A stretch of 64,000 nucleotides of DNA from Syntrophales bacterium. GTDB lineage: Bacteria; Desulfobacterota; Syntrophia; Syntrophales; UBA2210. Both the position numbers and the translations under genes were made by a program. Below the pieces are notes generated by a model. It was not told the DNA's origin. It did not search any database and was given only the letters and a program-made list of their open reading frames with translations. Positions within the stretch are counted from its first letter, which is position 1, and the number at the start of each line of letters is the position of its first letter. This document shows positions 1 to 64,000 of this stretch, piece after piece. Where the stretch lies: positions 2,225,949-2,289,948 of the forward strand of contig OY761459.1 of NCBI GenBank assembly GCA_963664485.1, written 5' to 3'.

Positions 1-1690
1 CTTCAACAAGAGATGCGACGATGACGCTGTGATGATATGTCCCCGGAGCCGTCATAAGCAGTTCCTGGAATATTGGTTGGTTCAGGTTGGCAAGCTCCAG
101 GAGCTTTATATCCGTCGTATAACCAAATGCGAACTCGAACAGAGGAACAAGACCGGAAACGATAAATCCCGATAAAAGACCCCCTAGAATCCCCATTGCC
201 AGATCGACCGGTATTTCAATTGTAAAGATTTTTCCGGAGAGCAGAGAAATACAGATTATGGTTACCATATTTACTGCCCCTATCAGCAGACCGGTTTTAA
301 AAAATGCCGAACGCCGTTCACAATGGATGATACGATGTACCGCGATCGCACATCCGATCAGAGAAAACAGGAACATGGATGCCGTATCTTCAAACAGAAA
401 TGCCGTTACAAGCGAAGAAAATACGGCAAAGATCAAACCCTCGTTTCTGCCGACGAGAATTGCGACAAGCATTGTGGCGGCGGTAAAAGGTATGACGTAG
501 ATACAAATGGAAGACGGATCCAGTTCATATGGTAGATTTATAGAATCGCATATGAATATACCCGCTTTTGTCAGGATTACCTGGAGTATTACCGCAATAC
601 CCATGAACAACAGATCGATGTTCACTGCTTTCGATGACCTGAATCGTACACTGGCCATACGGTAGAAAATTACGGACAGAAATATTATCGTAAGAAATAT
701 TCCTGAGAATATGGAGAGATGGACAAACCTGTTCCCTTCTTGCCCCTTATAGAACGCATCCAGCTTATCCAGGTCCTCCGGCGTTATTTTTTCACCTTCC
801 CGGATGATCATTTCGTTTTTCTGAAGTTTGTACAGCACCGGCTTTACTTCGTCGGCAACGGTCTGTTTTCTTCTTTCCGTAGAGTTTTTTGCAAAGGTAA
901 GATTTGGTATCGCGACCTTCTGGGCGATTGACACTACAATTTTATCGGGATATTCGGTCTTGAAAATCGTTTTTGCGTTTTCACGTACGATAGTGTTTAT
1001 TTTCCCGGCATCCATTATCGACGACAGGTCGTTTAATTCTCTTTCCTCCTGATTTCCTATGTTGCGTATTGTTATGCCCAGGCTCTTGTGGAGATTAAGA
1101 GTATCCCTGTTGCCGATCAGTTTATCACTGTAAGTGTAATAAATAAGCCTCACGATGTTGTTAGATATATCAGCGGAGAACCCTTTCTTGTTAAGGGTTT
1201 CGAATTCCGCGGCTGTCAGGCTTATTCCCAAGAGGTCCTCGAATGCCTTCTTTGCCTCTTCTGCAGATAATTTCGAATTATCGGGAGGTTCGGAATTTTT
1301 CTCCGAATTGTTACGCATATCGAGGAACGCCTTAGAAAGAGCCGTATCGATTTTTACCGGCAGTTCACTGTCGTAATCGTAAATAGGTTTTGTGCTTTCG
1401 ACAGCCTCAGCCCTTTTCTGCTCGGTGGCGGCTTTGTCCACCACGAGGAAATCGCGATCCGCCTGTACATCTTTTGTAATGATTGATCCTACCCTGTATT
1501 GGGGTGGCGCCAGATGAAGAATCTGCGGATAGAGCATTATAGCCAGAATCAGACTCATGGAAAAAGATATGGCAAGCTTCCAGGAAAGGCTTTCACTGAT
1601 GAATCTGTGAACGGAGTTGATTGTCCCGTTCTCTTTATTCTTCCCGCTTTGAGAGGTCTTTTTTGTCGCTATGGATGCTTTTATAGCCAT
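1..1690 (-). CDS. 7TM-HD membrane phosphohydrolase (PgpH/YqfF-like); N-terminal part only, 3' end lies beyond window start
   Basis: Absent from the ORF track because there is no stop in the window. ATG at 1690 overlaps the phoH stop (ATGA). Hand translation starts [11 protein letters not shown]...SLSWKLAISFSMSLILAIML. At the window edge it reads LMTAPGTYHHSVIVASLVE, the HD-domain His-His motif. phoH followed by a 7TM-HD gene is common synteny. Confidence 0.8.
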   Translation of the reverse strand, partial: MAIKASIATKKTSQSGKNKENGTINSVHRFISESLSWKLAISFSMSLILAIMLYPQILHLAPPQYRVGSIITKDVQADRDFLVVDKAATEQKRAEAVESTKPIYDYDSELPVKIDTALSKAFLDMRNNSEKNSEPPDNSKLSAEEAKKAFEDLLGISLTAAEFETLNKKGFSADISNNIVRLIYYTYSDKLIGNRDTLNLHKSLGITIRNIGNQEERELNDLSSIMDAGKINTIVRENAKTIFKTEYPDKIVVSIAQKVAIPNLTFAKNSTERRKQTVADEVKPVLYKLQKNEMIIREGEKITPEDLDKLDAFYKGQEGNRFVHLSIFSGIFLTIIFLSVIFYRMASVRFRSSKAVNIDLLFMGIAVILQVILTKAGIFICDSINLPYELDPSSICIYVIPFTAATMLVAILVGRNEGLIFAVFSSLVTAFLFEDTASMFLFSLIGCAIAVHRIIHCERRSAFFKTGLLIGAVNMVTIICISLLSGKIFTIEIPVDLAMGILGGLLSGFIVSGLVPLFEFAFGYTTDIKLLELANLNQPIFQELLMTAPGTYHHSVIVASLVE

Positions 1691-2688
1691 CATTCAATAT
1701 CTGCGGTCGTTTTCTTTCTGTTAAGATGGTTATACGCCCGTATAATGTCCTGAACGAGACGGTGTCTTACCACATCTATCTCCGAAAAGTAAACAAAGCG
1801 AATTCCCTCTATTCCTTTCAGGATGCTTTCCGCTTCTACCAGACCCGAAATCTTCCCGGGTGGAAGATCTGTCTGGGTCACATCGCCGGTTATGACTGTT
1901 TTCGAACCGAAACCGAGCCTCGTTAGAAACATCTTCATCTGTTCCGAAGATGTATTCTGGGCCTCGTCAAGGATTACAAAAGAATCGTTTAATGTCCTTC
2001 CTCTCATGAAGGCGAGCGGAGCGACTTCGATAATTCCTTTGCTTATCAGCGCGGATACCCGTTCGAAGTCCATCATATCGTAGAGAGCGTCGTATACAGG
2101 TCTCAGGTATGGATTAACCTTTTCGGAGAGATCGCCCGGCAGAAATCCAAGTCGTTCTCCCGCCTCTACGGCAGGTCTTGCAAGTATTATCCTGTTTACA
2201 CTCTTTTCAAGAAGCGCTCCTACGGCCATTGCCATGGCAAGGTAGGTCTTGCCTGTTCCCGCGGGGCCTATGCCGAAAACCATGTCGTGTGCCCTGATGG
2301 AATCTATATAAGACTTTTGTGCCAGGCTTTTAGGGGTAATCACTTTCTTCTTGGATGATATGAAGACAGTGTCGAGAAATATCGACTCGAGATCAGCGGA
2401 ACTGCTTTCTGAAAGTATCCGGTGCGCGTAATCTATATCGGTGGAGTAGACTGGATAACCTTTTTCAATGATACCGTATAGTTGGACTAACAGATTCTTC
2501 ACTAAACCGCGGTCGTGGGTATTTCCCGATATGGAGATGTCCCCCCCCCTGGCGTGGAGTTTTACCTTTCTCAGTTTCTCAATAAGCTTTCGATTTCCGT
2601 CATATTCTCCCATCAGTATTTTCAGCTTGTTGTCATCCGGGAAACGTACCTTCTCGACGGAATCATCTTGATGGGTTCTTGCTTCCAA
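1690..2688 (-). CDS. phoH: PhoH-like ATPase
   Basis: 332-aa ORF with Walker [14 protein letters not shown] and the PhoH signature ILDEAQN; 4-nt overlap with the downstream 7TM-HD gene. Confidence 0.9.
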
Positions 2689-3144
2689 ACGCTGTCCAAT
2701 CTGTCTGTGTGATGCTGCACTGTAACATACCTTAAATATATATCCAACAGATATTGTTTTTCTCTGATTCTGACAATAAGCTTAGGTTCGCCATCTGAAA
2801 TAATTAAAAAACGTATTAATCATTCGGTAACAAGGTGTTTTGACCCAGAAAAGAAAAAATACATGCATTGCATTCTTGGCAGGACTTCCAGTAGAGTTAA
2901 ATTTTTTATATGTGTTCTCGGCTTATCGAAAAGTACCAGGAGTTATCTGGATCTGAGAAAGGGTGGACGATAAAAGTCTATCTGTATCATGCCTTGGGAT
3001 GCCATGTATTATGCAATCTGGTCATTATTTCATTGACTAAAAAGGCTCTTTTCTTATAAAAGTCGTGTTATTTTTAACAGGAGGGGAATCGTTCTGAAAA
3101 GTCATGATAACGTAGGGAATATTTCTTTAGCATGGGAAAGATTT

Positions 3145-5088
3145 ATGGCTGCTGGCACACTCAACGAAGGTGTGGTTAGGCCTGAAATCCGAGATTCATG
3201 GATCAGATCTTATGAAGCAGGAGTCAATTCAAGGGACTGTTACAATCAGTCAATTCTTAACCATTCTAAAATGAATGCACTACTGGATGCGCGTAGAGAT
3301 TTTGTCAATATTGCTAAGCATTTCATGGCTAAGCTATATGAATTTGTTAAAGGTTCCGGGTTTATGGTAGTTTTGTCAGATGAAAGAGGGTATATTTTGG
3401 AGACCATGGGCGACAACGATATTTTAAAAGTTGCCGCCAACGTAAATATAGTTAAAGGGTCTAGATGGACTGAGGATAAGAATGGCACCTGCGGCATTGG
3501 CACAGCCATTGTCCTGAAAAAAGCAATTCAAGTTTCAGGTGAGGAACATTATTGTCGGAATCTGAAGACATGGACCTGCTCCGCAGTTCCCATTTTTGAT
3601 AATGATAAGTTGATTGGGACACTGCAGATGTCAGGACCTTCCCATGCGGCCCATCTGCATACACTAGGAATGGTTGTCGCGGGTGCGGAAGCTATACAGG
3701 AACAGGCCAAGGCTGAAAAATCAAACCGGCAATTATCGGTGCTTAACGATAGTCTAAGTAATATATTTAATACCATGTCAGACGGGGCAATAATTGTCAA
3801 TAAAGATGGTTTAATCCATCAAATCAATCCTGTAGCGAAACAAATGCTAGGGAATAAGGTAATTGGCATTTCGATAGAGGATATTCTTGGAGAAAATTCT
3901 ACAATTAACAGAGTATTAGTCAATCGCAACGAATACATTGATAAAGAAATAATGATGGATACGGTCATAGGTCGCCTTGACGCCATGGTAACAGCTAAAC
4001 CAATCAAGAATGAAAAAGGGCAAGTGACCGGTGGAGTCATATTTTTCAATCCTCTACAGAAGGTTAAGAAGCTAATCAACCGTTTTGGTGGCGCTAGGGC
4101 TACATTCAAATTTAAAGATATCATAGGTTTTCATGAAAGTATGCGGTCAGCAATCCGAACAGCCTATAAAGCTGCCGCCAGCGTAAGCAATGTGCTCATT
4201 TATGGTGAAAGCGGCACCGGAAAGGAACTTTTTGCCCAAGCCATTCACAATCAGAGTCCTCGTCACAAGGGCCCCTTTCTTGCACTCAATTGTGCCGCAT
4301 TGCCGAGGGATTTAATCGCCAGTGAACTATTTGGTTATACACGAGGGGCTTTTACCGGAGCCAGTCCTCATGGTAGGCCTGGAAAATTTGAGATGGCGTC
4401 CGACGGGACGCTCTTTCTTGATGAAATCGGGGATATGCCTCTTGATCAGCAGACCTCGTTATTGAGGGTTATACAGGAAAAGAAAATTACGCGGTTAGGT
4501 GATGACAAAATGATCTCTGTGGATTGCCGGATAATTTGCGCAACCCACAAGAATCTACAGCAAGAGGTTGTAGCCGGTAATTTTCGTCAGGATCTATATT
4601 ATCGGCTGAATGTTGTCACAGTATCCGTTCCTCCCTTAAGGGCCCGTGGAAATGATGTGTTAATATTATTTGATCACCTTCTAAAAAAAATAGGTAAAAA
4701 ATTGGGTGTAACTATTAAGTCCGTACAGCCGGGAGTCAGGGAATATTTTGCGCGTTACAATTGGCCGGGAAATGTGCGTGAATTGGAAAATATAATAGAA
4801 AAAATTATCAATGTGGCAGATGATGGAAAAATTTACATCAGTCATCTGCCCGCCGAACTCTGCTCGGAACACTCAAACACTCATTTCCTAAGTGACGCAT
4901 TTTCTGCCAGCAATGAGGGAAAGATGAAAGATCTGCTCGCCGAAAAAGAGCGGCAAATTATTCTTGATCTTTTACTTAAATATAACGGTAATATAAGTCA
5001 AATAGCCAAGGGAATGAGTGTTTCTCGCAATACACTCTACCGTAAAATGCGCCTGTATAATATCAATAAAGGATATAATTTCAATTGA
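3145..5088 (+). CDS. Sigma-54-dependent transcriptional activator (AcoR-like GAF/PAS sensor, AAA+ domain, Fis-type HTH)
   Basis: Contains GESGTGKE Walker A, GAFTGA sigma-54 contact loop and a C-terminal HTH (ISQIAKGMSVSRNTLYRKM). The frame is open upstream to 3037, and ISLAWERF lies before the ATG. The true start may therefore be non-ATG, e.g. CTG 3094 after AGGAGG at 3079-3084. Confidence 0.9.
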   Translation: MAAGTLNEGVVRPEIRDSWIRSYEAGVNSRDCYNQSILNHSKMNALLDARRDFVNIAKHFMAKLYEFVKGSGFMVVLSDERGYILETMGDNDILKVAANVNIVKGSRWTEDKNGTCGIGTAIVLKKAIQVSGEEHYCRNLKTWTCSAVPIFDNDKLIGTLQMSGPSHAAHLHTLGMVVAGAEAIQEQAKAEKSNRQLSVLNDSLSNIFNTMSDGAIIVNKDGLIHQINPVAKQMLGNKVIGISIEDILGENSTINRVLVNRNEYIDKEIMMDTVIGRLDAMVTAKPIKNEKGQVTGGVIFFNPLQKVKKLINRFGGARATFKFKDIIGFHESMRSAIRTAYKAAASVSNVLIYGESGTGKELFAQAIHNQSPRHKGPFLALNCAALPRDLIASELFGYTRGAFTGASPHGRPGKFEMASDGTLFLDEIGDMPLDQQTSLLRVIQEKKITRLGDDKMISVDCRIICATHKNLQQEVVAGNFRQDLYYRLNVVTVSVPPLRARGNDVLILFDHLLKKIGKKLGVTIKSVQPGVREYFARYNWPGNVRELENIIEKIINVADDGKIYISHLPAELCSEHSNTHFLSDAFSASNEGKMKDLLAEKERQIILDLLLKYNGNISQIAKGMSVSRNTLYRKMRLYNINKGYNFN

Positions 5089-5400
5089 CGAAAGTGGAAA
5101 TGATAACCTCCTGACTTGTTAGCAAGATTTATGTTGTCGTGGAACTGACCACAGTGGGATGCGCTCGTTGAAAATCATCTACCCTCGGGTTTTGTATTTT
5201 GAGTAATTTCTTCTGCAAGACACCTGTTACACTAGCATAACACACGTTAACATCTGTCCCATAATTGTAACAATCCTACAGGTAGTCTAAAATCGGATGT
5301 CTCACGTTTAATTCGCTAACCGATCATTATGTCAGCTATCAAATGTCTAGTAAGGCTTTATTTTTGCAACAAAGTTAATGTGTTTATATAAAGTTGCCAT

Positions 5401-5865
5401 TTATTTTGTTTTCGAGTATGGATTTTGTTTTTTTAAAACTCGGCGTACCGTTTCATGGGAAATACTATCAATATAATCAAGTTCTATCATTTTATTGGCT
5501 AATAACCTCAGAGACCATCTTTTAAAGCCTTCAGGAGGTTTACTAAGACTCAATGTGACCAAGTGAGTCTCAAAATCTACGTCCGCTTTTTTGATATAGG
5601 TGCGGCTACTTTTCCCCCCGTTGAGTGCAGTTTCAAAACCATCTTCCATAAATCGTTTTTTTACACGATCGATTTTTTTCATGCTTATATTCAGAATACG
5701 CGACAGTTCCTCGTTGGTCGAGCGTTTTATTTGGTACTTTCCTGCATCACACGCGAGTAATATTAAGGCGTTAAGAATTTTTTGTGATGTGTGCTTGCCG
5801 CTTGAAGCAAGTCCGCGAAGAATATTACGTTCATTTTCGGTTAACATAACAGTATATTTCTTCAT
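5401..5865 (-). mobile_element. IS630-family transposase, N-terminal HTH part only (DDE domain missing; truncated remnant)
   Basis: 154 aa reading MKKYTVMLTENERNIL...PPEGFKRWSLRLLANKMIELDYIDSISHETVRRVLKK, typical of an IS630 OrfA. The ORF stops where the LKPW...WCIP/DDE part should begin, and no DDE coding capacity lies downstream (5089-5400). Confidence 0.55.
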
Positions 5866-5913
5866 ATTTTACCCTTCCAATTTGATTTACAATCATATCA
5901 TATTTTTGCGACA

Positions 5914-5927
5914 TGTCAAGGTTGACA
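5914..5927. promoter_or_regulatory. Perfect palindrome TGTCAA-GG-TTGACA, candidate activator (UAS) site upstream of the GRE promoter
   Basis: Inverted repeat read directly; about 45-55 bp upstream of the sigma-54 -24 element. It could alternatively belong to the IS630 end. Confidence 0.3.
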
Positions 5928-5970
5928 AAGTCCCAGCATACTACTGGTTAGCTAATTAGTATTCTTGATT

Positions 5971-5986
5971 TGGTATATTAATTGCT
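5971..5986 (+). promoter_or_regulatory. Sigma-54 (-24/-12) promoter candidate for the GRE operon
   Basis: TGGTATATTAATTGCT matches TGGCAC-N5-TTGCW with GG and GC at the correct spacing. It lies about 230 nt upstream of the GRE ATG, and a sigma-54 activator gene is nearby. Confidence 0.55.
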
Positions 5987-6215
5987 CTTCCTGATTAGCG
6001 GTTTGAGTGATTCCAATAGCTGGTTATTTTTCGAAGAGCTGTTGATTGATTTTCATATTTAACCCGTTAAAAAGTTCTTTTACATCCAGCTTTCCTTTCA
6101 CAACTCCTTTTATTATCAAATCTTTAGACAGATATTTTTGGTGGTGAATTGTCTGATTAAAGTTTCATTAAGCAAAGGTAAAATAATAAATCCAATTAGA
6201 AAAGGAGGAGTTAAC

Positions 6216-8741
6216 ATGAGTATTACTAACGCAGTATTACAGGACTATGGCACCGAAACCATAGATAAAGATTGGGGAACGGGAACGTCGGGATTGGGAG
6301 ATGGAAACTTTTCTCCTTTTGCTAGAATTAACAAATTAAGGAAAGAGTTTCTAGAAACACCGCATACCCTGGATGCAAAAAGAGCTAGCATCTGGACTGA
6401 GACCATGAAAAACAATGTTGAAAAACATTATATAGTCCGATGCGCAGAAGCATTCAGGGAAGTATTAAAAAACGTACCAATTTACATAAATGATAATCTG
6501 GTTCTGGGAGATCCTGCAGCACCGCCCCGTAGTGCACCTGTCTTTCCGGAATTTTCCTACGACTGGTTTATTGATGAGTTCGAGAACGCTCCGTTTAACA
6601 AAAGGGCCGGTGATCGCTTCGAGTACACCAAAGAAACTGAAGCGGTTCTTAAATCACTCCAGCCGTACTGGAAAAACAACACAGTCCACGACTTGGCCAA
6701 GAGTCTTATGACTGATGAAGAGCTCAAAGGTGAAGCTGCGTATGGCAAGGGATTGTTCCTGCCGGGCAACTATTTCTTCGGTGGGGTTGGACACTGTTCC
6801 CCCCGTTTTGAGCTGCTTTTTGCCAATGGTTGGAAAGGGATGCGCGAAAAAGTTGAGCAGAAAATGGCAGAGCTGGACTTAACCATTCCTGAGAATATTA
6901 GCAAGAACAACTTCTACCGGGCCGAACTGATATGCCTGGATGCGATAACCTCTTATACCTTGAGATACGCTGAAAAGACAAGAGAATTGGCCGCAGACGA
7001 GAAGGATGCACAAAGAAAAAAAGAGCTCCTGAAGTGTGCAGAAATCTGTGAATGGATTGCCGAAAATCCACCACGCACTTTTCAGGAAGCCCTGCAGATG
7101 GCTTGGTTTATCACTGTTTCGATTCTTATCGAGGGCAACGGTCATTCTATTGCGTATGGACGATTTGATCAGTACATGTACCCCTATTACCAGAAAGATC
7201 TGAAGGACGGTACTATAACCAAGGAATTTATGCAGGAACTGATCGAGTGCTTCTGGATCAAGGTCTGTGAATTGACAAAGATCAGAGATGCAGGTTCTAC
7301 GCAGGCGTTTGGCGGTGTTGAAGTAGGTGGGCCGTCATTGACTCTCGGAGGAGTAACCCCTGATGGTGAAGATGCAACCAATGAACTGAGTTTCATGGGC
7401 ATTGATGCTTTAGCCCATCTCAGACTGCAGGCCCCTTGGATAACTACCCGTCATCATGCTAACCAGCCTGAGGAATGGTGGTTGAAATGTACCAAAGTTG
7501 CCAAGATGGGTTTTGGATTACCATCCTTCTTCAACGACGAAGTTATCATTCCATCAATGACCAACCGCGGCAGGACTATTGAAGATGCGCGCGATTATAA
7601 TGCGCTTGGCTGTGTTGAACCTGATGCCGGTGGGCGAGAGTACGGCTGGCACGATGCATGTTTCTTCAACATGAATAAGGTTTATGAATTGTCACTTAAT
7701 AACGGTAGATGTATAAACTGTAATGATCAGTGCCCGCGGTATGCTATCTGTGCAGGAGCGGGAAGCCAGTTGGGTGTTGCGACAGGCTCCCTGGCTGATT
7801 TCAAATCGTTTGAAGAGGTCATGGAAGCTTATGACACACAGATGAAGTACTGGGTCGATCGCATCGTATCCTTCCTTAATAGCACCGATATTGCCCACCA
7901 GACCAGGAAACCTCTTCCTTATCTGTCGCTTCTGATTGAAGACTGTATCGATAAAGGTATCGACGTAACCGCAGGTGGTGCCCGGTATAACTTTATTGGG
8001 CCACAGGGCGTAGGAACAGCCAATGTTGCAGACGGCTTGTCAGCAGTTAAGCAGCTGGTATTCGATGAAAAAAAGGTTTCCGGAGCAGATTTCCTTGATG
8101 CGCTTAAGAAAAACTGGGAAGGTTATGAGCCGTTGTATGCTCTGGTAAACAGCGGCAAGGTTCATCATTATGGTAATGATGACGAGTATGCCGATGAATT
8201 AGGCAGATTTGCTGCTCTTTCCTACTGTAAACATCTTGAAAAACGGCCGACTGCTCATGGCGGTATCTTCCAACCGGGCTTGTATCCGGTGTCAGCCAAT
8301 GTGCCTGCCGGTGCGATGCAGGGTGCAACTCCTGATGGACGGAAGGCTGGAGAACCCACAGCAGATGGTGTATCCGCAGTCCACACCAGCAGAGGATCCC
8401 ATGATATCTCCGGTCCGACTGCGGTGGTAAAATCAGTATCAACTCTTGACCATAGTATAGCTTCCAACGGAACCTTGCTCAATATGAAGTTTACACCATC
8501 AACCCTCATGGGGGAGGTAGGCGACGAAAACTTCATCAACATGATGAAGGTTTACTTCCAGCGCAAGGGCCTGCACAATCAGATAAATGTAATCAGCAGG
8601 CAGACAATGGAGGATGCCGTTGAGAATCCGGCTAAATACAAAGGTCTGATTGTGCGAGTTGCAGGTTACAGTGCATTTTTCACAGAGCTTGACCCGAGCC
8701 TGCAGCGGGATCTCATCGAAAGGACAGAGCTTGAGTTTTAG
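6216..8741 (+). CDS. Glycyl radical enzyme, 1,2-eliminase/dehydratase-type (PFL-like fold); substrate unknown
   Basis: GGAGG RBS then ATG at 6216; the track start at 6138 adds an implausible leader. Carries the C-terminal glycyl radical motif RVAGYSAFF. The catalytic loop is GCVEP with a single Cys and a Glu, not the Cys-Cys of PFL. Confidence 0.9.
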   Translation: MSITNAVLQDYGTETIDKDWGTGTSGLGDGNFSPFARINKLRKEFLETPHTLDAKRASIWTETMKNNVEKHYIVRCAEAFREVLKNVPIYINDNLVLGDPAAPPRSAPVFPEFSYDWFIDEFENAPFNKRAGDRFEYTKETEAVLKSLQPYWKNNTVHDLAKSLMTDEELKGEAAYGKGLFLPGNYFFGGVGHCSPRFELLFANGWKGMREKVEQKMAELDLTIPENISKNNFYRAELICLDAITSYTLRYAEKTRELAADEKDAQRKKELLKCAEICEWIAENPPRTFQEALQMAWFITVSILIEGNGHSIAYGRFDQYMYPYYQKDLKDGTITKEFMQELIECFWIKVCELTKIRDAGSTQAFGGVEVGGPSLTLGGVTPDGEDATNELSFMGIDALAHLRLQAPWITTRHHANQPEEWWLKCTKVAKMGFGLPSFFNDEVIIPSMTNRGRTIEDARDYNALGCVEPDAGGREYGWHDACFFNMNKVYELSLNNGRCINCNDQCPRYAICAGAGSQLGVATGSLADFKSFEEVMEAYDTQMKYWVDRIVSFLNSTDIAHQTRKPLPYLSLLIEDCIDKGIDVTAGGARYNFIGPQGVGTANVADGLSAVKQLVFDEKKVSGADFLDALKKNWEGYEPLYALVNSGKVHHYGNDDEYADELGRFAALSYCKHLEKRPTAHGGIFQPGLYPVSANVPAGAMQGATPDGRKAGEPTADGVSAVHTSRGSHDISGPTAVVKSVSTLDHSIASNGTLLNMKFTPSTLMGEVGDENFINMMKVYFQRKGLHNQINVISRQTMEDAVENPAKYKGLIVRVAGYSAFFTELDPSLQRDLIERTELEF

Positions 8742-8782
8742 CTTTACTTTGAACGAATGAGAACGAAAAAAGGGAGATAAGT

Positions 8783-9187
8783 ATGAAAATGACACTGAAT
8801 CTTGCACTTAAAATGATTGCTGCCGCTGAAAAAAAAGCGAAGTCTATCAAGGTCCCACAGGTTATTGCAGTCGTAGATGACGGTGGTAATCTGGTGGCTC
8901 AGCATCGTATGGACGGCGCCATTTTTGCCAGCATTGATATTTCGTACAGCAAGGCTTTTACAGCTGTGGCTACAAAAACGCCCAGCCATATTTTGGGTGA
9001 AGCGGCCCAGGCGGGCGGTCCTCTCTTCGGACTGAATACAACCAATAATGGCAGAATTGTTATATTCGGCGGCGGGTATCCGGTAATGGGCAAAGACGGC
9101 AAAGTCATTGGAGCTATTGGCGTCAGTGGCGGATCAGTTGAAGATGATATGGCGTGTGCAGAAGCTGGATTGGAAGTGTTGAAGTAA
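8783..9187 (+). CDS. GlcG/DUF336 (HbpS-like, putative haem-binding) protein
   Basis: 134 aa with the typical DUF336 pattern: VAVVDDGGNLVA..RMDGA, then ISYSKAFTA, then GGGYPV..GKVIGAIGVSGG. Confidence 0.85.
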   Translation: MKMTLNLALKMIAAAEKKAKSIKVPQVIAVVDDGGNLVAQHRMDGAIFASIDISYSKAFTAVATKTPSHILGEAAQAGGPLFGLNTTNNGRIVIFGGGYPVMGKDGKVIGAIGVSGGSVEDDMACAEAGLEVLK

Positions 9188-9294
9188 CTGAAAAGCTATG
9201 CCTGGGATGAATAATGAATCATCCCGGGCATAGCCAAAGATTATGGATCTGTACTTGGACTGATGTTGAAATCTGAGAGGAGGAAATTACAAAA

Positions 9295-10245
9295 ATGGAA
9301 GTATTATTAGTACCAATGGGTGGGATAGGATTACATCATTTGTTGCTCGGTTTTGCTGGAGGTTTGGTTGGTGCTTGCTTTGCAGCCGTGCCGGCATTCG
9401 CTATATGTGGCATTTTTGTAATTTTAGGTGTTCTTGCAACCTATACTGGTGCAGGCGGTATGGTGCTTAACAACATAGCCTTCGGTCATGTTGTCGGTCC
9501 TCATACTGCATTTGCCGGTGCGGTAGCTGCTGCGGCATATGCAGGGCATAAAAAATATTTGGAGACGGGCCGGGATATTTGTACAGCATTAACCAGCGTC
9601 AGACAACCCGATGTCCTTCTGGTAGGTGGGGTTTTTGGCGTACTGGGCGTTGTGCTGGTATGGATCTTTCAGACCCTGATGCCTTTTTGCGGGTGCTGCG
9701 GATTTCACTGGACGGATTCTATCGGTCTTACCGTTGTTCTGTCCGCGGTTTTAGCTCGATTCATGTTTGGAAATACTGGTTTGTTCGGAAAAGTTGGTGA
9801 AGGAGAGAAGCGTTTCGCTCCGCCGATTGAGAAAGCCTGGCTTCCACAGCAATTCTCAGCTTTCCAGATTCTCGTGGTCGGTTTGGGTTTTGGTTTGTTC
9901 TCAAGTTATCTGGCACTTATAGTAGGGCCTGAACACGGCGGTGTGGTTATCGGGTTTGGTATATCAGCGCTGTCTTTGTTTTTACTACAGGCAGGGTTTG
10001 GAATACCGGTAACTCATCATATTACGCTTATTGCTGCTGGTGCTTGCATGGCCAGTGGTGGCAGCCTTATCTGGGGTGCTATATTCGGTGTCGTTGCCGC
10101 ATTTGTCGCAGAATATGGGTCTCGACTTTTTCTGGATTATACAGATACTCATATTGATCCACCAGCCTTTGCCATCTGGACAATGTGGTGCGTACTGGTT
10201 GGGTTTGGAGAACTTGGTATCTATAGTGCGATTCCTTTCCCCTGA
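9295..10245 (+). CDS. Polytopic membrane protein, no family recognised (possible substrate/product transporter)
   Basis: 316 aa, Gly/Ala-rich with about 9-10 hydrophobic segments. Strong RBS (GAGAGGAGG). Sits inside the GRE operon. Confidence 0.7.
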   Translation: MEVLLVPMGGIGLHHLLLGFAGGLVGACFAAVPAFAICGIFVILGVLATYTGAGGMVLNNIAFGHVVGPHTAFAGAVAAAAYAGHKKYLETGRDICTALTSVRQPDVLLVGGVFGVLGVVLVWIFQTLMPFCGCCGFHWTDSIGLTVVLSAVLARFMFGNTGLFGKVGEGEKRFAPPIEKAWLPQQFSAFQILVVGLGFGLFSSYLALIVGPEHGGVVIGFGISALSLFLLQAGFGIPVTHHITLIAAGACMASGGSLIWGAIFGVVAAFVAEYGSRLFLDYTDTHIDPPAFAIWTMWCVLVGFGELGIYSAIPFP

Positions 10246-10345
10246 TCATATGAGTACGCGTTTGAATCTCTTAAAAGATCAAAACATGGCAGGGGGTATG
10301 CCAGGATAGACCCCCTGTCATGATACTTAGTTAAAGGTGTCTAAG

Positions 10346-11314
10346 ATGGATAATAGCCTTAAAGGTACAGTGTTCAATATACAGCGTTATACTGTCCATG
10401 ACGGCCCTGGGACGAGAACGGAAGTATTCTTAAAGGGTTGTTCGTTATCGTGCCGATGGTGTTCTAATCCGGAAGGACTTAATAGAAATCCAGAAGTAGG
10501 AGTTTACCCTGATAGATGTATAGGAATTGATAAGTGCGGTTATTGTTTGAATCTTTGTCCTGATAATGACGACAAGGATATCCTTTGTATCTCTGAGAAT
10601 GTCGTTAAATCAATAGACCGCGACCTTTGCACTAACTGCTTAAAATGCTCTGATGCCTGCCCTGCAAATGCCTTAGTCACGTGGGGCGACACGATGACAG
10701 TTCAAGAAGTAGTAAGAGAGGTTCTAAAAGATCGTGAATTTTACGGCAATAAAGGTGGTGTAACTATTTCCGGGGGTGAACCACTGGTACAGTGGCAGTT
10801 TACAATGGAAGTTATGAAAGCCTGTAAAAAAGCGGGAATCCATACATGTATTGAGACCACATTTCATGCGTCCCAGAATTTTGTTGAGAAGACGCTTAAA
10901 TATGCGGATTACATCCTTACAGACATTAAGCATATGGATTCAGACATGCATAAAGAAGGTACAGGGGTTGGGAATGAATTAATTCTCGAAAACCTGACTC
11001 GAATGAGTAAAATGGGTATTCCCTACATAATCAGGGTACCTGTCATTCCATACTTCAATGATTCAATTGAAAATGCAAAAATTACCGCCGAATTTATCAG
11101 CAGCAATATGGGGAATACCGCGGTTCAGGTGCAGCTTTTAGTGTTTCATGAGTACGGTAAGGTTAAGTACCCGACCTTGGGGATGAAATATCCTTTAGAG
11201 GGACAGACGTGGCCTGATAGGGCGCAACAAAAAAATACTATTTTAAAAATGGTTGACACGATGAAAACCTATGATGTGCCCGTAGTCGTAGGGAGTAATG
11301 TAAAAGCGAAATAG
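10346..11314 (+). CDS. Glycyl radical enzyme activating enzyme (radical SAM with ferredoxin-like insert)
   Basis: CSLSCRWCSNPE radical SAM motif near the N-terminus, plus extra Cys clusters (CIGIDKCGYCLNLCP, CTNCLKCSDACP). The track starts at GTG 10337; ATG 10346 has better RBS spacing. Confidence 0.9.
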   Translation: MDNSLKGTVFNIQRYTVHDGPGTRTEVFLKGCSLSCRWCSNPEGLNRNPEVGVYPDRCIGIDKCGYCLNLCPDNDDKDILCISENVVKSIDRDLCTNCLKCSDACPANALVTWGDTMTVQEVVREVLKDREFYGNKGGVTISGGEPLVQWQFTMEVMKACKKAGIHTCIETTFHASQNFVEKTLKYADYILTDIKHMDSDMHKEGTGVGNELILENLTRMSKMGIPYIIRVPVIPYFNDSIENAKITAEFISSNMGNTAVQVQLLVFHEYGKVKYPTLGMKYPLEGQTWPDRAQQKNTILKMVDTMKTYDVPVVVGSNVKAK

Positions 11315-11351
11315 CCTAAGGGCCTAAGTAAGTCAGAAAGGAGAAAAAACT

Positions 11352-13154
11352 ATGTTTGGATGGTTTAATAAGATACTGAGAATTAATCTTTCCAGTGGAA
11401 CTGTAAAAATAGAACAACTTGACCCGGAGATAGTAGAAAAATTCCTTGGGGGGAGAGGGCTCGCGAGTAAAATTTTAAGTGACGAGATAAATCCCGCTAT
11501 CGATGCATTGAGTCCGGAAAATAAGCTTATTTTTGCGGCAGGTCCCCTTACTGCTGTGCGTGCACCCCTTACCGCAAGATACATGGTTGTGACCAAGGGT
11601 CCATTGACAGGCGCTATTGCATGTGCAAATTCAGGTGGAACCTGGGGTGCAGAAATGAGAAGCGCCGGATATGATGTTATTATTATTGAGGGTAAAGCAG
11701 AAAAACCGGTCTATCTATGGATTTATGATGATGACGTGGAGATCCGTTCAGCTGAACATGTTTGGGGAAAAGGCATAACTAAATCAACAGAACTGCTCCA
11801 GAGTGAAACAGATGGAAAAGCGAAGGTGAGCTGTATTGGCCCAGCCGGAGAAAATATGGTCTTGTTTGCTTCTATTATTAATGATTATCACCGGGCCGCT
11901 GGTCGTTCAGGTGTAGGTGCTGTTATGGGAAGTAAAAATCTCAAAGGCATCGTTGTAAAGGGATCGAGGAAGAAGGTTGAAGTGAAAGATCCTAGTGGAT
12001 TAGCTGAGGTTTCTAAACAATGCACAAAAAAGATACAGGAGAGTCCTGCAACATCAGAGTGGTTGCCGGCTTTGGGCACAGCTATGTGTGTAACCCCGGT
12101 TAACAGCCAAGGAGCGTATCCAATCAGAAATGGACGTGAATCTTTCATAGAAGATGATAGTGCAATAAACGGGAATGCATTGGCTGAAAAGTATTTTGTG
12201 AAAAAGCAAGGGTGTTCTCATTGTATCATCCAATGTGGCAGGGGAACAATGGTGGCGGATGGACCGTTCGCGTGTAGCGGGGAAGGACCGGAATATGAGA
12301 GTCTGTGGGCACTAGGCGCATGTTGCGGCATTACAGACCGCATTGATGCTGTGATAAAGGCTAATCAAATTTGTGATGATCTGGGCATGGACACCATGAG
12401 CATGGGGCTAACCATTTCATGCGCAATGGATCTTTTTGAAGACGGTTTGATTCCAGAAGATGACATTGGCATGTCACTAAGGTTTGGGGATGCTGCTGCC
12501 ATGGTCAAGCTGGTTGAAGATACTGGTTATTGTAGGGGATTTGGAGCTAAACTGGCATATGGATCATACAGGCTTTCTGAATCATATGGATACCCTGAAT
12601 ACTCGTTGACCTGTAAGAAGCAGGAAATAGCCGCGTATGACCCTCGTGGTGCACAAGGTCAGGGATTAGCCTATGCTACATCAAATTGTGGTGCAAGTCA
12701 CTGCAGGGCGAACGTTCACCAGCAGGAGCTTCTGGGGGCAGATCCGGTAGATCCTCATATCACTGAAGGAAAGGCCTATCTAGTAAAGTGGAAACAGGAT
12801 TTCTGGAGCACTGTAGATTCCTCCGGAATATGTGCATTCCTGTTCTTTGGCATTGCACCTGCAGATTTTATTGATGCTCTCAATGCTGTTACCGGAATGA
12901 ACTATGACTGGGACATGGTTTTAAAAACTGGGGAAAGGATCTGGAATATGGAAAAACAGTTCAATCTAAAAGCCGGGTTTACGGCTGCAGATGATACTCT
13001 AGCTCCACGATTCCTGACTAAACCACCTGAAACTGGTCCTACCAAAGGAATGGTAAACAAACTGAATGTAATGTTACCTGAGTATTATGAATTACGTGGT
13101 TGGGATACCAACGGTGTGCCTACTCAGGCAAAATTAGATGAACTTGGTCTTTAG
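11352..13154 (+). CDS. aor: Tungsten-dependent aldehyde:ferredoxin oxidoreductase (AOR family)
   Basis: 600 aa with the N-terminal AOR signature KILRINLSSG...FLGGRGL and an AOR-type Cys motif (GCSHCIIQC). RBS AAGGAG. Confidence 0.9.
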   Translation: MFGWFNKILRINLSSGTVKIEQLDPEIVEKFLGGRGLASKILSDEINPAIDALSPENKLIFAAGPLTAVRAPLTARYMVVTKGPLTGAIACANSGGTWGAEMRSAGYDVIIIEGKAEKPVYLWIYDDDVEIRSAEHVWGKGITKSTELLQSETDGKAKVSCIGPAGENMVLFASIINDYHRAAGRSGVGAVMGSKNLKGIVVKGSRKKVEVKDPSGLAEVSKQCTKKIQESPATSEWLPALGTAMCVTPVNSQGAYPIRNGRESFIEDDSAINGNALAEKYFVKKQGCSHCIIQCGRGTMVADGPFACSGEGPEYESLWALGACCGITDRIDAVIKANQICDDLGMDTMSMGLTISCAMDLFEDGLIPEDDIGMSLRFGDAAAMVKLVEDTGYCRGFGAKLAYGSYRLSESYGYPEYSLTCKKQEIAAYDPRGAQGQGLAYATSNCGASHCRANVHQQELLGADPVDPHITEGKAYLVKWKQDFWSTVDSSGICAFLFFGIAPADFIDALNAVTGMNYDWDMVLKTGERIWNMEKQFNLKAGFTAADDTLAPRFLTKPPETGPTKGMVNKLNVMLPEYYELRGWDTNGVPTQAKLDELGL

Positions 13155-13217
13155 GCTTATAAACATTGCACAGGAGACATGAGCACCATTGTTAAATCTT
13201 GTACATGGGAGAAAATG

Positions 13218-13250
13218 GGCAACGATTCGATTTTTAGCATCGACGTTGCC
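13218..13250 (+). terminator. Hairpin downstream of aor (possible terminator)
   Basis: GGCAACGATTCGAT / ATCGACGTTGCC gives 12 bp with a 2-nt bulge and a 7-nt loop. It is followed by a T-containing tract and lies about 60 nt after the aor stop. Confidence 0.3.
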
Positions 13251-13724
13251 ATCTTCCTTGTGCAACACCGGTACAATGATAAAACTTGGAGTGATTATTT
13301 AATGTAACATTTCCCCGTGCCAGGTCTTCGGCATACTTGATGAGATAGGATTTAACAAACCTCAGATATGAATCCGTACCGTGGAAAATTCTCATAACCC
13401 GTGACCATCTCCTTTGTCGGCTGCAGCCATATGATCTTCAGTTTCTGGTGTATGCTTTCCCTCGGTCGCTCCTACCTTCACGTCTCATCTTCTATTCCCA
13501 TCATCCTCTCCGTTAGCCAATGTAACATCAAATATAAAGGATCCGCTTCTCCTATAAAACAAAGTAGTAATTTTCTTGTATGTCGCGGTATCATATCCCC
13601 GAACCATCGCTCTTTCTCCTTTTATACGTGTTATTCGCTAACACCCGTTTAAGAGATATCGATGGCCTAATACCTCAAGAGGCTTTCTACGACGTTATAG
13701 CCCTGGAGAATGCACGTACCGAGA

Positions 13725-13944
13725 CATTTTAACTCCAATCAGTTTATTCAGTTTAAGAGTCGGGAATTTACGAGTGTTCTTTTGAATGGCGGAATCAGAA
13801 CCAGCATGAATAGTCGTGGTAGGGTTTACGGCAATTTTTTTGTTAAACAACTTTGGAGGGTAGTGAAATAAGGAGAAATCTATCTACATTTTTCACTTTT
13901 ACAATAAAGCTCTTGGTTATCTTATTCCCTATGAAGTATATCAT
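13725..13944 (+). pseudogene. IS3-family transposase (orfB/rve) C-terminal remnant with in-frame stop and frameshift
   Basis: Hand translation: HFNSNQFIQFKSREFTSVLLNGGIRTSMNSRGRVYGNFFVKQLWRVVK*GEIYL. After a frame change it reads FHFYNKALGYLIPYEVY. This matches the rve C-terminal pattern HSDQGSQF..GI..SM...G...DN.F.ERLWR..KYEE.Y and YN..RPH.ALGY.TP.EVY. Confidence 0.6.
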
Positions 13945-14454
13945 GACAAAGAACCATTAATACCTATAACCTGTCTGCGTGAGATATACAGGCAGGCAAA
14001 AAGTGTCTTCAACAGCCCTGTTTTTTGTCTTGATTATGGGGATAGGTTTACTCTTAGGGGTATTCTGCCAGAAAACTCTACTATTAACATGTCTATTTTC
14101 AGGGGATAACTTACGCTATGAGTTTGTTAAAGAATATGGTATGAAATGATTTACTCAGGAAATCAATTTAAACTTGGTCCATGTAAATGGGGCAAGGACA
14201 CTACGACTGACATAAAAATTCCGGCTATGATTTATTCAGACTCACTACCGCAGAGACGGACTGTGGCATTAACATGAACCGGGGCCAGTTTCACACTTGT
14301 AAATTCCTGTCACCTGTCCTAATAAACCAGACCATCTGTTCAAAAATATCTGGAGATGAGTACGGTTGCAAAGTATTGTGCCTTGACCGTTTAAATTTCT
14401 AGTCATAGACTCGTCTGATAGGCTCTGTGAATTGATTTTTCAAAGGAGGTTCCG

Positions 14455-15603
14455 ATGTTGAAAGACGAAAACTGGAAAGTATATAATCCGAATGGTGACA
14501 GACGTGTCATTGCCACCAAGGAACTGCCGGGTGAACGATGGCTGGAAATCCTGGTGAGAGCCGGCTGCAGGGTGGATGTGTGCTCTTCAAAAGACATTTT
14601 GAGTTCAGGTGAGATAATCGCCGCGATAGGTGACACATGTTCAGGGGCCATAGGACAGCTGACGGAATTATGGGGGGATGAGCATTTTTCCGCTTTGAGA
14701 AATGCGGGAGGGAATGTTTACAGCAATTATGCCGTAGGTTATAACAATGTGGACGTTAATGCCGCGACAAGACACGGAATATCCGTGGGAAACACTCCGG
14801 GTGTTTTGACGGAGACCACCGCCGAAATGGCTGTCGCATTGACATTCTCGGCGGCCCGGAGGGTGGTGGAAGCTGACAGATTTACACGTGAAGGAAAGTA
14901 CGAAGGCTGGCTTCCAACCCTTTTCCTCGGGGAACTGCTCCATCAAAAAACAGTCGGAGTCATCGGGGCGGGACGTATCGGTGCGGCTTACGCCCGCATA
15001 ATGGTCGAGGGACATAAGATGAACCTTGTTTATTATGACCTTTATCAGAACAGGGCGCTCGAAGACTATGTGGCGGCGTATGCCGACTTTCTAAAATCGC
15101 GTGGAGAAAAACCGGTTTCATGCAGAAGGGTCGAAACCGTGGAAGACGTGCTTGGAACAGCCGATCTTGTGAGTCTGCATCCGTTGCTCGACGAAACCAC
15201 GCACCACCTGATCAATCGTGAACGCCTTAACCTGATGAAGAAAAACGCGATCCTGATTAACGCGAGCAGGGGTCCCCTGATCGATGAAGCCGCTCTTGTC
15301 GATCACTGCCGGAACAACCCGGATTTTCACGCGGGGCTTGATGTTTTTGAAGATGAACCGGCCTTGAAACCAGGTCTGGTTGAACTCGACAATGTAGTTA
15401 TCGTTCCTCATCTCGGCTCGGCGACGATCTGGACACGACAGAGCATGGCCACTCTCGCGGCAGGAAACATCGCCGGTATACTGATGGGATATCCGGCTTG
15501 GAAAAAAGACGATATTTCGCCTTTTCTGGAAGAAAATCCTCCGAAAGCGGCACCGAGCATCGTTAACGCGGAAGAGCTCGGTATCCCGGGATATGCGGAG
15601 TAG
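14455..15603 (+). CDS. NAD-dependent hydroxypyruvate reductase / glycerate dehydrogenase (plant HPR1-like D-2-hydroxyacid dehydrogenase)
   Basis: 382 aa with VGVIGAGRIGAAYARMV-type NAD fold, AVGYNNVDV and GNTPGVLTETTAE. Collinear from memory with peroxisomal HPR1. RBS AAGGAGG. Confidence 0.85.
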   Translation: MLKDENWKVYNPNGDRRVIATKELPGERWLEILVRAGCRVDVCSSKDILSSGEIIAAIGDTCSGAIGQLTELWGDEHFSALRNAGGNVYSNYAVGYNNVDVNAATRHGISVGNTPGVLTETTAEMAVALTFSAARRVVEADRFTREGKYEGWLPTLFLGELLHQKTVGVIGAGRIGAAYARIMVEGHKMNLVYYDLYQNRALEDYVAAYADFLKSRGEKPVSCRRVETVEDVLGTADLVSLHPLLDETTHHLINRERLNLMKKNAILINASRGPLIDEAALVDHCRNNPDFHAGLDVFEDEPALKPGLVELDNVVIVPHLGSATIWTRQSMATLAAGNIAGILMGYPAWKKDDISPFLEENPPKAAPSIVNAEELGIPGYAE

Positions 15604-15656
15604 ATAAGGATCGGCATCCTTGCGTGAGGGGCAGTGAGAGACAGGAGAAAGATGAC

Positions 15657-16850
15657 ATGAGAATCGCCGGAAGGGTAAAACGACTGGGGGGCGAAACGGC
15701 TTTTGCCGTTTCCGCAGAAGCGGCCGCTTTTGCTGCCGAGGGCAACAAAATATATCCTTTCCATCTGGGTGATATCAACATGGCAACGCCTTCCAATATC
15801 GTGGATGCGGCCTACAGGGCTATACGGGAAGGGAAAACCGGTTATTGTCCTAATGCCGGGGTCCCACGGCTACGTGAACTGCTGGCCGACGATATCAGCA
15901 GGTCACATAACGTCGATTACACCATGGAGAACGTATCCATTCAACCTGGAGGTAAGCCGGTCATCGGCAAGTTTCTCCTGGCGCTTATGAATCCGGGTGA
16001 CGAGGTGCTTTACCCCAACCCCGGTTATCCCATTTATGAATCACAGATAGAGTTTCATGGAGGCAGGGCCCTTCCGTACGGATTTATTGAAGGAACGGAA
16101 ACTTTCGAATTGGATATGGATGAGCTTGAGCGGCAGATAACCTCACGAACCAGGCTGCTCATATTCAATGACTTCCAGAACCCTACCGGTGCGGAATGCC
16201 GAATCGAAGATCTTGAGAAACTCGCGGAACTGGCTATCCGGCATGATCTTTATGTATTGTGCGACGAATCCTATTTCGATGTTCGCTACGAAGGGAAAAG
16301 CGTTTCGCTGGCATCGTTTCCAGGCATGAGGGAACGGTGCGTAATCCTTTACAGTTTCTCCAAGAAATTTGCCATGACAGGGTGGCGTATAGGAGCGGCA
16401 ATAGGTCCCCGGGAAGTCATTGATGTGATTACCAGGCTCAATGTCAATGATGAATCCTGCACTAACCACTTCACACAGTACGCGGCAATGGAGGGACTCA
16501 CTGGTGATATGAGAGAAGCTAAAGCTATCCTGAGTACTCTCAGGGACAGGAGGGACGTCGCCGTCGATCTTCTCAACTCTATAGAGGGTGTACGATGTTT
16601 CCGGCCGAACGTTACCTTTTATCTGTATCCCAACGTTACCGCGGCGATGAAGAAAAAGGGTATCGGCGATTACGAAACATTTCGTAAAACCCTGATGCGC
16701 GAGACCGGCGTGTCTGTTTGTACACGTCTGCACTTCGGGCGTACCCTGGAAGGCGAGAGGGAATTCCATATACGCCTGGCATATTCGGGAATCGATGTGA
16801 ACGATATCAGGGAAGGGCTCGGCAGATTCAAAACCTTTATAGAAGGATAA
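15657..16850 (+). CDS. Class I/II pyridoxal-phosphate aminotransferase (AspC-like)
   Basis: SFSKKFAMTGWRIG PLP-lysine motif. AGGAGA RBS before ATG 15657; the track start at 15624 is less likely. Confidence 0.85.
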   Translation: MRIAGRVKRLGGETAFAVSAEAAAFAAEGNKIYPFHLGDINMATPSNIVDAAYRAIREGKTGYCPNAGVPRLRELLADDISRSHNVDYTMENVSIQPGGKPVIGKFLLALMNPGDEVLYPNPGYPIYESQIEFHGGRALPYGFIEGTETFELDMDELERQITSRTRLLIFNDFQNPTGAECRIEDLEKLAELAIRHDLYVLCDESYFDVRYEGKSVSLASFPGMRERCVILYSFSKKFAMTGWRIGAAIGPREVIDVITRLNVNDESCTNHFTQYAAMEGLTGDMREAKAILSTLRDRRDVAVDLLNSIEGVRCFRPNVTFYLYPNVTAAMKKKGIGDYETFRKTLMRETGVSVCTRLHFGRTLEGEREFHIRLAYSGIDVNDIREGLGRFKTFIEG

Positions 16851-16967
16851 CCTTAGGGTCTGAACGCCGTTCTTATGTTGTCATATACCGGCAAGGAATA
16901 ATCTTCATGGAACTTGCCATTAGTGGCATTTTCGCCGCACCGGATTATAAAAACCGAATCGGTTTAT

Positions 16968-18221
16968 TTATGATACTTTATCACCGGTCATTGTTTTATG
17001 GGACGTAATGAAGGCCGGAATAATTAACGCGATAACCGCACCTGCGGCTCCGACCGGCCAGAATTCTCCGCCGAAGCCGTGCAGGTTTACGAAGTCTACT
17101 GCAATTCCGAGAAGGGGAGCCGCGACCATCGTTGAGACTGATTTTGCCTGGCTCTCTATGGAAAGCACGGTTGCACCGCGTGTCTCAGTCGCATACTCAT
17201 CGAACCGGCTGATAAGTATCGGTCTCCACAGGTTCTGCATGACGTACATCACCACAAATACCACGACTGCAATGTTATAGCATTTCAGATACAGGGCAAC
17301 AGCCAGTAAAATGTAAACAAAGAACGCGCCCTTCCAGATAAAATACGCTCCCCGTTCCTCTCCTCCCGCGTACCGGGTAATCCTGTGTGAATTGCGGCTC
17401 GCCAAGGCTGACAGAAGATGCAAAGCGAAGTAGACTATTCCTACGATAATCGCGCTGCGGCGGGTATTTTCCATATACACAAGAAGGGGAAGAGCCAGGG
17501 CCATGCTCTTGATGACCGGCTGAAGATAATCTTTAGCCGCATTAAACACCCCTTCAAATGCCATTGATTCGGCGATAAGAAGGCGCAGGTGCCTTATTTT
17601 GAAAGTTCGAAGTGTGGCCCAGAGATTATGAAAGAGATCGAGCGCGACAACCCCTTTCTTAACCTGTCCCTCCAGCTCAATAGGATAATACATGAAATTT
17701 ACAAGTCCCAGCACATATGGAACGATGGAGAGATAAAAGACGGATGAATAGCTTTCCGTGAATATCACGAACAGGGTGGCGGCAATAACTGAAAAAGCGG
17801 AACCCAGTTTCGACCAGGAGCGTGTATAACCATAAACGCGGGTTTTTTCATCCAGGCGTCCCTGGAGTCGAAGCCAGGTGAATATCATGGCCTTGTGAGT
17901 GCCCGTTCTGAATGCCTCGCCGATGGAGAAGAAAAACATGGCGGCAAAGAAGCAGATGTATGTGCGGACAGAACCGAACAGGGCGAATGAAATGATATAA
18001 GCCGTAAATGACAACATCATGCATCTGCGGCGCCCGTACATGTCGGCCAGAGCCCCGCTGGGAACCTCAAAGAGATTGATGCAGATCTCCCTGAACGCTA
18101 CCAGAATTCCTATCTGTGTGAAACTGAATCCTCTTTCTAGAAAGAGAAGTATCATGAATGGTTCATAATACTTTTGATTTTTCAGGAACCCGTACAATGA
18201 AAAACGGCCAAGCATTTTCAA
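16968..18221 (-). CDS. MFS transporter
   Basis: 417 aa with about 12 hydrophobic segments and the MFS loop motif GALADMYGRRR. Confidence 0.8.
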   Translation of the reverse strand: MKMLGRFSLYGFLKNQKYYEPFMILLFLERGFSFTQIGILVAFREICINLFEVPSGALADMYGRRRCMMLSFTAYIISFALFGSVRTYICFFAAMFFFSIGEAFRTGTHKAMIFTWLRLQGRLDEKTRVYGYTRSWSKLGSAFSVIAATLFVIFTESYSSVFYLSIVPYVLGLVNFMYYPIELEGQVKKGVVALDLFHNLWATLRTFKIRHLRLLIAESMAFEGVFNAAKDYLQPVIKSMALALPLLVYMENTRRSAIIVGIVYFALHLLSALASRNSHRITRYAGGEERGAYFIWKGAFFVYILLAVALYLKCYNIAVVVFVVMYVMQNLWRPILISRFDEYATETRGATVLSIESQAKSVSTMVAAPLLGIAVDFVNLHGFGGEFWPVGAAGAVIALIIPAFITSHKTMTGDKVS

Positions 18222-18254
18222 TTCCTTATTTGCCTTCGACCGGCATTAAGCGGG

Positions 18255-19580
18255 TTATTTGAAATGTTTTTTCACAATACCTTCCGCGGCGATCATTCCC
18301 GAGACGGCGGCTCCCACGATTCCGCGACTTTTCCCCGTGCCGTCACCGGCCACGAATATACCTGGAATGTTTGTTTCGAGATCCCGGCTGGTCGGGAAAT
18401 GGGTGTCGAAGAATTTGATTTCCGGAGCGTACAGCAAGGTCGAAGGGTGAAGTATGCCTGGTACAATCTTGTCGAGTGTTTTAAGGGATTCCCACAGATT
18501 ATCCACTATGCGCGCGGGGAGGCCTAGCGTAATGTCTCCCGGTACCGCGTTATAGGTGGCTTTGCACTGGTCGAAGTGACGGGTCTTGCTGTTAAATGTC
18601 GATTGAGAGCTTCTTTTGCCTTCCCTGAAGTCTCCGATTCTCTGAACAATAGGTTTGCCTCCGCCGAGCAGGAAGAACTGTCTCGCTATCATCCGGCCGA
18701 ATTCGGTTGTATCGGAAAAAGGCTGAGTCAGGGAAACCGTATTTATCAGGGCAAAATTTGTGTTTTCCGTCTTGCGGTCCAGAAGAGAATCGCCGTTCAT
18801 CAACTTGAAGCTGTCGTAGTTTTCAATCCGTACCCTGCCACCCGGGTTGGTACAAAAGGTCCTGACCCTGTCTCTATGGCACCTTGTGCAAAAGATAAAC
18901 TTTGGATCGTATACGACATCGGTTATCGGGTCATAGCACTTTCTGTTCATTTCGACACGTATGCCCACATCGATAGGACCGAAATTGTTGTTAATTCCGA
19001 TCTCCCTGGCAACGTCTCTGAACCAGTAGGCACCACTGCGTCCCGGTGAGGCTAAAACGATTTTCCCGGAATAGATTTGTTCTTCCCGGTCTTTGGTACA
19101 TACAAGGCAGAAACGATCGCTTTCCTTTTTGACGGAAAGTACCTCGGTTCCGAGGAAAAAAGTAGTTTTGGCAAGAGAGCTTCTCAAATGATCGACGAAT
19201 TTTTTCCCGTTATCGGTTCCATAATGCCACTGTTCCGGGGCGATAAATTCGACATTATGCTCCTTCGCGACATCCCTCCATGCATCTATTTTTTCTGTGT
19301 TTTCGATGAAAGTAACCTGCTGGCACAAAGGGAAGGTGATAAAAACCTTCTTTACCCCCTGCATTAAAAGCTGAGCCTCGTTCTTGTCGATCTGCAGTTC
19401 ATCGAGATCGATCCCGATCCGGTAATCGAAATTCAGCTTGCCGTCGTTCAACAGGCCGCCTGCCGAATATTGATTCCTGTCGAAAATCGCAATTCTGTCG
19501 ATGCCCAGGCGCTCGAGCCATAGCGCTGTGAACAGGCCGGCCGGGCCGGAACCTATGATTAATACATTAAAATCACTCAT
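18255..19580 (-). CDS. FAD-dependent oxidoreductase (COG2509-like)
   Basis: N-terminal dinucleotide fold VLIIGSGPAGLFTA and C-terminal GIFVAGDGTG motif. Confidence 0.75.
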   Translation of the reverse strand: MSDFNVLIIGSGPAGLFTALWLERLGIDRIAIFDRNQYSAGGLLNDGKLNFDYRIGIDLDELQIDKNEAQLLMQGVKKVFITFPLCQQVTFIENTEKIDAWRDVAKEHNVEFIAPEQWHYGTDNGKKFVDHLRSSLAKTTFFLGTEVLSVKKESDRFCLVCTKDREEQIYSGKIVLASPGRSGAYWFRDVAREIGINNNFGPIDVGIRVEMNRKCYDPITDVVYDPKFIFCTRCHRDRVRTFCTNPGGRVRIENYDSFKLMNGDSLLDRKTENTNFALINTVSLTQPFSDTTEFGRMIARQFFLLGGGKPIVQRIGDFREGKRSSQSTFNSKTRHFDQCKATYNAVPGDITLGLPARIVDNLWESLKTLDKIVPGILHPSTLLYAPEIKFFDTHFPTSRDLETNIPGIFVAGDGTGKSRGIVGAAVSGMIAAEGIVKKHFK

Positions 19581-19898
19581 GTTATGAAATCCTGCCTGTC
19601 GAAGTTTAAAAATTGTCCGTCGATTTGAGTTACCTGTTTGATTTCTGTTTCCGTTATCGACCCCGGATATTCAGTTTATTTTCATAAGGCTTATAAGTCA
19701 ATTGAAGTTTCCCATAATACGACTCGGAGAAAGCCCCGGCTATTTGCAGGGCACCGGGATTTATTTTATTTTTCTCCTGCAGAAAATGATATCCTTCGCT
19801 TTTTATATCCGTTTCGCCGATTGCCCTTCGGGTATGTTCGTGTTATAAATTATCCGATACGAGGTCGCTGCCGCCGACCGTAATTTTTTGAGAATATC

Positions 19899-20978
19899 AT
19901 GGGAGAAACGGTTACGAGAAGAAGAACAAGACAGATACATGTCGGCCCGGTCAAAATAGGGGGTGATGCTCCTATCACGGTACAATCAATGACTTGTACC
20001 GATACAAGAGATGTCGATGCGACCATAGACCAGATCAGGAGACTGGAAAACGCCGGCTGCGAAATTGTCAGAGTAGCGGTTCCCGATATGGAAGCTGCAA
20101 AGGCGATTACGGAAATCAAGAGAAAAATAGCCATTCCCCTGATCGCGGACATACATTTTGATTACCGGCTCGCGGTAAACGCGATCAGAAACGGGGCCGA
20201 CTGTATAAGGATAAATCCCGGGAATATAAAAAAAGATAAGATAAGAGAGATAGTAAACGAGGCAAAAGCGAGGGATATTTCGATACGAATAGGTATCAAT
20301 TCAGGTTCCCTCGAGAAGGATATTCTTGCCGGGCACGGCGCCCCTACCGCTTCCGCACTCGTCGAATCCGCGCTGCGAAATATTGAATTCTTCGAGGATA
20401 TGGATTTCCGGTCTATAAAGGTGTCATTGAAGGCGTCCGATGTTCCTGCGATGATAGAGGCAAATCGTGCAATATCCGCTGCCACCGATTATCCCCTGCA
20501 TCTCGGTGTTACCGAGGCGGGAAGTCTTGTTAATTCCGCGATAAAATCGTCCATAGGCATCGGGACACTCCTTGGCGAAGGTATCGGAGATACCATACGG
20601 GTTTCAATATCGGGCGATCCCGTCGGAGAGGTCGGCGTGGCTTACGGAATACTGCGGGCCCTTGGCATCAGGAGGGTAGGGCCGGACATTATTTCCTGCC
20701 CTACCTGCGGACGCTGCGAGATAGACCTGTTCAAACTGGTTGAAGAGGTTGAGAAACGACTCTCGGGAGTCAAGGAATACTTCAAGGTCGCCCTTATGGG
20801 TTGTGTCGTCAACGGGCCTGGCGAGGCTGCCGAAGCCGACGTCGGTATTGCCGGCGGAAGAAAATTCGGATTTCTTTTCAAGAAGGGGAAGATCATAAGA
20901 AAGATAAGGGAAGAAGAGTTTGTCGATGCGCTTATGGATGAGATTCATGCGATGATAAAAGAGAAGAACAGTCGATAG
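19899..20978 (+). CDS. ispG: 4-hydroxy-3-methylbut-2-en-1-yl diphosphate synthase
   Basis: RRRTRQIHVG.VKIGGDAPITVQSMT N-terminus and C-terminal CPTCGRC cluster motif. Confidence 0.95.
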   Translation: MGETVTRRRTRQIHVGPVKIGGDAPITVQSMTCTDTRDVDATIDQIRRLENAGCEIVRVAVPDMEAAKAITEIKRKIAIPLIADIHFDYRLAVNAIRNGADCIRINPGNIKKDKIREIVNEAKARDISIRIGINSGSLEKDILAGHGAPTASALVESALRNIEFFEDMDFRSIKVSLKASDVPAMIEANRAISAATDYPLHLGVTEAGSLVNSAIKSSIGIGTLLGEGIGDTIRVSISGDPVGEVGVAYGILRALGIRRVGPDIISCPTCGRCEIDLFKLVEEVEKRLSGVKEYFKVALMGCVVNGPGEAAEADVGIAGGRKFGFLFKKGKIIRKIREEEFVDALMDEIHAMIKEKNSR

Positions 20979-21068
20979 GGAGCGGATTAAATGCGGATTG
21001 CCCGGACCGTTTCGGATCATGAGAAGGTCCGGTTGTTACTCTAAATTCTTGGAGATTGAGGAGGGAAA

Positions 21069-22790
21069 ATGCGTTATTCAGAGATGTTTTTGCCGACCAT
21101 GAAAGAGATTCCTTCTGATGCGGAAATAGTAAGCCACCAGCTTATGCTGCGTGCGGGAATGATACGTAAACTGGCCGGGGGAATATACACATATCTGCCA
21201 CTGGGTTATCGTGTAATCAAAAAGGTGGAGAATATCGTGCGTGAAGAGATGAGCAGAGCAGGCGCTCAGGAACTGTTCATGCCTGCAGTGCAGCCGGCCG
21301 AACTCTGGATGGAATCGGGACGCTGGAACATGTACGGGAAAGAACTGCTCAGGGTCAAAGACAGGCACAACAGGGATTATTGCATAGGACCTACGCATGA
21401 AGAGGTAATAACCGCGCTTGTGCGCGACGAGATACAGACGTATCGCCAACTTCCCATGAATCTTTATCAGATCCAGACGAAATTTCGTGATGAGATACGT
21501 CCGAGGTTCGGTGTCATGAGATCAAGAGAGTTCGGCATGAAGGACGCCTACAGTTTCGATGCCGACGAAGCGGGTGCCGAAAAAAGCTACAGGAAGATGT
21601 TCGATGCCTATATCAGGATATTCAGACGATGCGGTCTGCACTTCAGACCGGTGGAGGCGGACAGCGGTAATATAGGCGGGAGCTTTTCTCATGAATTCAT
21701 GGTTACCGCGGAATCGGGAGAAGATGCGATGGTTCATTGCACCTCGTGCGACTATGCCGCGAATCTCGAGAAGGCGGAAGTCTCCAGGCCGGAGGAAAAA
21801 GCGGATCAAGCCGTGGATTTCTCTCCGATAGAGGAGGTTCATACTCCCGATATAAGAACCATAGAAGAGGTTTGCGCGTTTCTGGACGTGAAACCCGGTG
21901 ATATAGTAAAGACCATGATATTCGTGGGTGATGGCAAGCCGGTAGCCGTTCTGGTAAGAGGCGATGAGGATGTCAACGAGACAAAACTCAGAAATTATCT
22001 CGGGTGCGATTCCCTTGAACTCGCCATGGACGATACTATTCTGGAAGTAACGGGTTCTCCCCGTGGATTTGCTGGTCCCATAGGAATAAAATCCGTAATT
22101 ATTGCGGATTATTCCCTCATCGGGATGAGAAATTTTGTTGTAGGCGCAAACAGGGAAAATTACCATATAAAAAACTGCAATATCGGAAGAGACTTAGAGA
22201 TAAGGAATTATGCCGACCTGAGGATCGTCAAAGAGGGCGATTTATGCCCCCGCTGCGGGAAAGAACTGAAGATCGCGAGGGGTATCGAGGTAGGGCATGT
22301 ATTCAAACTTGGCATGAAGTACAGTAAAGCAATGAACGCCACCTTTCTTGACAGTGATGGTAAAGAAAAATACATGATCATGGGATGTTACGGTATCGGT
22401 ATCGGCAGGACCGCCGCCGCGTGTATCGAACAGAGTCGTGACGAGGACGGAATTATATGGCCGATGCCGATCGCGCCGTTTCAGGTGATAATTACGCCGG
22501 TGAATATAAACGATGAAAACCTGGCCCGCGTTGCCGAAGAGTTGTACAACGGTTTTGTCGAGGACGGCGTGGAAGTTATTCTGGATGACAGAAACGAAAG
22601 GGCTGGAGTAAAGTTTAAAGATGCCGACCTTATCGGTATACCCATCAGAATAACAGTCGGCGCAAAAAGTCTTGCGGAAGGGAAGGTGGAGGTGCGGTCC
22701 CGGAAATCCGGAGAAGTCGAAAAGGTGTCGCTCGAAACGGTCAGGGATTTCATAACAAAAACGATAATGGAGCAGCTCTCAATCAGTTAA
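21069..22790 (+). CDS. proS: Prolyl-tRNA synthetase (bacterial type with editing insertion)
   Basis: MRYSEMFLPT.KE.P.DAE..SHQLMLRAG start, 573 aa, class II motifs. Confidence 0.95.
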   Translation: MRYSEMFLPTMKEIPSDAEIVSHQLMLRAGMIRKLAGGIYTYLPLGYRVIKKVENIVREEMSRAGAQELFMPAVQPAELWMESGRWNMYGKELLRVKDRHNRDYCIGPTHEEVITALVRDEIQTYRQLPMNLYQIQTKFRDEIRPRFGVMRSREFGMKDAYSFDADEAGAEKSYRKMFDAYIRIFRRCGLHFRPVEADSGNIGGSFSHEFMVTAESGEDAMVHCTSCDYAANLEKAEVSRPEEKADQAVDFSPIEEVHTPDIRTIEEVCAFLDVKPGDIVKTMIFVGDGKPVAVLVRGDEDVNETKLRNYLGCDSLELAMDDTILEVTGSPRGFAGPIGIKSVIIADYSLIGMRNFVVGANRENYHIKNCNIGRDLEIRNYADLRIVKEGDLCPRCGKELKIARGIEVGHVFKLGMKYSKAMNATFLDSDGKEKYMIMGCYGIGIGRTAAACIEQSRDEDGIIWPMPIAPFQVIITPVNINDENLARVAEELYNGFVEDGVEVILDDRNERAGVKFKDADLIGIPIRITVGAKSLAEGKVEVRSRKSGEVEKVSLETVRDFITKTIMEQLSIS

Positions 22791-22800
22791 ATTTTATCAG

Positions 22801-22925
22801 GGTTCCAAGGGCCGAGGGGTCAAGGATTAAAGGGCCTGATTTCTAAAAAATTTTTCAGTGCCTTTAACATTCTTCTTTCTGCTCGCTCGATCCCTCGAAT
22901 CCTTGACCCCTTGGACCCTTAAACC
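22801..22925. repeat. Imperfect ~35-bp inverted repeats flanking a ~53-bp spacer (MITE-like or structured-RNA element) in the proS-rel spacer
   Basis: Left arm GGTTCCAAGGGCCGAGGGGTCAAGGATTAAAGGGC. Right arm GATCCCTCGAATCCTTGACCCCTTGGACCCTTAAACC. The perfect 13-nt core is GGGGTCAAGGATT / AATCCTTGACCCC. Confidence 0.35.
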
Positions 22926-22973
22926 TTAAACGACGTGCCGGAGTTCTCGCAATCTCCGGGTAAATGATAAAGC

Positions 22974-25193
22974 ATGATAAGAATAACCGACATATTGGAA
23001 GAGGCCCAGAAATACCTCTCACAAAAAGATCTTGAGATGGTGGAAAAGGCCTATATTTTTTCCGCGTCCGTACATCAGGGGCAGCTTCGCCTGTCGGGAG
23101 AGCCTTATCTCATCCATCCCCTTGAAGTAACAGGGATGCTGGCAGAAATGAAACTCGACAGGGCCACGCTGATAACGGGTTTGTTACATGACACCGTCGA
23201 GGACACCCTTGCGACGCTTCAACAGATCGAAGAGGCTTTCGGTAAAGATGTTGCCTTCCTCGTGGATGGTCTGACCAAGATAAGCAGGATAACCTTTGGC
23301 GATCAGTTGGAACGCCAGGCTGAAAACTTCAGGAAAATGATGCTGGCTATGTCTGCCGATATCAGGATACTGCTGATCAAGCTGGTCGACAGACTTCACA
23401 ATATGCGCACTCTCGATTTTCAGCCGGCCAACAAACAGAAATTCATAGCGCAGGAAACACTGGAGGTTTATGCTCCGCTGGCCGGACGCCTGGGAATAAA
23501 CCGGATAAAGAGTGAACTGGAAGATCTGTCTTTGAAGTACCTCTATCCGGAGGGATATTATGAGTTGACGGAACGCGTGGATAAAAAGAAGAATGAACGC
23601 GATAAATACACGGAAGAGGTTCGAGATATAATCCGCCGGCAGATTGAAAAGGTCGGCTTGAAGGGGGATGTCAGAGGAAGAGCTAAGCATTTCTACAGCA
23701 TTTTCAAGAAGATGCATGAACAGCGTATAAATTTTGATGAGGTTTACGATCTCACGGCATTCAGGATAATTCTCGATTCCAACGAAGAAAGAAAGTGTTA
23801 TGAGGTGCTGAGTATAATTCATGCGCTCTGGAAGCCCGTACCCGGACGATTCAAGGACTATATAGCGATGCCCAAGACTAACAACTATCGCTCCCTGCAT
23901 ACCACCGTTATCGGCCCGTATGGCGAACGGGTGGAGATACAGATAAGAACGCGCGAGATGGATGAATGGGCGGAAAAGGGCATAGCGGCCCACTGGCGTT
24001 ATAAAGAGGGAAAAGCATCTTCCGGTGCTGAAGATCAGGATCAGATCAACAAGCTCCGGGAATTGCTCGATATTCAAAGCGAGCACAAAAATGCCCGGGA
24101 ATTCATGAAGAACCTGAAACTGGCGCTTTATCCGGATGAAGTTTACGTTTTTACACCGAGCGGTGATGTGAAATCCTTTCCGAAGAGTGCCACTCCCATC
24201 GATTTCGCTTACAGTATCCATACCGACGTAGGCAATCAATGCGTCGGAGCAAAAGTAAACAGAAGCATCGTTCCCCTTAAGTACCAGCTCAAAAACGGCG
24301 ACACCGTAGAGATCATGACGCAGGCGGGACATTTCCCCAGTAAAGACTGGTTGAAGTATGCGGTGACGTCGAAAGCGATATCCAAGATACGGCAGTGGAT
24401 AAAGACGGAGGAACGGGAAGAAAGTATTATATTAGGGAGAAGTATTTTTGAAAAAGAACTAAAGAAGCACAATCTGAAACTCAATAAACTGATCAAGACG
24501 AACGAATTCAATGCAATACTGGAAGGGCAGTCTCTGGGTACCCTTAACGATCTGTTAGCCCTTATCGGTTACGGAAAGATATCGTCGAAACATGTTGTAA
24601 ATCAGTTCTTGCAGGATAGAGGTGAGGAAAAAGAACAGGAAGAAGATGAAATCCCGGAAAAAACCGAAGTAAAATTCAAGAAAACTCCATCCGATGCTGG
24701 TATATCGGTAACAGGAATCGACAATGTCATGGTAAGATTCGCAAAGTGCTGCAATCCGCTGCCCGGGGATGACATAGTAGGTTGCGTAACGCGGGGACGG
24801 GGCATAACCATCCATGGGGTGGACTGTCCGATGGTAAAAGAGATGGACCCCGAACGAATAATCGACGCGCAGTGGAATGTAAGCGAAAAACAGATATTCC
24901 CGGTCAATATCAGGGTAAACTGCAAGGATAAGAAGGGGCTTTTATCTGAGTTGAGTAGTGTCATATATTCGATGGGAATAAATATGAGTTATGCTAATAT
25001 CAACACGAATCCGAATGTTTATGCGGTGTGCAACTTTCAGCTTGATATAAGGGATCTTAAGCAGCTCAACACGGTTATTGCCGAACTTAAGAAATTAAAA
25101 AGCGTTTTATCGGTCGAGAGAGTGCGAGGGTCTTTACGCGATGCCGGAAAGCGCAGGCCCCGTAAAAAAGATGATATTGACATGTGGCGTTAA
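22974..25193 (+). CDS. rel: Bifunctional (p)ppGpp synthetase/hydrolase (RelA/SpoT homologue)
   Basis: 739 aa with HD hydrolase motifs (HPLEV, HDTVEDT), synthetase domain, and TGS and ACT regions. Confidence 0.95.
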   Translation: MIRITDILEEAQKYLSQKDLEMVEKAYIFSASVHQGQLRLSGEPYLIHPLEVTGMLAEMKLDRATLITGLLHDTVEDTLATLQQIEEAFGKDVAFLVDGLTKISRITFGDQLERQAENFRKMMLAMSADIRILLIKLVDRLHNMRTLDFQPANKQKFIAQETLEVYAPLAGRLGINRIKSELEDLSLKYLYPEGYYELTERVDKKKNERDKYTEEVRDIIRRQIEKVGLKGDVRGRAKHFYSIFKKMHEQRINFDEVYDLTAFRIILDSNEERKCYEVLSIIHALWKPVPGRFKDYIAMPKTNNYRSLHTTVIGPYGERVEIQIRTREMDEWAEKGIAAHWRYKEGKASSGAEDQDQINKLRELLDIQSEHKNAREFMKNLKLALYPDEVYVFTPSGDVKSFPKSATPIDFAYSIHTDVGNQCVGAKVNRSIVPLKYQLKNGDTVEIMTQAGHFPSKDWLKYAVTSKAISKIRQWIKTEEREESIILGRSIFEKELKKHNLKLNKLIKTNEFNAILEGQSLGTLNDLLALIGYGKISSKHVVNQFLQDRGEEKEQEEDEIPEKTEVKFKKTPSDAGISVTGIDNVMVRFAKCCNPLPGDDIVGCVTRGRGITIHGVDCPMVKEMDPERIIDAQWNVSEKQIFPVNIRVNCKDKKGLLSELSSVIYSMGINMSYANINTNPNVYAVCNFQLDIRDLKQLNTVIAELKKLKSVLSVERVRGSLRDAGKRRPRKKDDIDMWR

Positions 25194-25240
25194 ACTGCTG
25201 TACTAAGTCCGCACAGCGAATGTTGAGACAAGAGGACGCA

Positions 25241-25936
25241 ATGATTATAAAATCAAAAAAACTGATACCGATTATAACCTTATTCATGATAATGATCCTG
25301 CCCGCGGTTGCTATCGCCGGGAAGCACGTGGTAGTCATCGATCCCGCTCATGGAGGGAGTGACAGGGGTGTGAAACTGTCCATGAGCCTTTACGAGAAAG
25401 ACGTGACCCTTACCATAGCTAAACTCGTAAAGGAAAATCTGTCCGGGGTACAGGATATAACACTTAAACTTACGAGGTCGGATGATACGAACGTTTCCCC
25501 GGCAACCCGGAAGAAGATCGCCGTAGAGGCGGGTGCGGATCTTTTTGTAAGTATTCATGTCAATGCCGGTTTCGGACTGGACGCAAAGGGATACGAGATT
25601 TACTATCCCGTTGCCGATATGCCGTCCGCCGAGAAGATCAACTCCGGTGAAATACTCAAAGATATGAATCAGACAGAACGCCTGAACAGTTCGGTAATCT
25701 TCGCACAGATAATCCGGAAAAACATGGAGAAGATATTTCCACGGGAGGGAAGGGGGCTGAGAAATGCTCCGATTTTCGTGCTGCAGTCCATGACAATGCC
25801 CGGTGTTCTTCTGGAAACGGGATTCGCGACAAATCTCGAAAACAAAAAGAAGCTGAAGGATAAAAAGGTTGATAAGGCTATCGCCGACGCGATCAGTGAG
25901 AGTATAAAAAAATATTTTTCAACCGGCGGAAAATAA
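25241..25936 (+). CDS. N-acetylmuramoyl-L-alanine amidase (Amidase_3), exported
   Basis: Signal peptide [26 protein letters not shown], then VVIDPAHGG and LFVSIHVNA motifs. The start is chosen at the Met preceding the signal peptide. Confidence 0.8.
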
Positions 25937-26658
25937 TGAAAAGGGCAAACGGCCGCCAGTGGAATGAGATGCGGCAGATAAAAATAACCAGGGATTTCCT
26001 GCCGAGCGCCAAGGGATCGGTTCTGATAGAGATGGAGAACACTCGCGTTATATGCACGGCTGCCCTGGAAAACAGAGTCCCTCCTTTCTTAAAAAACTCC
26101 GGTAAAGGATGGCTGACCGCTGAATATGCCATGCTTCCGATGGCTACGCCCTTGAGGAATACTCGAGAATCGTCCGGAGGAAAGATCAAGGGAAGAACGC
26201 ACGAGATCCAGAGGTTAATCGGAAGATCGCTGCGCGCTGTAACAGACCTGAACACCTTAGGCGAAAGGACCATCTTTATCGACTGTGATGTGATACAGGC
26301 AGACGGCGGTACGCGAACAGCGTCGATAACCGGCGGGTTCATAGCGTTGGTGGATGCTTTAAGGCAACTGAAAAAAGAGGGCGAAATAGAAGCCTTTCCC
26401 GTAAATGATTTTATATCCGCCATCAGCGTCGGGATTGTCGATGGCGAGGTCCTTCTCGATCTCGACTACGCGGAAGATTCGAGCGCCGATGTCGATATGA
26501 ATTTCGTAATAACCGGCAGCGGGGGAATCGTCGAAGTCCAGGGTACCGCGGAAGCAACGCCTTTCAGCCGTGATATGCTAGACAAAATGACCGATACCGC
26601 GGCAGAGGGGATCGCCGATCTTATAAAGAAGCAGAAAGAGGTCCTTGGAGAGATATGA
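25936..26658 (+). CDS. rph: Ribonuclease PH
   Basis: 240 aa with typical RNase PH sequence ([34 protein letters not shown]). Its start overlaps the amidase stop. Confidence 0.95.
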
Positions 26659-27290
26659 CTGTATCGAAAGCCTCGCCGGCAAATGGACCTGAGAAGTATA
26701 AGATAGTTTTTGCCTCGAAAAACAAGGGTAAAATAAGAGAACTTAAAGCATTGCTTAATGGAATGAACGTCGATCTTTCCTCGCTGCACGATTATCCCGA
26801 TGCCCCGTATATCGTCGAAGATGGGGCAACTTTCCTGGAAAACGCGTTAAAAAAGGCCCGAACTATCTCCGAATATGCCGGAGCGATGGTTATAGCAGAC
26901 GACTCGGGGCTGGAAGTGGATTATCTGGGCGGGGCTCCCGGCATTCATTCGGCACGGTACGCTGGAGGAGACGCTACAGACTATAAAAATGTCTTCAAAC
27001 TACTGGAGCAATTGGAAAATGTTCCCACAGAGAAAAGAGGCGCGTCTTTCAGGTGCGCGCTGGTTTTGTACAAAACAGACGGAACATTCGAAACCTTTGA
27101 AGGCAGGCTGAAGGGGATAATATCCGAAGAACCGGTGGGCAGTGAAGGTTTCGGATACGATCCGGTATTTATCGTGCCGGAATTCGGCAAGACAATTGCC
27201 CAGCTTGATCCTGATACAAAAAACAGGATCAGCCACAGGGCGATGGCCTTTGCCAAACTCAAAAAAAGCTTGCAGAAACAAATCGAATAA
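26655..27290 (+). CDS. rdgB: dITP/XTP pyrophosphatase (RdgB/HAM1 family)
   Basis: [19 protein letters not shown] and GFGYDPVF motifs; 4-nt overlap with rph. Confidence 0.9.
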
Positions 27291-27343
27291 TCTAAAAGGC
27301 ATCGGCACTTAGATAAGATGCCATTCAGAATTATCCACCTATT

Positions 27344-27420
27344 CGGGGCGTAGCGCAGCTTGGTAGCGCGCCTGCTTTGGGAGCAGGATGTCGCAGGTTC
27401 AAATCCTGCCGCCCCGACCA
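27344..27420 (+). tRNA. tRNA-Pro (anticodon TGG), CCA encoded
   Basis: The cloverleaf was folded by hand: acceptor CGGGGCG/CGCCCCG, D stem GCGC/GCGC, anticodon stem CCTGC/GCAGG with loop TTTGGGA, and T arm GCAGG-TTCAAAT-CCTGC. Length 77 nt. Confidence 0.95.
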
Positions 27421-27477
27421 GTAATTTTCTGTAATTTTGAGATTTAAAACGTGATTACAGCCGTCGTATTATGCGTT

Positions 27478-29216
27478 TTACTCGAAAGCGAATCCTTCTT
27501 CCCGAAAAAGCGCGATACAGATTTGTGCCACGGAGTCGTCATAGATCCCGTCCGGCACCGGTTTGAATTTCCTTTAGTGCCGCTTCGATTCCCAGGGAAG
27601 GACGATACGGACGGTGCGATGCCATCGCCTCGACGACGTCTGCAACGGCGACAATCTTTGCCTCCATCATGATATCTTTTTCCCTGAGACCCTGTGGGTA
27701 GCCGCTCCCGTCGAGCCGTTCATGGTGTTGATGAACGATATCGGCAATACGGCCAGGGAAAGTCGATTTCCTTTAGCAATTGATAGCCCATTCGAGGGTG
27801 ATCCTTAATTAACTCGAATTCCGTTGCGCTCAGTTTCGACGGTTTGCTTAGAATTTCCGCCGGTATATTGATCTTACCGGCATCGTGAATCGAAGCGGCA
27901 AAGCGGATTCCCATGATGATGTCTTCCGGTAGATTCATTTTTCCAGCGATCGCGCTGGCAAGAGACATGACCCGGATCTGATGTCCTGCCGTATACGGAT
28001 CCCTGAGTTCAACGGCCCTCGCGAGAACCTGGATGGTGCCTTCAAAGGTGGAGAGTATTTGTTTATAGTTTTGGACCAGTTCCCTCTCCGCGTCCTTTTG
28101 CTTTGTTATATCGCGGTAGATGATAAAGTATCCCTCAGTTCTACCGTCGATGATTACCGGTCCTCCCGATATCGAAACATTAACCGCGCCGCCGTCTTTG
28201 CGGTATCGGACCCTCTCGTAATCGCGAACTCCTCCTGCCAGGGATTCCTGGTCGATAGCCCGAGCTTCTTTTATCTGGTCCATTCCCGCGGGAATAACTA
28301 TATCATTAATGTTTTTCCCTCTTATCTCTCCAATCTTATATCCGAACAGATCCAGGAATCCCTGGTTAGCGTCCATTACCCTGCCCTGGAGATTGAGTGT
28401 AACTATTCCTTCGAGGGAATAGTCGAAGATGGATCGAACTCTGGCTCGCTGACGTCTCGCCTCCTGTTCCGCCTTTTTCCGTGGGGTTATGTCACGCAGA
28501 GAGGCGATGAAGCAATCTTTTTTTTCGTATACCGTGCTCGCGACACGCATTTCCACCGAGGTTATTTTCCCCGTTGTACCGACTATGTCTATCTCGGAAT
28601 ATTCCCTTTCGATGACGGGAAATCCGAATTCACGGCCCACCATCTCCCCTGCCGGTCTGCCGAACATTGTTTCAGCGGAACTGTTGATAAAAAGGATAAT
28701 GCCGGAGGAATCGATGATCACGATCCCATCGGCATTTCCCTCGATAACGGTGCGAAACATATTTTCGCTCCGGGCGAGTTCCACCTGTGCCGACTTTCTC
28801 ATCAGGGCGAGTTCTACGGCGGAGTGTATGTCCGTTTTTTGAAAAGGTTTCGTAATAAAGCCGAAAGGGACGGTGGCCATGGCGCGGCTTCGAGTATCGG
28901 CATCGATATCAGCAGTTACATATACAACAGGAATGGCGTAATGCTCTTGGATGTACTTTGCGGCATCTATACCATCCATCTTTCCATAGAGTTTGATGTC
29001 CATCAGGATCAGGTCGGGGGGCTCCCGGCGAACCATTTCAAGGGCGTCTTCTCCTGAACCTGCAATCGATATTCTGCCGTATCCTTCTGACTGAAGTATG
29101 TCCTTGAGATCATGTGCCACGACCGACTCGTCTTCGACGATCAATATATGTAAACGCTCTTTATCCTCTACCATTTTATCCTCCTCGATTCGGGCCGTTC
29201 GCGTCCCCGGGAGCAT
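27478..29216 (-). pseudogene. Response regulator REC-PAS-PAS-HD-GYP (c-di-GMP phosphodiesterase type) disrupted by two +1 frameshifts in the HD-GYP domain
   Basis: The track ORF (27720..29216) ends at ...DFPWPYCRYRSSTP*. The next frame reads IADIVHQHHERLDGSGYPQGLREKDIMMEAKIVAVADVVEAMASHRPYRPS...GAGR. A third frame reads IYDDSVAQICIALFREEGFAFE*, with its stop at 27478. The likely start is ATG 29174, after GAGGAGG. Confidence 0.75.
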
Positions 29217-29403
29217 GTCGTTTCTGTTATCTCGTCCCTTCGGGCATCCGATATCTCTTCAGGAAAAAGGAGTGTTACAATCGTACCTCAACTATCATCA
29301 GCTCTTTTCCAATGGCTTGTGTTGTGAACTGTCATATGTTTCTTGCGTCATCATGTCCCCGGGCCGCGATCAGCCGACATTTCACCGGAAGCATATCCTG
29401 ACA

Positions 29404-29667
29404 TCAGGCCAAATTCAGTATCGATATAATATGCTGTTCATTGCTGATGTCGCCAATCATTTTTCGCTCGGGTGGCGGGGTGGACTTTATCAGTGTGGGT
29501 GTTGCAAAAATATTGTCTCGAAGGCATTGGTCAGGGTTTTCGATTATATCGATAATTTCAAGGAGATATCCCTTGCCGAACCGTTGCGAAAGAATATTAT
29601 GCAGCAGAGTAATAGTGTTTTCCGTTTTCTTGGAACGATTGGAGATGTAAAATTTGAGTTCATTCAT
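29404..29667 (-). CDS. kaiB: KaiB-family protein (thioredoxin-like fold)
   Basis: 87 aa. LKFYISNRSKKTENTITLLHNILSQRFGKGYLLEIIDIIENPDQCLRDNIFATPTLIKSTPPPERKMIGDISNEQHIISILNL is collinear with cyanobacterial KaiB (LKLYVAG.TP.S..A...L..IL......Y.L.VIDVL.NPQLAE.D.I.ATPTL.K.LP.PVRRIIGDLSD.E.VL.GLDL). Confidence 0.85.
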   Translation of the reverse strand: MNELKFYISNRSKKTENTITLLHNILSQRFGKGYLLEIIDIIENPDQCLRDNIFATPTLIKSTPPPERKMIGDISNEQHIISILNLA

Positions 29668-29679
29668 GGCATATTCTCT

Positions 29680-30063
29680 CTAAAATAGTGTTGGTTTTTC
29701 GAGAATACTTCGGGATAACAGCAGGATTTCCTCCGTTCCAACCGGCTTCCTCAACACCTCGAAGTGGACACCATCAGCCACAAGTTGTTTGAGATCGGAA
29801 AAAAATTCTCCGTAAAAAGCCGTTACTATGTATACAGGAACATCCTTGTCCACTTTACGAATTTCTTTCAACACCTCGATACCGTTCATTCCGGGCATCT
29901 TGAGATCAAGGAAAACGAGATGGAAGGAATTGTCTTTGAACAGGCGTATCCCTTCCTCGCCCGATGCCGCAGTTGTCACGGCATATCCTGAATCTTCCAG
30001 GGCAAGCTCAAAAGCAAGCCTGACTGACGAATCGTCGTCGATTACCAGTATATGGCTCTGCAT
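29680..30063 (-). CDS. Single-domain response regulator (CheY-like receiver)
   Basis: 127 aa with the acidic pocket DDD, phospho-acceptor in FLDLKMPGMNG, and conserved T (IVTA) and K (RKP). Confidence 0.9.
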   Translation of the reverse strand: MQSHILVIDDDSSVRLAFELALEDSGYAVTTAASGEEGIRLFKDNSFHLVFLDLKMPGMNGIEVLKEIRKVDKDVPVYIVTAFYGEFFSDLKQLVADGVHFEVLRKPVGTEEILLLSRSILEKPTLF

Positions 30064-30104
30064 CCCTCTTTATCTCCTTAGTTTTTTTATATGCGTATGT
30101 GCCC

Positions 30105-32018
30105 TCATCGTTTAACACCTTTTTGTTGTACCGGCAAGGATATCTCGGCTGTTGTTCCGGCAGCTTGCGTACTTGTGCAGGTTATGGTTCCTCCGTGCCT
30201 TTCGATTATGTTCCTGCTTATAGACAGGCCGAGTCCCGTTCCTTCTCCCACCGGTTTGGTCGTGAAAAATGGATCGAAGATACGACCGATATGTTCTTCC
30301 GCGATGCCGCAGCCGCTGTCGGTGACTCGTATGTGAACGTACCCGTTTTCAATGAAGAACAAAATGTTCAGCAAGTGCTCTTTCGGCGCAAGCTTGAGAG
30401 CGTCCAGCGCGTTTGACATAATGTTCAGGAGCACCTGTTGTATCTCTTCAACCCTCATGGGAATTTCGGGGATGACACCGTCGACCGTTTTCGTCAACAC
30501 GACATTTTCTTTGTCGATGCGATAGCGGAGCAGGCTTTCGACCCGGTCGAAAACATCGGTTATGCATTCCCGGCGCATAGCCGTTTCATGATCCGTCCCT
30601 TCATATCGTGAGAAGGTAAGAAGGTTTTTCACGATGCCGATGGAGCGATTGGTTTCCATTTCGGCGTTCTCCAGCACGAGGGCCTTTTTGTCATCGCCAG
30701 GGGTATGTTTCCGGCAGTACTGGATAAAGTTAAGGATGCCCATCAAGGGGTTATTCAGTTCATGGGCGATTCCTGCCACCAGGGTGCCGAGGGCCGTCAT
30801 CTTTTCCGACTGGATGAGATATGCCTGGGCCTCCTGGAGCTCCCGGGTTTTTTTCTGAACCCTGAGCTCCATCTCGTCGTAGGCCGACTTCAAAGCTGCT
30901 TCCATGCGCTTTCTGTCGGTAATGTCCCGGATCACACCCACGGAGCCTATGTGAATGGCCAGCATCTTGACGGGATTCACTTCATACATACCCGAACTGT
31001 TCACTTCCATCGTGACCAGGTCCCCTTCGATATTTTCGACGACGCCCGGTGAAATGTCCCGATCCTTGCTCTTCGGCACAAGCCGGATTTCCAGGCCTGT
31101 CGTTTTCCGACCCCCCGTCCGTCGCTCGTCCATGAGCTTCGGCGCGCCTTCGTCCCCCGTCTCCAGTCCTTCATATTTCGGCAGGACGATCTCCCGGCTC
31201 GCCGTCTCGACGTCGGCTGGAAGAACTATTGTGCTGAAATGTTTACCTATCAGCTCTCCGGGAGTGTAACCGATGTGACGGATGGCATCGTTGATGAAAG
31301 TAAAATGGCCCGAAGCGTCGATCCGGTAGACAATATCGGGAATGGTGGTAACCAGGTTTTTGAATCGCGCTTCCGAGGCCTTCAACTCGACCAGGCGGTA
31401 TTCGAGTTGTTCGTTTAACCGCGCCAGCTTTTCTTTTGTCTCGACCAGTTCTCTGTTCAGGAGATTGAGTTCCTGATTCTTGTGGATTGCGTTTTCGAAG
31501 GTGGAGAGCAACAGGTTAGTGATCTGTACCCTGTTTGCCGTGATGTTATGTTTTTCTCCGGCGAAAAAAACCTCGAAGGCCGACTCGGAAGGAGATATCT
31601 TCCGGAGTTTTTTGTTCTCCAGTATGGTTTCTATATGTTCGATGAGATACTTTTCGCTGTAAGGTTTGGTGATAAACCCGTCGGCACTGCTGGCGAGTCC
31701 TTTCACAATGTCGGCACGGTCGGTCAGTGCCGTCAGAAGTACCACGGGAATATGCTGGTGCTCGGGATGCGATTTCACTATATTGCACAACTCATACCCG
31801 TCCATGGTCGGCATGATGATGTCACTGATGATAAGGTCCGGAGGCGATATCTCGATCCGCTTGAGAGCCTCCCGGCCGTGGGAGGCTTCCGCAACATGAT
31901 AGCCGTGGCTTTCGAGGAGCTGTAAAAGTATGGCCCGCTGGGTGGGACTGTCTTCCACGATGAGGACAGTCACCGGGTTCTTGCGGTCCGATATCTTAAT
32001 GCCTTTCCTGGGGCTCAT
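30105..32018 (-). CDS. Hybrid sensor histidine kinase (N-terminal REC, coiled coil, PAS, HisKA, HATPase_c)
   Basis: REC (LIVEDSPTQR...DIIMPTMDG), H-box GIAHELNNPL, and N/G boxes (NIMSNALDA, DSGCGI, GTGLGLSIS). Confidence 0.9.
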   Translation of the reverse strand: MSPRKGIKISDRKNPVTVLIVEDSPTQRAILLQLLESHGYHVAEASHGREALKRIEISPPDLIISDIIMPTMDGYELCNIVKSHPEHQHIPVVLLTALTDRADIVKGLASSADGFITKPYSEKYLIEHIETILENKKLRKISPSESAFEVFFAGEKHNITANRVQITNLLLSTFENAIHKNQELNLLNRELVETKEKLARLNEQLEYRLVELKASEARFKNLVTTIPDIVYRIDASGHFTFINDAIRHIGYTPGELIGKHFSTIVLPADVETASREIVLPKYEGLETGDEGAPKLMDERRTGGRKTTGLEIRLVPKSKDRDISPGVVENIEGDLVTMEVNSSGMYEVNPVKMLAIHIGSVGVIRDITDRKRMEAALKSAYDEMELRVQKKTRELQEAQAYLIQSEKMTALGTLVAGIAHELNNPLMGILNFIQYCRKHTPGDDKKALVLENAEMETNRSIGIVKNLLTFSRYEGTDHETAMRRECITDVFDRVESLLRYRIDKENVVLTKTVDGVIPEIPMRVEEIQQVLLNIMSNALDALKLAPKEHLLNILFFIENGYVHIRVTDSGCGIAEEHIGRIFDPFFTTKPVGEGTGLGLSISRNIIERHGGTITCTSTQAAGTTAEISLPVQQKGVKR

Positions 32019-32037
32019 AATGTTGCTCCTGCCATTG

Positions 32038-33126
32038 TTAGCCTGTCTTCAGTTGATTGATAACAAGCGCGATTCCCTCGGGGTCGAGGAGGTATTCTGC
32101 CGCGCCTATTCGCTCGGCTTCGCCGGGCATGCCGTATACCACAGCGCTTTCACGGCTCTGCGCCACCGTGAGAGCGCCTTTATTTCTCATCATTTTCAAT
32201 TCCGCCGCCCCGTCGACCCCCATCCCGGTAAGGATGATTCCCGCGGCTCTTGATCCGTAGACTTTTGCAACGCTTCCAAAAAGGTGCGATACGGAAGGGC
32301 AGATATGTAATGTCCCGGTGCCGCGATACAGGCGTATTCTGCCGGTGCCGGTAACTCCCATATCAAAGTGATCGGGGGCGAAGTATACTCCTCCGGGCCG
32401 TAATTGCTCGCCGTCGGCCGCGATATAAACCGCCTTCTTCGTTGTTGCAGCGAGCCAGTCCACAAGCCCTTGGAGAAATCCCTCGGCGATATGCTGTACG
32501 ATCACAATGGGCGGGTTCTTTCCGTCCGAATCGATCCCCTCCAGAATTTGACGGACGGCAGCGGGACCGCCTGTCGAAGCTCCTATGGCTACGATCTCGA
32601 TCTTGTGCATCTCTTTTTCTGTAACGCCCGGGGATACCGAATCGACAGGGGCTTTTCGATACCTGGTATGGCGCTTGACAACCTTGATCTCCGACATGAG
32701 CTTGACCATTTTGATTAGCTCTCGGACATCTTTTTCATGGTGCGGGTGACCGATACCCTTCGGTTTCTGCAGCACCGTCAGCGCTCCCGCCTCGAGTGCC
32801 CGGAACACCGTTTCCTGCGAGTAGGGGTTCCAACTCGCCGTAACGATGACGATGGGAAGAGGGTCTTTCGCCATAATTCTTCGCGTTGTCTCGAAACCGT
32901 CCATGTCGGGCATGTTGATGTCCATGGTGACAAGATCGGGCTTCGAATGTGCGAGAAACTCCAGGGCCTCTGCGCCGTGTTTTGCCGCGCCTATTACCTC
33001 TATCTCAGGATCGGAATCGAGGATGTGTCGGAGAAATTCCCGCGCTACGATGGAATCCTCGACTATCAGCACCCGAATTAATCTCTTCTCTTTCTTATTA
33101 ACTCTGTTATTAATTGCTTTTTTCAT
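32038..33126 (-). CDS. cheB: Chemotaxis protein-glutamate methylesterase (REC + CheB catalytic domain)
   Basis: RVLIVEDS...DINMPDMDG receiver, then GASTGGP and the catalytic region. 4-nt overlap with the cheA stop. Confidence 0.9.
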   Translation of the reverse strand: MKKAINNRVNKKEKRLIRVLIVEDSIVAREFLRHILDSDPEIEVIGAAKHGAEALEFLAHSKPDLVTMDINMPDMDGFETTRRIMAKDPLPIVIVTASWNPYSQETVFRALEAGALTVLQKPKGIGHPHHEKDVRELIKMVKLMSEIKVVKRHTRYRKAPVDSVSPGVTEKEMHKIEIVAIGASTGGPAAVRQILEGIDSDGKNPPIVIVQHIAEGFLQGLVDWLAATTKKAVYIAADGEQLRPGGVYFAPDHFDMGVTGTGRIRLYRGTGTLHICPSVSHLFGSVAKVYGSRAAGIILTGMGVDGAAELKMMRNKGALTVAQSRESAVVYGMPGEAERIGAAEYLLDPEGIALVINQLKTG

Positions 33127-35441
33127 ATCAGTCTTTCAATCACTTCGATCAGGTTGCTCTGATCGAAACTGCTTTTGACGATATAGGCATCCGCCCCTGC
33201 GTCGATGCCTCGCTTTTTGTCTTCCGGAGATTCCAGGGCCGTGACGAGAACGACGGGTGTTTCGGCGTAACGACGATCAGTCTTGATCTTTGCCGTCAGA
33301 TCAAAGCCGTTCATGCGCGGCATGTCCACGTCGGTTACGACCAGGTCGGCTGGATTTTCCAGCAGCTTCGTGAACCCTTCGATACCGTCGTTTGCGGTCA
33401 TCACCCGGTAGCCGGCGCCTTCAAGAATGTTTTTTAGCAGCATCCTCGCTGTGATGGAATCTTCCACGACAAGAATGGACTTCGGCTCCGCCTGACGGAG
33501 ATCCCCTCGCGCCTCCTGTAGAGGAGAGACGCTCTCCGCCGGTCTGATGCCCTTTACCAGGGCAGAAACACTGATGACGGGAACCACCCTGCTTGACCCG
33601 AGGACTGCGGCGCCGTTGAAGTGACGAACGAACGAGAGCTGAGCGTCGAAGCTTCGGACCAGAACCTCCTCCTCACCCAGTATTTCGTGAACGGCGACGG
33701 CGATTTGCTCACTGCCGGAGGAGACGATAAGTACCGTTGAAGCCGGCTTCTCGTCTTTTTTCGCCGGAAGGGAAAGAAGTTCCGCCAGCGCAATCAACTG
33801 CAGCGAAACCCCGTCATGGCGAATGGTGCGAGTTCCTTTTACGAAAAAAATGTCATCATTCTCCAACTTTTGTGCCCGTACCACCGCCGCGGTGGGAATA
33901 ATAAATTCGTGATCGTAGACACGGATCCGCACTCCTCGAAAGGTAGCCCGGGTCAGAGGAATGACCACCCTGAAAGTCGTTCCGACTCCCAGCTGTGTTT
34001 CGGCGATATCTATGAATCCACCGAGTTGTTCGATTTTTTCGCGCGCGATGGCCAGACCCAGTCCCCGTCCGGACAGATCGGTGATGAAATCGCTCGTCGA
34101 AACCCCGGAAAAGAAGATCAACTCCAGAGCGTCTTCCCTGCTCAGGGTTTTCCTGCTTTTTACCTCAACATGTCCCGCCTTCCGGGCGGCCAGTCGTATC
34201 TTGTCTTCGTCCAGACCTTGCCCGTCGTCTGAAAAGAGAATTTCCGCCCTGTTTTCCTCGATCCGGTTTACGACAATCGAGATGGTCCCCACGGGAGATT
34301 TTCCCCTGGAGATACGGATCTCCGGGGTCTCGATCCCGTGGTCGATACTGTTTCGTATGAGGTGGAGAAAGGGGTCTCGCATCTCGTCGAGAATGCGGCG
34401 GTCTATCTCGATATCGGCCCCCGAGAAACGAAGCTCTGCGCGTCGTTTTTTCTCCCGGGACAGATCGCGAACAATCTTTGGAAATGTTGTAAGGAGTGAT
34501 GAGAAGGGGAACATCAGGATATTCTTGACATCGTCCAGAAGTGCGTCGATGATTATCCCCGCACCGTGGCTGTCATGGAACGCTCTCGTCCCTATGCCTG
34601 AGAGATTTTTTTCGACGGATATAATGGTTGTGTAGAGTTGATCGAAATAACCGACTGTCTCGCTGTCGTGGCCGGGCATGCCGGACGAAGAGGCCCTTTC
34701 CCGCTGTTTCAACAAGTGAAGGGCTTTCAGCCAGCGAATTCGCATGGTGCCGATCAGGTCGAGGACCGCACGGAGCTCTTGATCCCGTTCCAGAAGCGAA
34801 CGCTTCAGCCCGATTAATTCTTCCGTCTGTGAGAGAACGGCGTCAAGCCGGGATACGGAAACGCGTATCGAGTCCGAAGTAACGGATGTGATTTGCGGTG
34901 AGGGAAACGCCGAGTTTTCTTCTCCGGCAGCGCCTTCCGCCATGATGTGTTCCGGGAGCGTTTCCCGGGATTCCAACTTCGCCGCGAAGGAAGGTGAGGG
35001 TGGCGTTTCCTCTTGTGCTGTTTTTTCTTTAGGGAATTCGTTTTGCGTCTTCGCAATCATGGCGATTTGTTTGATCACCTCCGAAATGGGAGGGGGACTT
35101 GTTTGCTCCGAGGCCGATAATTGGCCCGCGATGGCGCTCACGGCGAGGTGAAGTTTGTCGTAAAAGTCCTGTGTCGGTGTGATATCTTTTTTCTTCATTG
35201 ATGCAAAGATCGTTTCCATTGCCTGGCAGAGTTGTTCCACTTCGGAGAAGTGCACCGCCCTGGACGCTCCTTTCAGGCTGTGGGTCGCCCGGTAGACGGT
35301 TTCGATAATCGTCTCCGTTCTCGCCGTATCGACGCCCTGTTCCATTTCGAGAAGCCCGTCCGTTATTGCCTTGAGGTGGTCACTCGCCTCTGCACGATAG
35401 ATCTCGATCAGCTTCTTCATGAAGGTCTCATCACCTGCCAC
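33123..35441 (-). CDS. cheA: CheA-type histidine kinase fused to a C-terminal receiver (WspE-like CheA/Y hybrid)
   Basis: Hpt (ATHSLKGASRAV), HATPase (HLIRNSIDHGIE, DDGQGLD, GRGLGL), CheW-like domain, and C-terminal REC (ILVVEDSITAR...DVDMPRMNG). Confidence 0.9.
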   Translation of the reverse strand: MAGDETFMKKLIEIYRAEASDHLKAITDGLLEMEQGVDTARTETIIETVYRATHSLKGASRAVHFSEVEQLCQAMETIFASMKKKDITPTQDFYDKLHLAVSAIAGQLSASEQTSPPPISEVIKQIAMIAKTQNEFPKEKTAQEETPPSPSFAAKLESRETLPEHIMAEGAAGEENSAFPSPQITSVTSDSIRVSVSRLDAVLSQTEELIGLKRSLLERDQELRAVLDLIGTMRIRWLKALHLLKQRERASSSGMPGHDSETVGYFDQLYTTIISVEKNLSGIGTRAFHDSHGAGIIIDALLDDVKNILMFPFSSLLTTFPKIVRDLSREKKRRAELRFSGADIEIDRRILDEMRDPFLHLIRNSIDHGIETPEIRISRGKSPVGTISIVVNRIEENRAEILFSDDGQGLDEDKIRLAARKAGHVEVKSRKTLSREDALELIFFSGVSTSDFITDLSGRGLGLAIAREKIEQLGGFIDIAETQLGVGTTFRVVIPLTRATFRGVRIRVYDHEFIIPTAAVVRAQKLENDDIFFVKGTRTIRHDGVSLQLIALAELLSLPAKKDEKPASTVLIVSSGSEQIAVAVHEILGEEEVLVRSFDAQLSFVRHFNGAAVLGSSRVVPVISVSALVKGIRPAESVSPLQEARGDLRQAEPKSILVVEDSITARMLLKNILEGAGYRVMTANDGIEGFTKLLENPADLVVTDVDMPRMNGFDLTAKIKTDRRYAETPVVLVTALESPEDKKRGIDAGADAYIVKSSFDQSNLIEVIERLI

Positions 35442-35489
35442 GGCGATTTTTCCTCCTTCAAATTACCGTGATTTTGAACCTGTTCCGTT

Positions 35490-37553
35490 CTATACCCTGT
35501 ACTGCTTCACCATTTCCTTGAGCCTCATCCCCAGCTCGTGCAGGTCTTGAATGGCCCGCTCCATCTGTTTCGTACTGGAGGCTACCTGGACGCTGGCCTC
35601 CTTGATATTCTCCATAGCGGCGGCTACCTGTTCCATTCCCACCTGCTGCTGTTGACTCGATGCCGTGATCTGAACCGAGGCGTTTGCTGCTTCATCGACA
35701 TTCTCGGCAAGTGTATTGATCACTCCCTCAGATTTTTGCAGTAGCGCCAGGCCAGCTTCCACAGACTTGTTACCCTGCTCGGTGGACATGACTGCGGTGC
35801 TTATGGACCGCTGAATATCGTTCAGGATATTCCTGATCTGTACCGTTGCCTGTTTTGACTGGTCGGAGAGACTCTTCATCTCCTGGGCGACGACGGAAAA
35901 GCCCCGTCCCTGTTCTCCGGCCTTCGTCGCTTCGATGGAGGCATTAACGGCCAGAAGGTTCGTCTGTTCCGTAAGACCCGTTACCGTCGCGGTAATTTCT
36001 CCGATGGACCGGCTCTGTTCACTGAGTTGTATCACCGTATCGGCTATGCCCCCCATCTGCTCCCGGACGCGATTCATTCCTGCCAGGGCTTCACGGATCG
36101 CCTCGATCCCGTCCTGGGATGTTTCGGTTGCCTGGCGTCCCAGTTCCGATACTTGTGCCGCCTTTTTCGACGAGAGCTGAGCCGTCTGTTTCACTTCCTC
36201 TACGGTCGCCGTCGTCTGGCTGACCGCGGTGGAAGTCTCGGCGGTGCTGGACGAAACCTGTGCTACGGATGCCATGATCTCGCTTGTCGAGGACGAGAGG
36301 ACGTTTGTCGCTTCCTGTATTTCAGATATCTGCCGTCTCATTCTATCAAACATCACTGAAAAAGCTTTCCCGAGGATGTCCCGTTCGGATCTCGGTGCCA
36401 ATTTCTCCGTGAGATCCCCTGTCGCCCCTTTGTCGGCCGCTGCAGCTATAGTCTTCATTGCTTCGGTCGTTTCCCTCATTGCCGAGAGCATCTCTCCCAG
36501 TTCGTCTTTGCCCCCCTCGGCAATGGGAATGTCCGTGTCGCCGATGGCGAGAGCATTTGCGGCATCGACGACCGTGGTGATCGATCGCGAGATGTTTAAG
36601 GCGAACAAGTAGAAGAAAAGGGATGCCAGAATCAGCGCCGCAATGCCGATGGAGATGATCAGGGCGGCAAGACCTCTGCCCGGTGCAAGAAGCTCTTCCA
36701 TGGGGAAAATAGCTATAACCTTCCATCCCGTCGTGGGGACCGTCGAGAAAGCGCAGAATTTTCGCAAGTTTTGGGAGGTATATTCGAGGGAATGGGCGGT
36801 TATGCTGCCGGGTGAAGTGATGATTTTTTCGAGGTTTTTGTCAATATCGGAGAGTGACATGGTAAGGATGCGCGATTCCTCGGGATGGACGATATAGGTA
36901 CCTTTTTCATCGGTAAGATAAACATACCCCGTCTCCCCCACGTGAATGGTGCTCACAAGCTTTTTCAGGTAGTCGAGCCAGATGGCCATTACGACGGCGC
37001 CCGAAATCTCTTTACCGTCTGACGTATAGACGGGATATGCGACTGTACAGATGAGTTTCCCTGTCGCTGCGGAGTGAACGACGGCGCCGACGAAGGGGGT
37101 CCCACCCAAGGCCGATTTCAGGTAGGCCCTCGATGATAGATCGACACCTGCGTATTTCCCGTCGTCGCTGGAAGCAAAAATATGACCGGTCTGTCTGCTT
37201 ACCAGTGAGACACTGGAAAATCTGTCGCCTGCCGACGCCTTGATATTGTTGAGTTCGGCCTGTACGGTTATGATTTCTTTTTGTCCCTCTGCCACGCCTG
37301 AACGGAACACCTTTTCCGCGGCAGCGATGGTACTTTGAGAAAATGAGATATTTCGTGCCGTAATGAGCTGTTCCTGCATATACATATCGATCATGCGTGT
37401 GGTGCTTTCATCTATTGCTGCTACGGATCGCTCGCGGTTTTCAAAGAGCTTTTCCGTCGACTGGCGGACCGACACGATGCCGATCACCAGGATGGGAAGC
37501 ACGACGGCCGTCAATCCTCCCAATAAAAGCTTTCTTTTCAGTGTCAATTTCAT
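35490..37553 (-). CDS. Methyl-accepting chemotaxis protein with periplasmic Cache-like sensor, HAMP and MA domains
   Basis: Two TM segments bracket a ~270-aa periplasmic domain. The conserved signalling hairpin is EATKAGEQGRGFSVVAQEMKSLSDQS. Confidence 0.9.
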   Translation of the reverse strand: MKLTLKRKLLLGGLTAVVLPILVIGIVSVRQSTEKLFENRERSVAAIDESTTRMIDMYMQEQLITARNISFSQSTIAAAEKVFRSGVAEGQKEIITVQAELNNIKASAGDRFSSVSLVSRQTGHIFASSDDGKYAGVDLSSRAYLKSALGGTPFVGAVVHSAATGKLICTVAYPVYTSDGKEISGAVVMAIWLDYLKKLVSTIHVGETGYVYLTDEKGTYIVHPEESRILTMSLSDIDKNLEKIITSPGSITAHSLEYTSQNLRKFCAFSTVPTTGWKVIAIFPMEELLAPGRGLAALIISIGIAALILASLFFYLFALNISRSITTVVDAANALAIGDTDIPIAEGGKDELGEMLSAMRETTEAMKTIAAAADKGATGDLTEKLAPRSERDILGKAFSVMFDRMRRQISEIQEATNVLSSSTSEIMASVAQVSSSTAETSTAVSQTTATVEEVKQTAQLSSKKAAQVSELGRQATETSQDGIEAIREALAGMNRVREQMGGIADTVIQLSEQSRSIGEITATVTGLTEQTNLLAVNASIEATKAGEQGRGFSVVAQEMKSLSDQSKQATVQIRNILNDIQRSISTAVMSTEQGNKSVEAGLALLQKSEGVINTLAENVDEAANASVQITASSQQQQVGMEQVAAAMENIKEASVQVASSTKQMERAIQDLHELGMRLKEMVKQYRV

Positions 37554-37608
37554 GGAATCCTCCTCGCGTCAGGTTCTTGCCGGGCTTTACTGAATGAGCC
37601 CTGTTATG

Positions 37609-38181
37609 CTATAGGGAACCAACGATTCCCCCTTTGATAATATCCGAACCGAGAATCTTCTCCGTGTCGAGGATGATGATCTTTTCATTTGTGACGCCGG
37701 AAAGAAACTCGATCTTCTTTTCCTTCATGGTGGACGGAACCGGATGAACATGAGTGTTCCGGATAGATATGATACCCTCTATTTCATCCGTGAGAACGCC
37801 CATCTCCATCCCCCCATGAGAGAGTATAACGATCTTGTTGAATTCGGTGATACCCCGTTCAGGGAGGTGAAAGAGCCTCTTGAGGTCGATTACCGACAGG
37901 ATCCGGCCTCTTACATGAGTAATCCCCGCGATGAACGGGGGGACACCGGGGAGAAATGTCAGCGAAGTGAGTGGAAGGACTTCCCGCACGTAGGTCATAT
38001 GAAAGGCGTACCGTTCAAAGGCGAGCGAAAATACCAGGAAATCCCGCAAGCCGGCCGGGTCTTCAAGCGGGAGACGCTCCTTCGCGTAGAAAATGGCCCG
38101 TTCATGAAGGATCTTCTTCTTGGCCAGGTTGTCGGAGTTGCCCGGTATGGTACTTGTTCCTGCGGCCGTTTGTCTCTTCAC
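37609..38181 (-). CDS. cheW: CheW-like coupling protein
   Basis: 190 aa with the CheW-domain pattern (FLVFSLAFERYAF...GITHVRGRILSVIDL). Confidence 0.85.
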   Translation of the reverse strand: MKRQTAAGTSTIPGNSDNLAKKKILHERAIFYAKERLPLEDPAGLRDFLVFSLAFERYAFHMTYVREVLPLTSLTFLPGVPPFIAGITHVRGRILSVIDLKRLFHLPERGITEFNKIVILSHGGMEMGVLTDEIEGIISIRNTHVHPVPSTMKEKKIEFLSGVTNEKIIILDTEKILGSDIIKGGIVGSL

Positions 38182-38191
38182 GTATCCCTTT

Positions 38192-39694
38192 TCACCTCTT
38201 ATTTGTCATGTTTTCTCCCTGCAGTGTTTCTACTATTTCTCTCAGCCGTCCCGCTGTCATGCCTTCCGACTCCGGCAGGATTTCACCTGCGTCGCAGCGA
38301 TTGAGAAGGGCAAGCGTATGCGCATAGTGACGGGATGCCGCTACTGCGCCACCTTCATCCCGGGCGATATTTCCGAGCGAAAAATGGGCGAGAACGTGAC
38401 GCGGATCGAGATAAAGCACCTTTTTTAAAGCGGCTGTCGCTTCTTTCTTCCGGTTCATCTCCTCGAGAATCATGGCCCTGAGAAAATAAGGCGAGGGTTT
38501 GAGCGTATCCTCGGAGAGGGCCTCGTCGCACAGCGCCAGTGCCTCGTCGAGAGCTCCCCGGCCAGCCTTTATACGGGCACTGGAAATCAGTTCGTCCGCC
38601 TTGTTGTACCCTTCCGGCGGCGATGTTTCATACGCTGATGGAGTCGCGACGGTACGATGGCCATGACTCGTCGTAACCGTCGCCCCCCGCGCGGGAGAGG
38701 ACTTCTGGGACGATCTGAAAGGTTTGAGACATACAGGCGCAACGTTTCGTTTCTTTCTTGACACCCGCACCGGAATTTCTCCGCTTTGAGCGAAGTGTTC
38801 CAGTCGATCTTCGTGAGAGGAGTGAGAATCCTTTTGATATAAAGTGACGTCATTGTAGTGGAGAGATCGGAATGATGAAAAAAGGAAAGAAGAGATTTCC
38901 ACCGGGCTTACGATAAGATACCCTCCTTCGGAGAGGCAGCGATAAAAACGTTCCACCGTCGAGGCAAAGTAGTCCGGGGAAAAATACATGAGCACGTTTC
39001 GGCACAGTATGAGATCCATTCCGGAGGTGTTGTTGATGAGTGAGGGATAAATATCCTCCGAAAGGTTAAGATATGTGAAGGTAACCATATCGCGTATGTG
39101 CGCCTTAATTTCAAAGCGGTCCTGTTTTATATTCGTGAAGCAGGAATCCTTGACCCACTTGGGGGTATTTCGAAAAGACCACTTTGAGTAAATGCCCATG
39201 CGGGCCCTTTCGAGGATCTCTCGATTGATATCGGTGGCGAGGATCGTAATATGCCACTGTTCCTTTTCGGAAAGGATTCGGTCGAGGAGAATCGCCAGTG
39301 AATACGGCTCCTCTCCCGTGGCACAGCCGGCGCTCCAGATCCTGAGGTATCTCCCCTGGTCTTTCTTGGATGCAATAAGCTCCGGTAACAGCTTCATTTC
39401 AAGCATTTCGAAAAGAGAAGCGTCTCTGAAAAAAAAGGTTTCGCTGGTAGTCAGATACCCGACAAGGCTGTCGAGCGTTGTGTGATCGATCGAAGAAGAG
39501 AGTAGAGAATGGGTGAATGCAACGGGATCGTCGTGTCCCATCCCCCTGGCGGCCATATCGAGTCGCTGGGCGAGATCTCGATAGTTTTTTTTCTCGAAAT
39601 CAAGCCCTGTTGCCCGGCGGATAAAATCGCCGGCCTGTGAAAGCAGATCTTCCGGAATGGCACGATGGTTTGTCTGTTCGGATCGTTTATCCAT
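38192..39694 (-). CDS. cheR: Chemotaxis methyltransferase CheR with C-terminal TPR extension (WspC/FrzF-like)
   Basis: CheR SAM-binding region (RIWSAGCATGEEPYSLAILL) plus about 120 aa of TPR-like C-terminus. It overlaps the upstream cheW by 8 nt. Confidence 0.9.
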   Translation of the reverse strand: MDKRSEQTNHRAIPEDLLSQAGDFIRRATGLDFEKKNYRDLAQRLDMAARGMGHDDPVAFTHSLLSSSIDHTTLDSLVGYLTTSETFFFRDASLFEMLEMKLLPELIASKKDQGRYLRIWSAGCATGEEPYSLAILLDRILSEKEQWHITILATDINREILERARMGIYSKWSFRNTPKWVKDSCFTNIKQDRFEIKAHIRDMVTFTYLNLSEDIYPSLINNTSGMDLILCRNVLMYFSPDYFASTVERFYRCLSEGGYLIVSPVEISSFLFSSFRSLHYNDVTLYQKDSHSSHEDRLEHFAQSGEIPVRVSRKKRNVAPVCLKPFRSSQKSSPARGATVTTSHGHRTVATPSAYETSPPEGYNKADELISSARIKAGRGALDEALALCDEALSEDTLKPSPYFLRAMILEEMNRKKEATAALKKVLYLDPRHVLAHFSLGNIARDEGGAVAASRHYAHTLALLNRCDAGEILPESEGMTAGRLREIVETLQGENMTNKR

Positions 39695-40211
39695 CCTGCT
39701 CTACCTTTCTCTTCTTTCCCGGCTTAGCAGATTGTTTTGTCTTTGTAAGCTGAAAAAGCGCCTCATCAAGATGGATTTCTTCCTCTGATGAAAGAAAGGA
39801 GTCGAGATCGTGGATATAGACGAGCCCGTCATCGAGTATTACCACTCCGGATATGGGCCCGTTTATTCCAGGTATGGTGTCCTGAGGAACGATTCGAGCT
39901 TCCGGGTAGTCGAAAACACCGGCGACATCGTCGACGACGAGCAGGATAGTCCTGTTACGCGTTTTTGCAACGATGAAACTGTCGCCAGGATCCAGGTCAC
40001 GTTCCGAGAAACCGAAGCGACGGCGTGTGTTGAAAACGGGAAGTAGAGTTCTTTCCAGATTTATGAGACCCGCGACGGCGAAGGGCGCGTTGGGGAGAGG
40101 GGTGATTTCCATTGCAGGAAGAACCCGTACTACCGCAGGTAGGTGAAGGGCGAATCGTTGTGTGTCAAGGGTAAATATGACAAGCTGCATTATAACACTC
40201 TCTTTCCTCAC
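39687..40211 (-). CDS. cheW: CheW-like coupling protein (first gene of the che operon)
   Basis: CheW pattern LVIFTLDTQRFALHL...VAGLINLERTLLPVF. The track start is GTG 40211; ATG 40190 (MQLVIF) is a plausible alternative. Confidence 0.8.
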   Translation of the reverse strand: MRKESVIMQLVIFTLDTQRFALHLPAVVRVLPAMEITPLPNAPFAVAGLINLERTLLPVFNTRRRFGFSERDLDPGDSFIVAKTRNRTILLVVDDVAGVFDYPEARIVPQDTIPGINGPISGVVILDDGLVYIHDLDSFLSSEEEIHLDEALFQLTKTKQSAKPGKKRKVEQDG

Positions 40212-40682
40212 GTGAACTGCAGTAAAATGAATGAGTGCGCCTTGTGTGAGTGTTAAAACCTTATCTGCCTATTCCAATATCCCTTTTTATCCATACTGCG
40301 TTTATACGGGTATAAATGCTGGCATTATACAAGTATTATTAATTGTATGCAAAGAATATTTGGGTTGGTTAGGTAAAAAGCGTGCAGAATCATTCATACT
40401 GCCACAAGGTGGAATATGTCTTTCATTGTCATTAAAACCATAAGAAGCATTCTTACAGCGATCCTTTTTAATGAAGCGGCAAAACTTTATCATAGCCATT
40501 GAAATACAACCTTATGGTGAAAGATACTGAATATTTGTAATATGTTGCAGTACTTTTGCCTGAGCCAATCGATAAACGATGCATTGTATATATTGACAAC
40601 GTGTTCAGGGGCTAGTAGCCTCTAAACAAGAAACAACACATTTAGATAGAAAACATTTTATAAACCGGTGGAAAGGAGAAGA

Positions 40683-41036
40683 ATGACCATGAAAGTCGAT
40701 TTTTACTGTTGGACATCTTGAAGCACCTGTCGCAAAGCGAGAGAGTTTCTCTTGCAGAAAGGGGTTGAAGTAAACTATCACGACTTCTTCAAGAACCCTT
40801 TTAGTCGAACGGAGATCGAAAACCTGCTCCAGGGAAATCCGGTTTCTGAGATGTTCAATTTTCGAAGTCCCAGCTTTAAGAAAATGGGTTTGGAGGAGGG
40901 TGTCTTGACCGATGATGAACTCATGGAACTCATTCTGAAAGAACCTCGCCTTATTCGCCGCCCCGTTGTCCGTATCGGCGGAAATGTATATTTCGGAGCC
41001 AACAGTAAAGCTCTGGAAAAGATCAGTCAAAAATAA
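40683..41036 (+). CDS. ArsC/Spx-family thioredoxin-fold protein with in-frame UGA (probable selenocysteine; UxxC motif)
   Basis: The track ORF (40752..41036, TTG start, no RBS) lacks the family's N-terminal redox motif. ATG 40683 follows an AAGGAG RBS and is in frame. It reads MTMKVDFYCWTS-TGA-STCRKAREFLLQKGVEVNYHDF, with the TGA at 40719-40721 at the position of Spx Cys10 in CxxC(RKA). Confidence 0.7.
40737..40755 (+). promoter_or_regulatory. SECIS-like hairpin 15 nt downstream of the in-frame UGA
   Basis: GCGAGAG-AGUUU-CUCUUGC forms a 7-bp stem (one G.U). The small apical loop contains G and U. Its distance from the UGA is within the range expected of bacterial SECIS elements. Confidence 0.45.
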
Positions 41037-41109
41037 TATTTAAGACCCAGTTTCCGGCCTGGGGAAAGTGATTGTTTGATAAACTGTTTCGCAGAGATGC
41101 TTCTGACTG

Positions 41110-41988
41110 CTACCTCTCGTGATCGTAGGCAGGCCGACGCTCGAACTGAAGTTTACTTTCTCTCTGCTCCGGATAAAATTCTCTCTGCCCATGGGGCGAA
41201 TGCTCCTCCCGGGGCTTTTCAGAATGAATCTTTTCCCCGGTATGCTGTACTTCGGGCCGCTGTCCAACCTGGGGTTTCTTCGGCTGATTAATCTGTTTTT
41301 CTCTTCCGGACTGTCCCTGTTGAAATTTCTGTACCGGTTTTTCTCTCTGCGGATTCTTGTCTTGAAATCGTTTATCAATTTGGTCAATCTCAGGTTGATG
41401 TCTCAACGGGGGATTGTAACGCTGATCGGGCTGTTCTTTCTGAGGCTGTCTCTTATAATATTCACTTTGTTTCTGTTGTATTAACCCCTGCTTCTGTTGT
41501 TGCGACCGAGGTTGATAGTTTTCTACACCCCAGGTCCCCCGTTTTTCCCAATGCCTGTCATCCTGCCAGCTCTTCCAGTGCTGTTTAAGTTTGTGATGGG
41601 GAATCCTTTCATAGTTCCAGTTGTGCCCGTACCAGTTATGATTTCTGTAGCAGTTTCTCCAGCCCACGAAAAAATCAAAATAGAAACTCGGAACGGCATT
41701 ATAGTAATACCAGTCATGGTCGTAATACCTTGAGCGATACCAGCGGTTATTCCATGAACGCCACCACCATCCATCCCAGAAATACAAATCGAAATTTATG
41801 TCGGGGACAGCGTAAACGTAATACGTATCGGGAATCACTATAACGTGGGGGGGACCATTGAACTCAATCGGCGGCGGTTCACCGTAATTTTGATCATAAT
41901 AAACCGGTTCGGGACCAGCGTAGCAGCCTTGTAGAAACAGGAACAGCAATATTACGGCAAATACTTTTGACATTTTTATCTTGTCCAT
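41110..41988 (-). CDS. Putative lipoprotein with Trp/Tyr-rich core and Gln/Lys/Glu/Pro-rich tail; function unknown
   Basis: Signal plus lipobox-like sequence (LLFLFLQGC). The aromatic block is YFWDGWWWRSWNNRWYRSRYYDHDWYYY...NHNWYGHNWNY, and the C-terminal half looks disordered. Opposite-strand ORFs are low-complexity shadows. Confidence 0.6.
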   Translation of the reverse strand: MDKIKMSKVFAVILLFLFLQGCYAGPEPVYYDQNYGEPPPIEFNGPPHVIVIPDTYYVYAVPDINFDLYFWDGWWWRSWNNRWYRSRYYDHDWYYYNAVPSFYFDFFVGWRNCYRNHNWYGHNWNYERIPHHKLKQHWKSWQDDRHWEKRGTWGVENYQPRSQQQKQGLIQQKQSEYYKRQPQKEQPDQRYNPPLRHQPEIDQIDKRFQDKNPQREKPVQKFQQGQSGREKQINQPKKPQVGQRPEVQHTGEKIHSEKPREEHSPHGQREFYPEQRESKLQFERRPAYDHER

Positions 41989-42142
41989 GGCTTTTACCTT
42001 TTCCCTTATATGAACGTCTTATGTAGTCCGTCATGAAACAAGTTTTTCAGCCAAAAGAATTTTGCCATATTTTATGCTTCCTTCGAAGCTGCTTCTTGTT
42101 TTGCCGGTGCGCTGAAACTCTTTCGCCTCGATGATCCGTTAT

Positions 42143-42478
42143 CTATCGATGCCGATGGTCCTGTCGATGGTGATGAGGAATCTGGTGTCTTCGATAATCC
42201 CGATGACCAGTTCTTTTTTGAGGTACATACCTATAGTGGGGCGGATTCACATGACGAGGATAAACGTAAACCGGTCCGGGCGGATAATAAACTCGAATGG
42301 GAGGAGGAGCATTATAAACATACGCGCAACATGGATCAGTTGCTTCAGCAATAACAGTTCCCATTATAATACCTCCAACAATCGCTAACGGCACCCATTC
42401 ATCACCAGCTTCACTCTGCTTAGGTACAGTCAAACCCAGCATTAAAACTGCCAGTACGATAACTATAAAACGTTTCAT
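42143..42478 (-). CDS. Small exported/membrane-anchored Pro/Tyr-rich protein with His/Arg-rich tail; function unknown
   Basis: AAGGAGG RBS before ATG 42478 (MKRFIVIVLAVLMLGLTVPKQSEA signal). Followed by a hydrophobic segment, YVYNAPPPIRVYYPPGPVYVYP, and the C-terminus HQIPHHHRQDHRHR. Confidence 0.55.
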   Translation of the reverse strand: MKRFIVIVLAVLMLGLTVPKQSEAGDEWVPLAIVGGIIMGTVIAEATDPCCAYVYNAPPPIRVYYPPGPVYVYPRHVNPPHYRYVPQKRTGHRDYRRHQIPHHHRQDHRHR

Positions 42479-42635
42479 GAGTAACACCTCCTTTGGTTTT
42501 TCAGACGTTCGGTTCAAAGTTAAAGTTTACATGACCTGTTATAATAAGTGATCGCTATCTCATTTTTACTATCTACCCGCAACCCCTGATCAATATATTG
42601 AAATAAAGAAAATTTTTGATTATCATGCAAATATT

Positions 42636-43100
42636 ATGAACGTACAGCTGATCATAATCCTGTTGATTGGTATCCTGGCAGTCATAATACTCGTGACAAG
42701 GCTTGCCGGCGGTCGTTACGGGAAGCTCTATCCCGGTCAGAACGTCCCTGGATCCGATGCCCCTTTCCGAGTCGACCCGGAGAAGCATTATTACGTCAGT
42801 GGACCTGATTTATATCCCAACGCTTTACTGGGCCTGAACAAGGACTGGGTGTTGAAATCCGATTTATGGAAAAAAAGGGAACTTGACGATGTAGGAATAA
42901 AAGAACTCGTTTTAAACATGCAGGACAGAGCAATGGAAAAGTCGCTTTTTCTTCATGAATTCGATGTCCTCGATGATCGGGGGATGAAGATCGGTGATTG
43001 GTATTCTATAATGGGCCTGCACATCGTGATAAAAATTCTGGATGAGAAGAAAGTTTCCATTACGACACCACCCCTTGATATATACACGGTGACCAAGTAA
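42636..43100 (+). CDS. Hypothetical protein with single N-terminal TM segment
   Basis: 154-aa ORF with N-terminal hydrophobic helix (LIIILLIGILAVIILV). No family recognised. Confidence 0.5.
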   Translation: MNVQLIIILLIGILAVIILVTRLAGGRYGKLYPGQNVPGSDAPFRVDPEKHYYVSGPDLYPNALLGLNKDWVLKSDLWKKRELDDVGIKELVLNMQDRAMEKSLFLHEFDVLDDRGMKIGDWYSIMGLHIVIKILDEKKVSITTPPLDIYTVTK

Positions 43101-43239
43101 AAAGATATTTTCATGTACAAAATCATATCTCCGGGGAAAACATCAACTCCCCGCGTAGTTGGCAAATTGATTTTCCCGCAGCCGATCGTATTTCTTGTAA
43201 AAAACATTTGATAAGCGCCCAACTATAATTGCTTTAAAA

Positions 43240-43788
43240 TCACATTTTCCGGCTGCGAAAGATTTTCGGGATCAGGATGGGTGTTCTTTTTTTATAATCC
43301 ATGTATTCTTCGCCGAGGCGTTTTTCCAGTTCCGGTTCCTCGATCAGTTTGAATTCCAGGATGCTTAAGACCATGAATGCCGGGGTGAAAACAAACAGGA
43401 GGGATAAAGATCCCATGAGAAAAGCGAGCGCGAAGAAGATTAAGAATACGCCCGAAAGCATGGGGTTTCTGACGCAGGCGTAGGGACCGGTATCGACAAG
43501 CTTTGCGGGCGGGCTGACAGGTACGGGAGTTCCGCTCGCCTTCGCGAAATGCACTACCGACCATAACCACAGAAAAACACCAATCGCGAGCAGAGGTAAG
43601 GAGACTACATAATTCCAGGGATATCGAAGGGGTAGGGGAAGACTGAAGAATGCATCGACTCTCAATGCGAGAAATATTGTCAGCAGGATAAGTAAGAGGA
43701 AAAATGCGGCGAAGACCGGTATAAGAAGCATCCGGATGTACTTTTCTCCTGTTACAATCCGGTAGATAAAATCGACGATTCTTTTCAT
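43240..43788 (-). CDS. Isoprenylcysteine carboxyl methyltransferase (ICMT/PEMT) family membrane methyltransferase
   Basis: 182 aa, multi-TM, with the motif LVDTGPYACVRNPMLSG...EEPELEKRLGEEY typical of the ICMT family. Confidence 0.75.
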   Translation of the reverse strand: MKRIVDFIYRIVTGEKYIRMLLIPVFAAFFLLLILLTIFLALRVDAFFSLPLPLRYPWNYVVSLPLLAIGVFLWLWSVVHFAKASGTPVPVSPPAKLVDTGPYACVRNPMLSGVFLIFFALAFLMGSLSLLFVFTPAFMVLSILEFKLIEEPELEKRLGEEYMDYKKRTPILIPKIFRSRKM

Positions 43789-43920
43789 GTCCTGGTTTTC
43801 CTGGTTCTTTAAACCGATGATTCCCGTTTATCACGCCCGAAAACGGCAGGTCAACAAGATGCTTCTCCGGTACGCTTTTTTCAATGTATACCATTTTTTA
43901 TCTCACCATATAAAATTTCT

Positions 43921-43956
43921 TGACAACGGCAAAATAAATGACTAATGTTCACATTT
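43921..43956 (+). promoter_or_regulatory. Sigma-70-type promoter (TTGACA-N17-TAATGT) with overlapping palindrome AATGT-TC-ACATT (candidate TetR operator)
   Basis: Read directly: TTGACA at 43921-43926, TAATGT at 43944-43949, and the inverted repeat at 43945-43956. It lies just upstream of the TetR gene. Confidence 0.4.
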
Positions 43957-43970
43957 GACTAACGGTCATA

Positions 43971-44633
43971 ATGAGGGCGGCAATGCCGGAGAAAATTACC
44001 GGGATATTCATTGAAAAAACAGAAGAACTCCAAAGGCCGATAGGCAGGCGTGAACGGCGCAGGCTCGAAACTCGCGAGAAAGTGTTCCGTGCAGCACTGC
44101 GACTTTTTGCCGAGCGTGGGTTCACCGCTACGACCATAGACGCTATTACAGCAGAAGCGGATATAGGCAAGGGTACATTCTTCAATTACTTCGACAATAA
44201 AGAAAGCATCCTTATGCAGTTTCGGGAGATGCAGATGGAGAGAGTCGAAACGTTTGTAAGGGAAAATATAAACTCCGACGAACCGCTGGCAATGCTTATC
44301 GAGAGACTAGCGCTGACGATGACCCGGGAGCAGAAGAAAAGTCCTCCTTTGTTTCACAGCATGATGGCCGCCATTTTTTCAAATGAAACAATGCGTGAGC
44401 GGTTGGCGGATGGATTGGTTTCGAGCCGGGGTATACTGATCGAGCTCATCGATAAACGACGGCAATCGGGCGAAATCCGCCCGGATATTTCTTCATACGA
44501 AATCGCATGTTCCCTGCAACGTATATTTTTCGGAAGCATGTTCCTCTGGTCGATATCTCCGTCGAGAACTCTTGAGGAACAGTTGCACGATATGGTGGAT
44601 ATATTTGTGAACGGCATCAAAAAGGGGATCTGA
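43971..44633 (+). CDS. TetR/AcrR-family transcriptional regulator
   Basis: N-terminal HTH (REKVFRAALRLFAERGFTATTIDAITAEADIGKGTFFNYF). Confidence 0.9.
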   Translation: MRAAMPEKITGIFIEKTEELQRPIGRRERRRLETREKVFRAALRLFAERGFTATTIDAITAEADIGKGTFFNYFDNKESILMQFREMQMERVETFVRENINSDEPLAMLIERLALTMTREQKKSPPLFHSMMAAIFSNETMRERLADGLVSSRGILIELIDKRRQSGEIRPDISSYEIACSLQRIFFGSMFLWSISPSRTLEEQLHDMVDIFVNGIKKGI

Positions 44634-44692
44634 ATAGTTTGCAGAGTTTTGATATTTTGTAACCGATTATCAAAGGACCGGAAAACAGACAA

Positions 44693-46027
44693 ATGCGTTA
44701 CTTTTTACAGTATCTGATATCAGTGACTATACTTTTCGGGGCTTCGAGCGCGTTCGGGGATTCTTTATCTCCCCGTGTCCTTTCGCTCGACGAGGCGATT
44801 ACCATGGGATTGCAGACGAATGTCAATGTTGTAATTGCGGCGGCAAGGGTAGATGAAGCGGCCGGAGGTCTTGAACGGAGAAAGTCGGCATATCTTCCCC
44901 ATGTAAGAATCGAAACCCCTGTCGCCTATCAGACACGCAACCTGAAAGTCATGGGGATTCCCGATATTCCGGGTGTTCCTTCCATTGTAGGGCCATATAC
45001 CACTTATGACTTTCGGGCCTATGGCGATCAGACACTTTTCGATCTGCAGAGCTATTACAATATCAAAGCAGGCGAGAAGGACAAAGAAGCCAGGGTAAAC
45101 GACTACGAAGATATCCGAAGCCTGATTATCAGGCAGGTAGCCGTCAACTACATTAGTGCGCAATATACGGCGGCGCAGGTGGAAACAGCAGAGAGTCGTG
45201 TAAAGACTTCCGAAGCCCTGGAAGAACTTGCCAGGCATCAGAAGGAAGCCGGGATCGCCGACGGTCTCGATGTGCTTCGCGCCCAGGTTCAGCTTGCCAA
45301 TGATCGCCAGAACCTCCTCATTACCAGGAATTCATATCAGCAGGTCCTGTTGGTGCTGGCGAGAAGCATAGGTCACGATATGTCGATACCCATTGTGCCG
45401 GCCGACAAACTGGCTTTCAAAAAAATCGATCCGCCCCGTATCGAGCAGGCCGTCCGGACGGCCCTGGAAAACCGGCCCGACTACCAGTCCCTTTTTTCTC
45501 AACGGGAATCGATCGAGGAGCAGATCAGGTCCATCCGTTCGCGATATCTTCCGAAAGTTATAATCAGCGGCAACTATGGTGGAAGCGGGAAGGTGATCGA
45601 CGATATCGAGGGATCGGGGATGATCCAGGCGAATCTGGTCATGAGCCTGTTCGATACGGACAGAAAGGGTGAACGCCTGCAACTCGAGAGCAGACTCAAG
45701 CAGGTAGAGCAGCAGATTGCAGACCAGCGACGGGGAATCGAGCAGGATATCCGAGAAGCTTTGCTGGACCTGCAGTCCGCCGAGGAGCAGGTGAACGTTG
45801 CCTTAATCGGCATCGAACTTGCCGAGAAGGAACTGCAATTCGCCGGCGACCGTTTCCGGAACGGTGTGGCCAACAATATCGAAGTGGTGAAGGCACAGGA
45901 TTCCCTGTCACGCGCCCATGACAACAATATCAATGCCCTGGCGAAACATGCCGAGGCCAAGATCGCCCTGGCTAAGGCTTTGGGAAATACGGATAAAACG
46001 TACCGGCTGTTTTTGGGTATTCAGTAA
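44693..46027 (+). CDS. TolC-like outer-membrane efflux protein
   Basis: 444 aa with a signal peptide and duplicated OEP repeat pattern (LSLDEAI..GL..N..V, LL.ARN.Y). Confidence 0.85.
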   Translation: MRYFLQYLISVTILFGASSAFGDSLSPRVLSLDEAITMGLQTNVNVVIAAARVDEAAGGLERRKSAYLPHVRIETPVAYQTRNLKVMGIPDIPGVPSIVGPYTTYDFRAYGDQTLFDLQSYYNIKAGEKDKEARVNDYEDIRSLIIRQVAVNYISAQYTAAQVETAESRVKTSEALEELARHQKEAGIADGLDVLRAQVQLANDRQNLLITRNSYQQVLLVLARSIGHDMSIPIVPADKLAFKKIDPPRIEQAVRTALENRPDYQSLFSQRESIEEQIRSIRSRYLPKVIISGNYGGSGKVIDDIEGSGMIQANLVMSLFDTDRKGERLQLESRLKQVEQQIADQRRGIEQDIREALLDLQSAEEQVNVALIGIELAEKELQFAGDRFRNGVANNIEVVKAQDSLSRAHDNNINALAKHAEAKIALAKALGNTDKTYRLFLGIQ

Positions 46028-46059
46028 ATCATCATCGGTAACTTGAAAGGTCTACATCC

Positions 46060-47058
46060 ATGAAGAAGAAAATAGTGCTCATTATTCTGCTCGCCGCTGC
46101 ATTGGCCGGCGCATCGACCTATTACTATCTTAACAAGAAAAACCATGAGAACGGCACGGTACTGAAAATATCGGGAAACATCGAAGCCCATGAGAGCATG
46201 GTGGGATTCAAGGTACAGGGCAGGGTGGTCGAGTTGCCGGTCGAGGAAGGGCAACCGGTAGAAACCGGTGATCTGATCGCCAGGCTCGACCAGAGCGATT
46301 ACCGGCAACAGGTGGATATCGACGAAGCCGTCCTTAACAGCCGGAAGGCGGAATTAGAGTTGTCGCTGTCCGGCAGCCGGGTCCAGGAGAAGAGATCGGC
46401 GGAACAGGCCGTAGTGGATGCCCGGGCCACTCTCGAGCTTAGTAAAGCCGATTTTGAAAGATACCAGGCTCTTTTCGAGAAAGACGAGGTGTCCGCCCAG
46501 GTAAGGGACAGCTACGCCGCGAATCTGAAACGTGCCCGGGCGATGTACGAAAAGGCCAGGGAAAACCTCGACATGGTAAATGAGGGAGTTCGCAAAGAGC
46601 AGATCGCCGTCAACCGGGCCAATGTCAATACGGCGCGCCAGGCACTCGAACTTTCAAAAATCCGCCTCGGTTATACGGCCCTGCTCGCGCCGTTATCGGG
46701 TGTAGTTCTGGTGCGGCATGCCGAAATCGGTGAAATCATGGCGCCGGGGACTCCGGTCGTAACCATTGCCGACCTCGATAATCTCTGGCTCCGCGGGTAC
46801 ATAAGCGAGACCGACCTCGGCAGAGTAAAACTGGGACAACCTGCTGAAATCAAAAGCGATACATTTCCCGGCAAAGCTTACAAAGGGAGGGTATCCTTTA
46901 TCTCGTCAAAAGCCGAATTTACTCCCAAGAGTGTCGAAACCCATAAAGAGCGGGTCACGCTCGTATACAGGGTAAAAATCGACCTGGACAACTCCACTCA
47001 TGAACTGAAGCCCGGAATGCCCGCGGACGCTTATATCGATAAAACAACTGGAAAATAA
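46060..47058 (+). CDS. HlyD-family membrane fusion protein (YbhG-like)
   Basis: N-terminal anchor, coiled-coil hairpin and lipoyl/beta-barrel motifs (G.V..L.V.EGQ.V..GDLIA.LD). Confidence 0.9.
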   Translation: MKKKIVLIILLAAALAGASTYYYLNKKNHENGTVLKISGNIEAHESMVGFKVQGRVVELPVEEGQPVETGDLIARLDQSDYRQQVDIDEAVLNSRKAELELSLSGSRVQEKRSAEQAVVDARATLELSKADFERYQALFEKDEVSAQVRDSYAANLKRARAMYEKARENLDMVNEGVRKEQIAVNRANVNTARQALELSKIRLGYTALLAPLSGVVLVRHAEIGEIMAPGTPVVTIADLDNLWLRGYISETDLGRVKLGQPAEIKSDTFPGKAYKGRVSFISSKAEFTPKSVETHKERVTLVYRVKIDLDNSTHELKPGMPADAYIDKTTGK

Positions 47059-47059
47059 G

Positions 47060-48007
47060 ATGAACGGGGAATCCAACGTCATAGAAGCTCAAGGGCTGAC
47101 CAAGTCGTTTTCCGGCGTGCTTGCCGTCGATCATCTCAGTTTCTCGGTCGGGAGGGGAGAGATCTTCGGTCTGGTCGGCCCTGACGGAGCCGGCAAGACG
47201 ACAACAATGCGCATGCTGGCGGGGGTTATGGTACCGGATTCCGGTGGGGCGACAATTGCCGGTTTTGACATCGTATCTTCTCCGGAATCGGCCAAACACC
47301 GGCTCAGTTATATGCCTCAGCGCTTCGGGCTTTACGAGGAGTTGAGCGTCGACGAGAATATCCGGTTCTATGCGAAGATCTTCGGAGTCAAAGCGGCTGA
47401 CAGGGATGAGCATGCCTCCCGGTTGCTCGATGCGGCGGGAATGAGCGAATTCAGGGACAGGCCGGCAGGCAAATTGTCGGGTGGCATGAAGCAGAAGCTC
47501 GGACTTGTATGCGCCCTTATTCATACCCCGGAGGTCATTCTCCTGGACGAACCGACGAACGGCGTAGATCCGGTTTCCAGGCGTGATTTCTGGCGTATCC
47601 TGTACTCCCTGCTCGACCGGGGCGTAGCCATACTCGTAACGACATCCTATCTCGACGAGGCGGAGCGCTGCGGCAGGATTGCCCTCATTCATGAGGGACG
47701 CATGCTTTTCTGCGACACCCCGGAACGATTGAAACACAACCTTCCCGGCGCCGTTCTTTCCGTCATAACAGACAAACCTAGGGAAATCAACGAATTACTA
47801 AGGGGGTATGATGGTATTTCAAGCATCATGGTGGTCGGTGACGGGCTGCACCTGGTGGTCAGCGAGGCATCGAGAATGATCCCGGAACTGAAGGAAACCA
47901 TAACCGCTTCCAGGTTGCCTTTCGAGTCTGTCGAACAGGTTGCACCTACTGTAGAGGATCTGTTTGTCGAAGCGGTCAGTGGAAACATGAAAGGTGCGGG
48001 TAAATGA
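47060..48007 (+). CDS. ABC transporter ATP-binding protein (first of two)
   Basis: Walker A GPDGAGKTT, signature LSGGMKQK, Walker B ILLDEP. Confidence 0.9.
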   Translation: MNGESNVIEAQGLTKSFSGVLAVDHLSFSVGRGEIFGLVGPDGAGKTTTMRMLAGVMVPDSGGATIAGFDIVSSPESAKHRLSYMPQRFGLYEELSVDENIRFYAKIFGVKAADRDEHASRLLDAAGMSEFRDRPAGKLSGGMKQKLGLVCALIHTPEVILLDEPTNGVDPVSRRDFWRILYSLLDRGVAILVTTSYLDEAERCGRIALIHEGRMLFCDTPERLKHNLPGAVLSVITDKPREINELLRGYDGISSIMVVGDGLHLVVSEASRMIPELKETITASRLPFESVEQVAPTVEDLFVEAVSGNMKGAGK

Positions 48008-48966
48008 ACGGTAATTCTCCTTCGGTTGTGGTCACCGACCTGGTAAAGAAATTCGGCGATTTCGTGGCGGTCGACGCTATCAGCACGGAAGCCCGCAAGG
48101 GAGAAATATTCGGTTTCCTGGGGCCGAACGGAGCCGGAAAATCGACAACAATTCGCGTGCTGTGCGGGCTGCTTCGGCCCACTTCCGGCAAGGCCCTGGT
48201 TTCGGGTCTGGATGTGGCCAAAGAACCGGAACAGGTCAGGCAGAATATCGGATACATGTCACAGAAGTTCTCTCTATACAACGACCTGAGCGTTAACGAA
48301 AACCTGCGTTTCTTCGCCGGCATGTACGGTGTAAACAAGACGGAACTCAAAAGCAGGCTCGACTGGGCTATCGATATGGCGGGTCTGCGGGGACGCGAAG
48401 ACTCCTTCGCGGGAACGTTGGCGACGGGATGGAAACAGCGCCTGGCGCTGGGCTGTGCTGTACTGCATCGTCCTCCGATAGTGTTCCTGGATGAACCGAC
48501 CTCGGGAGTCGACCCTATATCGCGAAGGCAGTTCTGGGAATTGATTAACGGGATGGCCGCGGAAGGAGTGACCGTTTTCGTGACAACTCACTATATGGAC
48601 GAGGCAGAGTACTGCAACCGCCTGGTTCTGATCAATAAGGGAAAAATCGTCGCCTCCGGTTCTCCTCTGGAACTCAAACAGAAACACATGACAGGCGATC
48701 TGCTGCTGGTCGAGTGCGATGAGGTCGGCAAGGCGCTCGAACTGCTTCAGGATGCTCCGGGCATCGACGATGCCGCAATATTTGGTAATGCGCTCCATTT
48801 GGTAGTGCCCGATGCTTCCGAGGCGATAAACAGGGTGAGCGGTTTTCTGACACAACACGGTATAACCGTATCCGGAATCGAGTCGATTCGCCCGAGCCTG
48901 GAGGACGTGTTTGTGTCTCTGACGACCGTTCGCACTACGCCGGAATCGGAGAAATCGATCCAATGA
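48004..48966 (+). CDS. ABC transporter ATP-binding protein (second of two)
   Basis: Walker A GPNGAGKST, Walker B VFLDEPTSG; 4-nt overlaps on both sides. Confidence 0.9.
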   Translation: MNGNSPSVVVTDLVKKFGDFVAVDAISTEARKGEIFGFLGPNGAGKSTTIRVLCGLLRPTSGKALVSGLDVAKEPEQVRQNIGYMSQKFSLYNDLSVNENLRFFAGMYGVNKTELKSRLDWAIDMAGLRGREDSFAGTLATGWKQRLALGCAVLHRPPIVFLDEPTSGVDPISRRQFWELINGMAAEGVTVFVTTHYMDEAEYCNRLVLINKGKIVASGSPLELKQKHMTGDLLLVECDEVGKALELLQDAPGIDDAAIFGNALHLVVPDASEAINRVSGFLTQHGITVSGIESIRPSLEDVFVSLTTVRTTPESEKSIQ

Positions 48967-50096
48967 ACCTGAATCGTTTACTGGCGATGGCCGGGAAAGA
49001 GATTATACAGATAAAGCGTGATGCACGAAGTATCGCGATAGTTATAGCCATGCCTCTGGTAATGATGCTGGCGTTCGGCTATGGGGTAAGCTTCGATACA
49101 AAACACATCCCGATGTACATATATGATATGGAAGGAAGCCAGAGGAGTCAGGATTTCCTTAAGCGCTTCCAGTCGTCCGTCTATTTCGGGGTAGTCAAAA
49201 TCGTCGGCAACTACGGGGAACTGGTCAAGGCGATCGACAGCGGAAAATGCCAGATCGGCATTGTGATTCCCCATGATTTTTCCAGCAGGCTGTATTCCGG
49301 CGAGAAGGTAAGCATACAGGCCATTTTCGACGGTACGGACAGCAACAGCGCCAATCTCGGTATGAGTTACAGCCAGGCGATTGTTCAATCCTATGCCCAG
49401 CAGATTCAGATGGAGTGGCTGCAACGACAGGGATACACCAATGTTCAACCTGCCATCAGCGTCGATTCGAGAACCTGGTTTAACGAAAGTCTCGAAAGCA
49501 TGTCAACCATCGTTCCGGGGGTGGTTGCACTGGTAATGGCAGTTGTCGGCACTTTCCTGACCTCATTAACTATTGCCCGTGAATGGGAACGGGGAACCAT
49601 GGAGCAGCTCATCTCAACACCGGTGACACCCATGGAGATAATGCTCGGCAAATTAACCCCATACGTTGTTATAGGTCTGTTTGATACATGTATCTGTGCT
49701 GTTGTGGGAGTATGGTGGTTCGGAGTGCCATTTCGGGGTCATCTCTGGTTGTTTTTCCTTAGTTCAATCATGTTTCTCACGGTTGTTCTTTCGATGGGTT
49801 ATTTCTTTTCGGTCGTTGCCAAGGCTCAACTTGCGGCAAGCCAGATTTCTCTCATCACTACCTTCCTCCCTTCATTTTTGCTTTCGGGATTCATCTTTCC
49901 CATCGACCAGATGCCTCCGGCCGTCCAGGTCATTACGTACATTGTTCCTGCCAGGTATTATATGGAGGTTCTCAGAAATATCTTTCTTAAGGGGGCCTCC
50001 ATCACGCTGATGTGGCAGAATCTGCTTGGACTGGCAATACTCACGTTACTTCTCGCATTCGTTGCGACCCGGGCGTTTAAGAAGAGACTGGATTAA
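48963..50096 (+). CDS. ABC-2 type transporter permease (YbhS/YbhR-like)
   Basis: 377 aa with an N-terminal TM, a large periplasmic loop and a C-terminal 5-TM ABC-2 core. Confidence 0.85.
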   Translation: MNLNRLLAMAGKEIIQIKRDARSIAIVIAMPLVMMLAFGYGVSFDTKHIPMYIYDMEGSQRSQDFLKRFQSSVYFGVVKIVGNYGELVKAIDSGKCQIGIVIPHDFSSRLYSGEKVSIQAIFDGTDSNSANLGMSYSQAIVQSYAQQIQMEWLQRQGYTNVQPAISVDSRTWFNESLESMSTIVPGVVALVMAVVGTFLTSLTIAREWERGTMEQLISTPVTPMEIMLGKLTPYVVIGLFDTCICAVVGVWWFGVPFRGHLWLFFLSSIMFLTVVLSMGYFFSVVAKAQLAASQISLITTFLPSFLLSGFIFPIDQMPPAVQVITYIVPARYYMEVLRNIFLKGASITLMWQNLLGLAILTLLLAFVATRAFKKRLD

Positions 50097-50107
50097 AGGG
50101 GTATGAG

Positions 50108-51241
50108 ATGATCGGCCGGTTACGCCATATGCTGATAAAGGAGTTCATTCAAGTTTTCCGTGATAAACGGGCACGGATTTTACTGATCGTTCCGCCCATT
50201 GTCCAGATGGTGATTTTCGGTTATGCGGCGACACTGGAAATCAAGCATGTTCCGACTGCCATTATCGATTATGACAACAGCCAGGTCAGCAGGGACCTGA
50301 TCTCCCGCTTTCAATCCAGCCGCTATTTCGATATCCGCGAACGTCTTACAGACCGCAAACATATTCCGGAAGTAATAGACCGGGGCGATGTGACGATGGC
50401 TATTCAGATAAATGCAGGTTTTGCGCAAAATATCCGAAAAGGCCGGACCGCCCATATCCAGGTGATTGTGGACAGTACTAACTCGAATACCGCGCTGATG
50501 GGCCTGGGCTATGTCAATGAAGTAGCCGGTAATTTTGCCAGGGATTACCAGCTCGAATCACTGCAGCGAACATCTCCTTTCTCCGTTGCACATATGCCGA
50601 AAATCGTTTTGGACAGGCGTCCCTGGTACAATACCGACATGTCGAGCCAGTGGTTCTTCGTGCCGGGGGTCATCGGCAATCTGGTGCTTATCATGATTAT
50701 GACGTTGACGGCTTTTGCCATTGTGAAAGAACGGGAAATCGGTACACTGGAACAGATAATGGTAACGCCTATACGACGAGTGGAGTTTATCCTTGGGAAA
50801 ACGGTACCCTTTTTCCTTATTGGTTTGTTCGATGCGATGTTGATATCCATGGTCGGAACTCTATGGTTCAAAGTGCCGCTAAGGGGAAGCGTTGCGGTTT
50901 TAGCGCTGAGCACGGTACTGTTTCTGTTGTGCGTTCTTGGCATCGCATTGTTCATCTCAACGATCTCGATGACGCAGCAACAGGCAATGGTTACCTCTTT
51001 CTTCTTCATCATGCCGGCGATAATATTCTCAGGATTCGGCACGCCCATCAGCAGTATGCCGGAATTTCTGCAAATCCTGACATACGGGAATCCGCTGAGG
51101 TATTACCAGACTGTTCTAAGGAGTATCTATCTTAAAGGAGTCGGACTCGACGCACTATGGCCGGAGATGACGGCGATGCTGGTAATCGGCGTCATCATGT
51201 TGACGGTAAGCGTACTGCGGTTCAAAAAATCGCTCGAATAG
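50108..51241 (+). CDS. ABC-2 type transporter permease (paralogue)
   Basis: 377 aa, collinear with the preceding permease (REREIGTLEQIMVTP vs REWERGTMEQLISTP). Confidence 0.85.
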   Translation: MIGRLRHMLIKEFIQVFRDKRARILLIVPPIVQMVIFGYAATLEIKHVPTAIIDYDNSQVSRDLISRFQSSRYFDIRERLTDRKHIPEVIDRGDVTMAIQINAGFAQNIRKGRTAHIQVIVDSTNSNTALMGLGYVNEVAGNFARDYQLESLQRTSPFSVAHMPKIVLDRRPWYNTDMSSQWFFVPGVIGNLVLIMIMTLTAFAIVKEREIGTLEQIMVTPIRRVEFILGKTVPFFLIGLFDAMLISMVGTLWFKVPLRGSVAVLALSTVLFLLCVLGIALFISTISMTQQQAMVTSFFFIMPAIIFSGFGTPISSMPEFLQILTYGNPLRYYQTVLRSIYLKGVGLDALWPEMTAMLVIGVIMLTVSVLRFKKSLE

Positions 51242-51297
51242 TACTACATTGAGAATGTATTTGAGTGAAAAGTGAAATGGTAAAAGTCCTTAATTTA

Positions 51298-52233
51298 TCA
51301 AAGTGACAGCTTTTCCTCCGCCCGTTTTTTTATAAGGGACAAGCCGGCAACCTCGTAAGAGATGGCACCGTATTTACACGATTCCTGCATGCACTTCAGG
51401 CAACGGATACAATCGGGCTGGTTCGCGCCTTCGTAAAACTTCACACCCATGGGACATCCCTTGTAGCATTCCTTGCACAAAACGCATTTATCAGGATGAT
51501 GAACCATCCTGAATATGCTCACCTTATTGAATAGAGAATAGATGGCGCCCAGCGGACAGACGATCCGGCAGAAAGGCCGGCGTATAAAGACCACTATCAC
51601 AAGGAATAACACCAGGACGATGATTTTATTAACATAGAGCCACCCGGCAAGCTCCCGTAGCTGTGGCTGCAGAATGAGCATGGGTATTCCCGCTTCGAGT
51701 GTTCCTGCCGGACATACGTACTTGCAGAACCAGGTAATCCCGTAACCGAATCCATCGACGACCAGGAGAGGGAGAAAAATAACAAAGAGAGCCAGAAAAC
51801 CGTACTTGACAAAGGTCATCCAGCGAGGAATCTCTATTTCGCGCGAAGGAATCTTGTGGAGCAGTTCCTGGAGAAAACCGAAGGGGCATACCCAGGCGCA
51901 GGGCATGCGGCCGACCAAGCTTCCGGTGATTCCCAGTATCCCAAGAACATAAAATCCTCCGTGGAAAGTGCCCGATTTCAAGCTCGGTCTGACATTCGCG
52001 AAGATGGTCTGTAGAGAACCCAGGGGGCATGCGCCGGTCGCCGCGGGACAGGAGTAACAATTCAACCCGGGAACGCAGATCGACTTCAGCCTCCCCTGGT
52101 AGATATTCCGGGTGAAAGGGAAGAGCAGGTAGGCATTGCTTAGCACCGTTGCGGTGGACTGTATCCAGTGTCGTAAAACCTGCATCATCCGATACCTATG
52201 CAGCTCAGACAGACAGTGACCGCCTTTTCCCAT
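51298..52233 (-). CDS. Membrane-bound polyferredoxin of the NapH/MauN/CcoG type (4Fe-4S binding)
   Basis: Repeated CxxxCP motifs between TM segments (CAWVCPFG, CKYVCPAG, CRIVCPLG). Two ferredoxin motifs follow (CVLCKECYKGCP, CIRCLKC...C). The start may be internal (MMQVL). Confidence 0.75.
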   Translation of the reverse strand: MGKGGHCLSELHRYRMMQVLRHWIQSTATVLSNAYLLFPFTRNIYQGRLKSICVPGLNCYSCPAATGACPLGSLQTIFANVRPSLKSGTFHGGFYVLGILGITGSLVGRMPCAWVCPFGFLQELLHKIPSREIEIPRWMTFVKYGFLALFVIFLPLLVVDGFGYGITWFCKYVCPAGTLEAGIPMLILQPQLRELAGWLYVNKIIVLVLFLVIVVFIRRPFCRIVCPLGAIYSLFNKVSIFRMVHHPDKCVLCKECYKGCPMGVKFYEGANQPDCIRCLKCMQESCKYGAISYEVAGLSLIKKRAEEKLSL

Positions 52234-52351
52234 ACAGCGGCCACTTCACCCGTATTTATACCGATGATAAAAAAAATAAGAAAGAGGAGGAGCAGGAGAA
52301 AACCGCTTTTTCTTGTATTCCGCATAGGGACTCTTTTCCTACCGCACAATC

Positions 52352-52873
52352 TTACCGCTTTACGGTATTCCGGTTTTTACATTTTTCGAGAAGCGATATA
52401 ATCTTTTTTTCGATAAACGCTTCACTCCGCTGGCCGGTAATTGTTTCGATGAGCTTCCCGTTTCCGACAAAAAGGGTGAGGGGAATGCCTGAAATCCCGT
52501 ATTCCGCCGTAACTTTTTCACCGCCCCAATATACAGGGAATTCCAGACCCATCTGATCGACAAGCGGCTGCATTGCCGAGGACCCCCCGATATCGAGGCT
52601 GATGCCTACAATACGCAGGCCATCGCCTTTGTACTTCTCGTGCATTTTCTGGAGGATGGGCAACTCTTCACGGCAGGGGGCGCACCACGCGGCCATGGCA
52701 ACCAGCATAAGAGGGCAATCCTGATTATTTATGAGTGATTGAATTCCGGCTACATCAATGGGGGTAACGGCATTCTTTTTCTCAGGACCGGGGGTTTCAT
52801 CGCCGGAACACCCCGGGAGCATGATCATGAGAAAAAGCAAAATGCCAGAGACCGTTTTTTTAAGCACGGACAT
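52352..52873 (-). CDS. TlpA/ResA-like periplasmic thiol:disulfide oxidoreductase (lipoprotein)
   Basis: Lipobox LPGCSG and thioredoxin motif WCAPCREE; 173 aa. Confidence 0.85.
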   Translation of the reverse strand: MSVLKKTVSGILLFLMIMLPGCSGDETPGPEKKNAVTPIDVAGIQSLINNQDCPLMLVAMAAWCAPCREELPILQKMHEKYKGDGLRIVGISLDIGGSSAMQPLVDQMGLEFPVYWGGEKVTAEYGISGIPLTLFVGNGKLIETITGQRSEAFIEKKIISLLEKCKNRNTVKR

Positions 52874-53071
52874 GTTCCCACCTCATATGCTCCTGAATGC
52901 GGTTTACCATGTTTTTTGTAACCAAGTTTGAAACGTAGCACAATGAACCGATAAATCAAGGATTTTATCTGACGCAGGCTTCCGTTTTCGTAATATGCGG
53001 TTAAAGAGGGGAGGGGTAATGTGGCACTTTTCTTTACCGTTTTTGGCAAGATACACGATCAGTACCTTTTT

Positions 53072-53551
53072 TTATTTTATCGTAATGTCTTTCATGAAGA
53101 TTATCTTGTTGTCTCCCTTACGGTAAAAATCGTCAAGAACGCATACGGCAGAATATCCCTGTCTTTTATAAAAAGCCCGTGCCGCCTCGTATGGAGATGT
53201 GCTCGAGGTGTCGACATAGATTTTTTCGCCACCCAGTTCGGCGATTCTTTCCTCCATGAACCGTACAAGTTCCGTCGCTGCGCCTTTCCTTCTGGCATTT
53301 TTATCGACAACTATCCAGTAGAGATCATATGCGAAATCTGTCATTGGTACCGCCCCGAAACAAATATAGCCCACGAATCGATTTTCATCGTCATGGCAGC
53401 AGAAGACAGGGCAATCTCCCCCGTTATTTTTTGCCAGCGCTTCATCGACCATTTCCATCGCAACAGTTATCTCTTGCGTATTAAACACGCCGGTATTATT
53501 CAGGATCTCTGATATTTTTTCTCTGTCGTGATTTGCTATAGGTGCTATCAT
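53072..53551 (-). CDS. GNAT-family N-acetyltransferase
   Basis: 159 aa with the acetyl-CoA motif RRKGAATELV. Its start abuts the upstream ATP-grasp stop. Confidence 0.85.
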   Translation of the reverse strand: MIAPIANHDREKISEILNNTGVFNTQEITVAMEMVDEALAKNNGGDCPVFCCHDDENRFVGYICFGAVPMTDFAYDLYWIVVDKNARRKGAATELVRFMEERIAELGGEKIYVDTSSTSPYEAARAFYKRQGYSAVCVLDDFYRKGDNKIIFMKDITIK

Positions 53552-53552
53552 A

Positions 53553-54551
53553 TTAACGCGAACGGAGTGACATGAATGTTATGAACTGCCGTATCATCTC
53601 CTTATAATCTATTCCGGCATGCGCAAGAGAAGCCACAAATCCCGCATCCGGGCTGATACATGGATTGGCATTGATTTCCATAACATACGGAATTTCGTTG
53701 CTGTCTGTCCTGATGTCAACCCTTACATAATCCCTGAGCATGAAAATATGAAAACACTCACTGGCGATCTTTTCGAGTGACTGGCGCAACGGGACGGACA
53801 GGTTTTTCGGAAATCTTCTGACGGTGTTGCGATATTCGGGGGACGACTCATCCCACTTCGCCCGGTATCCGACGATACGATGGATTCCGGCGGGAAAAGC
53901 AGAAAAATCTATCTCCGCAACAGGCATTACGTTGACGGGGGGATATCCGAAGAGCGAGACGTTGAATTCTCTTCCGTTTATATATTCCTCGACAAGCAGG
54001 GAACCGAACCGTTCATAAAACGATCCTAACCCCTTTTTCAATGATATTTCGCTTTCGAATACCGATTCCTGGTCGATTCCGATGCTTGCATCCTCGAACC
54101 TCGGTTTTACTATGACCGGAAATGTAAGGTAAGCAGCATTGAAATGCGAAGATCCTTCGTATATCAAATACTTGGGGGTTCGTATCCCGCATGCCTTCAA
54201 TACACGCTTCGTCATCACCTTATCCATCGTACAGGTAATCCCCATAGAGGAAGAGCCGGTGAAGGGCACACCGAGAAGTTCAAACACGGCGGCTGCGTGT
54301 CCTGAAAACATCGGATTTTCGTCGACGGTTTCGCAGAGGTTAAAGACCATATCGACCGGTTCTTTTCTGAATTCGGTAAGAAACAGATCGACATCTCTGG
54401 TAAAAGGGATGCGTCTGGACGGATATCCGAGATCGCTCAAGGCTTCCTCGATCGCGCAAACCTGGACCATTACATCTGAAGATGCCGCGGAGAAGGCGTA
54501 CGATGTTGCCCGGGGCACATTGTGCACCAGTCCAATAATGTTTTTTTTCAT
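53553..54551 (-). CDS. ATP-grasp ligase, D-Ala-D-Ala-ligase-like (second copy)
   Basis: 332 aa with the Ddl-like layout: VDMVFNLCE...GVPFTGSS, DK..TK..L...GI.TP, FPVIVKP..E.AS.GI, EEYI.GREF.V, and MEINANPCISP. Confidence 0.85.
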   Translation of the reverse strand: MKKNIIGLVHNVPRATSYAFSAASSDVMVQVCAIEEALSDLGYPSRRIPFTRDVDLFLTEFRKEPVDMVFNLCETVDENPMFSGHAAAVFELLGVPFTGSSSMGITCTMDKVMTKRVLKACGIRTPKYLIYEGSSHFNAAYLTFPVIVKPRFEDASIGIDQESVFESEISLKKGLGSFYERFGSLLVEEYINGREFNVSLFGYPPVNVMPVAEIDFSAFPAGIHRIVGYRAKWDESSPEYRNTVRRFPKNLSVPLRQSLEKIASECFHIFMLRDYVRVDIRTDSNEIPYVMEINANPCISPDAGFVASLAHAGIDYKEMIRQFITFMSLRSR

Positions 54552-54557
54552 AGTTTG

Positions 54558-55580
54558 TCAGCAGCGAACATTATTCGCACCATTCAGGCGGCTCCGGGCC
54601 GATTTAACGATTGCCCCGATAAGTGCGGTATACGTCATTCCTTTCTTTGCGGCAATAATGCAAAGATCCGAATTCTCCGGGTGCAGCCCGGCGATAGGGT
54701 TTACTTCCATAAAATTAGGTATACCGGCTTCATCGGAACGCAGGTCCACCCTTCCTGAATCTCTGCCACCCAGACCCCGCCATGCCGCGAGGGCTGCTTT
54801 TTCAGCCTGCCTGGCGGTTTCGTCGGTCACCAGGCGATACTCAACCCGTTCCTTGAATTTTTCCTTGTTCTCGTAAGAGTAGCTGCCGGGCTCGGCGTTT
54901 TCCTTGAGCAGAACTTCAATCACTCCTATCGATTCGGCTTCTTTTCCTGTTCCCAGTATTCCCACGGTAAATTCCCGGCCCGGGAGAAACGTTTCAACCA
55001 GCGCTGCCTGCCGGTACTCTCTTAAAATATTCTCGCATACGGCGGTCAGTGAACGACGATCCGTAATCTTCGAAGCGGCATTAATCCCCTTTCCCGTACC
55101 TTCCGCTATAGGTTTCACAAAGAGAGGGAAGGGGAGATCGACGGACGATATGTCGGTGTCCGATTCGACAATACGGAAATCGGGCGTGGGAATACCCAGA
55201 TCACGAACCACCCTTTTCACCATTCCCTTGTGCAATGTCAGGGAAAGTATCAAAGGATCGGAAAAGGTATAGGGTATATCGTATGCATCGAGAATGGCCG
55301 GAACCTGAGCTTCCCGTCCGTATCCGCGCAGACCCTCGGCAATATTGAATACTAGATCCCAGCGGTCACCAGCATTCAAACACCGAACGAGGGCCTTTAA
55401 GTTACCGATCCGCACAGTATCGTATCCCAGATCTCTCAGACTATTTTCTATCGCGATGATGGTATCTTCCCGGTCGAACTCCGCCGTTTCTTCCCTGCTG
55501 TACCCGGAACGGAGGTAATCATCACGCAGATCGTAAGTAATTCCTATTTTCATTTTTCCGCATACTTCCTTTAAGGACAA
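54558..55580 (-). CDS. ATP-grasp ligase, D-Ala-D-Ala-ligase-like (first copy)
   Basis: 340 aa, paralogous layout (WDLVFNIAEG..G..REAQVPAILD...IPYTFS, FPLFVKP..EGTGKGI, MEVNPIAGLHP). The likely start is ATG 55553 (MKIGITYDL); the track start overlaps the kamA end. Confidence 0.85.
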   Translation of the reverse strand: MSLKEVCGKMKIGITYDLRDDYLRSGYSREETAEFDREDTIIAIENSLRDLGYDTVRIGNLKALVRCLNAGDRWDLVFNIAEGLRGYGREAQVPAILDAYDIPYTFSDPLILSLTLHKGMVKRVVRDLGIPTPDFRIVESDTDISSVDLPFPLFVKPIAEGTGKGINAASKITDRRSLTAVCENILREYRQAALVETFLPGREFTVGILGTGKEAESIGVIEVLLKENAEPGSYSYENKEKFKERVEYRLVTDETARQAEKAALAAWRGLGGRDSGRVDLRSDEAGIPNFMEVNPIAGLHPENSDLCIIAAKKGMTYTALIGAIVKSARSRLNGANNVRC

Positions 55581-56881
55581 TTCCGCTGAACTTGAGCGGC
55601 TTCCCCATCGAAATAATGATAGAGATTGCCGGCATAGTTTTTCAGAATAATGTCGTCTCCATCGCGTTTCATTACATAATCAGGCATCACGGGAACCTTT
55701 CCCCCTCCGCCGGGGCAGTCGATAACATACATTGGAACCGCGAAACCGCTCGTGTATCCGCGGAGCCCCTTTATTATATCCACTCCCTTTTCAACAGGTG
55801 TCCTAAAATGGCCCGATCCGAGAATCGGATCGCACTGGTAGAGATAATAAGGCCTGACGCGCATCTTGACCAGGCCATGAAATAGTCGACGCATGTCTTC
55901 GATATTGTCGTTGATCCCCGACAGCAGGACGGTTTGACTCTGCAAGGGGATTCCGGCGTTCGCAAGATTCGCGCACGCCTGTTTCACTTCCTCCGTAAGT
56001 TCAGCCGGATGTGTAAAGTGGATACTTATCCAGAGGGGGTGAAACCGACTCAGCATCTTGCACAGGGAGGGAGTAATCCTCTGAGGCATGACAACCGGGG
56101 CTTTGGTGCCTATCCTGATCACCTCGACATGGGGAATCTTTTGCAGCCTGGATAGCAGCCATTCAAGCTTATCATTCGAAAGCGTAAGGGGATCACCCCC
56201 CGACAGCAGTACATCACGGACCGATTTGTTCGATTTGATATACTCGATTGCTTTGTTCCATCTATCCGTCGAACAGTTCCGGTCTCTGGAACAGCCCACT
56301 GTACGGGACCTTGTGCAGTACCTGCAGTAAGTTGAACAGAAATCGGTCAAGAGGAAAAGCACACGGTCAGGGTACCGGTGCACAATGCCGGGTACAGGCA
56401 TGTCTTTTTCCTCGCCGAGCGGATCTTCATCTTCTCCCATGCTTCTGATATTCTCCGCCATAACGGGTACAACGGTTCTACGCAGCGGGTCCGAAGGGTT
56501 ATCCGGGTCGAGCAGACTCGCGTAATAGGGTGTAATCGCGAGGGGAAATGCACTACCGTGACCACTCAACGCGGTTCGCTCATCATCACTGAGCCGAAGT
56601 ATGCTTTCCAGTTCTCCCAGAGTCGTAATTCTGTGACGAATCTGCCAGTGCCAGTCATTCCACTCAATGTCGCTTACATCTTTAAAGAACTTTTTCCTGA
56701 ACCGTACGCTCGCGGAGTTAGGTGTCATCTTCAAAACACTGGCGGTACTTGAAACTCTTGTCCTGATATCTTCTTTCTTTCTATTCCTGGTACTATCTCC
56801 AACAACCATTTTAAGAGCCACGAGCGCGGGCTTACCGTCGGGAGGCTCCTCTTCTTCAAGACAGATAACTTGTTTTTCCAT
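55571..56881 (-). CDS. kamA: Lysine 2,3-aminomutase family radical SAM/PLP enzyme (KamA/AblA-like)
   Basis: CSTYCRYCTRSR cluster motif. Collinear with Clostridium LAM from memory (WNDW.WQ.R.RI, HRYPDRVL, VRDVLLSGGD, IHF.HP.E.T, RPYYLYQCD, PGGGGK). Both Asp residues that bind the lysine epsilon-amine are retained (QCD, VIDCPGGGGK). Confidence 0.9.
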   Translation of the reverse strand: MEKQVICLEEEEPPDGKPALVALKMVVGDSTRNRKKEDIRTRVSSTASVLKMTPNSASVRFRKKFFKDVSDIEWNDWHWQIRHRITTLGELESILRLSDDERTALSGHGSAFPLAITPYYASLLDPDNPSDPLRRTVVPVMAENIRSMGEDEDPLGEEKDMPVPGIVHRYPDRVLFLLTDFCSTYCRYCTRSRTVGCSRDRNCSTDRWNKAIEYIKSNKSVRDVLLSGGDPLTLSNDKLEWLLSRLQKIPHVEVIRIGTKAPVVMPQRITPSLCKMLSRFHPLWISIHFTHPAELTEEVKQACANLANAGIPLQSQTVLLSGINDNIEDMRRLFHGLVKMRVRPYYLYQCDPILGSGHFRTPVEKGVDIIKGLRGYTSGFAVPMYVIDCPGGGGKVPVMPDYVMKRDGDDIILKNYAGNLYHYFDGEAAQVQRNCP

Positions 56882-56944
56882 CGCTAATTACCCCCGATTA
56901 CAATAATTGAAAAACTGTTTTCCGTATTATATTTTTTATTACAA

Positions 56945-57277
56945 CTATTCATTTTTAGTTTTCTCATCCGTCGATTCGTTATCTTCCTCCTGTTCCAATA
57001 CTTCGAAGGACGAAACCGTAATCAAGTGATTTTCTCCTTCCTCGATAACTTCTCCGATAACCTTTACTCTTTCTCCCACATGATCGATCAGTTCTTCACC
57101 TGTATCGTTCAGTTCTATTTCGTAGTACTGATCATTATCAGTGACAATCTGGAAGTTATCGTTGACCTCGCCTACAATCGTTATCGCGCCGCCTCCCACG
57201 GCAAGAATTGGGCTTAGCACAATGAGCGTCACCACTAACAGCTTCACAGCTGAAAAACGCCATAATCCCTGAAACAT
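56945..57277 (-). CDS. Small acidic protein with N-terminal signal/anchor; function unknown
   Basis: 110 aa. RBS AAGGAGG, hydrophobic N-terminus (AVKLLVVTLIVLSPILAV), an internal (I/V)IGEV repeat, and the acidic tail EQEEDNESTDEKTKNE. It lies directly downstream of a sigma-54 promoter. Confidence 0.6.
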   Translation of the reverse strand: MFQGLWRFSAVKLLVVTLIVLSPILAVGGGAITIVGEVNDNFQIVTDNDQYYEIELNDTGEELIDHVGERVKVIGEVIEEGENHLITVSSFEVLEQEEDNESTDEKTKNE

Positions 57278-57310
57278 GGTAGAACCTCCTTTTCTTATGC
57301 CCCCCCTATA

Positions 57311-57324
57311 GCAAATAGTGTGCC
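57311..57324 (-). promoter_or_regulatory. Sigma-54 (-24/-12) promoter
   Basis: The minus strand reads GGCAC-ACTAT-TTGC, an exact GG-N10-GC spacing. It lies about 34 nt upstream of ATG 57277 and downstream of an NtrC-type activator gene. Confidence 0.6.
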
Positions 57325-57331
57325 TTAATAA

Positions 57332-57347
57332 TAACTAGTTGATATTA
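57332..57347. repeat. Copy 1 of 16-bp direct repeat TAACTAGTTGATATTA (contains palindrome AACTAGTT)
   Basis: Exact duplicate of 57439-57454. It lies immediately upstream of the -24 element. Confidence 0.7.
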
Positions 57348-57438
57348 CTTGTTAAATAAACCTATTATCACTGGCAGATAAGAACTGGGAATTCTTATTT
57401 TACTGAAACAAAGAGAACGCATGTTCGTTGAGATGATG

Positions 57439-57454
57439 TAACTAGTTGATATTA
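57439..57454. repeat. Copy 2 of 16-bp direct repeat TAACTAGTTGATATTA
   Basis: Exact duplicate of 57332-57347, 107 bp start-to-start. Candidate enhancer/UAS for the adjacent activator. Confidence 0.7.
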
Positions 57455-57631
57455 AATGCCAATATTGCAAAAAGAACTATCTGTTCCCGTCACGGCTATA
57501 TCGGTATTCCGAATTCCTATAATACGGGTAATATGGGAATTGATAAAACAGAAGCCTTGCCGCTTTACTCGGAAATAATCAAAGTAATGATAATAACAAA
57601 TACGCCGGTGCCGTATTTTGAAAAACAGATG

Positions 57632-59083
57632 TCAGGAAACATTTTTAGGTGCCTTGAAATCTTCTTTGTGAAGACCGTATTTGTTCATCAGCTTTGAGAG
57701 TTGGCGGGTGGTGATTCCCGCCCTTCGAGCGGTATTGTTAATTCCTCCCCGTTCTTCGATGAGAATTTCCCTCAGGTATAGCCGCTCCATCTTTTCGATC
57801 CCCGCCTGTCTGAGTTCTTTCAGTGTCAGGGAGGCATCGATTCTTATCCCGCCGGCGCCGGTTTCATTTTCGAAGAGTTCGCCGGGGAAGCTTTCGGGAG
57901 TCAGCATCGGCGACTGTTCTATAATGTGCGCCCGTTCGATCAGGTTCTCGAGTTCACGGATATTCCCTGGCCAGGGGTATTTTTTCAGGGCGTTTAGTAC
58001 AGTCGGGTGAATATCGCGGATCTGTTTGCTGGAAAACTGATTCAACTTCTTTAGAAATATTTCGACAAAGAGCTGTATGTCCTCACAGCGTTCGTTCAGG
58101 GTCGGGATTTCGATAGGAAAGACATTGAGCCGATAATATAGATCTCTCCTGAATTCACCGGTATCGGTCATTTTCTTAAGGTCGGTATTCGTAGCGGCGA
58201 TCACCCGGACGTCGGCATTGACGATCTCTTCTCCGCCCACCCGCTGGAATATTCCTTCCTGCAATACCTGAAGCAGCCTTATCTGAGCGGCAGGTGTTAT
58301 CGTACCGATTTCATCGAGGAAAAGTGTTCCGCTCTTGGCGATCTCGAATTTCCCCAATTGTCTTCTCACGGCACCGGTAAACGCGCCTTTTTCGTGCCCG
58401 AACAACTCGCTTTCCAGAAGAGTTTCGGGGATCGCACCGCAGTGAAGACTGATAAACGGTCCGTCCTTACGATTACTGTGACGGTGAATCAGCTTTGCGA
58501 GAATACTTTTGCCGGTTCCGGTGTCGCCGCTGATCAGAACGGTGCTGTTGGTAGTTGCAACCAGCCGGGCCTTTTCAAAAACCTGTTTCATGGCCGGGCT
58601 TCTTGTCTGCACCAGTTCGAGCGAATCACCCTCCCAGAACTTGTCACGAAGGTAATCGAACTCGGACTGCATGATAATAGATTCGTAAATACTGTCCGTG
58701 ACGTATTTCACTTCATCGGGATCAAGAGGATAATTGAGATAGTTGCTGGCCCCGGCCTTGACCGCCATAACGGCTTCCCTGATAGATTCAGGAGGCGACA
58801 TGACGATAATTTCCACGTCGGGTGCGGTAAGCCACAGCGGCTGCAGGGCTGTCTTGTACCCATTCCCCCTGGCCTGGTCGTGGAGAATATCGATGTCGAT
58901 GAAAAGAAAATCGTAATGACGGGCACGAAGCATATCGAGGGCCGTATTGAAACTGTGTGCCTCCTCAACCGTTCGCCTGCCGCGAAAGCTTTTATATATT
59001 GTCTGGAAGTCCTCTCTGTCCCGCGCGATAACGAGCACAGTCTGCGTGCTTCCCGATCGATTTCTGGATGGTACCACCATCAT
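57632..59083 (-). CDS. Sigma-54-dependent response regulator (NtrC family: REC, AAA+, Fis HTH)
   Basis: REC (FLFIDIDI), Walker [15 protein letters not shown] loop, and C-terminal HTH ([21 protein letters not shown]). No cognate kinase is adjacent. Confidence 0.9.
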
Positions 59084-59422
59084 TATTCTCCGTTGTCACA
59101 TAGGTTTTCAGGGATGTAATTTTCCTCTTTTTTTATTCCTGTTCTTCCTATCATTCAAGCTTTTTTACATCATCTTCAAAAAAAAGGACATCCGGCAAAC
59201 ATATATACTCCTTGACATATAATCTTAATAGAGTTAGACAGTTAGGCTAACTTGCCTCGATAAATCTTTCCCGGCTGGAAGATATCGCTTTACCGGTGTA
59301 AGAGGCAATAAACCGCTGCCGCAATAAAATACACAAAAAGCCGCTGTTATTGTTTTCAAAGGAAAGATTTATATAATCACCGGATATGTTTAAGATACTG
59401 CCGGGAAAGGATAGATAAATTA

Positions 59423-60424
59423 ATGAAAACGCAACATGAACGGATAAATAATATCTGTCTGCTGATTCTGGCGGCGACAGCCATAACGGTAGCGTTAATC
59501 TATACCCGGTCGATACTGATTCCTTTCGTCATCGCCTTCTTTCTGTACGCGATACTCTCTCCTGTCATAAGAGGGGTGAATAATAAACTGAAGCTGCCGC
59601 GCGCCGTGGGTGTGGCGCTTGTAACAACGGTTTTTATCGTTTTTATCACACTGATCGGGATATTTATTGTTAACTCGCTGAATGGATTCTTCGAAGACGC
59701 GGCTCAGTATAAAGACAGGATCGTTGAATTTGTCACATGGATTCAGACCACCGCGGAAAAATTCGGTTACCGGATACAGGATTTCTCTATCGAAACTCAG
59801 ATCAAAAAACTGCCGTTCTTTTCCATGGCGGGGAACATCACCATGGCGGCCGGAACATTCCTGGGAAACCTGCTTCTGGTCATCGTGTTTGTCATATTCT
59901 TCCTGGTCGGAGAAACAGCCTCGGCATCCAAAGATGACAACTTGATTTCCAGTATGAAAAGCAACATATCACGGTATGTTGCCACTAAATTCCTGACATC
60001 TCTTGTCACCGGCACACTGGTCTTTATCCTGCTGGCTTCCTTTGGTGTCGAACTGGCCTTTCTCTTCGGCGTTCTTACGGTATTGTTCAACTTTATTCCC
60101 AGTATAGGTTCGATAGTCGCTACGGTTATCCCCGTACCGGTTATGTTGCTGCAGTTCGGTTTCGGATGGCAGTTTTGGGTCATATTGGCCATCTCATCGG
60201 CGATACAGTTCACGATCGGAAATGTGATAGAACCGAAATTAATGGGAGAACGCATGGACTTACACCCGATCACGGTTCTCCTTTTCCTGATGTTCTGGGG
60301 ACTGGTCTGGGGGATTCCCGGCATGTTCCTGGCCGTTCCCATAACCGCCGTGCTCAGAATAATCCTGAATCGAATAGAGACGACCCATGCCCTTTCGGAA
60401 CTGATGGCGGGACGTACAGGATAG
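59423..60424 (+). CDS. AI-2E family (PerM/YhhT-like) transporter
   Basis: 333 aa with about 8 TM segments and the C-terminal motif GLVWGIPGMFLAVPITA typical of the family. Confidence 0.85.
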   Translation: MKTQHERINNICLLILAATAITVALIYTRSILIPFVIAFFLYAILSPVIRGVNNKLKLPRAVGVALVTTVFIVFITLIGIFIVNSLNGFFEDAAQYKDRIVEFVTWIQTTAEKFGYRIQDFSIETQIKKLPFFSMAGNITMAAGTFLGNLLLVIVFVIFFLVGETASASKDDNLISSMKSNISRYVATKFLTSLVTGTLVFILLASFGVELAFLFGVLTVLFNFIPSIGSIVATVIPVPVMLLQFGFGWQFWVILAISSAIQFTIGNVIEPKLMGERMDLHPITVLLFLMFWGLVWGIPGMFLAVPITAVLRIILNRIETTHALSELMAGRTG

Positions 60425-60479
60425 AAATGAGACAGGGAAGGGAAGATTTATATCTGATTTTTGTGAAGAACATGCAAAC

Positions 60480-62981
60480 ATGGAGCATGTTCCAATCTTA
60501 GTGAATTCACTTCCTGAAACAGAGACTCGATTGATGAAAACCGTTCTGGATATCCTCGGTAAAATTGAAAACCCGTTGACCTTTCTGTCGAGGGATTCCC
60601 ATAAAAACCTCCCGATTGTCAGAGATCTCGAACGTACCATGTCGGGATTTATCGATGAATTGACGGCCGCCTTCGCGTCTTCACAGGGTCCGGGTTCCAG
60701 CAAGGTGATCGTAGAGTTGCGCGATATATTCCGTGGTTTCGACGCGCTTTCCCTGCCCGATCGGAAAATCCGCATCGACGCCGCGCTCGTTTACATAAAT
60801 GAGTTGAAAGATCTCTGCGCGGATAGGCCGTTGCCGGTTCCCGCCGTTCCGACCGTCCGGAAACATGGAGACTTGGCAGATTGTTCCGGGAAGCTTTCAC
60901 TCGATGTGCAGTATATCAAGGGAGTAGGTCCGAAGATTGCCGCGCTTCTCGCCCGGAAAGGACTGAAGAGCGTCGAGGATATGCTGTATTTTCTTCCGAG
61001 GAGATATGAAGACAGGAGGCATATAAAAAGCATCTCTTCAGTGGATATCAGCGCCAGGGAGACGGTGATGGGCACGATAACAGCCGTGGCGATACGGCGG
61101 TACCGAAGCAGGCGAGTGCTCGAAGTAACAGTCGACGACGGAACGGGCCTGCTGACGGCCAAGTGGTTCCAGGGAAATTTCGCGTATCTCGCAAAGAAGT
61201 TCAGAAAAGGGGAAACGGTTATCCTGACGGGGGAAGTCAAGATATTTCTCCTCGGGAAGGACATGCTGCACCCGGATTACGAGATACTGGATAAGAATGA
61301 TGACGAACTTCTGCATTTCAAAAGGATTGTTCCCGTCTATTCCGAAACGGAGGGACTGCATCAGAAAAATATCAGAAAGATCATGATGCGGGTCGTTACT
61401 GAATATTCCTCATGTGTTTCCAGTCCGATCCCGGATGAGATATGCAGGAGAAATAACCTTGTCGATATCGAATATGCCATCCGTAACGTTCATTTCCCCG
61501 ATTACAATCAGGATATCGAAGCGCTTAACGATCTCAGGTCACCGGCACGCAGAAGGCTGGTCTTCGATGAATTTTTCTTCTTCGAGCTTGGAATGGCCCT
61601 TAAAAGAACAGGGCATGTTTTTGAATCGGGAATATCTTTCAAACCCGGTGGACCGCTGGTAAAGAAATTCCATGAGATTCTTTCCTTCGAGTTGACCGGG
61701 GCGCAGAAGCGGGTAATCGGTGAGATAGAGGCGGATATGCAACGCCCTCATCCGATGCACCGTCTCCTGCAGGGGGATGTCGGAAGCGGCAAGACGGTTG
61801 TTTCAATGGCGGCGATGGTTACAGCGTGCGATGCCGGCTATCAGGCCGCCATTATGGCCCCCACGGAGATACTGGCCGTGCAGCATTTCAACAACATCAG
61901 GAAATGGACGCGAAAGCTGGGGATACGAACGGCGCTCCTTACCGGCAACATGAAGGCTGGGGAACGCAGGAAGATCGTCAGGGAAATCGAATCGGGTGAG
62001 ATCGGAATCGTCGCAGGGACGCACGCGATCATACAGGAGGGGGTCGTTTTCGGGAACCTCGGGCTTGCCGTGATCGACGAACAACATCGCTTCGGCGTCA
62101 TGCAGCGGGCGATCCTCCGGGAAAAGGGGGTTAATCCGGACGTTCTGGTCATGACGGCCACGCCGATCCCCCGGACTCTCGCAATGACGGTCTACGGCGA
62201 TCTGGACATATCGGTTATCGATGAGATGCCTCCGGGTAAAAAGCCAGTAAAAACAAAGGTTTTCTACGAGAAAAATCGGGATAAGGTATATGATATCATC
62301 CGCAAGGAGGCGGAAAAAGGAAACCAGGTTTTTATTGTTTATCCGCTGGTTGAAGAGTCGGAGGCCCTCGACTTGAAAGACGCTACCAGCATGGCCGCGC
62401 ATCTGCAGAAAGATATTTTCCCCGACCTGCGCGTGGGGTTGATCCACGGAAGAATGAAGGGTACGGAGAAGGACGCGATCATGGCCGGTTTTAAACGGGG
62501 AGATCTGGATATTCTTGTCTCCACCACGGTGATCGAGGTCGGGATCGATATCCCGACCGCCTCATTGATGGTAGTGGAGCACGCGGAACGGTTCGGTCTC
62601 TCGCAGTTGCATCAGCTCAGGGGACGGGTCGGAAGGAGCGACCTGAATTCCTACTGTGTCCTGGTAGCACAGCATATGGGCAGTATCGACGCAAGAAAAA
62701 GATTGCGTGTGATGGAACAGACGAATGACGGCTTCAGAATCGCTGAGGAGGATCTCCTGATAAGAGGTCCAGGAGAGTTTATGGGAACGAGACAGTCGGG
62801 CCTACCCGATTTCAGAGTCGCGAGTATTCTCAGGGATGCCGGTATACTGAATGAGGCCGGGAGAGAGGCGTTTCTGCTGGCCGAAAAGGATCCCGGCCTT
62901 GCAAAACCCGAACACAGGGCTCTTAAAGAGGTGCTTATGAAACGCTGGGAGAGCCGGCTGGAGATCGCGAAAACCGGATAG
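60480..62981 (+). CDS. recG: ATP-dependent DNA helicase RecG (with long N-terminal extension)
   Basis: Wedge/OB region and helicase motifs (LLQGDVGSGKT, DEQHRFG, TATPIPRT, QLHQLRGRVGR). The start is uncertain; ATG 60534 is an alternative. Confidence 0.9.
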   Translation: MEHVPILVNSLPETETRLMKTVLDILGKIENPLTFLSRDSHKNLPIVRDLERTMSGFIDELTAAFASSQGPGSSKVIVELRDIFRGFDALSLPDRKIRIDAALVYINELKDLCADRPLPVPAVPTVRKHGDLADCSGKLSLDVQYIKGVGPKIAALLARKGLKSVEDMLYFLPRRYEDRRHIKSISSVDISARETVMGTITAVAIRRYRSRRVLEVTVDDGTGLLTAKWFQGNFAYLAKKFRKGETVILTGEVKIFLLGKDMLHPDYEILDKNDDELLHFKRIVPVYSETEGLHQKNIRKIMMRVVTEYSSCVSSPIPDEICRRNNLVDIEYAIRNVHFPDYNQDIEALNDLRSPARRRLVFDEFFFFELGMALKRTGHVFESGISFKPGGPLVKKFHEILSFELTGAQKRVIGEIEADMQRPHPMHRLLQGDVGSGKTVVSMAAMVTACDAGYQAAIMAPTEILAVQHFNNIRKWTRKLGIRTALLTGNMKAGERRKIVREIESGEIGIVAGTHAIIQEGVVFGNLGLAVIDEQHRFGVMQRAILREKGVNPDVLVMTATPIPRTLAMTVYGDLDISVIDEMPPGKKPVKTKVFYEKNRDKVYDIIRKEAEKGNQVFIVYPLVEESEALDLKDATSMAAHLQKDIFPDLRVGLIHGRMKGTEKDAIMAGFKRGDLDILVSTTVIEVGIDIPTASLMVVEHAERFGLSQLHQLRGRVGRSDLNSYCVLVAQHMGSIDARKRLRVMEQTNDGFRIAEEDLLIRGPGEFMGTRQSGLPDFRVASILRDAGILNEAGREAFLLAEKDPGLAKPEHRALKEVLMKRWESRLEIAKTG

Positions 62982-63084
62982 GCACGGAACTTTAACCTTG
63001 AAACTTTGGTGTAACTGTTATAGCAGTCTGCTATCAAATCTTAGTTTTTTTGCGGACGAATCAACATATTCGGCAGGAGGAATC

Positions 63085-64000
63085 GTGAAAGATATATTTG
63101 CAGGTTTGATTGGTTTCGGAACGATCGGCACCGGTGTCATAAAACTGTTGCGGGAAAACGACGAATTGATCCGAAAACGCCTGGGGGCAAGACTCGTTAT
63201 CAAGAAGATAGCGGATGTCGATATTGAGACCCCGAGGTCGGTACCGGTTGAACGTGAGCAACTCACGACGGACGTGAACGAGATACTGATGGATAAAGAT
63301 ATTTCAATAGTCGTCGAACTGGTGGGCGGCTGTACCCACGCGAAGACCTTTATACTGGATGCGATACGCAACGGGAAGCATGTGGTTACCGCTAATAAGG
63401 CGCTCATCGCCACATACGGCAACGAAATATTCGATGCCGCCGACGACGGGAAAGTTAATATAGGGTTCGAGGCGAGCGTCGGGGGCACAATTCCCATAAT
63501 AAAGACATTAAAGGAAAGCCTTGCCGGTAACAATATTGAATCCATTTTCGGGATCATGAACGGAACATGCAATTACATACTGACGAAAATGACCAGTAAG
63601 GGAAGAGATTTTGCCTCGGTGCTGAAAGACGCACAAGACCTCGGATTCGCCGAGGCTGATCCGACTTACGACATCGAGGGTGTGGATACCGCTCATAAAC
63701 TGGCAATAGTTTTGTCCCTCTCTTACGGCAAACGTGTGGAACTGGATAGCATCTACAGGGAGGGCATATCGGAAATAAACCAGCAGGATATAGAATTTGC
63801 CGGAGAACTCGGGTATACCATCAAGCTTCTCGCCATCGCTATAAGAAGGGGAGAGACCATAGAGGCGAGGATACATCCGACAATGATACCCTTTGATCAC
63901 ATGTTGGCCAGCGTCAATGGAAATTACAACGCGTTTCACCTGGTAGGCGACGCATCCGATTCCGTTTTTCTGCATGGTCAGGGTGCCGGCATGATGCCGA
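63085..64000 (+). CDS. hom: Homoserine dehydrogenase, 5' part (runs off window end)
   Basis: Absent from the ORF track because there is no stop in the window. GTG 63085 follows AGGAGG. Hand translation gives VKDIFAGLIGFGTIGTGV...VVTANKALIA...GFEASVGGTIPII...NGTCNYILT...LGFAEADPT.DI.G.D.AHKL. Confidence 0.9.
   Translation, partial: MKDIFAGLIGFGTIGTGVIKLLRENDELIRKRLGARLVIKKIADVDIETPRSVPVEREQLTTDVNEILMDKDISIVVELVGGCTHAKTFILDAIRNGKHVVTANKALIATYGNEIFDAADDGKVNIGFEASVGGTIPIIKTLKESLAGNNIESIFGIMNGTCNYILTKMTSKGRDFASVLKDAQDLGFAEADPTYDIEGVDTAHKLAIVLSLSYGKRVELDSIYREGISEINQQDIEFAGELGYTIKLLAIAIRRGETIEARIHPTMIPFDHMLASVNGNYNAFHLVGDASDSVFLHGQGAGMMP

Follow-up and report, generated by a model that had tools for sequence, protein, structure and literature searches.

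A receiver–KaiB pair in an alternative cellular function-type chemosensory operon of a Syntrophales bacterium

Closest Described Systems

Chemosensory clusters classed as “alternative cellular function” (ACF) are marked by a CheR with a TPR tail, a CheA-REC hybrid and multidomain receivers, and in a 2012 survey a HisKA/HATPase module was reported for about 40% of receivers encoded in cheR-TPR clusters (PMC3447774). A relay through a second kinase has been demonstrated in Rhodospirillum centenum: CheA3~P phosphorylates the REC1 domain of CheS3, inhibiting the kinase, and CheS3 phosphorylates CheY3, which receives its phosphate from CheS3 and not from CheA3 (PMC3868531, PMC4436063). The operon described here lies in a 64-kb stretch of a Syntrophales bacterium genome (the window) and has the same component list as this Che3 cluster (CheW3a/b, CheR3, MCP3, CheA3-REC, CheB3, CheS3, CheY3), a likeness of composition: two CheW, CheR, one MCP, CheA-REC, CheB, a second kinase with an N-terminal REC and a PAS domain, and a single-domain receiver. 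A sequence-only reading of the locus, which knew of no characterised example of the architecture, had thus missed a system of the same composition whose CheA3~P/CheS3/CheY3 relay has been worked out (PMC3868531, PMC4436063). The two differ in the second kinase, as CheS3 combines two receivers with a kinase of the HWE class whereas the kinase in the window has one receiver and a HisKA/AtoS-like core, and in the output: Che3 directs cyst formation and has neither KaiB nor HD-GYP.

The Pseudomonas Wsp system, an ACF pathway, also has two CheW, CheR-TPR, one MCP, CheA-REC, CheB and a c-di-GMP-linked multidomain receiver output, with motility genes not nearby (PMC3447774). However, Wsp ends in a single REC-GGDEF protein (synthesis), whereas the operon continues into a REC-kinase relay and a REC-HD-GYP protein (degradation), and its receptor, unlike that of Wsp, bears a dCache_1 sensor. 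Because REC-GGDEF is absent, the operon earlier labelled “Wsp-like” is, strictly speaking, no Wsp system.

Operon Layout and Pathway Class

The operon comprises ten consecutive genes (Table 1), all on the minus strand, and their number and spacing agree with the first reading. From cheW1 to the HD-GYP gene the spacings are -8, 10, 55, 48, -4, 19, 41, 12 and 187 nt, the negative values being the cheW1/cheR and cheA/cheB overlaps of 8 and 4 nt; the last gap widens to 229 nt if the HD-GYP gene starts at its likelier ATG (29174). The longest cheW1 ORF begins with GTG; translation more likely starts at an ATG at 40190, in front of which stands AAGGAA. Upstream of cheW1 a sigma-70-like promoter candidate lies in an AT-rich stretch (GC 0.35), and no sigma-54 consensus was found there. 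Pfam calls for the operon domains are all far over thresholds, except for the TPR of cheR, whose matches are weak (residues 403-433, E about 2e-5, under Pfam cut-offs); relatives keep this part of cheR.

Table 1. Features of the operon and its surroundings (positions in the window)
Feature	Position	Strand	Evidence
Promoter candidate, sigma-70-like, TTTGCA-18-TATAAT	40324..40353	(-)	Consensus scan only
Ten consecutive ORFs, cheW to REC-PAS-PAS-HD	40211 down to 27720	(-)	ORF list
cheW1	39687..40211	(-)	Pfam CheW E=8e-26
cheR with C-terminal TPR tail	38192..39694	(-)	Pfam CheR E=3e-47
cheW2	37609..38181	(-)	Pfam CheW E=6e-30
Chemoreceptor, dCache_1-HAMP-MCP, 40-heptad signalling domain	35490..37553	(-)	Pfam
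cheA-REC hybrid: Hpt, HATPase_c, CheW-like, REC	33123..35441	(-)	Pfam
cheB, REC + methylesterase	32038..33126	(-)	Pfam
Kinase, REC-linker-PAS-HisKA-HATPase	30105..32018	(-)	Pfam
Single-domain receiver, KaiB-partner subfamily	29680..30063	(-)	Pfam REC E=6e-24
KaiB homologue, 87 aa	29404..29667	(-)	Pfam KaiB 75.8 bits
REC-PAS-PAS-HD-GYP gene, two +1 frameshifts	27478..29216	(-)	Frame comparison, intact homologues
Frameshift site 1, one extra base	27745..27755, about 27749	(-)	Window ...CCG T ATT GCC... vs L089 PWPIAEIV
Frameshift site 2, extra G in or next to GGG run	27545..27551 (27547-27549)	(-)	GGA CGG G ATC TAT

CheA is 37-44% identical to the CheA-REC proteins of 80 loci from many phyla and has all phospho-acceptor residues in its REC domain, as do all five receivers of the operon, while CheB scores 304.9 bits against the NCBIfam subfamily model NF001965 (cut-off 293). 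The receptor was placed in the 40-heptad class by the 140 residues from tip Glu547 to the C-terminus and by two symmetric insertions of 14 residues each relative to Tsr. Two CheW, CheR-TPR, CheA-REC, the 40-heptad MCP, multidomain receivers and the lack of motility genes nearby (no flagellar or pilus family among 45 window ORFs scanned against Pfam) together support assignment to the non-flagellar ACF type, a widespread and already described kind of pathway, as first proposed.

Could the cluster instead serve chemotaxis by flagella or type IV pili, its single receiver a CheY for a motor encoded elsewhere? The 40-heptad receptor class also serves some flagellar and pilus systems, the receiver is CheY-sized with intact active-site residues, and the window covers 64 kb of a 2.59-Mb genome. 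However, CheR-TPR, CheA-REC and multidomain receivers count as ACF features (PMC3447774), and CheZ, CheC, CheD and CheV are missing near the cluster along with flagellar and pilus genes. The same cluster type also occurs in diverse MAGs, archaea included, and the single receiver is a member of the KaiB-partner subfamily, with Val at the position of CheY Tyr106 and an altered alpha-4 region. A role in motility is thus very improbable.

Conservation Past cheB and a Mosaic Kinase

Comparison with 80 distant che loci, relatives of the window CheA from many phyla, showed that the order W-R(TPR)-W-MCP-A(REC)-B-REC-kinase is kept in most of them. The gene directly after cheB encodes a REC domain in 50/52 loci, with HATPase_c present in 40/52 and HisKA in 38/52, and an HD-GYP gene lies downstream in 13/44, but KaiB is found at the equivalent position in 0/80. 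The output had been called an unusual four-protein one; REC-kinase, single REC and REC-HD-GYP proved common after cheB, and only KaiB is unusual.

Five of these loci, in Geobacteraceae, Desulfobulbales and Syntrophia MAGs, resemble the window through the REC-kinase order, share its REC and linker head, and end in REC-...-HD-GYP. Two (L020, L031) run cheB-REC-HK-REC-REC-REC-HD-GYP, with about 35% identity to the window in the HD-GYP domain, and three (L002, L003, L008) run cheB-REC-HK-REC-GAF-PAS-HD-GYP, with 54-61%. All lack KaiB, and L020 and L031 hold a second single receiver in its place. Their kinase cores (29-37% identity) and single receivers (26-30%) belong to other subfamilies than those of the window.

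The kinase itself falls into two parts. Its REC head (47-57%) and linker (40-53%) resemble those of che-linked kinases, in which the gene after cheB carries a conserved linker motif, LLLSTYE..QKN.EL; this 40-57% identity to the post-cheB gene of many phyla supports the earlier view that the kinase belongs with the che genes. In contrast, its catalytic core is 44-49% identical to KaiB-linked kinases and 29-37% to che-linked ones. By identity, then, the kinase is a mosaic, its REC and linker head being of che type and its core of KaiB-module type, and the join therefore lies inside the kinase gene, which is not what a simple cassette insertion would leave.

The Receiver–KaiB Pair

The single receiver (D9/D10/D53/T81/K105 intact) is 43-70% identical to KaiB-adjacent receivers as against 26-30% to single receivers of che loci. 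KaiB begins 12 nt past it in the same reading frame. This receiver–KaiB pair in a che operon is an undescribed, new element. The protein is a true KaiB-family member like cyanobacterial KaiB (Pfam; E about 5e-17 against PDB KaiB chains), and is likewise predicted in the partner-binding, thioredoxin-like fold (AF2, pLDDT 95); because AF2 has a known bias towards fold-switched KaiB (PMC10808063), the model does not tell which fold state is preferred. Unlike its cyanobacterial counterpart, it sits in a chemosensory/two-component setting with kaiC and kaiA not adjacent, and scores under the NCBIfam “circadian KaiB” equivalog cut-offs.

Similar pairs recur elsewhere. A metagenome contig, L089, carries kinase-REC-KaiB-HD-GYP at 71, 70, 56 and 57% identity to the window, with the HD-GYP gene intact, and ends inside the kinase gene. 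Other loci read REC-KaiB-REC after a kinase end (L095), REC-KaiB-REC-KaiB by tandem duplication (L093) and REC-PAS-HD-GYP-REC-KaiB (L097); in L100-L102 Hpt, REC-kinase, REC and KaiB come after a CheA/CheC/CheD-type che cluster. Four natural REC-KaiB fusion proteins were found, as well as kinase-REC fusions in L099 and L102, and the distance matrix of REC correlates with that of KaiB (Mantel r=0.73, p=2e-4). The AF2 model of one REC-KaiB fusion (pTM 0.54) is not confident in its inter-domain geometry. The recurrent pairs and fusions lend comparative support to the early idea of a KaiB adaptor, while in this lineage the tie between che and KaiB is drawn from the window itself, because KaiB is missing from the 80 distant loci and L089 is cut inside the kinase.

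What would KaiB bind? Receiver-fold partners compared for the cyanobacterial protein are the CikA pseudo-receiver and the KaiA N-domain, and SasA has a KaiB-like domain. In the account given in PMC12632262, fold-switched KaiB binds a receiver-fold domain through that domain's alpha1-beta2-alpha2 face, and KaiB is known to bind one such domain, the CikA pseudo-receiver (there citing Tseng 2017). The window KaiB may by analogy bind its neighbour, which unlike CikA's is a genuine phosphorylatable receiver. To our knowledge, characterised KaiB proteins all act through KaiC. An alternative, then, is that KaiB works with a KaiC hexamer encoded elsewhere, with REC-KaiB as the branch, input or output, by which a KaiBC hourglass or energy-state timer is coupled to the chemosensory kinase cascade, rather than as a receiver and a partner independent of KaiC. 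Among KaiC-linked relatives of this KaiB, the nearest (37-40% identity) are arranged as REC-protein-KaiB-KaiC or KaiB-KaiC, L100 carries KaiC about 9 kb upstream of its che-Hpt-kinase-REC-KaiB genes within a single gene run, and the window leaves most of the 2.59-Mb genome for a kaiC. Moreover, outside cyanobacteria kinase or GGDEF/EAL genes are reported usually to come after kaiBC (PMC3164672), and KaiB has been reported solely together with full-length KaiC (PMC5520375). However, kaiC is absent from the 64-kb window and from beside KaiB in L089, L097, L099 and L102, the score is below the circadian cut-offs, the window and L089 KaiBs depart from near-invariant positions (G10N, T12S, A48C), and fusions and tandem duplications suggest the receiver as direct partner. 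Action through KaiC is thus rather unlikely, and it is compatible with direct binding to the receiver, not exclusive of it.

It has also to be asked whether the adjacency means anything. A mobile REC-kaiB cassette might have landed between the kinase and HD-GYP genes of an ordinary ACF operon and play no part in signalling, the broken HD-GYP gene being a decaying tail. REC (GC/GC3 0.46/0.50) and kaiB (0.41/0.47) are indeed lower than the kinase and the che genes from cheR through cheB, whose GC3 is 0.56-0.65, although cheW1 also has GC3 0.50; the distant loci lack KaiB and the gene downstream of kaiB reads as a pseudogene. Against this, the kinase core is itself of KaiB-module type, L089 keeps the four-gene block at 56-71% identity with its genes intact, kinase-REC-KaiB also stands behind an unrelated che cluster class (L100-L102), and neither the REC nor the KaiB ORF of the window is broken or lacks a key residue. 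An adjacency without functional meaning is accordingly improbable.

Proposed Signal Flow

The reading favoured here, with a probability of roughly 0.55, is that an ACF pathway, cheW-cheR(TPR)-cheW-mcp-cheA(REC)-cheB-[REC-kinase], was spliced in this lineage to a separate “kinase core - receiver - KaiB” module. We infer each phosphotransfer step and the receiver–KaiB contact from the gene content, its conservation, the mosaic kinase and the pairs and fusions. The Cache receptor array would control CheA, with adaptation by CheR-TPR and CheB. CheA~P would pass phosphate to the receiver at the N-terminus of the REC-PAS kinase, thereby switching its core, as CheA3 does to CheS3, while CheA's own receiver would serve as a phosphate sink. 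The AtoS/NtrB-like core would then phosphorylate the adjoining single-domain receiver. KaiB, a small thioredoxin-fold protein, would bind this receiver, probably as the receiver's phosphorylation state dictates, and would buffer, delay or redirect the signal. The ancestral end point would be the REC-PAS-PAS-HD-GYP c-di-GMP phosphodiesterase, most likely lost in this genome.

Two Frameshifts in the HD-GYP Gene

The first-frame ORF (27720-29216, REC-PAS-PAS-HD) stops after ...DFPWP at a premature TGA (27720-27722) that follows from frameshift site 1. The HHERLDGSGYP motif falls in a second frame, whose stop lies at about 27540, and the final 22 codons in a third, ending at 27478, so that motif and C-terminus are out of frame. 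With the intact L089 orthologue the alignment runs in frame -2 as far as 27750, and frame -3 takes over between 27760 and 27551; removing one base per site gives back a 578-aa ORF, and the nearest homologues are intact (564-575 aa). The gene had been taken as one ORF from 29216 to 27478, reading through both frameshifts without remark, and the operon as controlling c-di-GMP degradation, a role undercut by the double frameshift. The gene is either a pseudogene or carries local sequence errors. Because the frameshifts remove the catalytic GYP half, the c-di-GMP output is probably dead in this genome; if they are sequencing errors, it is intact.

An intact gene, with an operon ending in a working phosphodiesterase, is consistent with several features: each of the two lesions adds one base, a GGG run holds site 2, the shifted frames show no further stops or decay, the catalytic motifs (H, HD, H, HHERLDGSGYP, D) are all kept, and orthologues are intact. 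It is nonetheless somewhat unlikely, as two lesions fall within 200 bp in one gene and site 1, where a T has been inserted between G and A, does not look like a homopolymer error. A 498-aa truncated product is on record for the 2.59-Mb contig. In the roughly 40 other Pfam-matching ORFs of the window the main models are covered over nearly full length, and the assembly is therefore not generally error-ridden.

A receiver–KaiB module on a known chemosensory chain

KaiB is known almost solely as a KaiABC clock component. The new element of the ten-gene operon is a receiver–KaiB module with its dedicated kinase core, grafted onto a chain of che genes, relay kinase and receiver, with or without HD-GYP, that is a known and common arrangement in the class called alternative cellular function (ACF) and has a characterised precedent. 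A sequence-only reading had described the operon as Wsp-like with an unusual four-protein output; the unusual part narrows to KaiB. In the strict sense the Wsp identity fails, as Wsp has a single REC-GGDEF output (WspR) and Pfam finds no GGDEF domain anywhere in the cluster.

Features of the operon and of other parts of the window
Feature	Coordinates	Strand	Description
cheW (cheW1)	39687-40211	minus	CheW domain, Pfam
cheR	38192-39694	minus	CheR + TPR, Pfam
cheW (second)	37609-38181	minus	CheW domain, Pfam
mcp	35490-37553	minus	dCache_1-HAMP-MCPsignal, Pfam
cheA	33123-35441	minus	Hpt-HATPase_c-CheW-REC, Pfam
cheB	32038-33126	minus	REC + methylesterase, Pfam
Relay kinase	30105-32018	minus	637 aa, REC-PAS-HisKA-HATPase_c, Pfam
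Single receiver (REC)	29680-30063	minus	127 aa, Pfam
kaiB	29404-29667	minus	87 aa, Pfam
REC + kaiB	29404-30063	minus	One reading frame
HD-GYP gene ORF	27720-29216	minus	REC-PAS-PAS-HD
tRNA-Pro	27344-27420		Convergent, operon border
-35/-10 pair	40353-40324		Sigma-70-like
AT-rich stretch	40212-43900		GC 0.35-0.44, five ORFs
154-aa ORF	5401-5865	minus	HTH_32/HTH_29 domains only
Three anaerobic-type genes	6138-13154	plus	PFL-like glycyl-radical enzyme, radical-SAM activase, aldehyde:ferredoxin oxidoreductase

The chemosensory core and its relatives

Gaps in gene order are -8, 10, 55, 48, -4, 19, 41, 12 and 187 nt, the spacings first read from the sequence, and all five receiver domains of the operon retain the acidic pair, acceptor Asp, Thr and Lys. 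A scan with the CheA-REC protein returned 80 loci at 37-44% identity, 44% being the best CheA match in the searched genome collection, which does not include the window's own genome. They come from Syntrophia, Geobacterales, Desulfobulbales, Nitrospirota, Bacteroidota, Ignavibacteriota, Planctomycetota, spirochaetes, methanotrophs and several archaeal MAGs. With the window's domains mapped onto them, most of the 80 show the order cheW-cheR(TPR)-cheW-mcp-cheA(REC)-cheB followed by a REC-kinase. By Pfam, the first gene after cheB carries REC in 50 of 52 loci, HATPase_c in 40 and HisKA in 38, with HWE or HisKA_2 in just 2 + 2, and the REC and linker are conserved among these proteins (consensus LLLSTYE.A.QKN.EL). 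The second gene downstream carries a REC in 24 of 37 loci, HD-GYP in 4, EAL in 3 and GGDEF in 1, and an HD-GYP domain lies on the same strand within 8 kb in 13 of 44. The series cheB - REC-HK - REC - REC - REC-HD-GYP occurs in one Geobacteraceae and one Desulfobulbus MAG, and cheB - REC-HK - REC-GAF-PAS-HD-GYP in Syntrophia.

The traits of the ACF class found in the window's cluster are a CheA with a C-terminal receiver, CheR-TPR and multidomain receiver outputs (Pfam); NCBIfam gave only generic matches for CheA, CheW and CheB. ACF systems use 40-heptad receptors, a class not exclusive to them, and the window's receptor belongs to it. Counted from the tip Glu, its C-terminal arm is exactly 140 residues long, a length matched by 47 of 59 receptors of relatives, and compared with the 36-heptad receptor Tsr the protein carries two symmetric 14-residue insertions. 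Multidomain receivers are regarded as the distinctive ACF feature and CheR-TPR proteins have been assigned to ACF pathways; their genes occur predominantly in ACF-type clusters, where about 40% of the receivers have a HisKA/HATPase module (PMC3447774). The CheA/Y clusters of Geobacter have been compared to Frz, Wsp and the Che3 system of Rhodospirillum centenum (PMC2577667).

Che3 also provides the precedent. The window shares with it a che core, a second kinase that has PAS and an N-terminal receiver, and a stand-alone receiver (PMC3868531, PMC4436063), although CheS3 is a REC-REC-PAS-HWE kinase whereas the window kinase has one REC and HisKA (PF00512). In R. centenum, CheA3~P phosphorylates and inhibits CheS3 via REC1, and CheY3 is phosphorylated by CheS3, not by CheA3 (PMC3868531, PMC4436063). 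The earlier view that the architecture lacks a characterised example is therefore wrong as far as the che genes, kinase and receiver are concerned.

Four archaeal MAG loci (L015, L021, L061 and L072, from Methanosarcinales, ANME-2, Methanomicrobiales and Methanospirillum) have the same W-R(TPR)-W-mcp-A(REC)-B-REC-kinase cluster, a distribution that suggests transfer of the pathway type between domains.

KaiB and its partner receiver

The window KaiB scores 75.8 bits in PF07689 (cut-off 27) and is matched by PDB KaiB chains over residues 4-86 (E ~5e-17), by which it is a true KaiB family member. It does not reach the circadian equivalogs of NCBIfam (60.7 bits vs 110 for NF006798, 58.9 vs 145.3 for TIGR02654). 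AlphaFold2 with 119 homologues predicts a beta-alpha-beta-alpha-beta-beta-alpha thioredoxin-like fold (pLDDT 95), closest in structure to Legionella KaiB and to fold-switch-stabilised KaiB in its complexes. Since AlphaFold2 tends towards the fold-switched state of KaiB (PMC10808063), this model speaks for compatibility only. A redox thioredoxin was considered and rejected, the protein having a single Cys and no CxxC motif.

How is this KaiB connected to its neighbours? By exact look-up, neither the window KaiB nor its cluster representative was on record for any contig, a first word-index search gave only four matches, and a metagenome scan with a two-sequence KaiB alignment gave four loci, a five-sequence alignment being too divergent for a locus scan. 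Of the HD-GYP orthologues that come with flanking sequence, the nearest lies on L089, an 8-kb metagenome contig from JGI 3300035105 that reads kinase - REC (128 aa) - KaiB (87 aa) - REC-PAS-PAS-HD-GYP (564 aa, intact), with identities to the window of 71, 70, 56 and 57%; its kinase ORF is cut by the contig start inside a che-type linker. In the 80 che loci KaiB is never at the window's position (one locus has it elsewhere).

Gene orders at other loci with KaiB
Loci	Order
L093	REC-KaiB-REC-KaiB
L094	REC-REC-KaiB
L095	kinase end-REC-KaiB-REC
L096-L098	REC-PAS-HD-GYP - REC - KaiB; REC-GGDEF close by
L099, L102	CheD-CheB-CheA-CheC-Hpt-[REC-HisKA-HATPase-REC]-KaiB-REC-KaiB-REC
L100, L101	KaiC ... 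CheW-CheY-CheD-CheB-CheA-CheC-Hpt-REC-HK-REC-KaiB

Among long KaiB contigs picked by length alone, three of the four with sufficient upstream sequence contain che genes. Three contexts associate HD-GYP with REC-KaiB: those of the window, of L089 and of L097. At L099 (3-2370) and L102 (8308-11494) one 562-aa protein, REC-HisKA-HATPase-REC, joins the kinase to the KaiB-partner receiver. In L100 (1-10318) a same-strand run opens with KaiC and continues through che genes, Hpt, REC-HK and REC to KaiB, possibly a KaiC-che-KaiB supercluster.

The pairing extends to single polypeptides. Four REC-KaiB fusions, 218-231 aa long, came out of an exhaustive HMMER search; they are 37-50% identical to the window in the REC half and 37-41% in the KaiB half. 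The window's REC and kaiB share one reading frame, with a TAG and four codons between them, and look like a split form of these natural fusions (P0268, P0282, P0385 and P0379). AlphaFold2 modelling of a REC-KaiB fusion from four sequences (pLDDT 72, pTM 0.54, low confidence in the fold-switching half of KaiB) gave no usable inter-domain geometry. Paralogous REC-KaiB pairs were duplicated as units, and over 14 pairs the REC and KaiB distances correlate (Mantel r=0.73, p=2e-4), a value inflated by related organisms. The same search returned P0350, a 509-aa protein with an N-terminal KaiB domain and a region like CheC, of the CheY-P phosphatase family, which is a further tie between KaiB and CheY-type signalling.

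The relay kinase as splice point

The relay kinase divides its resemblances. Its REC head is 47-57% and its linker 40-53% identical to che-linked kinases, with no comparable match in the KaiB-linked kinases of L099-L101; its catalytic core is closer to the latter (44-49%) than to the former (29-37%), and its H-box is nearly identical to theirs (LIQSEKM.ALGTLVAG.AHELNNP). The single receiver follows the core, being 43-70% identical to KaiB-adjacent receivers vs 26-30% to single receivers of che loci. By these alignments the kinase is the splice point between the che chain and the KaiB module. NCBIfam puts the core closest to AtoS/ZraS and the single receiver closest to AtoC/NtrC/PorX receivers, which is how a cognate pair would look.

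Base composition hints at a separate origin of the REC-kaiB pair: GC/GC3 is 0.46/0.50 for REC and 0.41/0.47 for kaiB, with GC3 of 0.56-0.65 in cheR-cheB and the kinase (30105-39694), and 0.50 in cheW1.

A probably broken HD-GYP gene

The gene set claimed at first reading is real, but frameshifts in its last member had gone unreported. Of the 170 positions in the HD_5 model (Pfam), the HD-GYP ORF covers no more than 2-94 before it stops at 27720. The HD domain is interrupted and the HHExxDGxGYP motif is present out of frame: a second frame carries IADIVHQHHERLDGSGYP...HRPYRPSLG, and the tail IYDDSVAQICIALFREEGFAFE with its stop is in a third, ending at 27478. Alignment to the intact orthologue follows frame -2 to 27750 and frame -3 over 27760-27551, and a 578-aa ORF results when single bases are deleted near 27749 and near 27547-27549. 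The closest homologues are intact (564-575 aa). Compared with L089, which reads PWPIAEIV, the first site is an inserted T outside a homopolymer; the second has one G too many at a GGG run.

Could these be sequencing errors in an intact gene? No additional decay is seen in the shifted frames, as that explanation would have it, yet two lesions lie 200 bp apart in one gene while the other Pfam-matching ORFs of the window cover nearly the whole length of their main models. We therefore hold sequencing error to be the less likely reading and favour a recent pseudogene. Programmed frameshifting was rejected, as it would require two separate +1 events and slippery sites are absent. The final phosphodiesterase is probably inactive in the window's genome, and the "c-di-GMP output" calls for caution, since it is probably a pseudogene in the very sequence that inspired the idea.

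The next-closest HD-GYP homologues (49-53% identity; L086-L088, L091-L092) sit in another conserved context of def, peptidase M29, REC-PAS-HD-GYP, REC and a PAS-GAF protein, without che genes or KaiB.

A possible non-clock role for KaiB

The signal would pass from the receptor array through CheA~P to the receiver head of the relay kinase, then from its core to the single receiver, KaiB and the REC-HD-GYP phosphodiesterase. CheA~P may switch the relay kinase by analogy to CheA3 and CheS3, and transfer from core to single receiver is predicted from the conserved triad and the kinase-REC fusions. The receiver-KaiB partnership is suggested by adjacency, duplication and fusion, and by the fact that KaiB is known to bind the receiver-fold domain of CikA (PMC12632262).

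A broader model could have merit, to which we give about one chance in three (0.35): REC-KaiB would be a widespread accessory two-component module, not described before, in which a KaiB homologue needs no KaiC and partners its own receiver in a phosphorylation-dependent way, perhaps delaying the signal by slow fold switching. The module would have its own kinase subfamily, and its recruitment to places downstream of chemosensory kinases and beside c-di-GMP enzymes would have happened more than once, the window giving the first complete-genome view of the join. If so, that join sets a receiver head of che type onto a kinase core of KaiB-module type.

The roles of the many non-cyanobacterial KaiB homologues have been termed unresolved (PMC10808063). 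Here a KaiB subfamily pairs with a true receiver domain, as adjacent genes, tandem duplicates and fusions, and the pairs are placed after a dedicated kinase, after chemosensory clusters and after c-di-GMP enzymes; this pairing and its contexts give a concrete, testable non-clock role, in which KaiB partners a phosphorylatable receiver. The PMC and bioRxiv literature searched holds no description of REC-KaiB pairs or fusions, KaiB-domain receivers, or KaiB in che clusters. For chemosensory biology, ACF outputs gain a new type of element, and swapping of a relay kinase's catalytic core appears as a route of pathway rewiring.

Borders and flanks

The operon lies between the convergent tRNA-Pro and an AT-rich stretch (GC 0.35) with the sigma-70-like pair; no sigma-54 promoter was found upstream of cheW1 and no minus-strand terminator is predicted in the kaiB-HD-GYP gap. 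The tRNA-Pro is the sole Rfam match in the window, c-di-GMP riboswitches being among the families without a match. As first reported, the 64-kb window is free of flagellar and pilus genes; kaiC is absent from it too. The operon is flanked by housekeeping genes (ispG, proS, relA/spoT, amidase, rph, rdgB) and by an efflux set, TetR-OEP-HlyD-ABC.

The true starts of cheW1 and the HD-GYP gene are probably downstream of the longest-ORF starts (40211, 29216): ATG 40190 has an AAGGAA ribosome-binding site and GTG 40211 none, and ATG 29174 has a GAGG site and agrees with the start of the L089 orthologue. The ORFs of the upstream AT-rich stretch encode 141, 292, 124, 154 and 200 aa; the four searched in Pfam (all except the 124-aa ORF) have no match. 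Elsewhere in the window, the ORF with only HTH_32/HTH_29 domains looks like an N-terminal transposase fragment, and from the glycyl-radical enzyme, activase and aldehyde:ferredoxin oxidoreductase in succession the host is evidently a strict anaerobe.

Follow-up and report, generated by a model that had tools for sequence, protein, structure and literature searches.

The locus described here raises the question of what a KaiB protein does when its gene lies among receiver and histidine kinase genes. KaiB is a textbook metamorphic protein that, to our knowledge, is understood only as a partner of KaiC. In the 64-kb stretch of Syntrophales DNA that was analysed (the window), the initial annotation had recognized an 87-aa open reading frame (29404–29667, minus strand) as KaiB, and the profile search confirmed this: the protein matched Pfam KaiB (PF07689) at 75.8 bits (E = 2.2e-21; cut-off 27), with residues 6–84 of 87 corresponding to profile positions 2–80 of 82. 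A phmmer search against the PDB aligned residues 4–84/86 to cyanobacterial KaiB (E about 5e-17), and identity to solved KaiBs was ~40% over the whole length. The two features that the annotation had pointed out, an ATPTL.K..P.P.R..IGD.S block (ATPTL.K..PPP.R..IGD.S in this protein) and a terminal L.L, were both present in what is a short form of KaiB without an acidic C-terminal tail. The protein is nevertheless far from the circadian type. It was missed by the NCBIfam circadian KaiB equivalogs TIGR02654 (58.9 vs 145.3 bits) and NF006798 (60.7 vs 110 bits), scored only 19.8 bits against the SasA-type profile NF006800, and was the most diverged KaiB of the sample, the closest KaiB in 185,579 species genomes being at most 45% identical. 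In a neighbour-joining tree, it stood on a long branch at roughly the same distance from every other KaiB, and receiver-paired KaiBs as a whole did not form a group. The gene is under purifying selection, with a dN/dS of 0.16 for both KaiB and the neighbouring receiver, measured against a relative with 93% nucleotide identity.

The divergence extends to positions characteristic of KaiC-associated proteins. Compared with 63 KaiC-adjacent KaiBs, in which the seven positions concerned are near-invariant, the window KaiB departed at G15, A23, A53, E54, E/D55, G88 and D90 (S. elongatus numbering), with the replacements G15N, A23T, A53C, E54L, D/E55R and G88I. Metamorphic KaiB occupies a ground-state fold or tetramer from which it switches slowly, G88 and D90 being the switch residues. 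These two are replaced by I and N in the window KaiB and by A and K in P0134, a 55% relative that also has 87 aa and identical synteny, has the N, C, L and K/R replacements in common with the window protein, and likewise lacks the glycine. When modelled by AF2 with a 102-sequence alignment, the window KaiB adopted the fold-switched (thioredoxin-like) state at a pLDDT of 94.7, a result that does not discriminate which state is preferred because ColabFold predicts the fold-switched state even for ground-state KaiBs (PMC10808063); with a shallow 11-sequence alignment the pLDDT was 66 and the C-terminal half was undefined. The best Foldseek match of the model was the fold-switch-stabilised KaiB 5JWR_B (TM 0.85), the top matches being 5JWR_B, 4KUN, 5JYT and 8FWJ_M (TM 0.78–0.89), and the SasA N-domain was also matched. 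The short paralogue KaiB-TV4 is monomeric and stably fold-switched (PMC10808063). The window protein has the Pfam family, ~40% identity over the whole length, the N-terminal beta-alpha-beta unit and the ATPTL...P.P.R..IGD.S core in common with the KaiBs of kaiBC and kaiABC loci (S. elongatus, T. elongatus, Rhodobacter sphaeroides and Legionella Lpp1115), and its predicted thioredoxin-like fold matches that of KaiC-bound KaiB in circadian systems. Unlike circadian and hourglass KaiBs, however, it has no adjacent kaiC and no acidic tail, lies below the NCBIfam cut-offs, is replaced at G15, A53-E54-E55, G88 and D90, and is paired with a receiver.

This receiver is a stand-alone protein of 127 aa (29680–30063, minus strand; Pfam Response_reg, 84.9 bits) belonging to a KaiB-associated subfamily. 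As had been noted initially, the ATG of KaiB follows the stop codon (TAG) of this CheY-like receiver by 12 nt, and the phosphorylation set D10/D11 (acidic pocket), D53, T81 and K106 is present both here and in nearly all orthologues. The translational coupling of the two genes that was described initially is putative, being deduced from the 12-nt spacing, and the Shine-Dalgarno sequence is weak. The signature PVYIVTAFYGEFF is conserved across 30+ orthologues, and the subfamily as a whole is marked by TAF[Y/H]xE[F/Y]F. The protein consists of a receiver domain only and has no KaiA-like C-terminal domain. Derivation from KaiA3-type receivers was considered and rejected, since its score against receiver proteins of ~260–320 aa encoded upstream of kaiBC was no better than that against generic receivers. 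The receiver in turn follows, at a distance of 41 nt, a 637-aa hybrid sensor kinase of REC-PAS-HisKA-HATPase_c architecture (30105–32018, minus strand; Pfam Response_reg, PAS, HisKA and HATPase_c), again in agreement with the initial annotation, and this is presumed to be its kinase. The kinase is 71% identical to that encoded upstream of REC-KaiB in locus L122, and its catalytic half resembles the kinase of L040.

On the other side of KaiB lies a gene absent from the initial annotation, which turned out to be part of a conserved module and encodes a REC-PAS-PAS-HD-GYP c-di-GMP phosphodiesterase (27539–29174, minus strand; Pfam Response_reg, two PAS and HD_5 on the ORF at 27720–29216). Its frame is broken near 27750–27760 in this assembly, the HHERLDGSGYP motif resuming in another frame, and the gene aligned in two frames, at 56–71% identity, to its L122 orthologue, which is intact (564 aa). 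No terminator-like site was present between KaiB and this gene, whose product is presumed to be the enzymatic output.

Kinase, receiver and KaiB close a Wsp-like cluster of the order CheW-CheR-CheW-MCP-CheA(REC)-CheB, encoded on the same (minus) strand and assigned throughout by Pfam. The cluster begins with the second of its CheW genes (39687–40211) and continues with CheR carrying a TPR tail (38192–39694), CheW (37609–38181), a dCache-HAMP-MCPsignal chemoreceptor (35490–37553), CheA with a C-terminal receiver (Hpt-HATPase_c-CheW-REC; 33123–35441) and CheB (REC plus methylesterase; 32038–33126). The gene set of Wsp-like/ACF pathways (MCP, two CheW, CheR-TPR, CheA-REC hybrid and CheB) is thus complete in one cluster, while a WspR-type REC-GGDEF output is missing from it and the terminal enzyme is REC-PAS-PAS-HD-GYP. 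Wsp-type and "alternative cellular function" pathways with c-di-GMP output likewise comprise this gene set and end in a receiver-gated c-di-GMP enzyme; the Wsp-type output is a REC-GGDEF cyclase, whereas that of the window is an HD-GYP phosphodiesterase, and in the window three further components (a REC-PAS kinase, a stand-alone receiver and KaiB) are interposed. An island linked to a tRNA gene was considered for the Che-KaiB cluster and rejected as unsupported: in sister strains synteny does break exactly after tRNA-Pro, but the DNA found at that point is phage-like, and the window has no repeat of the tRNA end.

The pairing of receiver and KaiB was found well beyond this genome. Members of the receiver subfamily occurred in 41 metagenomic loci at 47–63% identity to the window receiver. 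Of the 36 cases that could be evaluated, 23 had a same-strand KaiB within 500 bp of the receiver, and another 4 had KaiB within 8.4 kb. Overall, the pair recurred in >30 loci, the receiver orthologues that adjoin KaiB being 50–70% identical to the window receiver; in a dozen loci the stop codon of the receiver and the start of KaiB were 7–33 nt apart. A four-gene module (PAS-HK, REC, KaiB and REC-PAS-PAS-HD-GYP) recurred at 55–71% identity, and in L122 the identities to the window were 71% for the PAS-HK, 70% for the receiver, 56% for KaiB (also 87 aa) and 56–71% for the HD-GYP protein. HD-GYP genes lay beside the pair in the window, L122, L082, L087, L093, L096 and L097, and a GGDEF-EAL gene did so in L017, in which the KaiB-linked receiver is a pseudo-receiver. 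Cassettes with other sensors had receivers 50–60% identical to that of the window (PBP-HAMP-HK-REC-KaiB in L128–130, REC-KaiB-GAF-HK in L127 and REC-KaiB in L131), and L104 carried REC-KaiB pairs in tandem. In addition, receiver and KaiB are co-inherited, their distances co-varying (Mantel r = 0.60, p = 2e-4). The suggestion that the position of KaiB beside receiver and kinase genes is meaningful was borne out by the neighbour survey, by the recurrence and co-variation of the pair, and by the scarcity of KaiC near it (described below); the link is real and conserved rather than accidental. The kinase/receiver/KaiB/phosphodiesterase cassette, which recurs across many uncultured bacteria, suggests that KaiB can serve ordinary two-component signalling. 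No described receiver-KaiB pair or Che-linked KaiB was found in the literature, and the window ORF may be a divergent representative of a KaiB subfamily that had not been described before and is cognate with one single-domain response regulator subfamily, a proposal to which, jointly with the mechanism given next, we assign an even chance.

Most likely, though with confidence that is evenly balanced, the window KaiB has a thioredoxin fold and works as an adaptor on receiver (or PAS) domains of the phosphorelay, tuning c-di-GMP turnover; we infer the physical binding, the domain bound and the direction of the effect. Under this scheme, CheA would feed the receiver domain of the REC-PAS kinase and so gate this kinase, which would phosphorylate the 127-aa receiver; KaiB in its thioredoxin-like (fold-switched) form would bind the latter or else the REC/PAS portion of the phosphodiesterase. 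Bound KaiB could then act as an adaptor, a sequestering partner or a delay element, setting phosphoryl flux to the HD-GYP enzyme and hence c-di-GMP levels. In SasA, which acts with RpaA, a histidine kinase carries a fused KaiB-like thioredoxin domain. A KaiB fold, a histidine kinase and a response regulator are combined in SasA/RpaA as in the window, but the window distributes them over three separate genes, its kinase has a REC-PAS N-terminus, and the sequence of its KaiB is that of a true KaiB. How KaiB can engage a receiver fold is illustrated structurally by CikA, whose pseudo-receiver is bound by fold-switched KaiB through beta2-beta2 pairing that extends the sheet (PMC6378743; PDB 5JYV). 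The CikA receiver, however, is fused to a kinase, cannot be phosphorylated and needs the KaiB-KaiC complex for good binding, whereas the window receiver is free-standing and has kept all phosphorylation residues.

Whether such an adaptor works apart from KaiC was addressed in the window and across loci. The initial annotation had reported no KaiC in the 64 kb and no KaiA nearby. Both absences were upheld for the 64 kb, that of KaiC by three kinds of search: among six-frame ORFs of at least 60 aa, no KaiC was detected by phmmer with cyanobacterial KaiC or by a profile HMM built from 78 KaiCs, and tblastn of the window at E ≤ 10 returned only noise, with no intact or degraded KaiC. A nearby KaiC was present in 3 of 16 receiver-paired KaiB loci compared with 73 of 78 KaiB-centred loci (Fisher p = 1e-9), and, besides the window, 13 other paired loci showed no KaiC in their available flanks, several of which comprised 10 kb on each side. 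The window KaiB may plausibly act independently of KaiC.

The competing reading with the strongest claim, which we regard as a real possibility although short of even, is that the 2.59-Mb genome carries kaiC at another site, probably together with a canonical second kaiB, and that the HK-REC-KaiB cassette is an input or output arm of a KaiC timer, likened to a split SasA with its regulator or to a kaiA3-kaiB3 operon with an unlinked kaiC3. In L040 and L091, where the receiver is 57% identical to that of the window, PAS-X, KaiB and KaiC come directly after CheR/CheB, PAS-HK, REC and KaiB, so that the pair probably communicates with a KaiC system in some lineages; the adjacent KaiC is served there by a separate canonical KaiB, however, and the REC-paired copy is therefore a distinct paralogue. 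A KaiC remnant (deleted) directly after KaiB in L094 indicates that KaiC loss does occur beside REC-KaiB pairs, and it counts for a KaiC connection, as do the presence of KaiC in 73 of 78 KaiB-centred loci and that of kaiBC in a related order (L030, uncultured Syntrophales). In a published survey, KaiB was restricted to genomes with full-length KaiC (PMC5520375), and in Synechocystis the REC-containing kaiA3 forms an operon with kaiB3 while kaiC3 is located elsewhere (PMC11372060). The two arrangements agree in that a gene for a phosphorylatable receiver lies immediately upstream of kaiB (at 12 nt in the window) and that kaiC can be unlinked; KaiA3, however, has ~300 aa and a KaiA-like C-terminal domain, whereas the window receiver has nothing attached, and the KaiA3-KaiB3-KaiC3 system is demonstrably KaiC-dependent (PMC11372060). 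Against KaiC dependence here stand the lack of KaiC from the window and from the flanks of the 13 other paired loci, and the loss from the window KaiB of residues invariant in KaiC-adjacent KaiBs, several of which lie in the fold-switching half that contacts the KaiC CI domain (PMC6378743). The opposite extreme would be a KaiC-independent clade of short, constitutively thioredoxin-fold KaiBs, each the dedicated effector or sequestering partner of a specific single-domain response regulator and forming a KaiB-based gate or delay for c-di-GMP-controlling two-component or chemosensory pathways in cells with no Kai clock; we hold this only tentatively and consider it somewhat unlikely.

A different partner was suggested by KidA, a PAS-GGDEF-EAL protein of S. 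elongatus whose PAS domains bind fold-switched KaiB (PMC9478674). This type of KaiB partner was absent from the initial annotation, and the conserved downstream gene of the window encodes a PAS-containing c-di-GMP enzyme. Both systems link KaiB to such enzymes, the one in the window being a conserved downstream neighbour and an HD-GYP phosphodiesterase, whereas the KidA gene is not a neighbour of kaiB, and its product lacks a receiver domain and acts on a KaiABC clock. KaiB might accordingly bind and allosterically regulate the PAS domains of the adjacent c-di-GMP enzyme and/or the PAS kinase, in which case the receiver would be no more than a phosphorelay element under shared regulation. KaiB is followed by PAS-bearing HD-GYP or GGDEF-EAL genes in the window, in L122 and in L017, and by genes for PAS proteins in L086, L089, L091 and L114; the most constant neighbour is the receiver rather than a PAS protein, however, the HAMP-HK-REC-KaiB operon of L128–130 has neither a PAS protein nor a c-di-GMP enzyme, and receiver and KaiB distances co-vary, all of which makes this wiring improbable. 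That the ORF is a decaying, now functionless remainder of a former kaiBC locus is very improbable, since, despite its being the most diverged KaiB of the sample, the KaiC remnant of L094 and the frameshift in the HD-GYP gene that neighbours KaiB in the window, the ORF is intact, its dN/dS equals that of the receiver, its core motifs are retained, its fold is predicted confidently, and the 55% relative preserves both length and synteny.

With the receiver-binding adaptor as the preferred reading, the conserved, widespread receiver-KaiB pair, which is part of two-component cassettes of the ordinary kind, mostly well away from any kaiC, offers a testable system for a role of KaiB outside clocks. 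Single-domain response-regulator signalling and chemosensory c-di-GMP control would both gain a new type of accessory protein, and the pair opens the question of whether receiver binding, as in CikA, KaiA and KaiA3, predated clock function. If KaiC is encoded elsewhere in the genome, the pair would still give Kai systems outside cyanobacteria a new input/output arm; if the KaiC-independent reading is true, the rule that KaiB occurs only with KaiC would be overturned, which would suggest that receiver binding is an old, autonomous function of KaiB.

The 87-aa ORF at 29404-29667 (-), called a KaiB homologue in the initial annotation, scored 75.8 bits against Pfam KaiB (cut-off 27) over nearly its full length, and in a phmmer search of the PDB its residues 4-86 matched cyanobacterial, Rhodobacter and Legionella KaiBs as well as KaiB-TV4 (E = 5e-17 to 2e-10). 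The protein fell far under both NCBIfam equivalog cut-offs and, judged from its sequence, is not a typical clock KaiB. Its nearest relative among 1.84 billion cluster representatives (P0134, also 87 aa) was 55% identical, all others were at or below 47%, and the top match in GTDB, with one genome per species, reached 45%. Two of the top matches, P0132 and P0133 (179 and 247 aa), carry tandem double KaiB domains. Compared with 63 KaiC-adjacent KaiBs, the protein shows the replacements G15N, A23T, A53C, E54L, D/E55R, G88I and D90N (S. elongatus numbering) at positions with little or no variation in that set. P0134 has the same N, C and L, a K, and an A in place of the glycine at the matching positions; the replacements are therefore fixed features of a clade rather than decay. 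Residues 53-55 belong to the fold-switching half, the part that touches the KaiC CI B-loop, and mutating G88 or D90 locks the fold-switched state (PMC6378743, PMC9478674), so the replacements would fit an altered partner and a stably thioredoxin-like fold. The top Foldseek matches to the KaiB model were fold-switch-stabilised KaiB bound to KaiC CI, Legionella KaiB, KaiC-bound Rhodobacter KaiB, KaiB-TV4 and the SasA N-domain, with ground-state KaiB absent among them, a result that does not tell the preferred state because ColabFold yields the fold-switched state regardless, even for T. elongatus KaiB, which favours the ground state (PMC10808063).

The KaiB gene closes a compact cluster on the minus strand that comprises CheW (39687-40211), CheR-TPR (38192-39694), another copy of CheW (37609-38181), a dCache-HAMP chemoreceptor (35490-37553), CheA with a C-terminal receiver (33123-35441), CheB (32038-33126), a REC-PAS-HisKA-HATPase_c kinase (30105-32018) and a 127-aa receiver (29680-30063). 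Spacing upstream of KaiB ranges from small overlaps to 55 nt, and the sequence reads 12 nt from the receiver TAG to the KaiB ATG, as initially annotated. The cluster is followed, 229 nt past KaiB, by a REC-PAS-PAS-HD-GYP gene (27539-29174, -); a terminator-like site was looked for in this interval and none was found. The frame of the HD-GYP gene is broken near 27750-27760, at a CCC run, such that the HHERLDGSGYP motif lies in another frame than the N-terminal 498 aa; together the two pieces cover an intact 564-aa orthologue (locus L122) end to end, and the frameshift may reflect either an indel from sequencing or a true pseudogene. A 292-aa ORF at 41110-41988 (-), with a signal-peptide-like start and a highly repetitive, W/Y/Q/H-rich sequence, had no Pfam match.

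Metagenomes were next queried with the window's receiver rather than with KaiB. The 41 loci recovered encode receivers 47-63% identical to the window's, all of which retain the phosphorylation residues and have in common the signature PVYIVTAF[Y/H]xE[F/Y]F. The link of KaiB to the receiver gene recurred: a same-strand KaiB lay within 500 bp of the receiver in 23 of the 36 evaluable cases, and at four further loci KaiB was in the same cluster, 1.7-8.4 kb off. Locus L092 repeats the window's gene order (MCP, CheA, CheB, REC, REC-PAS-histidine kinase (HK), REC, an 88-aa KaiB, REC-PAS...), while L122, the locus of P0134, encodes PAS-HK, REC, KaiB and REC-PAS-PAS-HD-GYP with identities to the window of 71%, 70%, 56% and 56-71%, respectively. 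Three more short KaiBs, picked by similarity alone, each lie 10-12 nt after a 128-129-aa receiver of the same subfamily. Their sensors differ: a periplasmic-binding-protein/HAMP kinase precedes the pair in L128-130, a GAF-GAF kinase accompanies it in L127, and L131, a short contig, shows the receiver and KaiB alone. Three tandem receiver-KaiB pairs occupy 2.8 kb of L104 (1-2797); after them come a PAS protein and, at the contig end, a fourth, canonical-looking KaiB. Across 19 pairs, receiver and KaiB distance matrices were correlated (Mantel r = 0.60, p = 2e-4), with KaiB evolving faster (mean identity 46% vs 60%). Against a 93%-identical relative, an HK-REC-KaiB-HD-GYP region from a hydrocarbon metagenome, KaiB and the receiver each had a dN/dS of 0.16. 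Synteny, distance correlation and dN/dS thus establish the pair as a conserved, selected and co-inherited unit.

As first noted, the 64 kb encode no KaiC: a cyanobacterial KaiC query, an HMM of 78 KaiCs and tblastn were all negative. The expectation that kaiB usually travels with kaiC also held in a KaiB-centred sample of 80 loci from GTDB genomes, where 73 of the 78 evaluable loci contained KaiC, the classical picture. KaiC was missing from the 20 kb of one exception, L017, which encodes a KaiB of 85 aa together with a pseudo-receiver of 126 aa and a REC-PAS-GGDEF-EAL protein. This pseudo-receiver (10280-10660) has Asn for the phospho-acceptor Asp, lacks the conserved Lys, and recalls those of CikA and KaiA. 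Among receiver-paired loci with usable flanks, KaiC was absent in 13 of 16, several with 10 kb on each side, and its presence in 3/16 vs 73/78 for KaiBs in general differs sharply (Fisher p = 1e-9). At two loci, L040 (from a Desulfobacteraceae MAG) and L091, a triad of PAS-HK, REC (57% identical to the window's) and KaiB runs directly into genes for a PAS protein of ~300 aa, a further, canonical KaiB and KaiC. An N run with duplicated flanks in the first kaiB of L040 (4327-4436) is a scaffolding artefact; once it is removed, the gene encodes a KaiB of 92 aa that matches the L091 protein exactly. The ~300-aa protein (L040 4620-5519; also L030, L056, L059 and L091) combines a single PAS domain at the N-terminus with a C-terminal half that matches nothing in Pfam, stands upstream of kaiB-kaiC in several Desulfobacterota-type loci, and may have a KaiA-like role. 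Straight after the pair in L094 (4912-5332) lies a KaiC remnant with a large internal deletion that joins residues 166-214 to 435-503 of a normal KaiC; it looks like degeneration of KaiC next to a pair that was kept, but may instead reflect misassembly. From these three contexts, the pair probably originated next to kaiBC, where a KaiB paralogue came with a receiver of its own, and many lineages now have it without a neighbouring KaiC.

Elsewhere in the window, sister strains (L133-L135, including GCA_002402655.1; ~97% nucleotide identity) are collinear with 14444-27424 and break exactly after tRNA-Pro (27344-27424), beyond which lies phage-like DNA (small terminase subunit) until the contigs end 2 kb on; this looks like a prophage at tRNA-Pro. 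The 11.7 kb at 2758-14443, missing from the L133 contig, encode a GAF-PAS sigma-54 activator, a PFL-like glycyl radical enzyme, a radical-SAM activase and aldehyde:ferredoxin oxidoreductase, and therefore form a strain-variable metabolic cluster.

The best-supported reading is that KaiB would act as a protein-protein adaptor in a phosphorelay ending on a c-di-GMP enzyme. The stand-alone receiver, being the most constant neighbour, would be its likeliest partner, and PAS-bearing HD-GYP or GGDEF-EAL enzymes the likely output, marked by the recurrence of c-di-GMP enzymes in the window, L122, L017, L082, L087, L093, L096 and L097. Such a role is plausible on three published grounds: the receiver-fold domain of CikA is bound by fold-switched KaiB through a beta2-beta2 sheet extension (PMC6378743), so are the PAS domains of KidA, a c-di-GMP enzyme (PMC9478674), and KaiB-TV4 and similar short paralogues are monomers that stay in the fold-switched state (PMC10808063). 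A serious alternative is a kaiC gene at another site in the same genome, for which the cassette would serve as input or output arm: in a published survey, KaiB was confined to genomes with full-length KaiC (PMC5520375), and in Synechocystis the receiver-containing kaiA3 shares an operon with kaiB3 while kaiC3 is unlinked (PMC11372060). Purifying selection and the conserved synteny make it unlikely that the window's KaiB is a relic. General links between kai genes and genes for kinases, receivers and GGDEF/EAL proteins have been described before (PMC3164672); in the literature searched we found no earlier account of a receiver and KaiB as a dedicated pair, of its placement in Che-like clusters or of its KaiC depletion. 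With possible KaiC independence of the window's KaiB as the key claim, the receiver-KaiB pair is of real interest to specialists in both clocks and two-component systems.

Follow-up and report, generated by a model that had tools for sequence, protein, structure and literature searches.

The gene at 40683 (or 40689) to 41036 in the stretch of Syntrophales DNA analysed here (64,000 nucleotides, hereafter the window) very probably encodes a selenoprotein: a protein of 115-117 residues of the ArsC/Spx/YffB type, in which the first active-site cysteine is replaced by selenocysteine (Sec), with recoding of an in-frame UGA that would be aided by a hairpin. The features on which this reading draws are given below in window positions.

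40673..40678, + strand: Shine-Dalgarno-like AAGGAG, read directly.
40683..41036, + strand: the predicted selenoprotein gene in full, counting 117 codons if it starts at ATG 40683 and 115 if at ATG 40689; Sec is codon 13.
40689..40718, + strand: N-terminal coding segment MKVDFYCWxx (strand beta1 and loop), conserved and lost in the truncated annotation.
40707..40709, + strand: extra Cys9 in FYCW, invariant, four residues before Sec, giving C-x3-U-x2-C spacing.
40719..40721, + strand: in-frame UGA, the inferred codon for Sec (U13), with which the U-S-T-C redox motif opens.
40728..40730, + strand: putative resolving Cys C16 of UxxC, an invariant column in alignment A2, aligned to Spx Cys13.
40737..40755, + strand: SECIS-like hairpin within the coding sequence, stems 40737-40744/40748-40755 and loop GUU 40745-40747, from the minimum free energy (MFE) fold and comparative data.
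40752..41036, + strand: truncated 94-aa ORF with a TTG start, the gene-finder call and an annotation artefact.

Mechanical ORF calling places the start of this gene at TTG 40752 and yields 94 residues; the first-pass annotation had remarked that this start has no ribosome-binding site, and indeed we found no Shine-Dalgarno sequence there. Translation from ATG 40683 (or ATG 40689) instead runs through the in-frame TGA at 40719-40721 to the TAA at 41034-41036, and the product reads MTMKVDFYCWTS-U-STCRKA, with 117 residues from ATG 40683 and an ArsC/Spx fold. The AAGGAG that had been reported upstream of ATG 40683 was read directly at 40673-40678, leaving 4 nt to that codon and 10 nt to ATG 40689. 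The proposal of ATG 40683 as the start held in part: the codon is present, but the start conserved in homologues (MKVDFYCW) is probably ATG 40689. GGAG motifs of a similar type precede the homologous starts, and the full-length homologues with cysteine at the site, which have 114-116 residues, align from their first residues.

We next consider the UGA itself. Alignment to Spx places it exactly on Cys10 of the C10-x-x-C13-RKA motif, bearing out the suggestion that it stands at the first Cys of the Spx CxxC(RKA) and gives U-S-T-C, and it also falls on Cys12 of ArsC. A TGA occupies this column in all 55 Sec-type loci, from Syntrophales-like bacteria and Dehalococcoidia and hence from two phyla, while TGC or TGT is found in Cys homologues of five distinct forms (L013-16, L018/19, L020/21, L022/23, and L024). 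The nearest relative of each Cys form is a Sec form rather than another Cys form. The expected alternation of Cys and Sec codons at this column was thus observed. The flanking peptide, MKVDFYCWxx-U-xTCRKA, is conserved on both sides of the UGA. Uniqueness was counted in a set of 52 loci, which held 41 unique Sec-type sequences, and across these the M, F, Y, C, and W of the upstream segment are invariant. Synonymous codons upstream vary freely by comparison (all four codons for Val; TTT 22 and TTC 19 for Phe; TGT 6 and TGC 35 for Cys), which indicates that this segment is translated in the frame of ATG 40683/40689. A conserved in-frame UGA with coding flanks, and a Sec/Cys pair at the same column, are both criteria for bacterial selenoproteins, and their presence here points to Sec as the residue inserted.

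Gene callers and public annotation treat the locus as though no recoding took place, and frameshifted copies exist (L012). On such an account, the locus would be a pseudogene or a sequencing error, or else a 12-codon leader ORF followed by a separate 94-residue protein from TTG 40752. Against this stand the same TGA in 55 loci from independent samples, 41 of them unique among the 52 counted, and purifying selection on the amino acids of the upstream codons, which supply beta1 together with the active site, indispensable parts of any ArsC-family domain. Moreover, the Cys homologues run continuously through the site, and TTG 40752, besides having no Shine-Dalgarno sequence, lies inside the hairpin, within its 3' arm. 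The first-pass annotation had named homologues that begin downstream, or in which a stop stands without a conserved hairpin and 12 conserved upstream codons, as grounds for rejection; the opposite was observed. On this comparative evidence, we regard the absence of recoding as extremely improbable and effectively refuted.

The database records reflect the difficulty of calling such genes. Among the best 120 database homologues, 71 are N-terminally truncated and lack the active site (including P0001, 94 aa) and 35 carry a false Trp, so that 106 of the 120 are truncated or bear a false residue; 13 Cys forms are correct as recorded, and in P0058 the Trp at this column is real. The 35 products with W could be taken as a sign that UGA is reassigned to a sense codon genome-wide (code 4 or 25). 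However, these W residues are gene-caller artefacts produced by reading through the TGA: L017 has TGA at the column, and its translation under code 11 differs from the recorded product. Furthermore, TGA serves as the ordinary stop, at full domain length, in 13 of the 38 Pfam-supported genes of the window, and the recoding is therefore local. Genome-wide reassignment is refuted by this stop-codon usage, and we assign it next to no probability.

Downstream of the UGA, the reading as a selenoprotein predicts a recoding signal, and a hairpin of 19 nt is found at 40737-40755, starting 15 nt past the UGA, with 23 nt from the UGA to the loop. Its position and its apical loop agree with the earlier description, which gave a stem of 7 bp; the stem has 8 bp (GCGAGAGA/UCUCUUGC) around a GUU loop, and 7 bp if the closing A-U pair opens. 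The stability of the single sequence is unremarkable (z = -1.45; 19 of 200 shuffles fold equally well), so that the significance of the hairpin is drawn from comparative data only. In 40 distinct sequences, 98.8% of the stem cells are paired, versus 35-76% in slid registers. The covariance analysis proposed in the first-pass annotation gave compensatory changes at three stem pairs, one of them an A-U to C-G swap that required two amino-acid changes, and the observed covariation score was reached by none of 500 shuffles. RNAalifold independently yields the same 8-bp helix and retains that helix alone; a lower-stem extension seen in the MFE structure of the window is not conserved and was discarded. 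Synonymous sites within the stem are frozen (Glu GAG in 40/40, Phe TTT in 35/36, and Ser TCG in 33/33), whereas Glu, Ser, and Phe codons vary freely outside the stem in the same gene. The G of the loop is invariant, and Sec forms at only 54% identity still hold 7-8 of the 8 pairs. This covariation supports a stem-loop of the kind expected next to the UGA of a bacterial selenoprotein gene.

The numeric limits of bSECISearch are 16-37 nt from the UGA to the loop and 3-14 nt for the loop, and the hairpin falls within both. Bacterial SECIS elements have been described as a stem-loop that lies immediately downstream of the UGA and has a G in its small apical loop (PMC1088965), a description that the position, size, and loop G found here fit. 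At the gathering threshold, no Rfam SECIS family matched anywhere in the window, and relaxing the search to E values up to 10 over 40600-40900 returned a spurious snoRNA match alone (E = 1.1).

Among the Cys forms, three groups (L018/19, L020/21, and L022/23) keep an intact hairpin, and part of its conservation could therefore be inherited or set by the peptide AKEFLSQ. Fossil SECIS elements in Cys homologues have been reported before (PMC1794560, Fig. 4), and these three groups, with a full hairpin and a Sec form as nearest relative, resemble them. In the present clade, a gradient is also visible: Cys forms with 79-88% identity to their closest Sec form keep 8/8 pairs, those with 71% (L013-16) keep 6/8, and L024, with 64%, keeps 4/8. 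The clade thereby offers a clean natural series of SECIS hairpin decay after replacement of Sec by Cys.

The UGA at 40719 would be decoded by Sec-tRNA(Sec) during translation, as the comparative evidence suggests. Neither the 64 kb of the window nor any of the flanks retrieved contained a selA, selB, selD, or tRNA-Sec gene; ARAGORN, run on the window and 34 loci, detected no tRNA-Sec, the only tRNA being a tRNA-Pro at 27344-27420. Sec decoding in the source genome is consequently assumed from lineage. Both host lineages are documented Sec users, with 19 selenoproteins in Syntrophus (PMC1794560) and 46-49 in Dehalococcoidia metagenome-assembled genomes (PMC13326102). The failure to find the machinery in the window or flanks would also fit a read-through that does not depend on SelB, in which a near-cognate tRNA (Trp or Cys) reads the UGA, stimulated by the hairpin, and gives a product that contains no selenium; the genuine TGG at the column in one homologue (L068) can be cited on the same side. 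Nevertheless, alternation with Cys in five independent homologues, at a CxxC-type active site, is a signature of Sec, and both the SECIS-like position, size, and loop G of the hairpin (PMC1088965) and the Sec usage of the two lineages speak for Sec insertion as well. We consider near-cognate read-through very unlikely.

A survey of the window for a second selenoprotein gene returned none: 37 in-frame TGA candidates had a redox-like context, and homology support was found for 40719 alone. Two other candidates were rejected, namely a same-frame junction at 54560 on the minus strand, which separates two tandem ATP-grasp paralogues, and a thioredoxin/AhpC-like ORF at 52352-52873 on the minus strand, which has an ordinary C-A-P-C motif. 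A scan for promoters and terminators near the gene gave nothing above shuffle expectation.

When the N-terminus is put back and C stands in for U, the predicted protein is a clear relative of the ArsC family. Pfam ArsC (PF03960) matches residues 8-113 with E = 4.8e-17 (62.5 bits versus a cutoff of 24, again with C for U). The NCBIfam model TIGR01617 (arsC_related, 'Spx/MgsR family RNA polymerase-binding regulatory protein') is cleared marginally (75.7 versus 75.05), and only in this restored form. P0004 is the closest Cys homologue, and in its AF2 model (pLDDT 92.3) beta1 spans residues 3-9 and the motif lies in the loop directly before alpha1. Foldseek comparisons gave TM scores of about 0.7-0.83 to ArsC, Spx, and YffB structures, with no discrimination among them. 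Together, these results place the protein in the ArsC/Spx/YffB superfamily with a predicted thioredoxin-like ArsC fold. Scores fall short of the glutaredoxin-dependent arsenate reductase model TIGR00014 (52.1 versus a cutoff of 106) and of NF041106, ArsC_rel_Se_1 (32.9 bits versus a cutoff of 85). Judged by its sequence, the protein belongs neither with the Spx orthologues, nor with the arsenate reductases, nor in NF041106.

Given its motif and fold, the protein is most likely a selenol/thiol oxidoreductase, with U13-S-T-C16 just before helix alpha1. Its predicted cycle would take the reduced selenol and thiol to an intramolecular selenenylsulfide and back, and in its anaerobic host the protein may thereby reduce a disulfide or some other oxidised substrate. 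Cys9, in the C-x3-U-x2-C spacing, does not vary in alignment A2 or in any locus, and neither Spx nor ArsC has a Cys there. A Cys9-Sec13-Cys16 relay, metal site, or iron-sulfur-type site built on this triad could be imagined, and we know of no characterised ArsC/Spx protein with such a site. Taken jointly, this possibility and that of a Sec-based redox sensor that regulates transcription outside the Firmicutes (discussed below) seem unlikely.

The gene neighbourhood differs by lineage. In the window, the gene lies beside a chemotaxis cluster and an unknown lipoprotein; Smithellaceae have an M29 peptidase and a B12-binding protein as its neighbours, and Dehalococcoidia an unknown 177-aa protein or a heliorhodopsin. 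No common partner gene and no ars genes were found in the window or in the related loci examined. Since neighbourhoods are not conserved between lineages, the functional assignment is taken from motif and fold only. Around the Cys-form homologues, we observed genes for SOD, rubredoxin, a Fur-family regulator, ferritin/rubrerythrin, and DJ-1, a hint of a role in oxidative-stress defence.

The main value of these findings is for annotation. This clade escapes the existing NCBIfam model for ArsC selenoproteins, and pipelines will therefore go on calling it wrongly; hundreds of records would be repaired by a dedicated, selenoprotein-aware model. A further result is a clade of small redox proteins, dominated by Sec forms, that Syntrophales-like bacteria and Dehalococcoidia, both selenoprotein-rich anaerobes, have in common. 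The family, its motif, and its mechanism were anticipated by selenoproteome surveys since 2005-2008, and no new question is opened.

Comparison with characterised proteins began with Spx (Bacillus subtilis and Streptococcus; PDB 1Z3E, 3L78, and 7F75), whose C10-x-x-C13-RKA matches U-x-x-C-RKA column for column. The B. subtilis sequence that we aligned agrees with the PDB alignment save at position 23 (H/D). The folds are alike (TM 0.65-0.82), and the best sequence match among solved structures is Spx 3L78 (5e-13), with its CxxC over the UxxC. These likenesses, together with the 'Spx/MgsR' cutoff cleared in TIGR01617, would suit a Sec-containing, Spx-like redox regulator, in which oxidation of U13/C16 switches binding to RNA polymerase and the protein governs transcription instead of catalysing a reaction. 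To our knowledge, it would be the first selenoprotein transcription factor. In keeping with this idea, the CXXC switch and RPI motif described for Spx (PMC8501982) have counterparts in U13-S-T-C16 and R92-R93-P94-V95 (the RRP(I/V) motif), and Spx R60 corresponds to Arg61; the switch and the RPI motif are nonetheless shared with much of the superfamily.

Other comparisons disfavour a polymerase-binding role. The Spx equivalog and subfamily models NF002459, NF009210, and NF009885 are far from reached (54.8/123, 34.7/159, and 29.6/152). In the BLAST alignment, the Spx residues that contact the alpha-CTD, R47, T53, D54, E72, L76, Q77, and Y80 (PMC8501982), are Q, V, S, G, D, D, and M here (0/7 conserved), and Spx G52 falls on Pro53, adjacent to a deletion of 2 residues. 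With its last residue, 117, corresponding to about Spx residue 116, the protein is missing alpha7 and most of the alpha6 basic patch, which touch sigma-A (PMC8501982) and take part in YjbH/ClpXP recognition; Spx 119-131 has no counterpart. Finally, the alpha-CTD determinant Y263 has been called a trait of low-GC Gram-positives (PMC8501982), whereas the protein studied here comes from Thermodesulfobacteriota and Chloroflexota, not from Firmicutes. This evidence argues against a canonical Spx-type polymerase interface; we hold the regulator to be distinctly unlikely and retain the selenol/thiol oxidoreductase as the preferred reading.

ArsC (R773/E. coli; PDB 1I9D) has the same fold (TM 0.82), with Cys12 on the Sec column and R94 on the RRP motif. 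It differs in having a single catalytic Cys in C-G-T-S (CxxS), where the protein studied here has UxxC, and the alignment stops before Arg107 of the Arg60/Arg94/Arg107 arsenate triad. By these comparisons, the protein is no arsenate-resistance enzyme, nor is it an Spx regulator of the Firmicute type. NF041106 ('ArsC_rel_Se_1, ArsC family (seleno)protein') is a curated model of an ArsC-family clade that includes selenoproteins, with the same fold and the same active-site position; it describes a different clade, and the clade of the window protein has no selenoprotein-aware NCBIfam model.

The closest precedents are published selenoproteins. UxxC proteins listed as 'Arsenate reductase 2 / arsenate reductase-like' were reported in the GOS survey (cd03032, 42 sequences; Zhang & Gladyshev 2008, PMC2398784), the family was relisted in a 2022 review (PMC9312934), and 'ArsC-like' selenoproteins were noted in Desulfotalea and Desulfuromonas (PMC1794560); the main text of Peng et al. 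2016 (PMC5029168) mentions neither ArsC nor Chloroflexi. As far as these descriptions go, the published family shares with our protein the fold, Sec as the first residue of UxxC, Sec/Cys pairs, and a downstream bacterial SECIS, and it too comes from anaerobic deltaproteobacteria and metagenomes and is routinely truncated in annotation. The match of the present FYCW-xx-U-xTCRKA subfamily is one of motif, domain, and hairpin by description. Cys9 and the roughly 8:1 predominance of Sec over Cys forms are not among the features given in the descriptions consulted. The first-pass annotation was correct in stating that selenoproteins of the ArsC-like kind had been described before and that they are routinely cut short in annotation. 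With its UxxC ArsC-like motif and a bacterial SECIS as in the published family, the protein is another member of a selenoprotein type reported since 2006-2008, and a solid, unsurprising case.

Translated from the ATG at 40683 on the forward strand, the gene reads MTMKVDFYCWTS, an in-frame stop, then STCRKAREFLLQKGVEV and onward to a C-terminal ISQK and the terminal stop:

40673-40678, + strand: AAGGAG, 4 nt before the ATG at 40683 and 10 nt before the ATG at 40689
40719-40721, + strand: TGA, internal stop, in-frame by translation
41034-41036, + strand: TAA, terminal stop by translation

The mechanical ORF list begins this gene at TTG 40752 (94 aa), and P0001, from a public protein collection, is exactly that truncated product. 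The first-pass annotation had recorded the same ATG, AAGGAG, TGA and TTG call, and each was found as described. The true start is probably 40689, with 40683 possible, because homologues keep the equivalent start (MKVDFYCW) and a stop codon lies directly ahead of it in two homologous loci, L007 and L052. The gene appears monocistronic, flanked by a divergent chemotaxis cluster and a convergent 292-aa ORF.

Homologous loci came from a scan of species-representative genomes (12 loci, in Dehalococcoidia and Smithellaceae/Syntrophaceae MAGs), a metagenome scan (40 more) and single-protein look-ups (further loci). At the DNA level, TGA occupies the same column in every Sec-type locus (the first 52 and L065-67); 41 of the 52 are unique over a 123-nt span. 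The ten codons ahead of the UGA hold an invariant M-K-V-D-F-Y-C-W core, and their synonymous sites vary: Val uses four codons, Phe is TTT 22 and TTC 19 times, Asp GAT 31 and GAC 9, Cys TGT 6 and TGC 35. An invariant peptide with free synonymous variation indicates that this segment is translated in-frame and that purifying selection acts on the peptide it encodes. Five distinct homologues (L013-16, L018/19, L020/21, L022/23 and L024) carry TGC or TGT at the Sec column.

The conserved column, the upstream codons, the Cys homologues and stop usage together rule out a pseudogene or sequencing error, a leader peptide followed by a separate gene, and code reassignment. TGA terminates 13 of the 38 Pfam-supported genes in the window, meaning that the standard code applies in this organism and that the UGA is recoded locally. 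Among the best 120 database proteins, 71 are N-terminally truncated, 35 are full-length entries showing 'W' at this position, 13 carry Cys and the last is anomalous. This 'W' is an artefact, as the DNA of one such locus (L017) has TGA and its code 11 translation differs from the recorded product. Two loci stand apart. In the Dehalococcoidia MAG Kmv36 (L012, 3001-3341), TGA and hairpin are kept and the frame is lost after about codon 35, reflecting either a pseudogene or an assembly error. In the singleton L068 (287-631, product P0058) the Sec column really is TGG (Trp), the N-terminus is glutaredoxin-like (MDVIIYTSPT-W-PYC) and the downstream hairpin, GTGAAGGAGTTTCTTTCGC, can still pair in full; its contig is just 668 nt long, and a TGA-to-TGG change, recombination or chimeric assembly could each account for it.

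Folding of the RNA at 40719-40775 gives a stem, GCGAGAGA/UCUCUUGC, closed by a GUU loop. The first-pass annotation's SECIS-like hairpin is thus present at 40737-40755, 15 nt past the UGA, with a stem of 8 bp rather than the 7 it had described. The bSECISearch consensus reportedly calls for 16-37 nt from UGA to apical loop and for 3-14 nt in the loop itself; this hairpin has 23 and 3 nt. Stability in the single sequence was no better than in shuffles (z = -1.45), and such an energy proves nothing on its own. When the 41 unique TGA sequences are aligned without gaps, 98.8% of cells in the 8-bp helix are paired; sliding the 3' arm by 1-3 columns as a control gave 35-76%. Three pairs show compensatory changes, and 0 of 500 shuffles reached the observed covariation score:

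Columns 21-35: GC 32, AU 5, GU 3
Columns 23-33: AU 25, GC 13, GU 2
Columns 26-30: AU to CG in L035

The swap in L035 requires two residues to change, Glu to Ala and Phe to Leu, which means that RNA pairing was kept at the expense of protein sequence. RNAalifold without a prior structure returned the same helix and no other, and the covariance analysis as a whole bears the hairpin out. Codon usage supports RNA selection independently of covariation: inside the hairpin Glu is GAG in 40/40, Phe TTT in 35/36, Ser TCG in 33/33 (of six possible Ser codons) and Ala GCG or GCA only; elsewhere in the gene Glu is GAA 20 and GAG 11 times, and the four other Phe codons stand near 22:19. Among the sequences compared, GCA is seen solely where TTG is, and Lys (AAR) in the fifth stem position solely where CTT is, the pattern that pairing demands. 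A search of Rfam found no family matching the hairpin, nor would one be expected for an element so short and gene-specific.

The closest relative of every Cys form is a Sec form and not another Cys form (L018, 88% versus 79%; L020, 86% versus 79%), which suggests several independent Sec/Cys switches. Cys forms at 88%, 86% and 79% identity to their nearest Sec form keep 8/8 pairs; the diverged ones keep 6/8 (L013-16, 71%) and 4/8 (L024, 64%), and Sec forms sharing just 54% identity retain 7-8/8. From two diverged Cys lineages, this is suggestive of a hairpin that is kept with the UGA and decays once the UGA is lost. The intact hairpins of the close Cys forms resemble the 'remnant SECIS' structures described in Cys proteins that descend from selenoproteins (PMC1794560, Fig. 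4).

Neither selA, selB nor selD occurs among the ~40 window ORFs scanned against Pfam; the window's one tRNA is tRNA-Pro (27344-27420), and the flanks of 34 related loci hold no tRNA-Sec. A window scan for other UGA-interrupted redox motifs gave no credible case. A thioredoxin/AhpC-like lipoprotein (52352-52873, - strand), belongs to a family whose members in related bacteria are often UxxC selenoproteins, but its own motif is a plain C-A-P-C (Cys form). The TGA at 54558-54560 (within 53553-56881, - strand) was rejected as a read-through candidate: it simply splits two adjacent tandem ATP-grasp (D-Ala-D-Ala-ligase-like) paralogues in the same frame, which, with the lysine-2,3-aminomutase-like radical SAM gene directly upstream (55571-56881), possibly form a beta-amino-acid ligation cluster. 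Another region (6138-13154, + strand) encodes a PFL-like glycyl-radical enzyme (867 aa), a 316-aa ORF without a Pfam match, a radical-SAM activase and an aldehyde:ferredoxin oxidoreductase, a cluster that marks the source as a strict anaerobe. By its ProRS homologues the source falls within uncultured Syntrophales-like Thermodesulfobacteriota: identity is 100% to a protein from the contig that also carries P0001, 81% to a 'Syntrophaceae bacterium' and 72-73% to Syntrophus species. Both host lineages of the clade are established Sec users, with 19 selenoproteins listed for Syntrophus aciditrophicus in one survey (PMC1794560) and 46-49 for Dehalococcoidia MAGs (PMC13326102); Sec decoding in the window's genome would be expected at this lineage level.

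Once C stands in for U, the 117-aa product hits the ArsC family of Pfam (PF03960, 4.8e-17, residues 8-113) and lies barely above the cutoff of NCBIfam TIGR01617 ('arsC_related', Spx/MgsR subfamily; 75.7 versus 75.05). Every narrower model scores below cutoff (score/cutoff):

Spx NF002459: 54.8/123
SpxA model: 34.7/159
ArsC TIGR00014: 52.1/106
YffB-type NF008107: 35.8/121
NF041106 'ArsC family (seleno)protein': 32.9/85

Among solved structures, Streptococcus mutans Spx (3L78, 5e-13) is the best match, and its C-x-x-C-RKA lines up with U-S-T-C-RKA in every column. An AlphaFold2 model of P0004, the closest full-length Cys homologue (69% identical; pLDDT 92.3), has beta1 at residues 3-9 and column 13 in the loop just before helix alpha1 (14-24), so modelled at the classical thioredoxin-fold active-site position. 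Foldseek placed Spx, ArsC and YffB structures about equally (TM 0.65-0.83), so fold cannot separate them. F-Y-C-W is invariant in the clade (protein alignment columns 7-10); its Cys9 (40707-40709) lies four residues ahead of Sec (C-x3-U-x2-C), where beta1 ends in the model, whereas Spx and ArsC have no Cys there. Candidate roles for Cys9 are relay, metal ligand or structural.

Motif and fold suggest that the U-x-x-C just ahead of alpha1 would form a selenol/thiol redox centre cycling through a selenenylsulfide. We predict an oxidoreductase function with moderate confidence; granted a selenoprotein, a small selenol/thiol oxidoreductase is the somewhat favoured product. Arsenate reductase was rejected: a second redox residue replaces ArsC's C-G-T-S, TIGR00014 is far under cutoff, no ars gene lies beside any copy, and the alignment to R773 ArsC ends before Arg107. 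A minor rival is an Spx-like sensor, with which the product shares the R60 equivalent, the RRP motif and R/K after the motif, all superfamily-wide; yet the Spx alpha-CTD contacts R47, T53, D54, E72, L76, Q77 and Y80 stand opposite Q, V, S, G, D, D and M, G52 aligns with Pro adjoining a 2-residue deletion, and the product stops short of helix alpha7 and of the larger part of the alpha6 basic patch, which bind sigma-A in Spx (PMC8501982). For the predicted oxidoreductase, neighbours of the Cys-form loci (SOD, rubredoxin, Fur-family regulator, DJ-1/PfpI, ferritin and rubrerythrin-like genes) weakly suggest a role in oxidative-stress defence.

Gene context differs between lineages. Downstream in the window lie two - strand ORFs (41110-41988 and 42143-42517) with lipoprotein-like or hydrophobic N-termini, extremely rich in Trp/Tyr/His/Pro/Gln; the 292-aa member has no Pfam match, and in L065-67 the gene is followed by ORFs that correspond in size and placement. 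Synteny breaks directly upstream (window ~27300-40600 versus L065 1-6800): a chemotaxis cluster (CheW, CheR, CheW, MCP, CheA-like, CheB) stands in the window where 91%-identical relatives have an integrase/AlpA/Rep_O island and a small HD-domain gene, the downstream order being common to both. A PEMT/ICMT-family methyltransferase recurs close to the gene in the window's lineage (window 43240-43788, - strand; L065 9320-9868) and directly upstream of the gene in one Dehalococcoidia-type contig (L017 86-709), which could be coincidence or a weak association. In seven Dehalococcoidia-type loci with Sec and Cys forms (L020, L021, L031, L036, L043, L045, L047), a heliorhodopsin lies upstream on the same strand, immediately adjacent in most and ~1.5 kb off in L036 and L047.

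The first-pass reading of a UxxC selenoprotein with a SECIS-like hairpin is supported by the TGA column, the Cys/Sec (TGY/TGA) alternation it had proposed to check and the covarying helix; judged on sequence, the gene very probably does encode Sec and carries a working SECIS. To selenoprotein specialists this would come as no surprise; its use lies in correcting the annotation and in the series of decaying SECIS hairpins. Selenoproteins termed 'ArsC-like' and 'distant ArsC homolog' are reported from Desulfotalea and Desulfuromonas (PMC1794560), a UxxS arsenate reductase from the Sargasso Sea (PMC1088965), and 42 sequences of 'Arsenate reductase 2, cd03032, UxxC' from the GOS survey (PMC2398784), listed again in a 2022 review (PMC9312934); BSepDB also holds arsenate-reductase-like selenoproteins (PMC13326102). 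Given these reports and a selenoprotein-aware NCBIfam ArsC model whose cutoff the product does not reach, the clade is not a new type and is new, or at least uncurated, among known ArsC-like selenoproteins, the published UxxC family being compared by description only. Compared with those published descriptions, its distinguishing features are the invariant FYCW, which places a third Cys four positions ahead of Sec, the clear excess of Sec over Cys forms, the spread over Syntrophales-like bacteria and Dehalococcoidia, and systematic mis-annotation.
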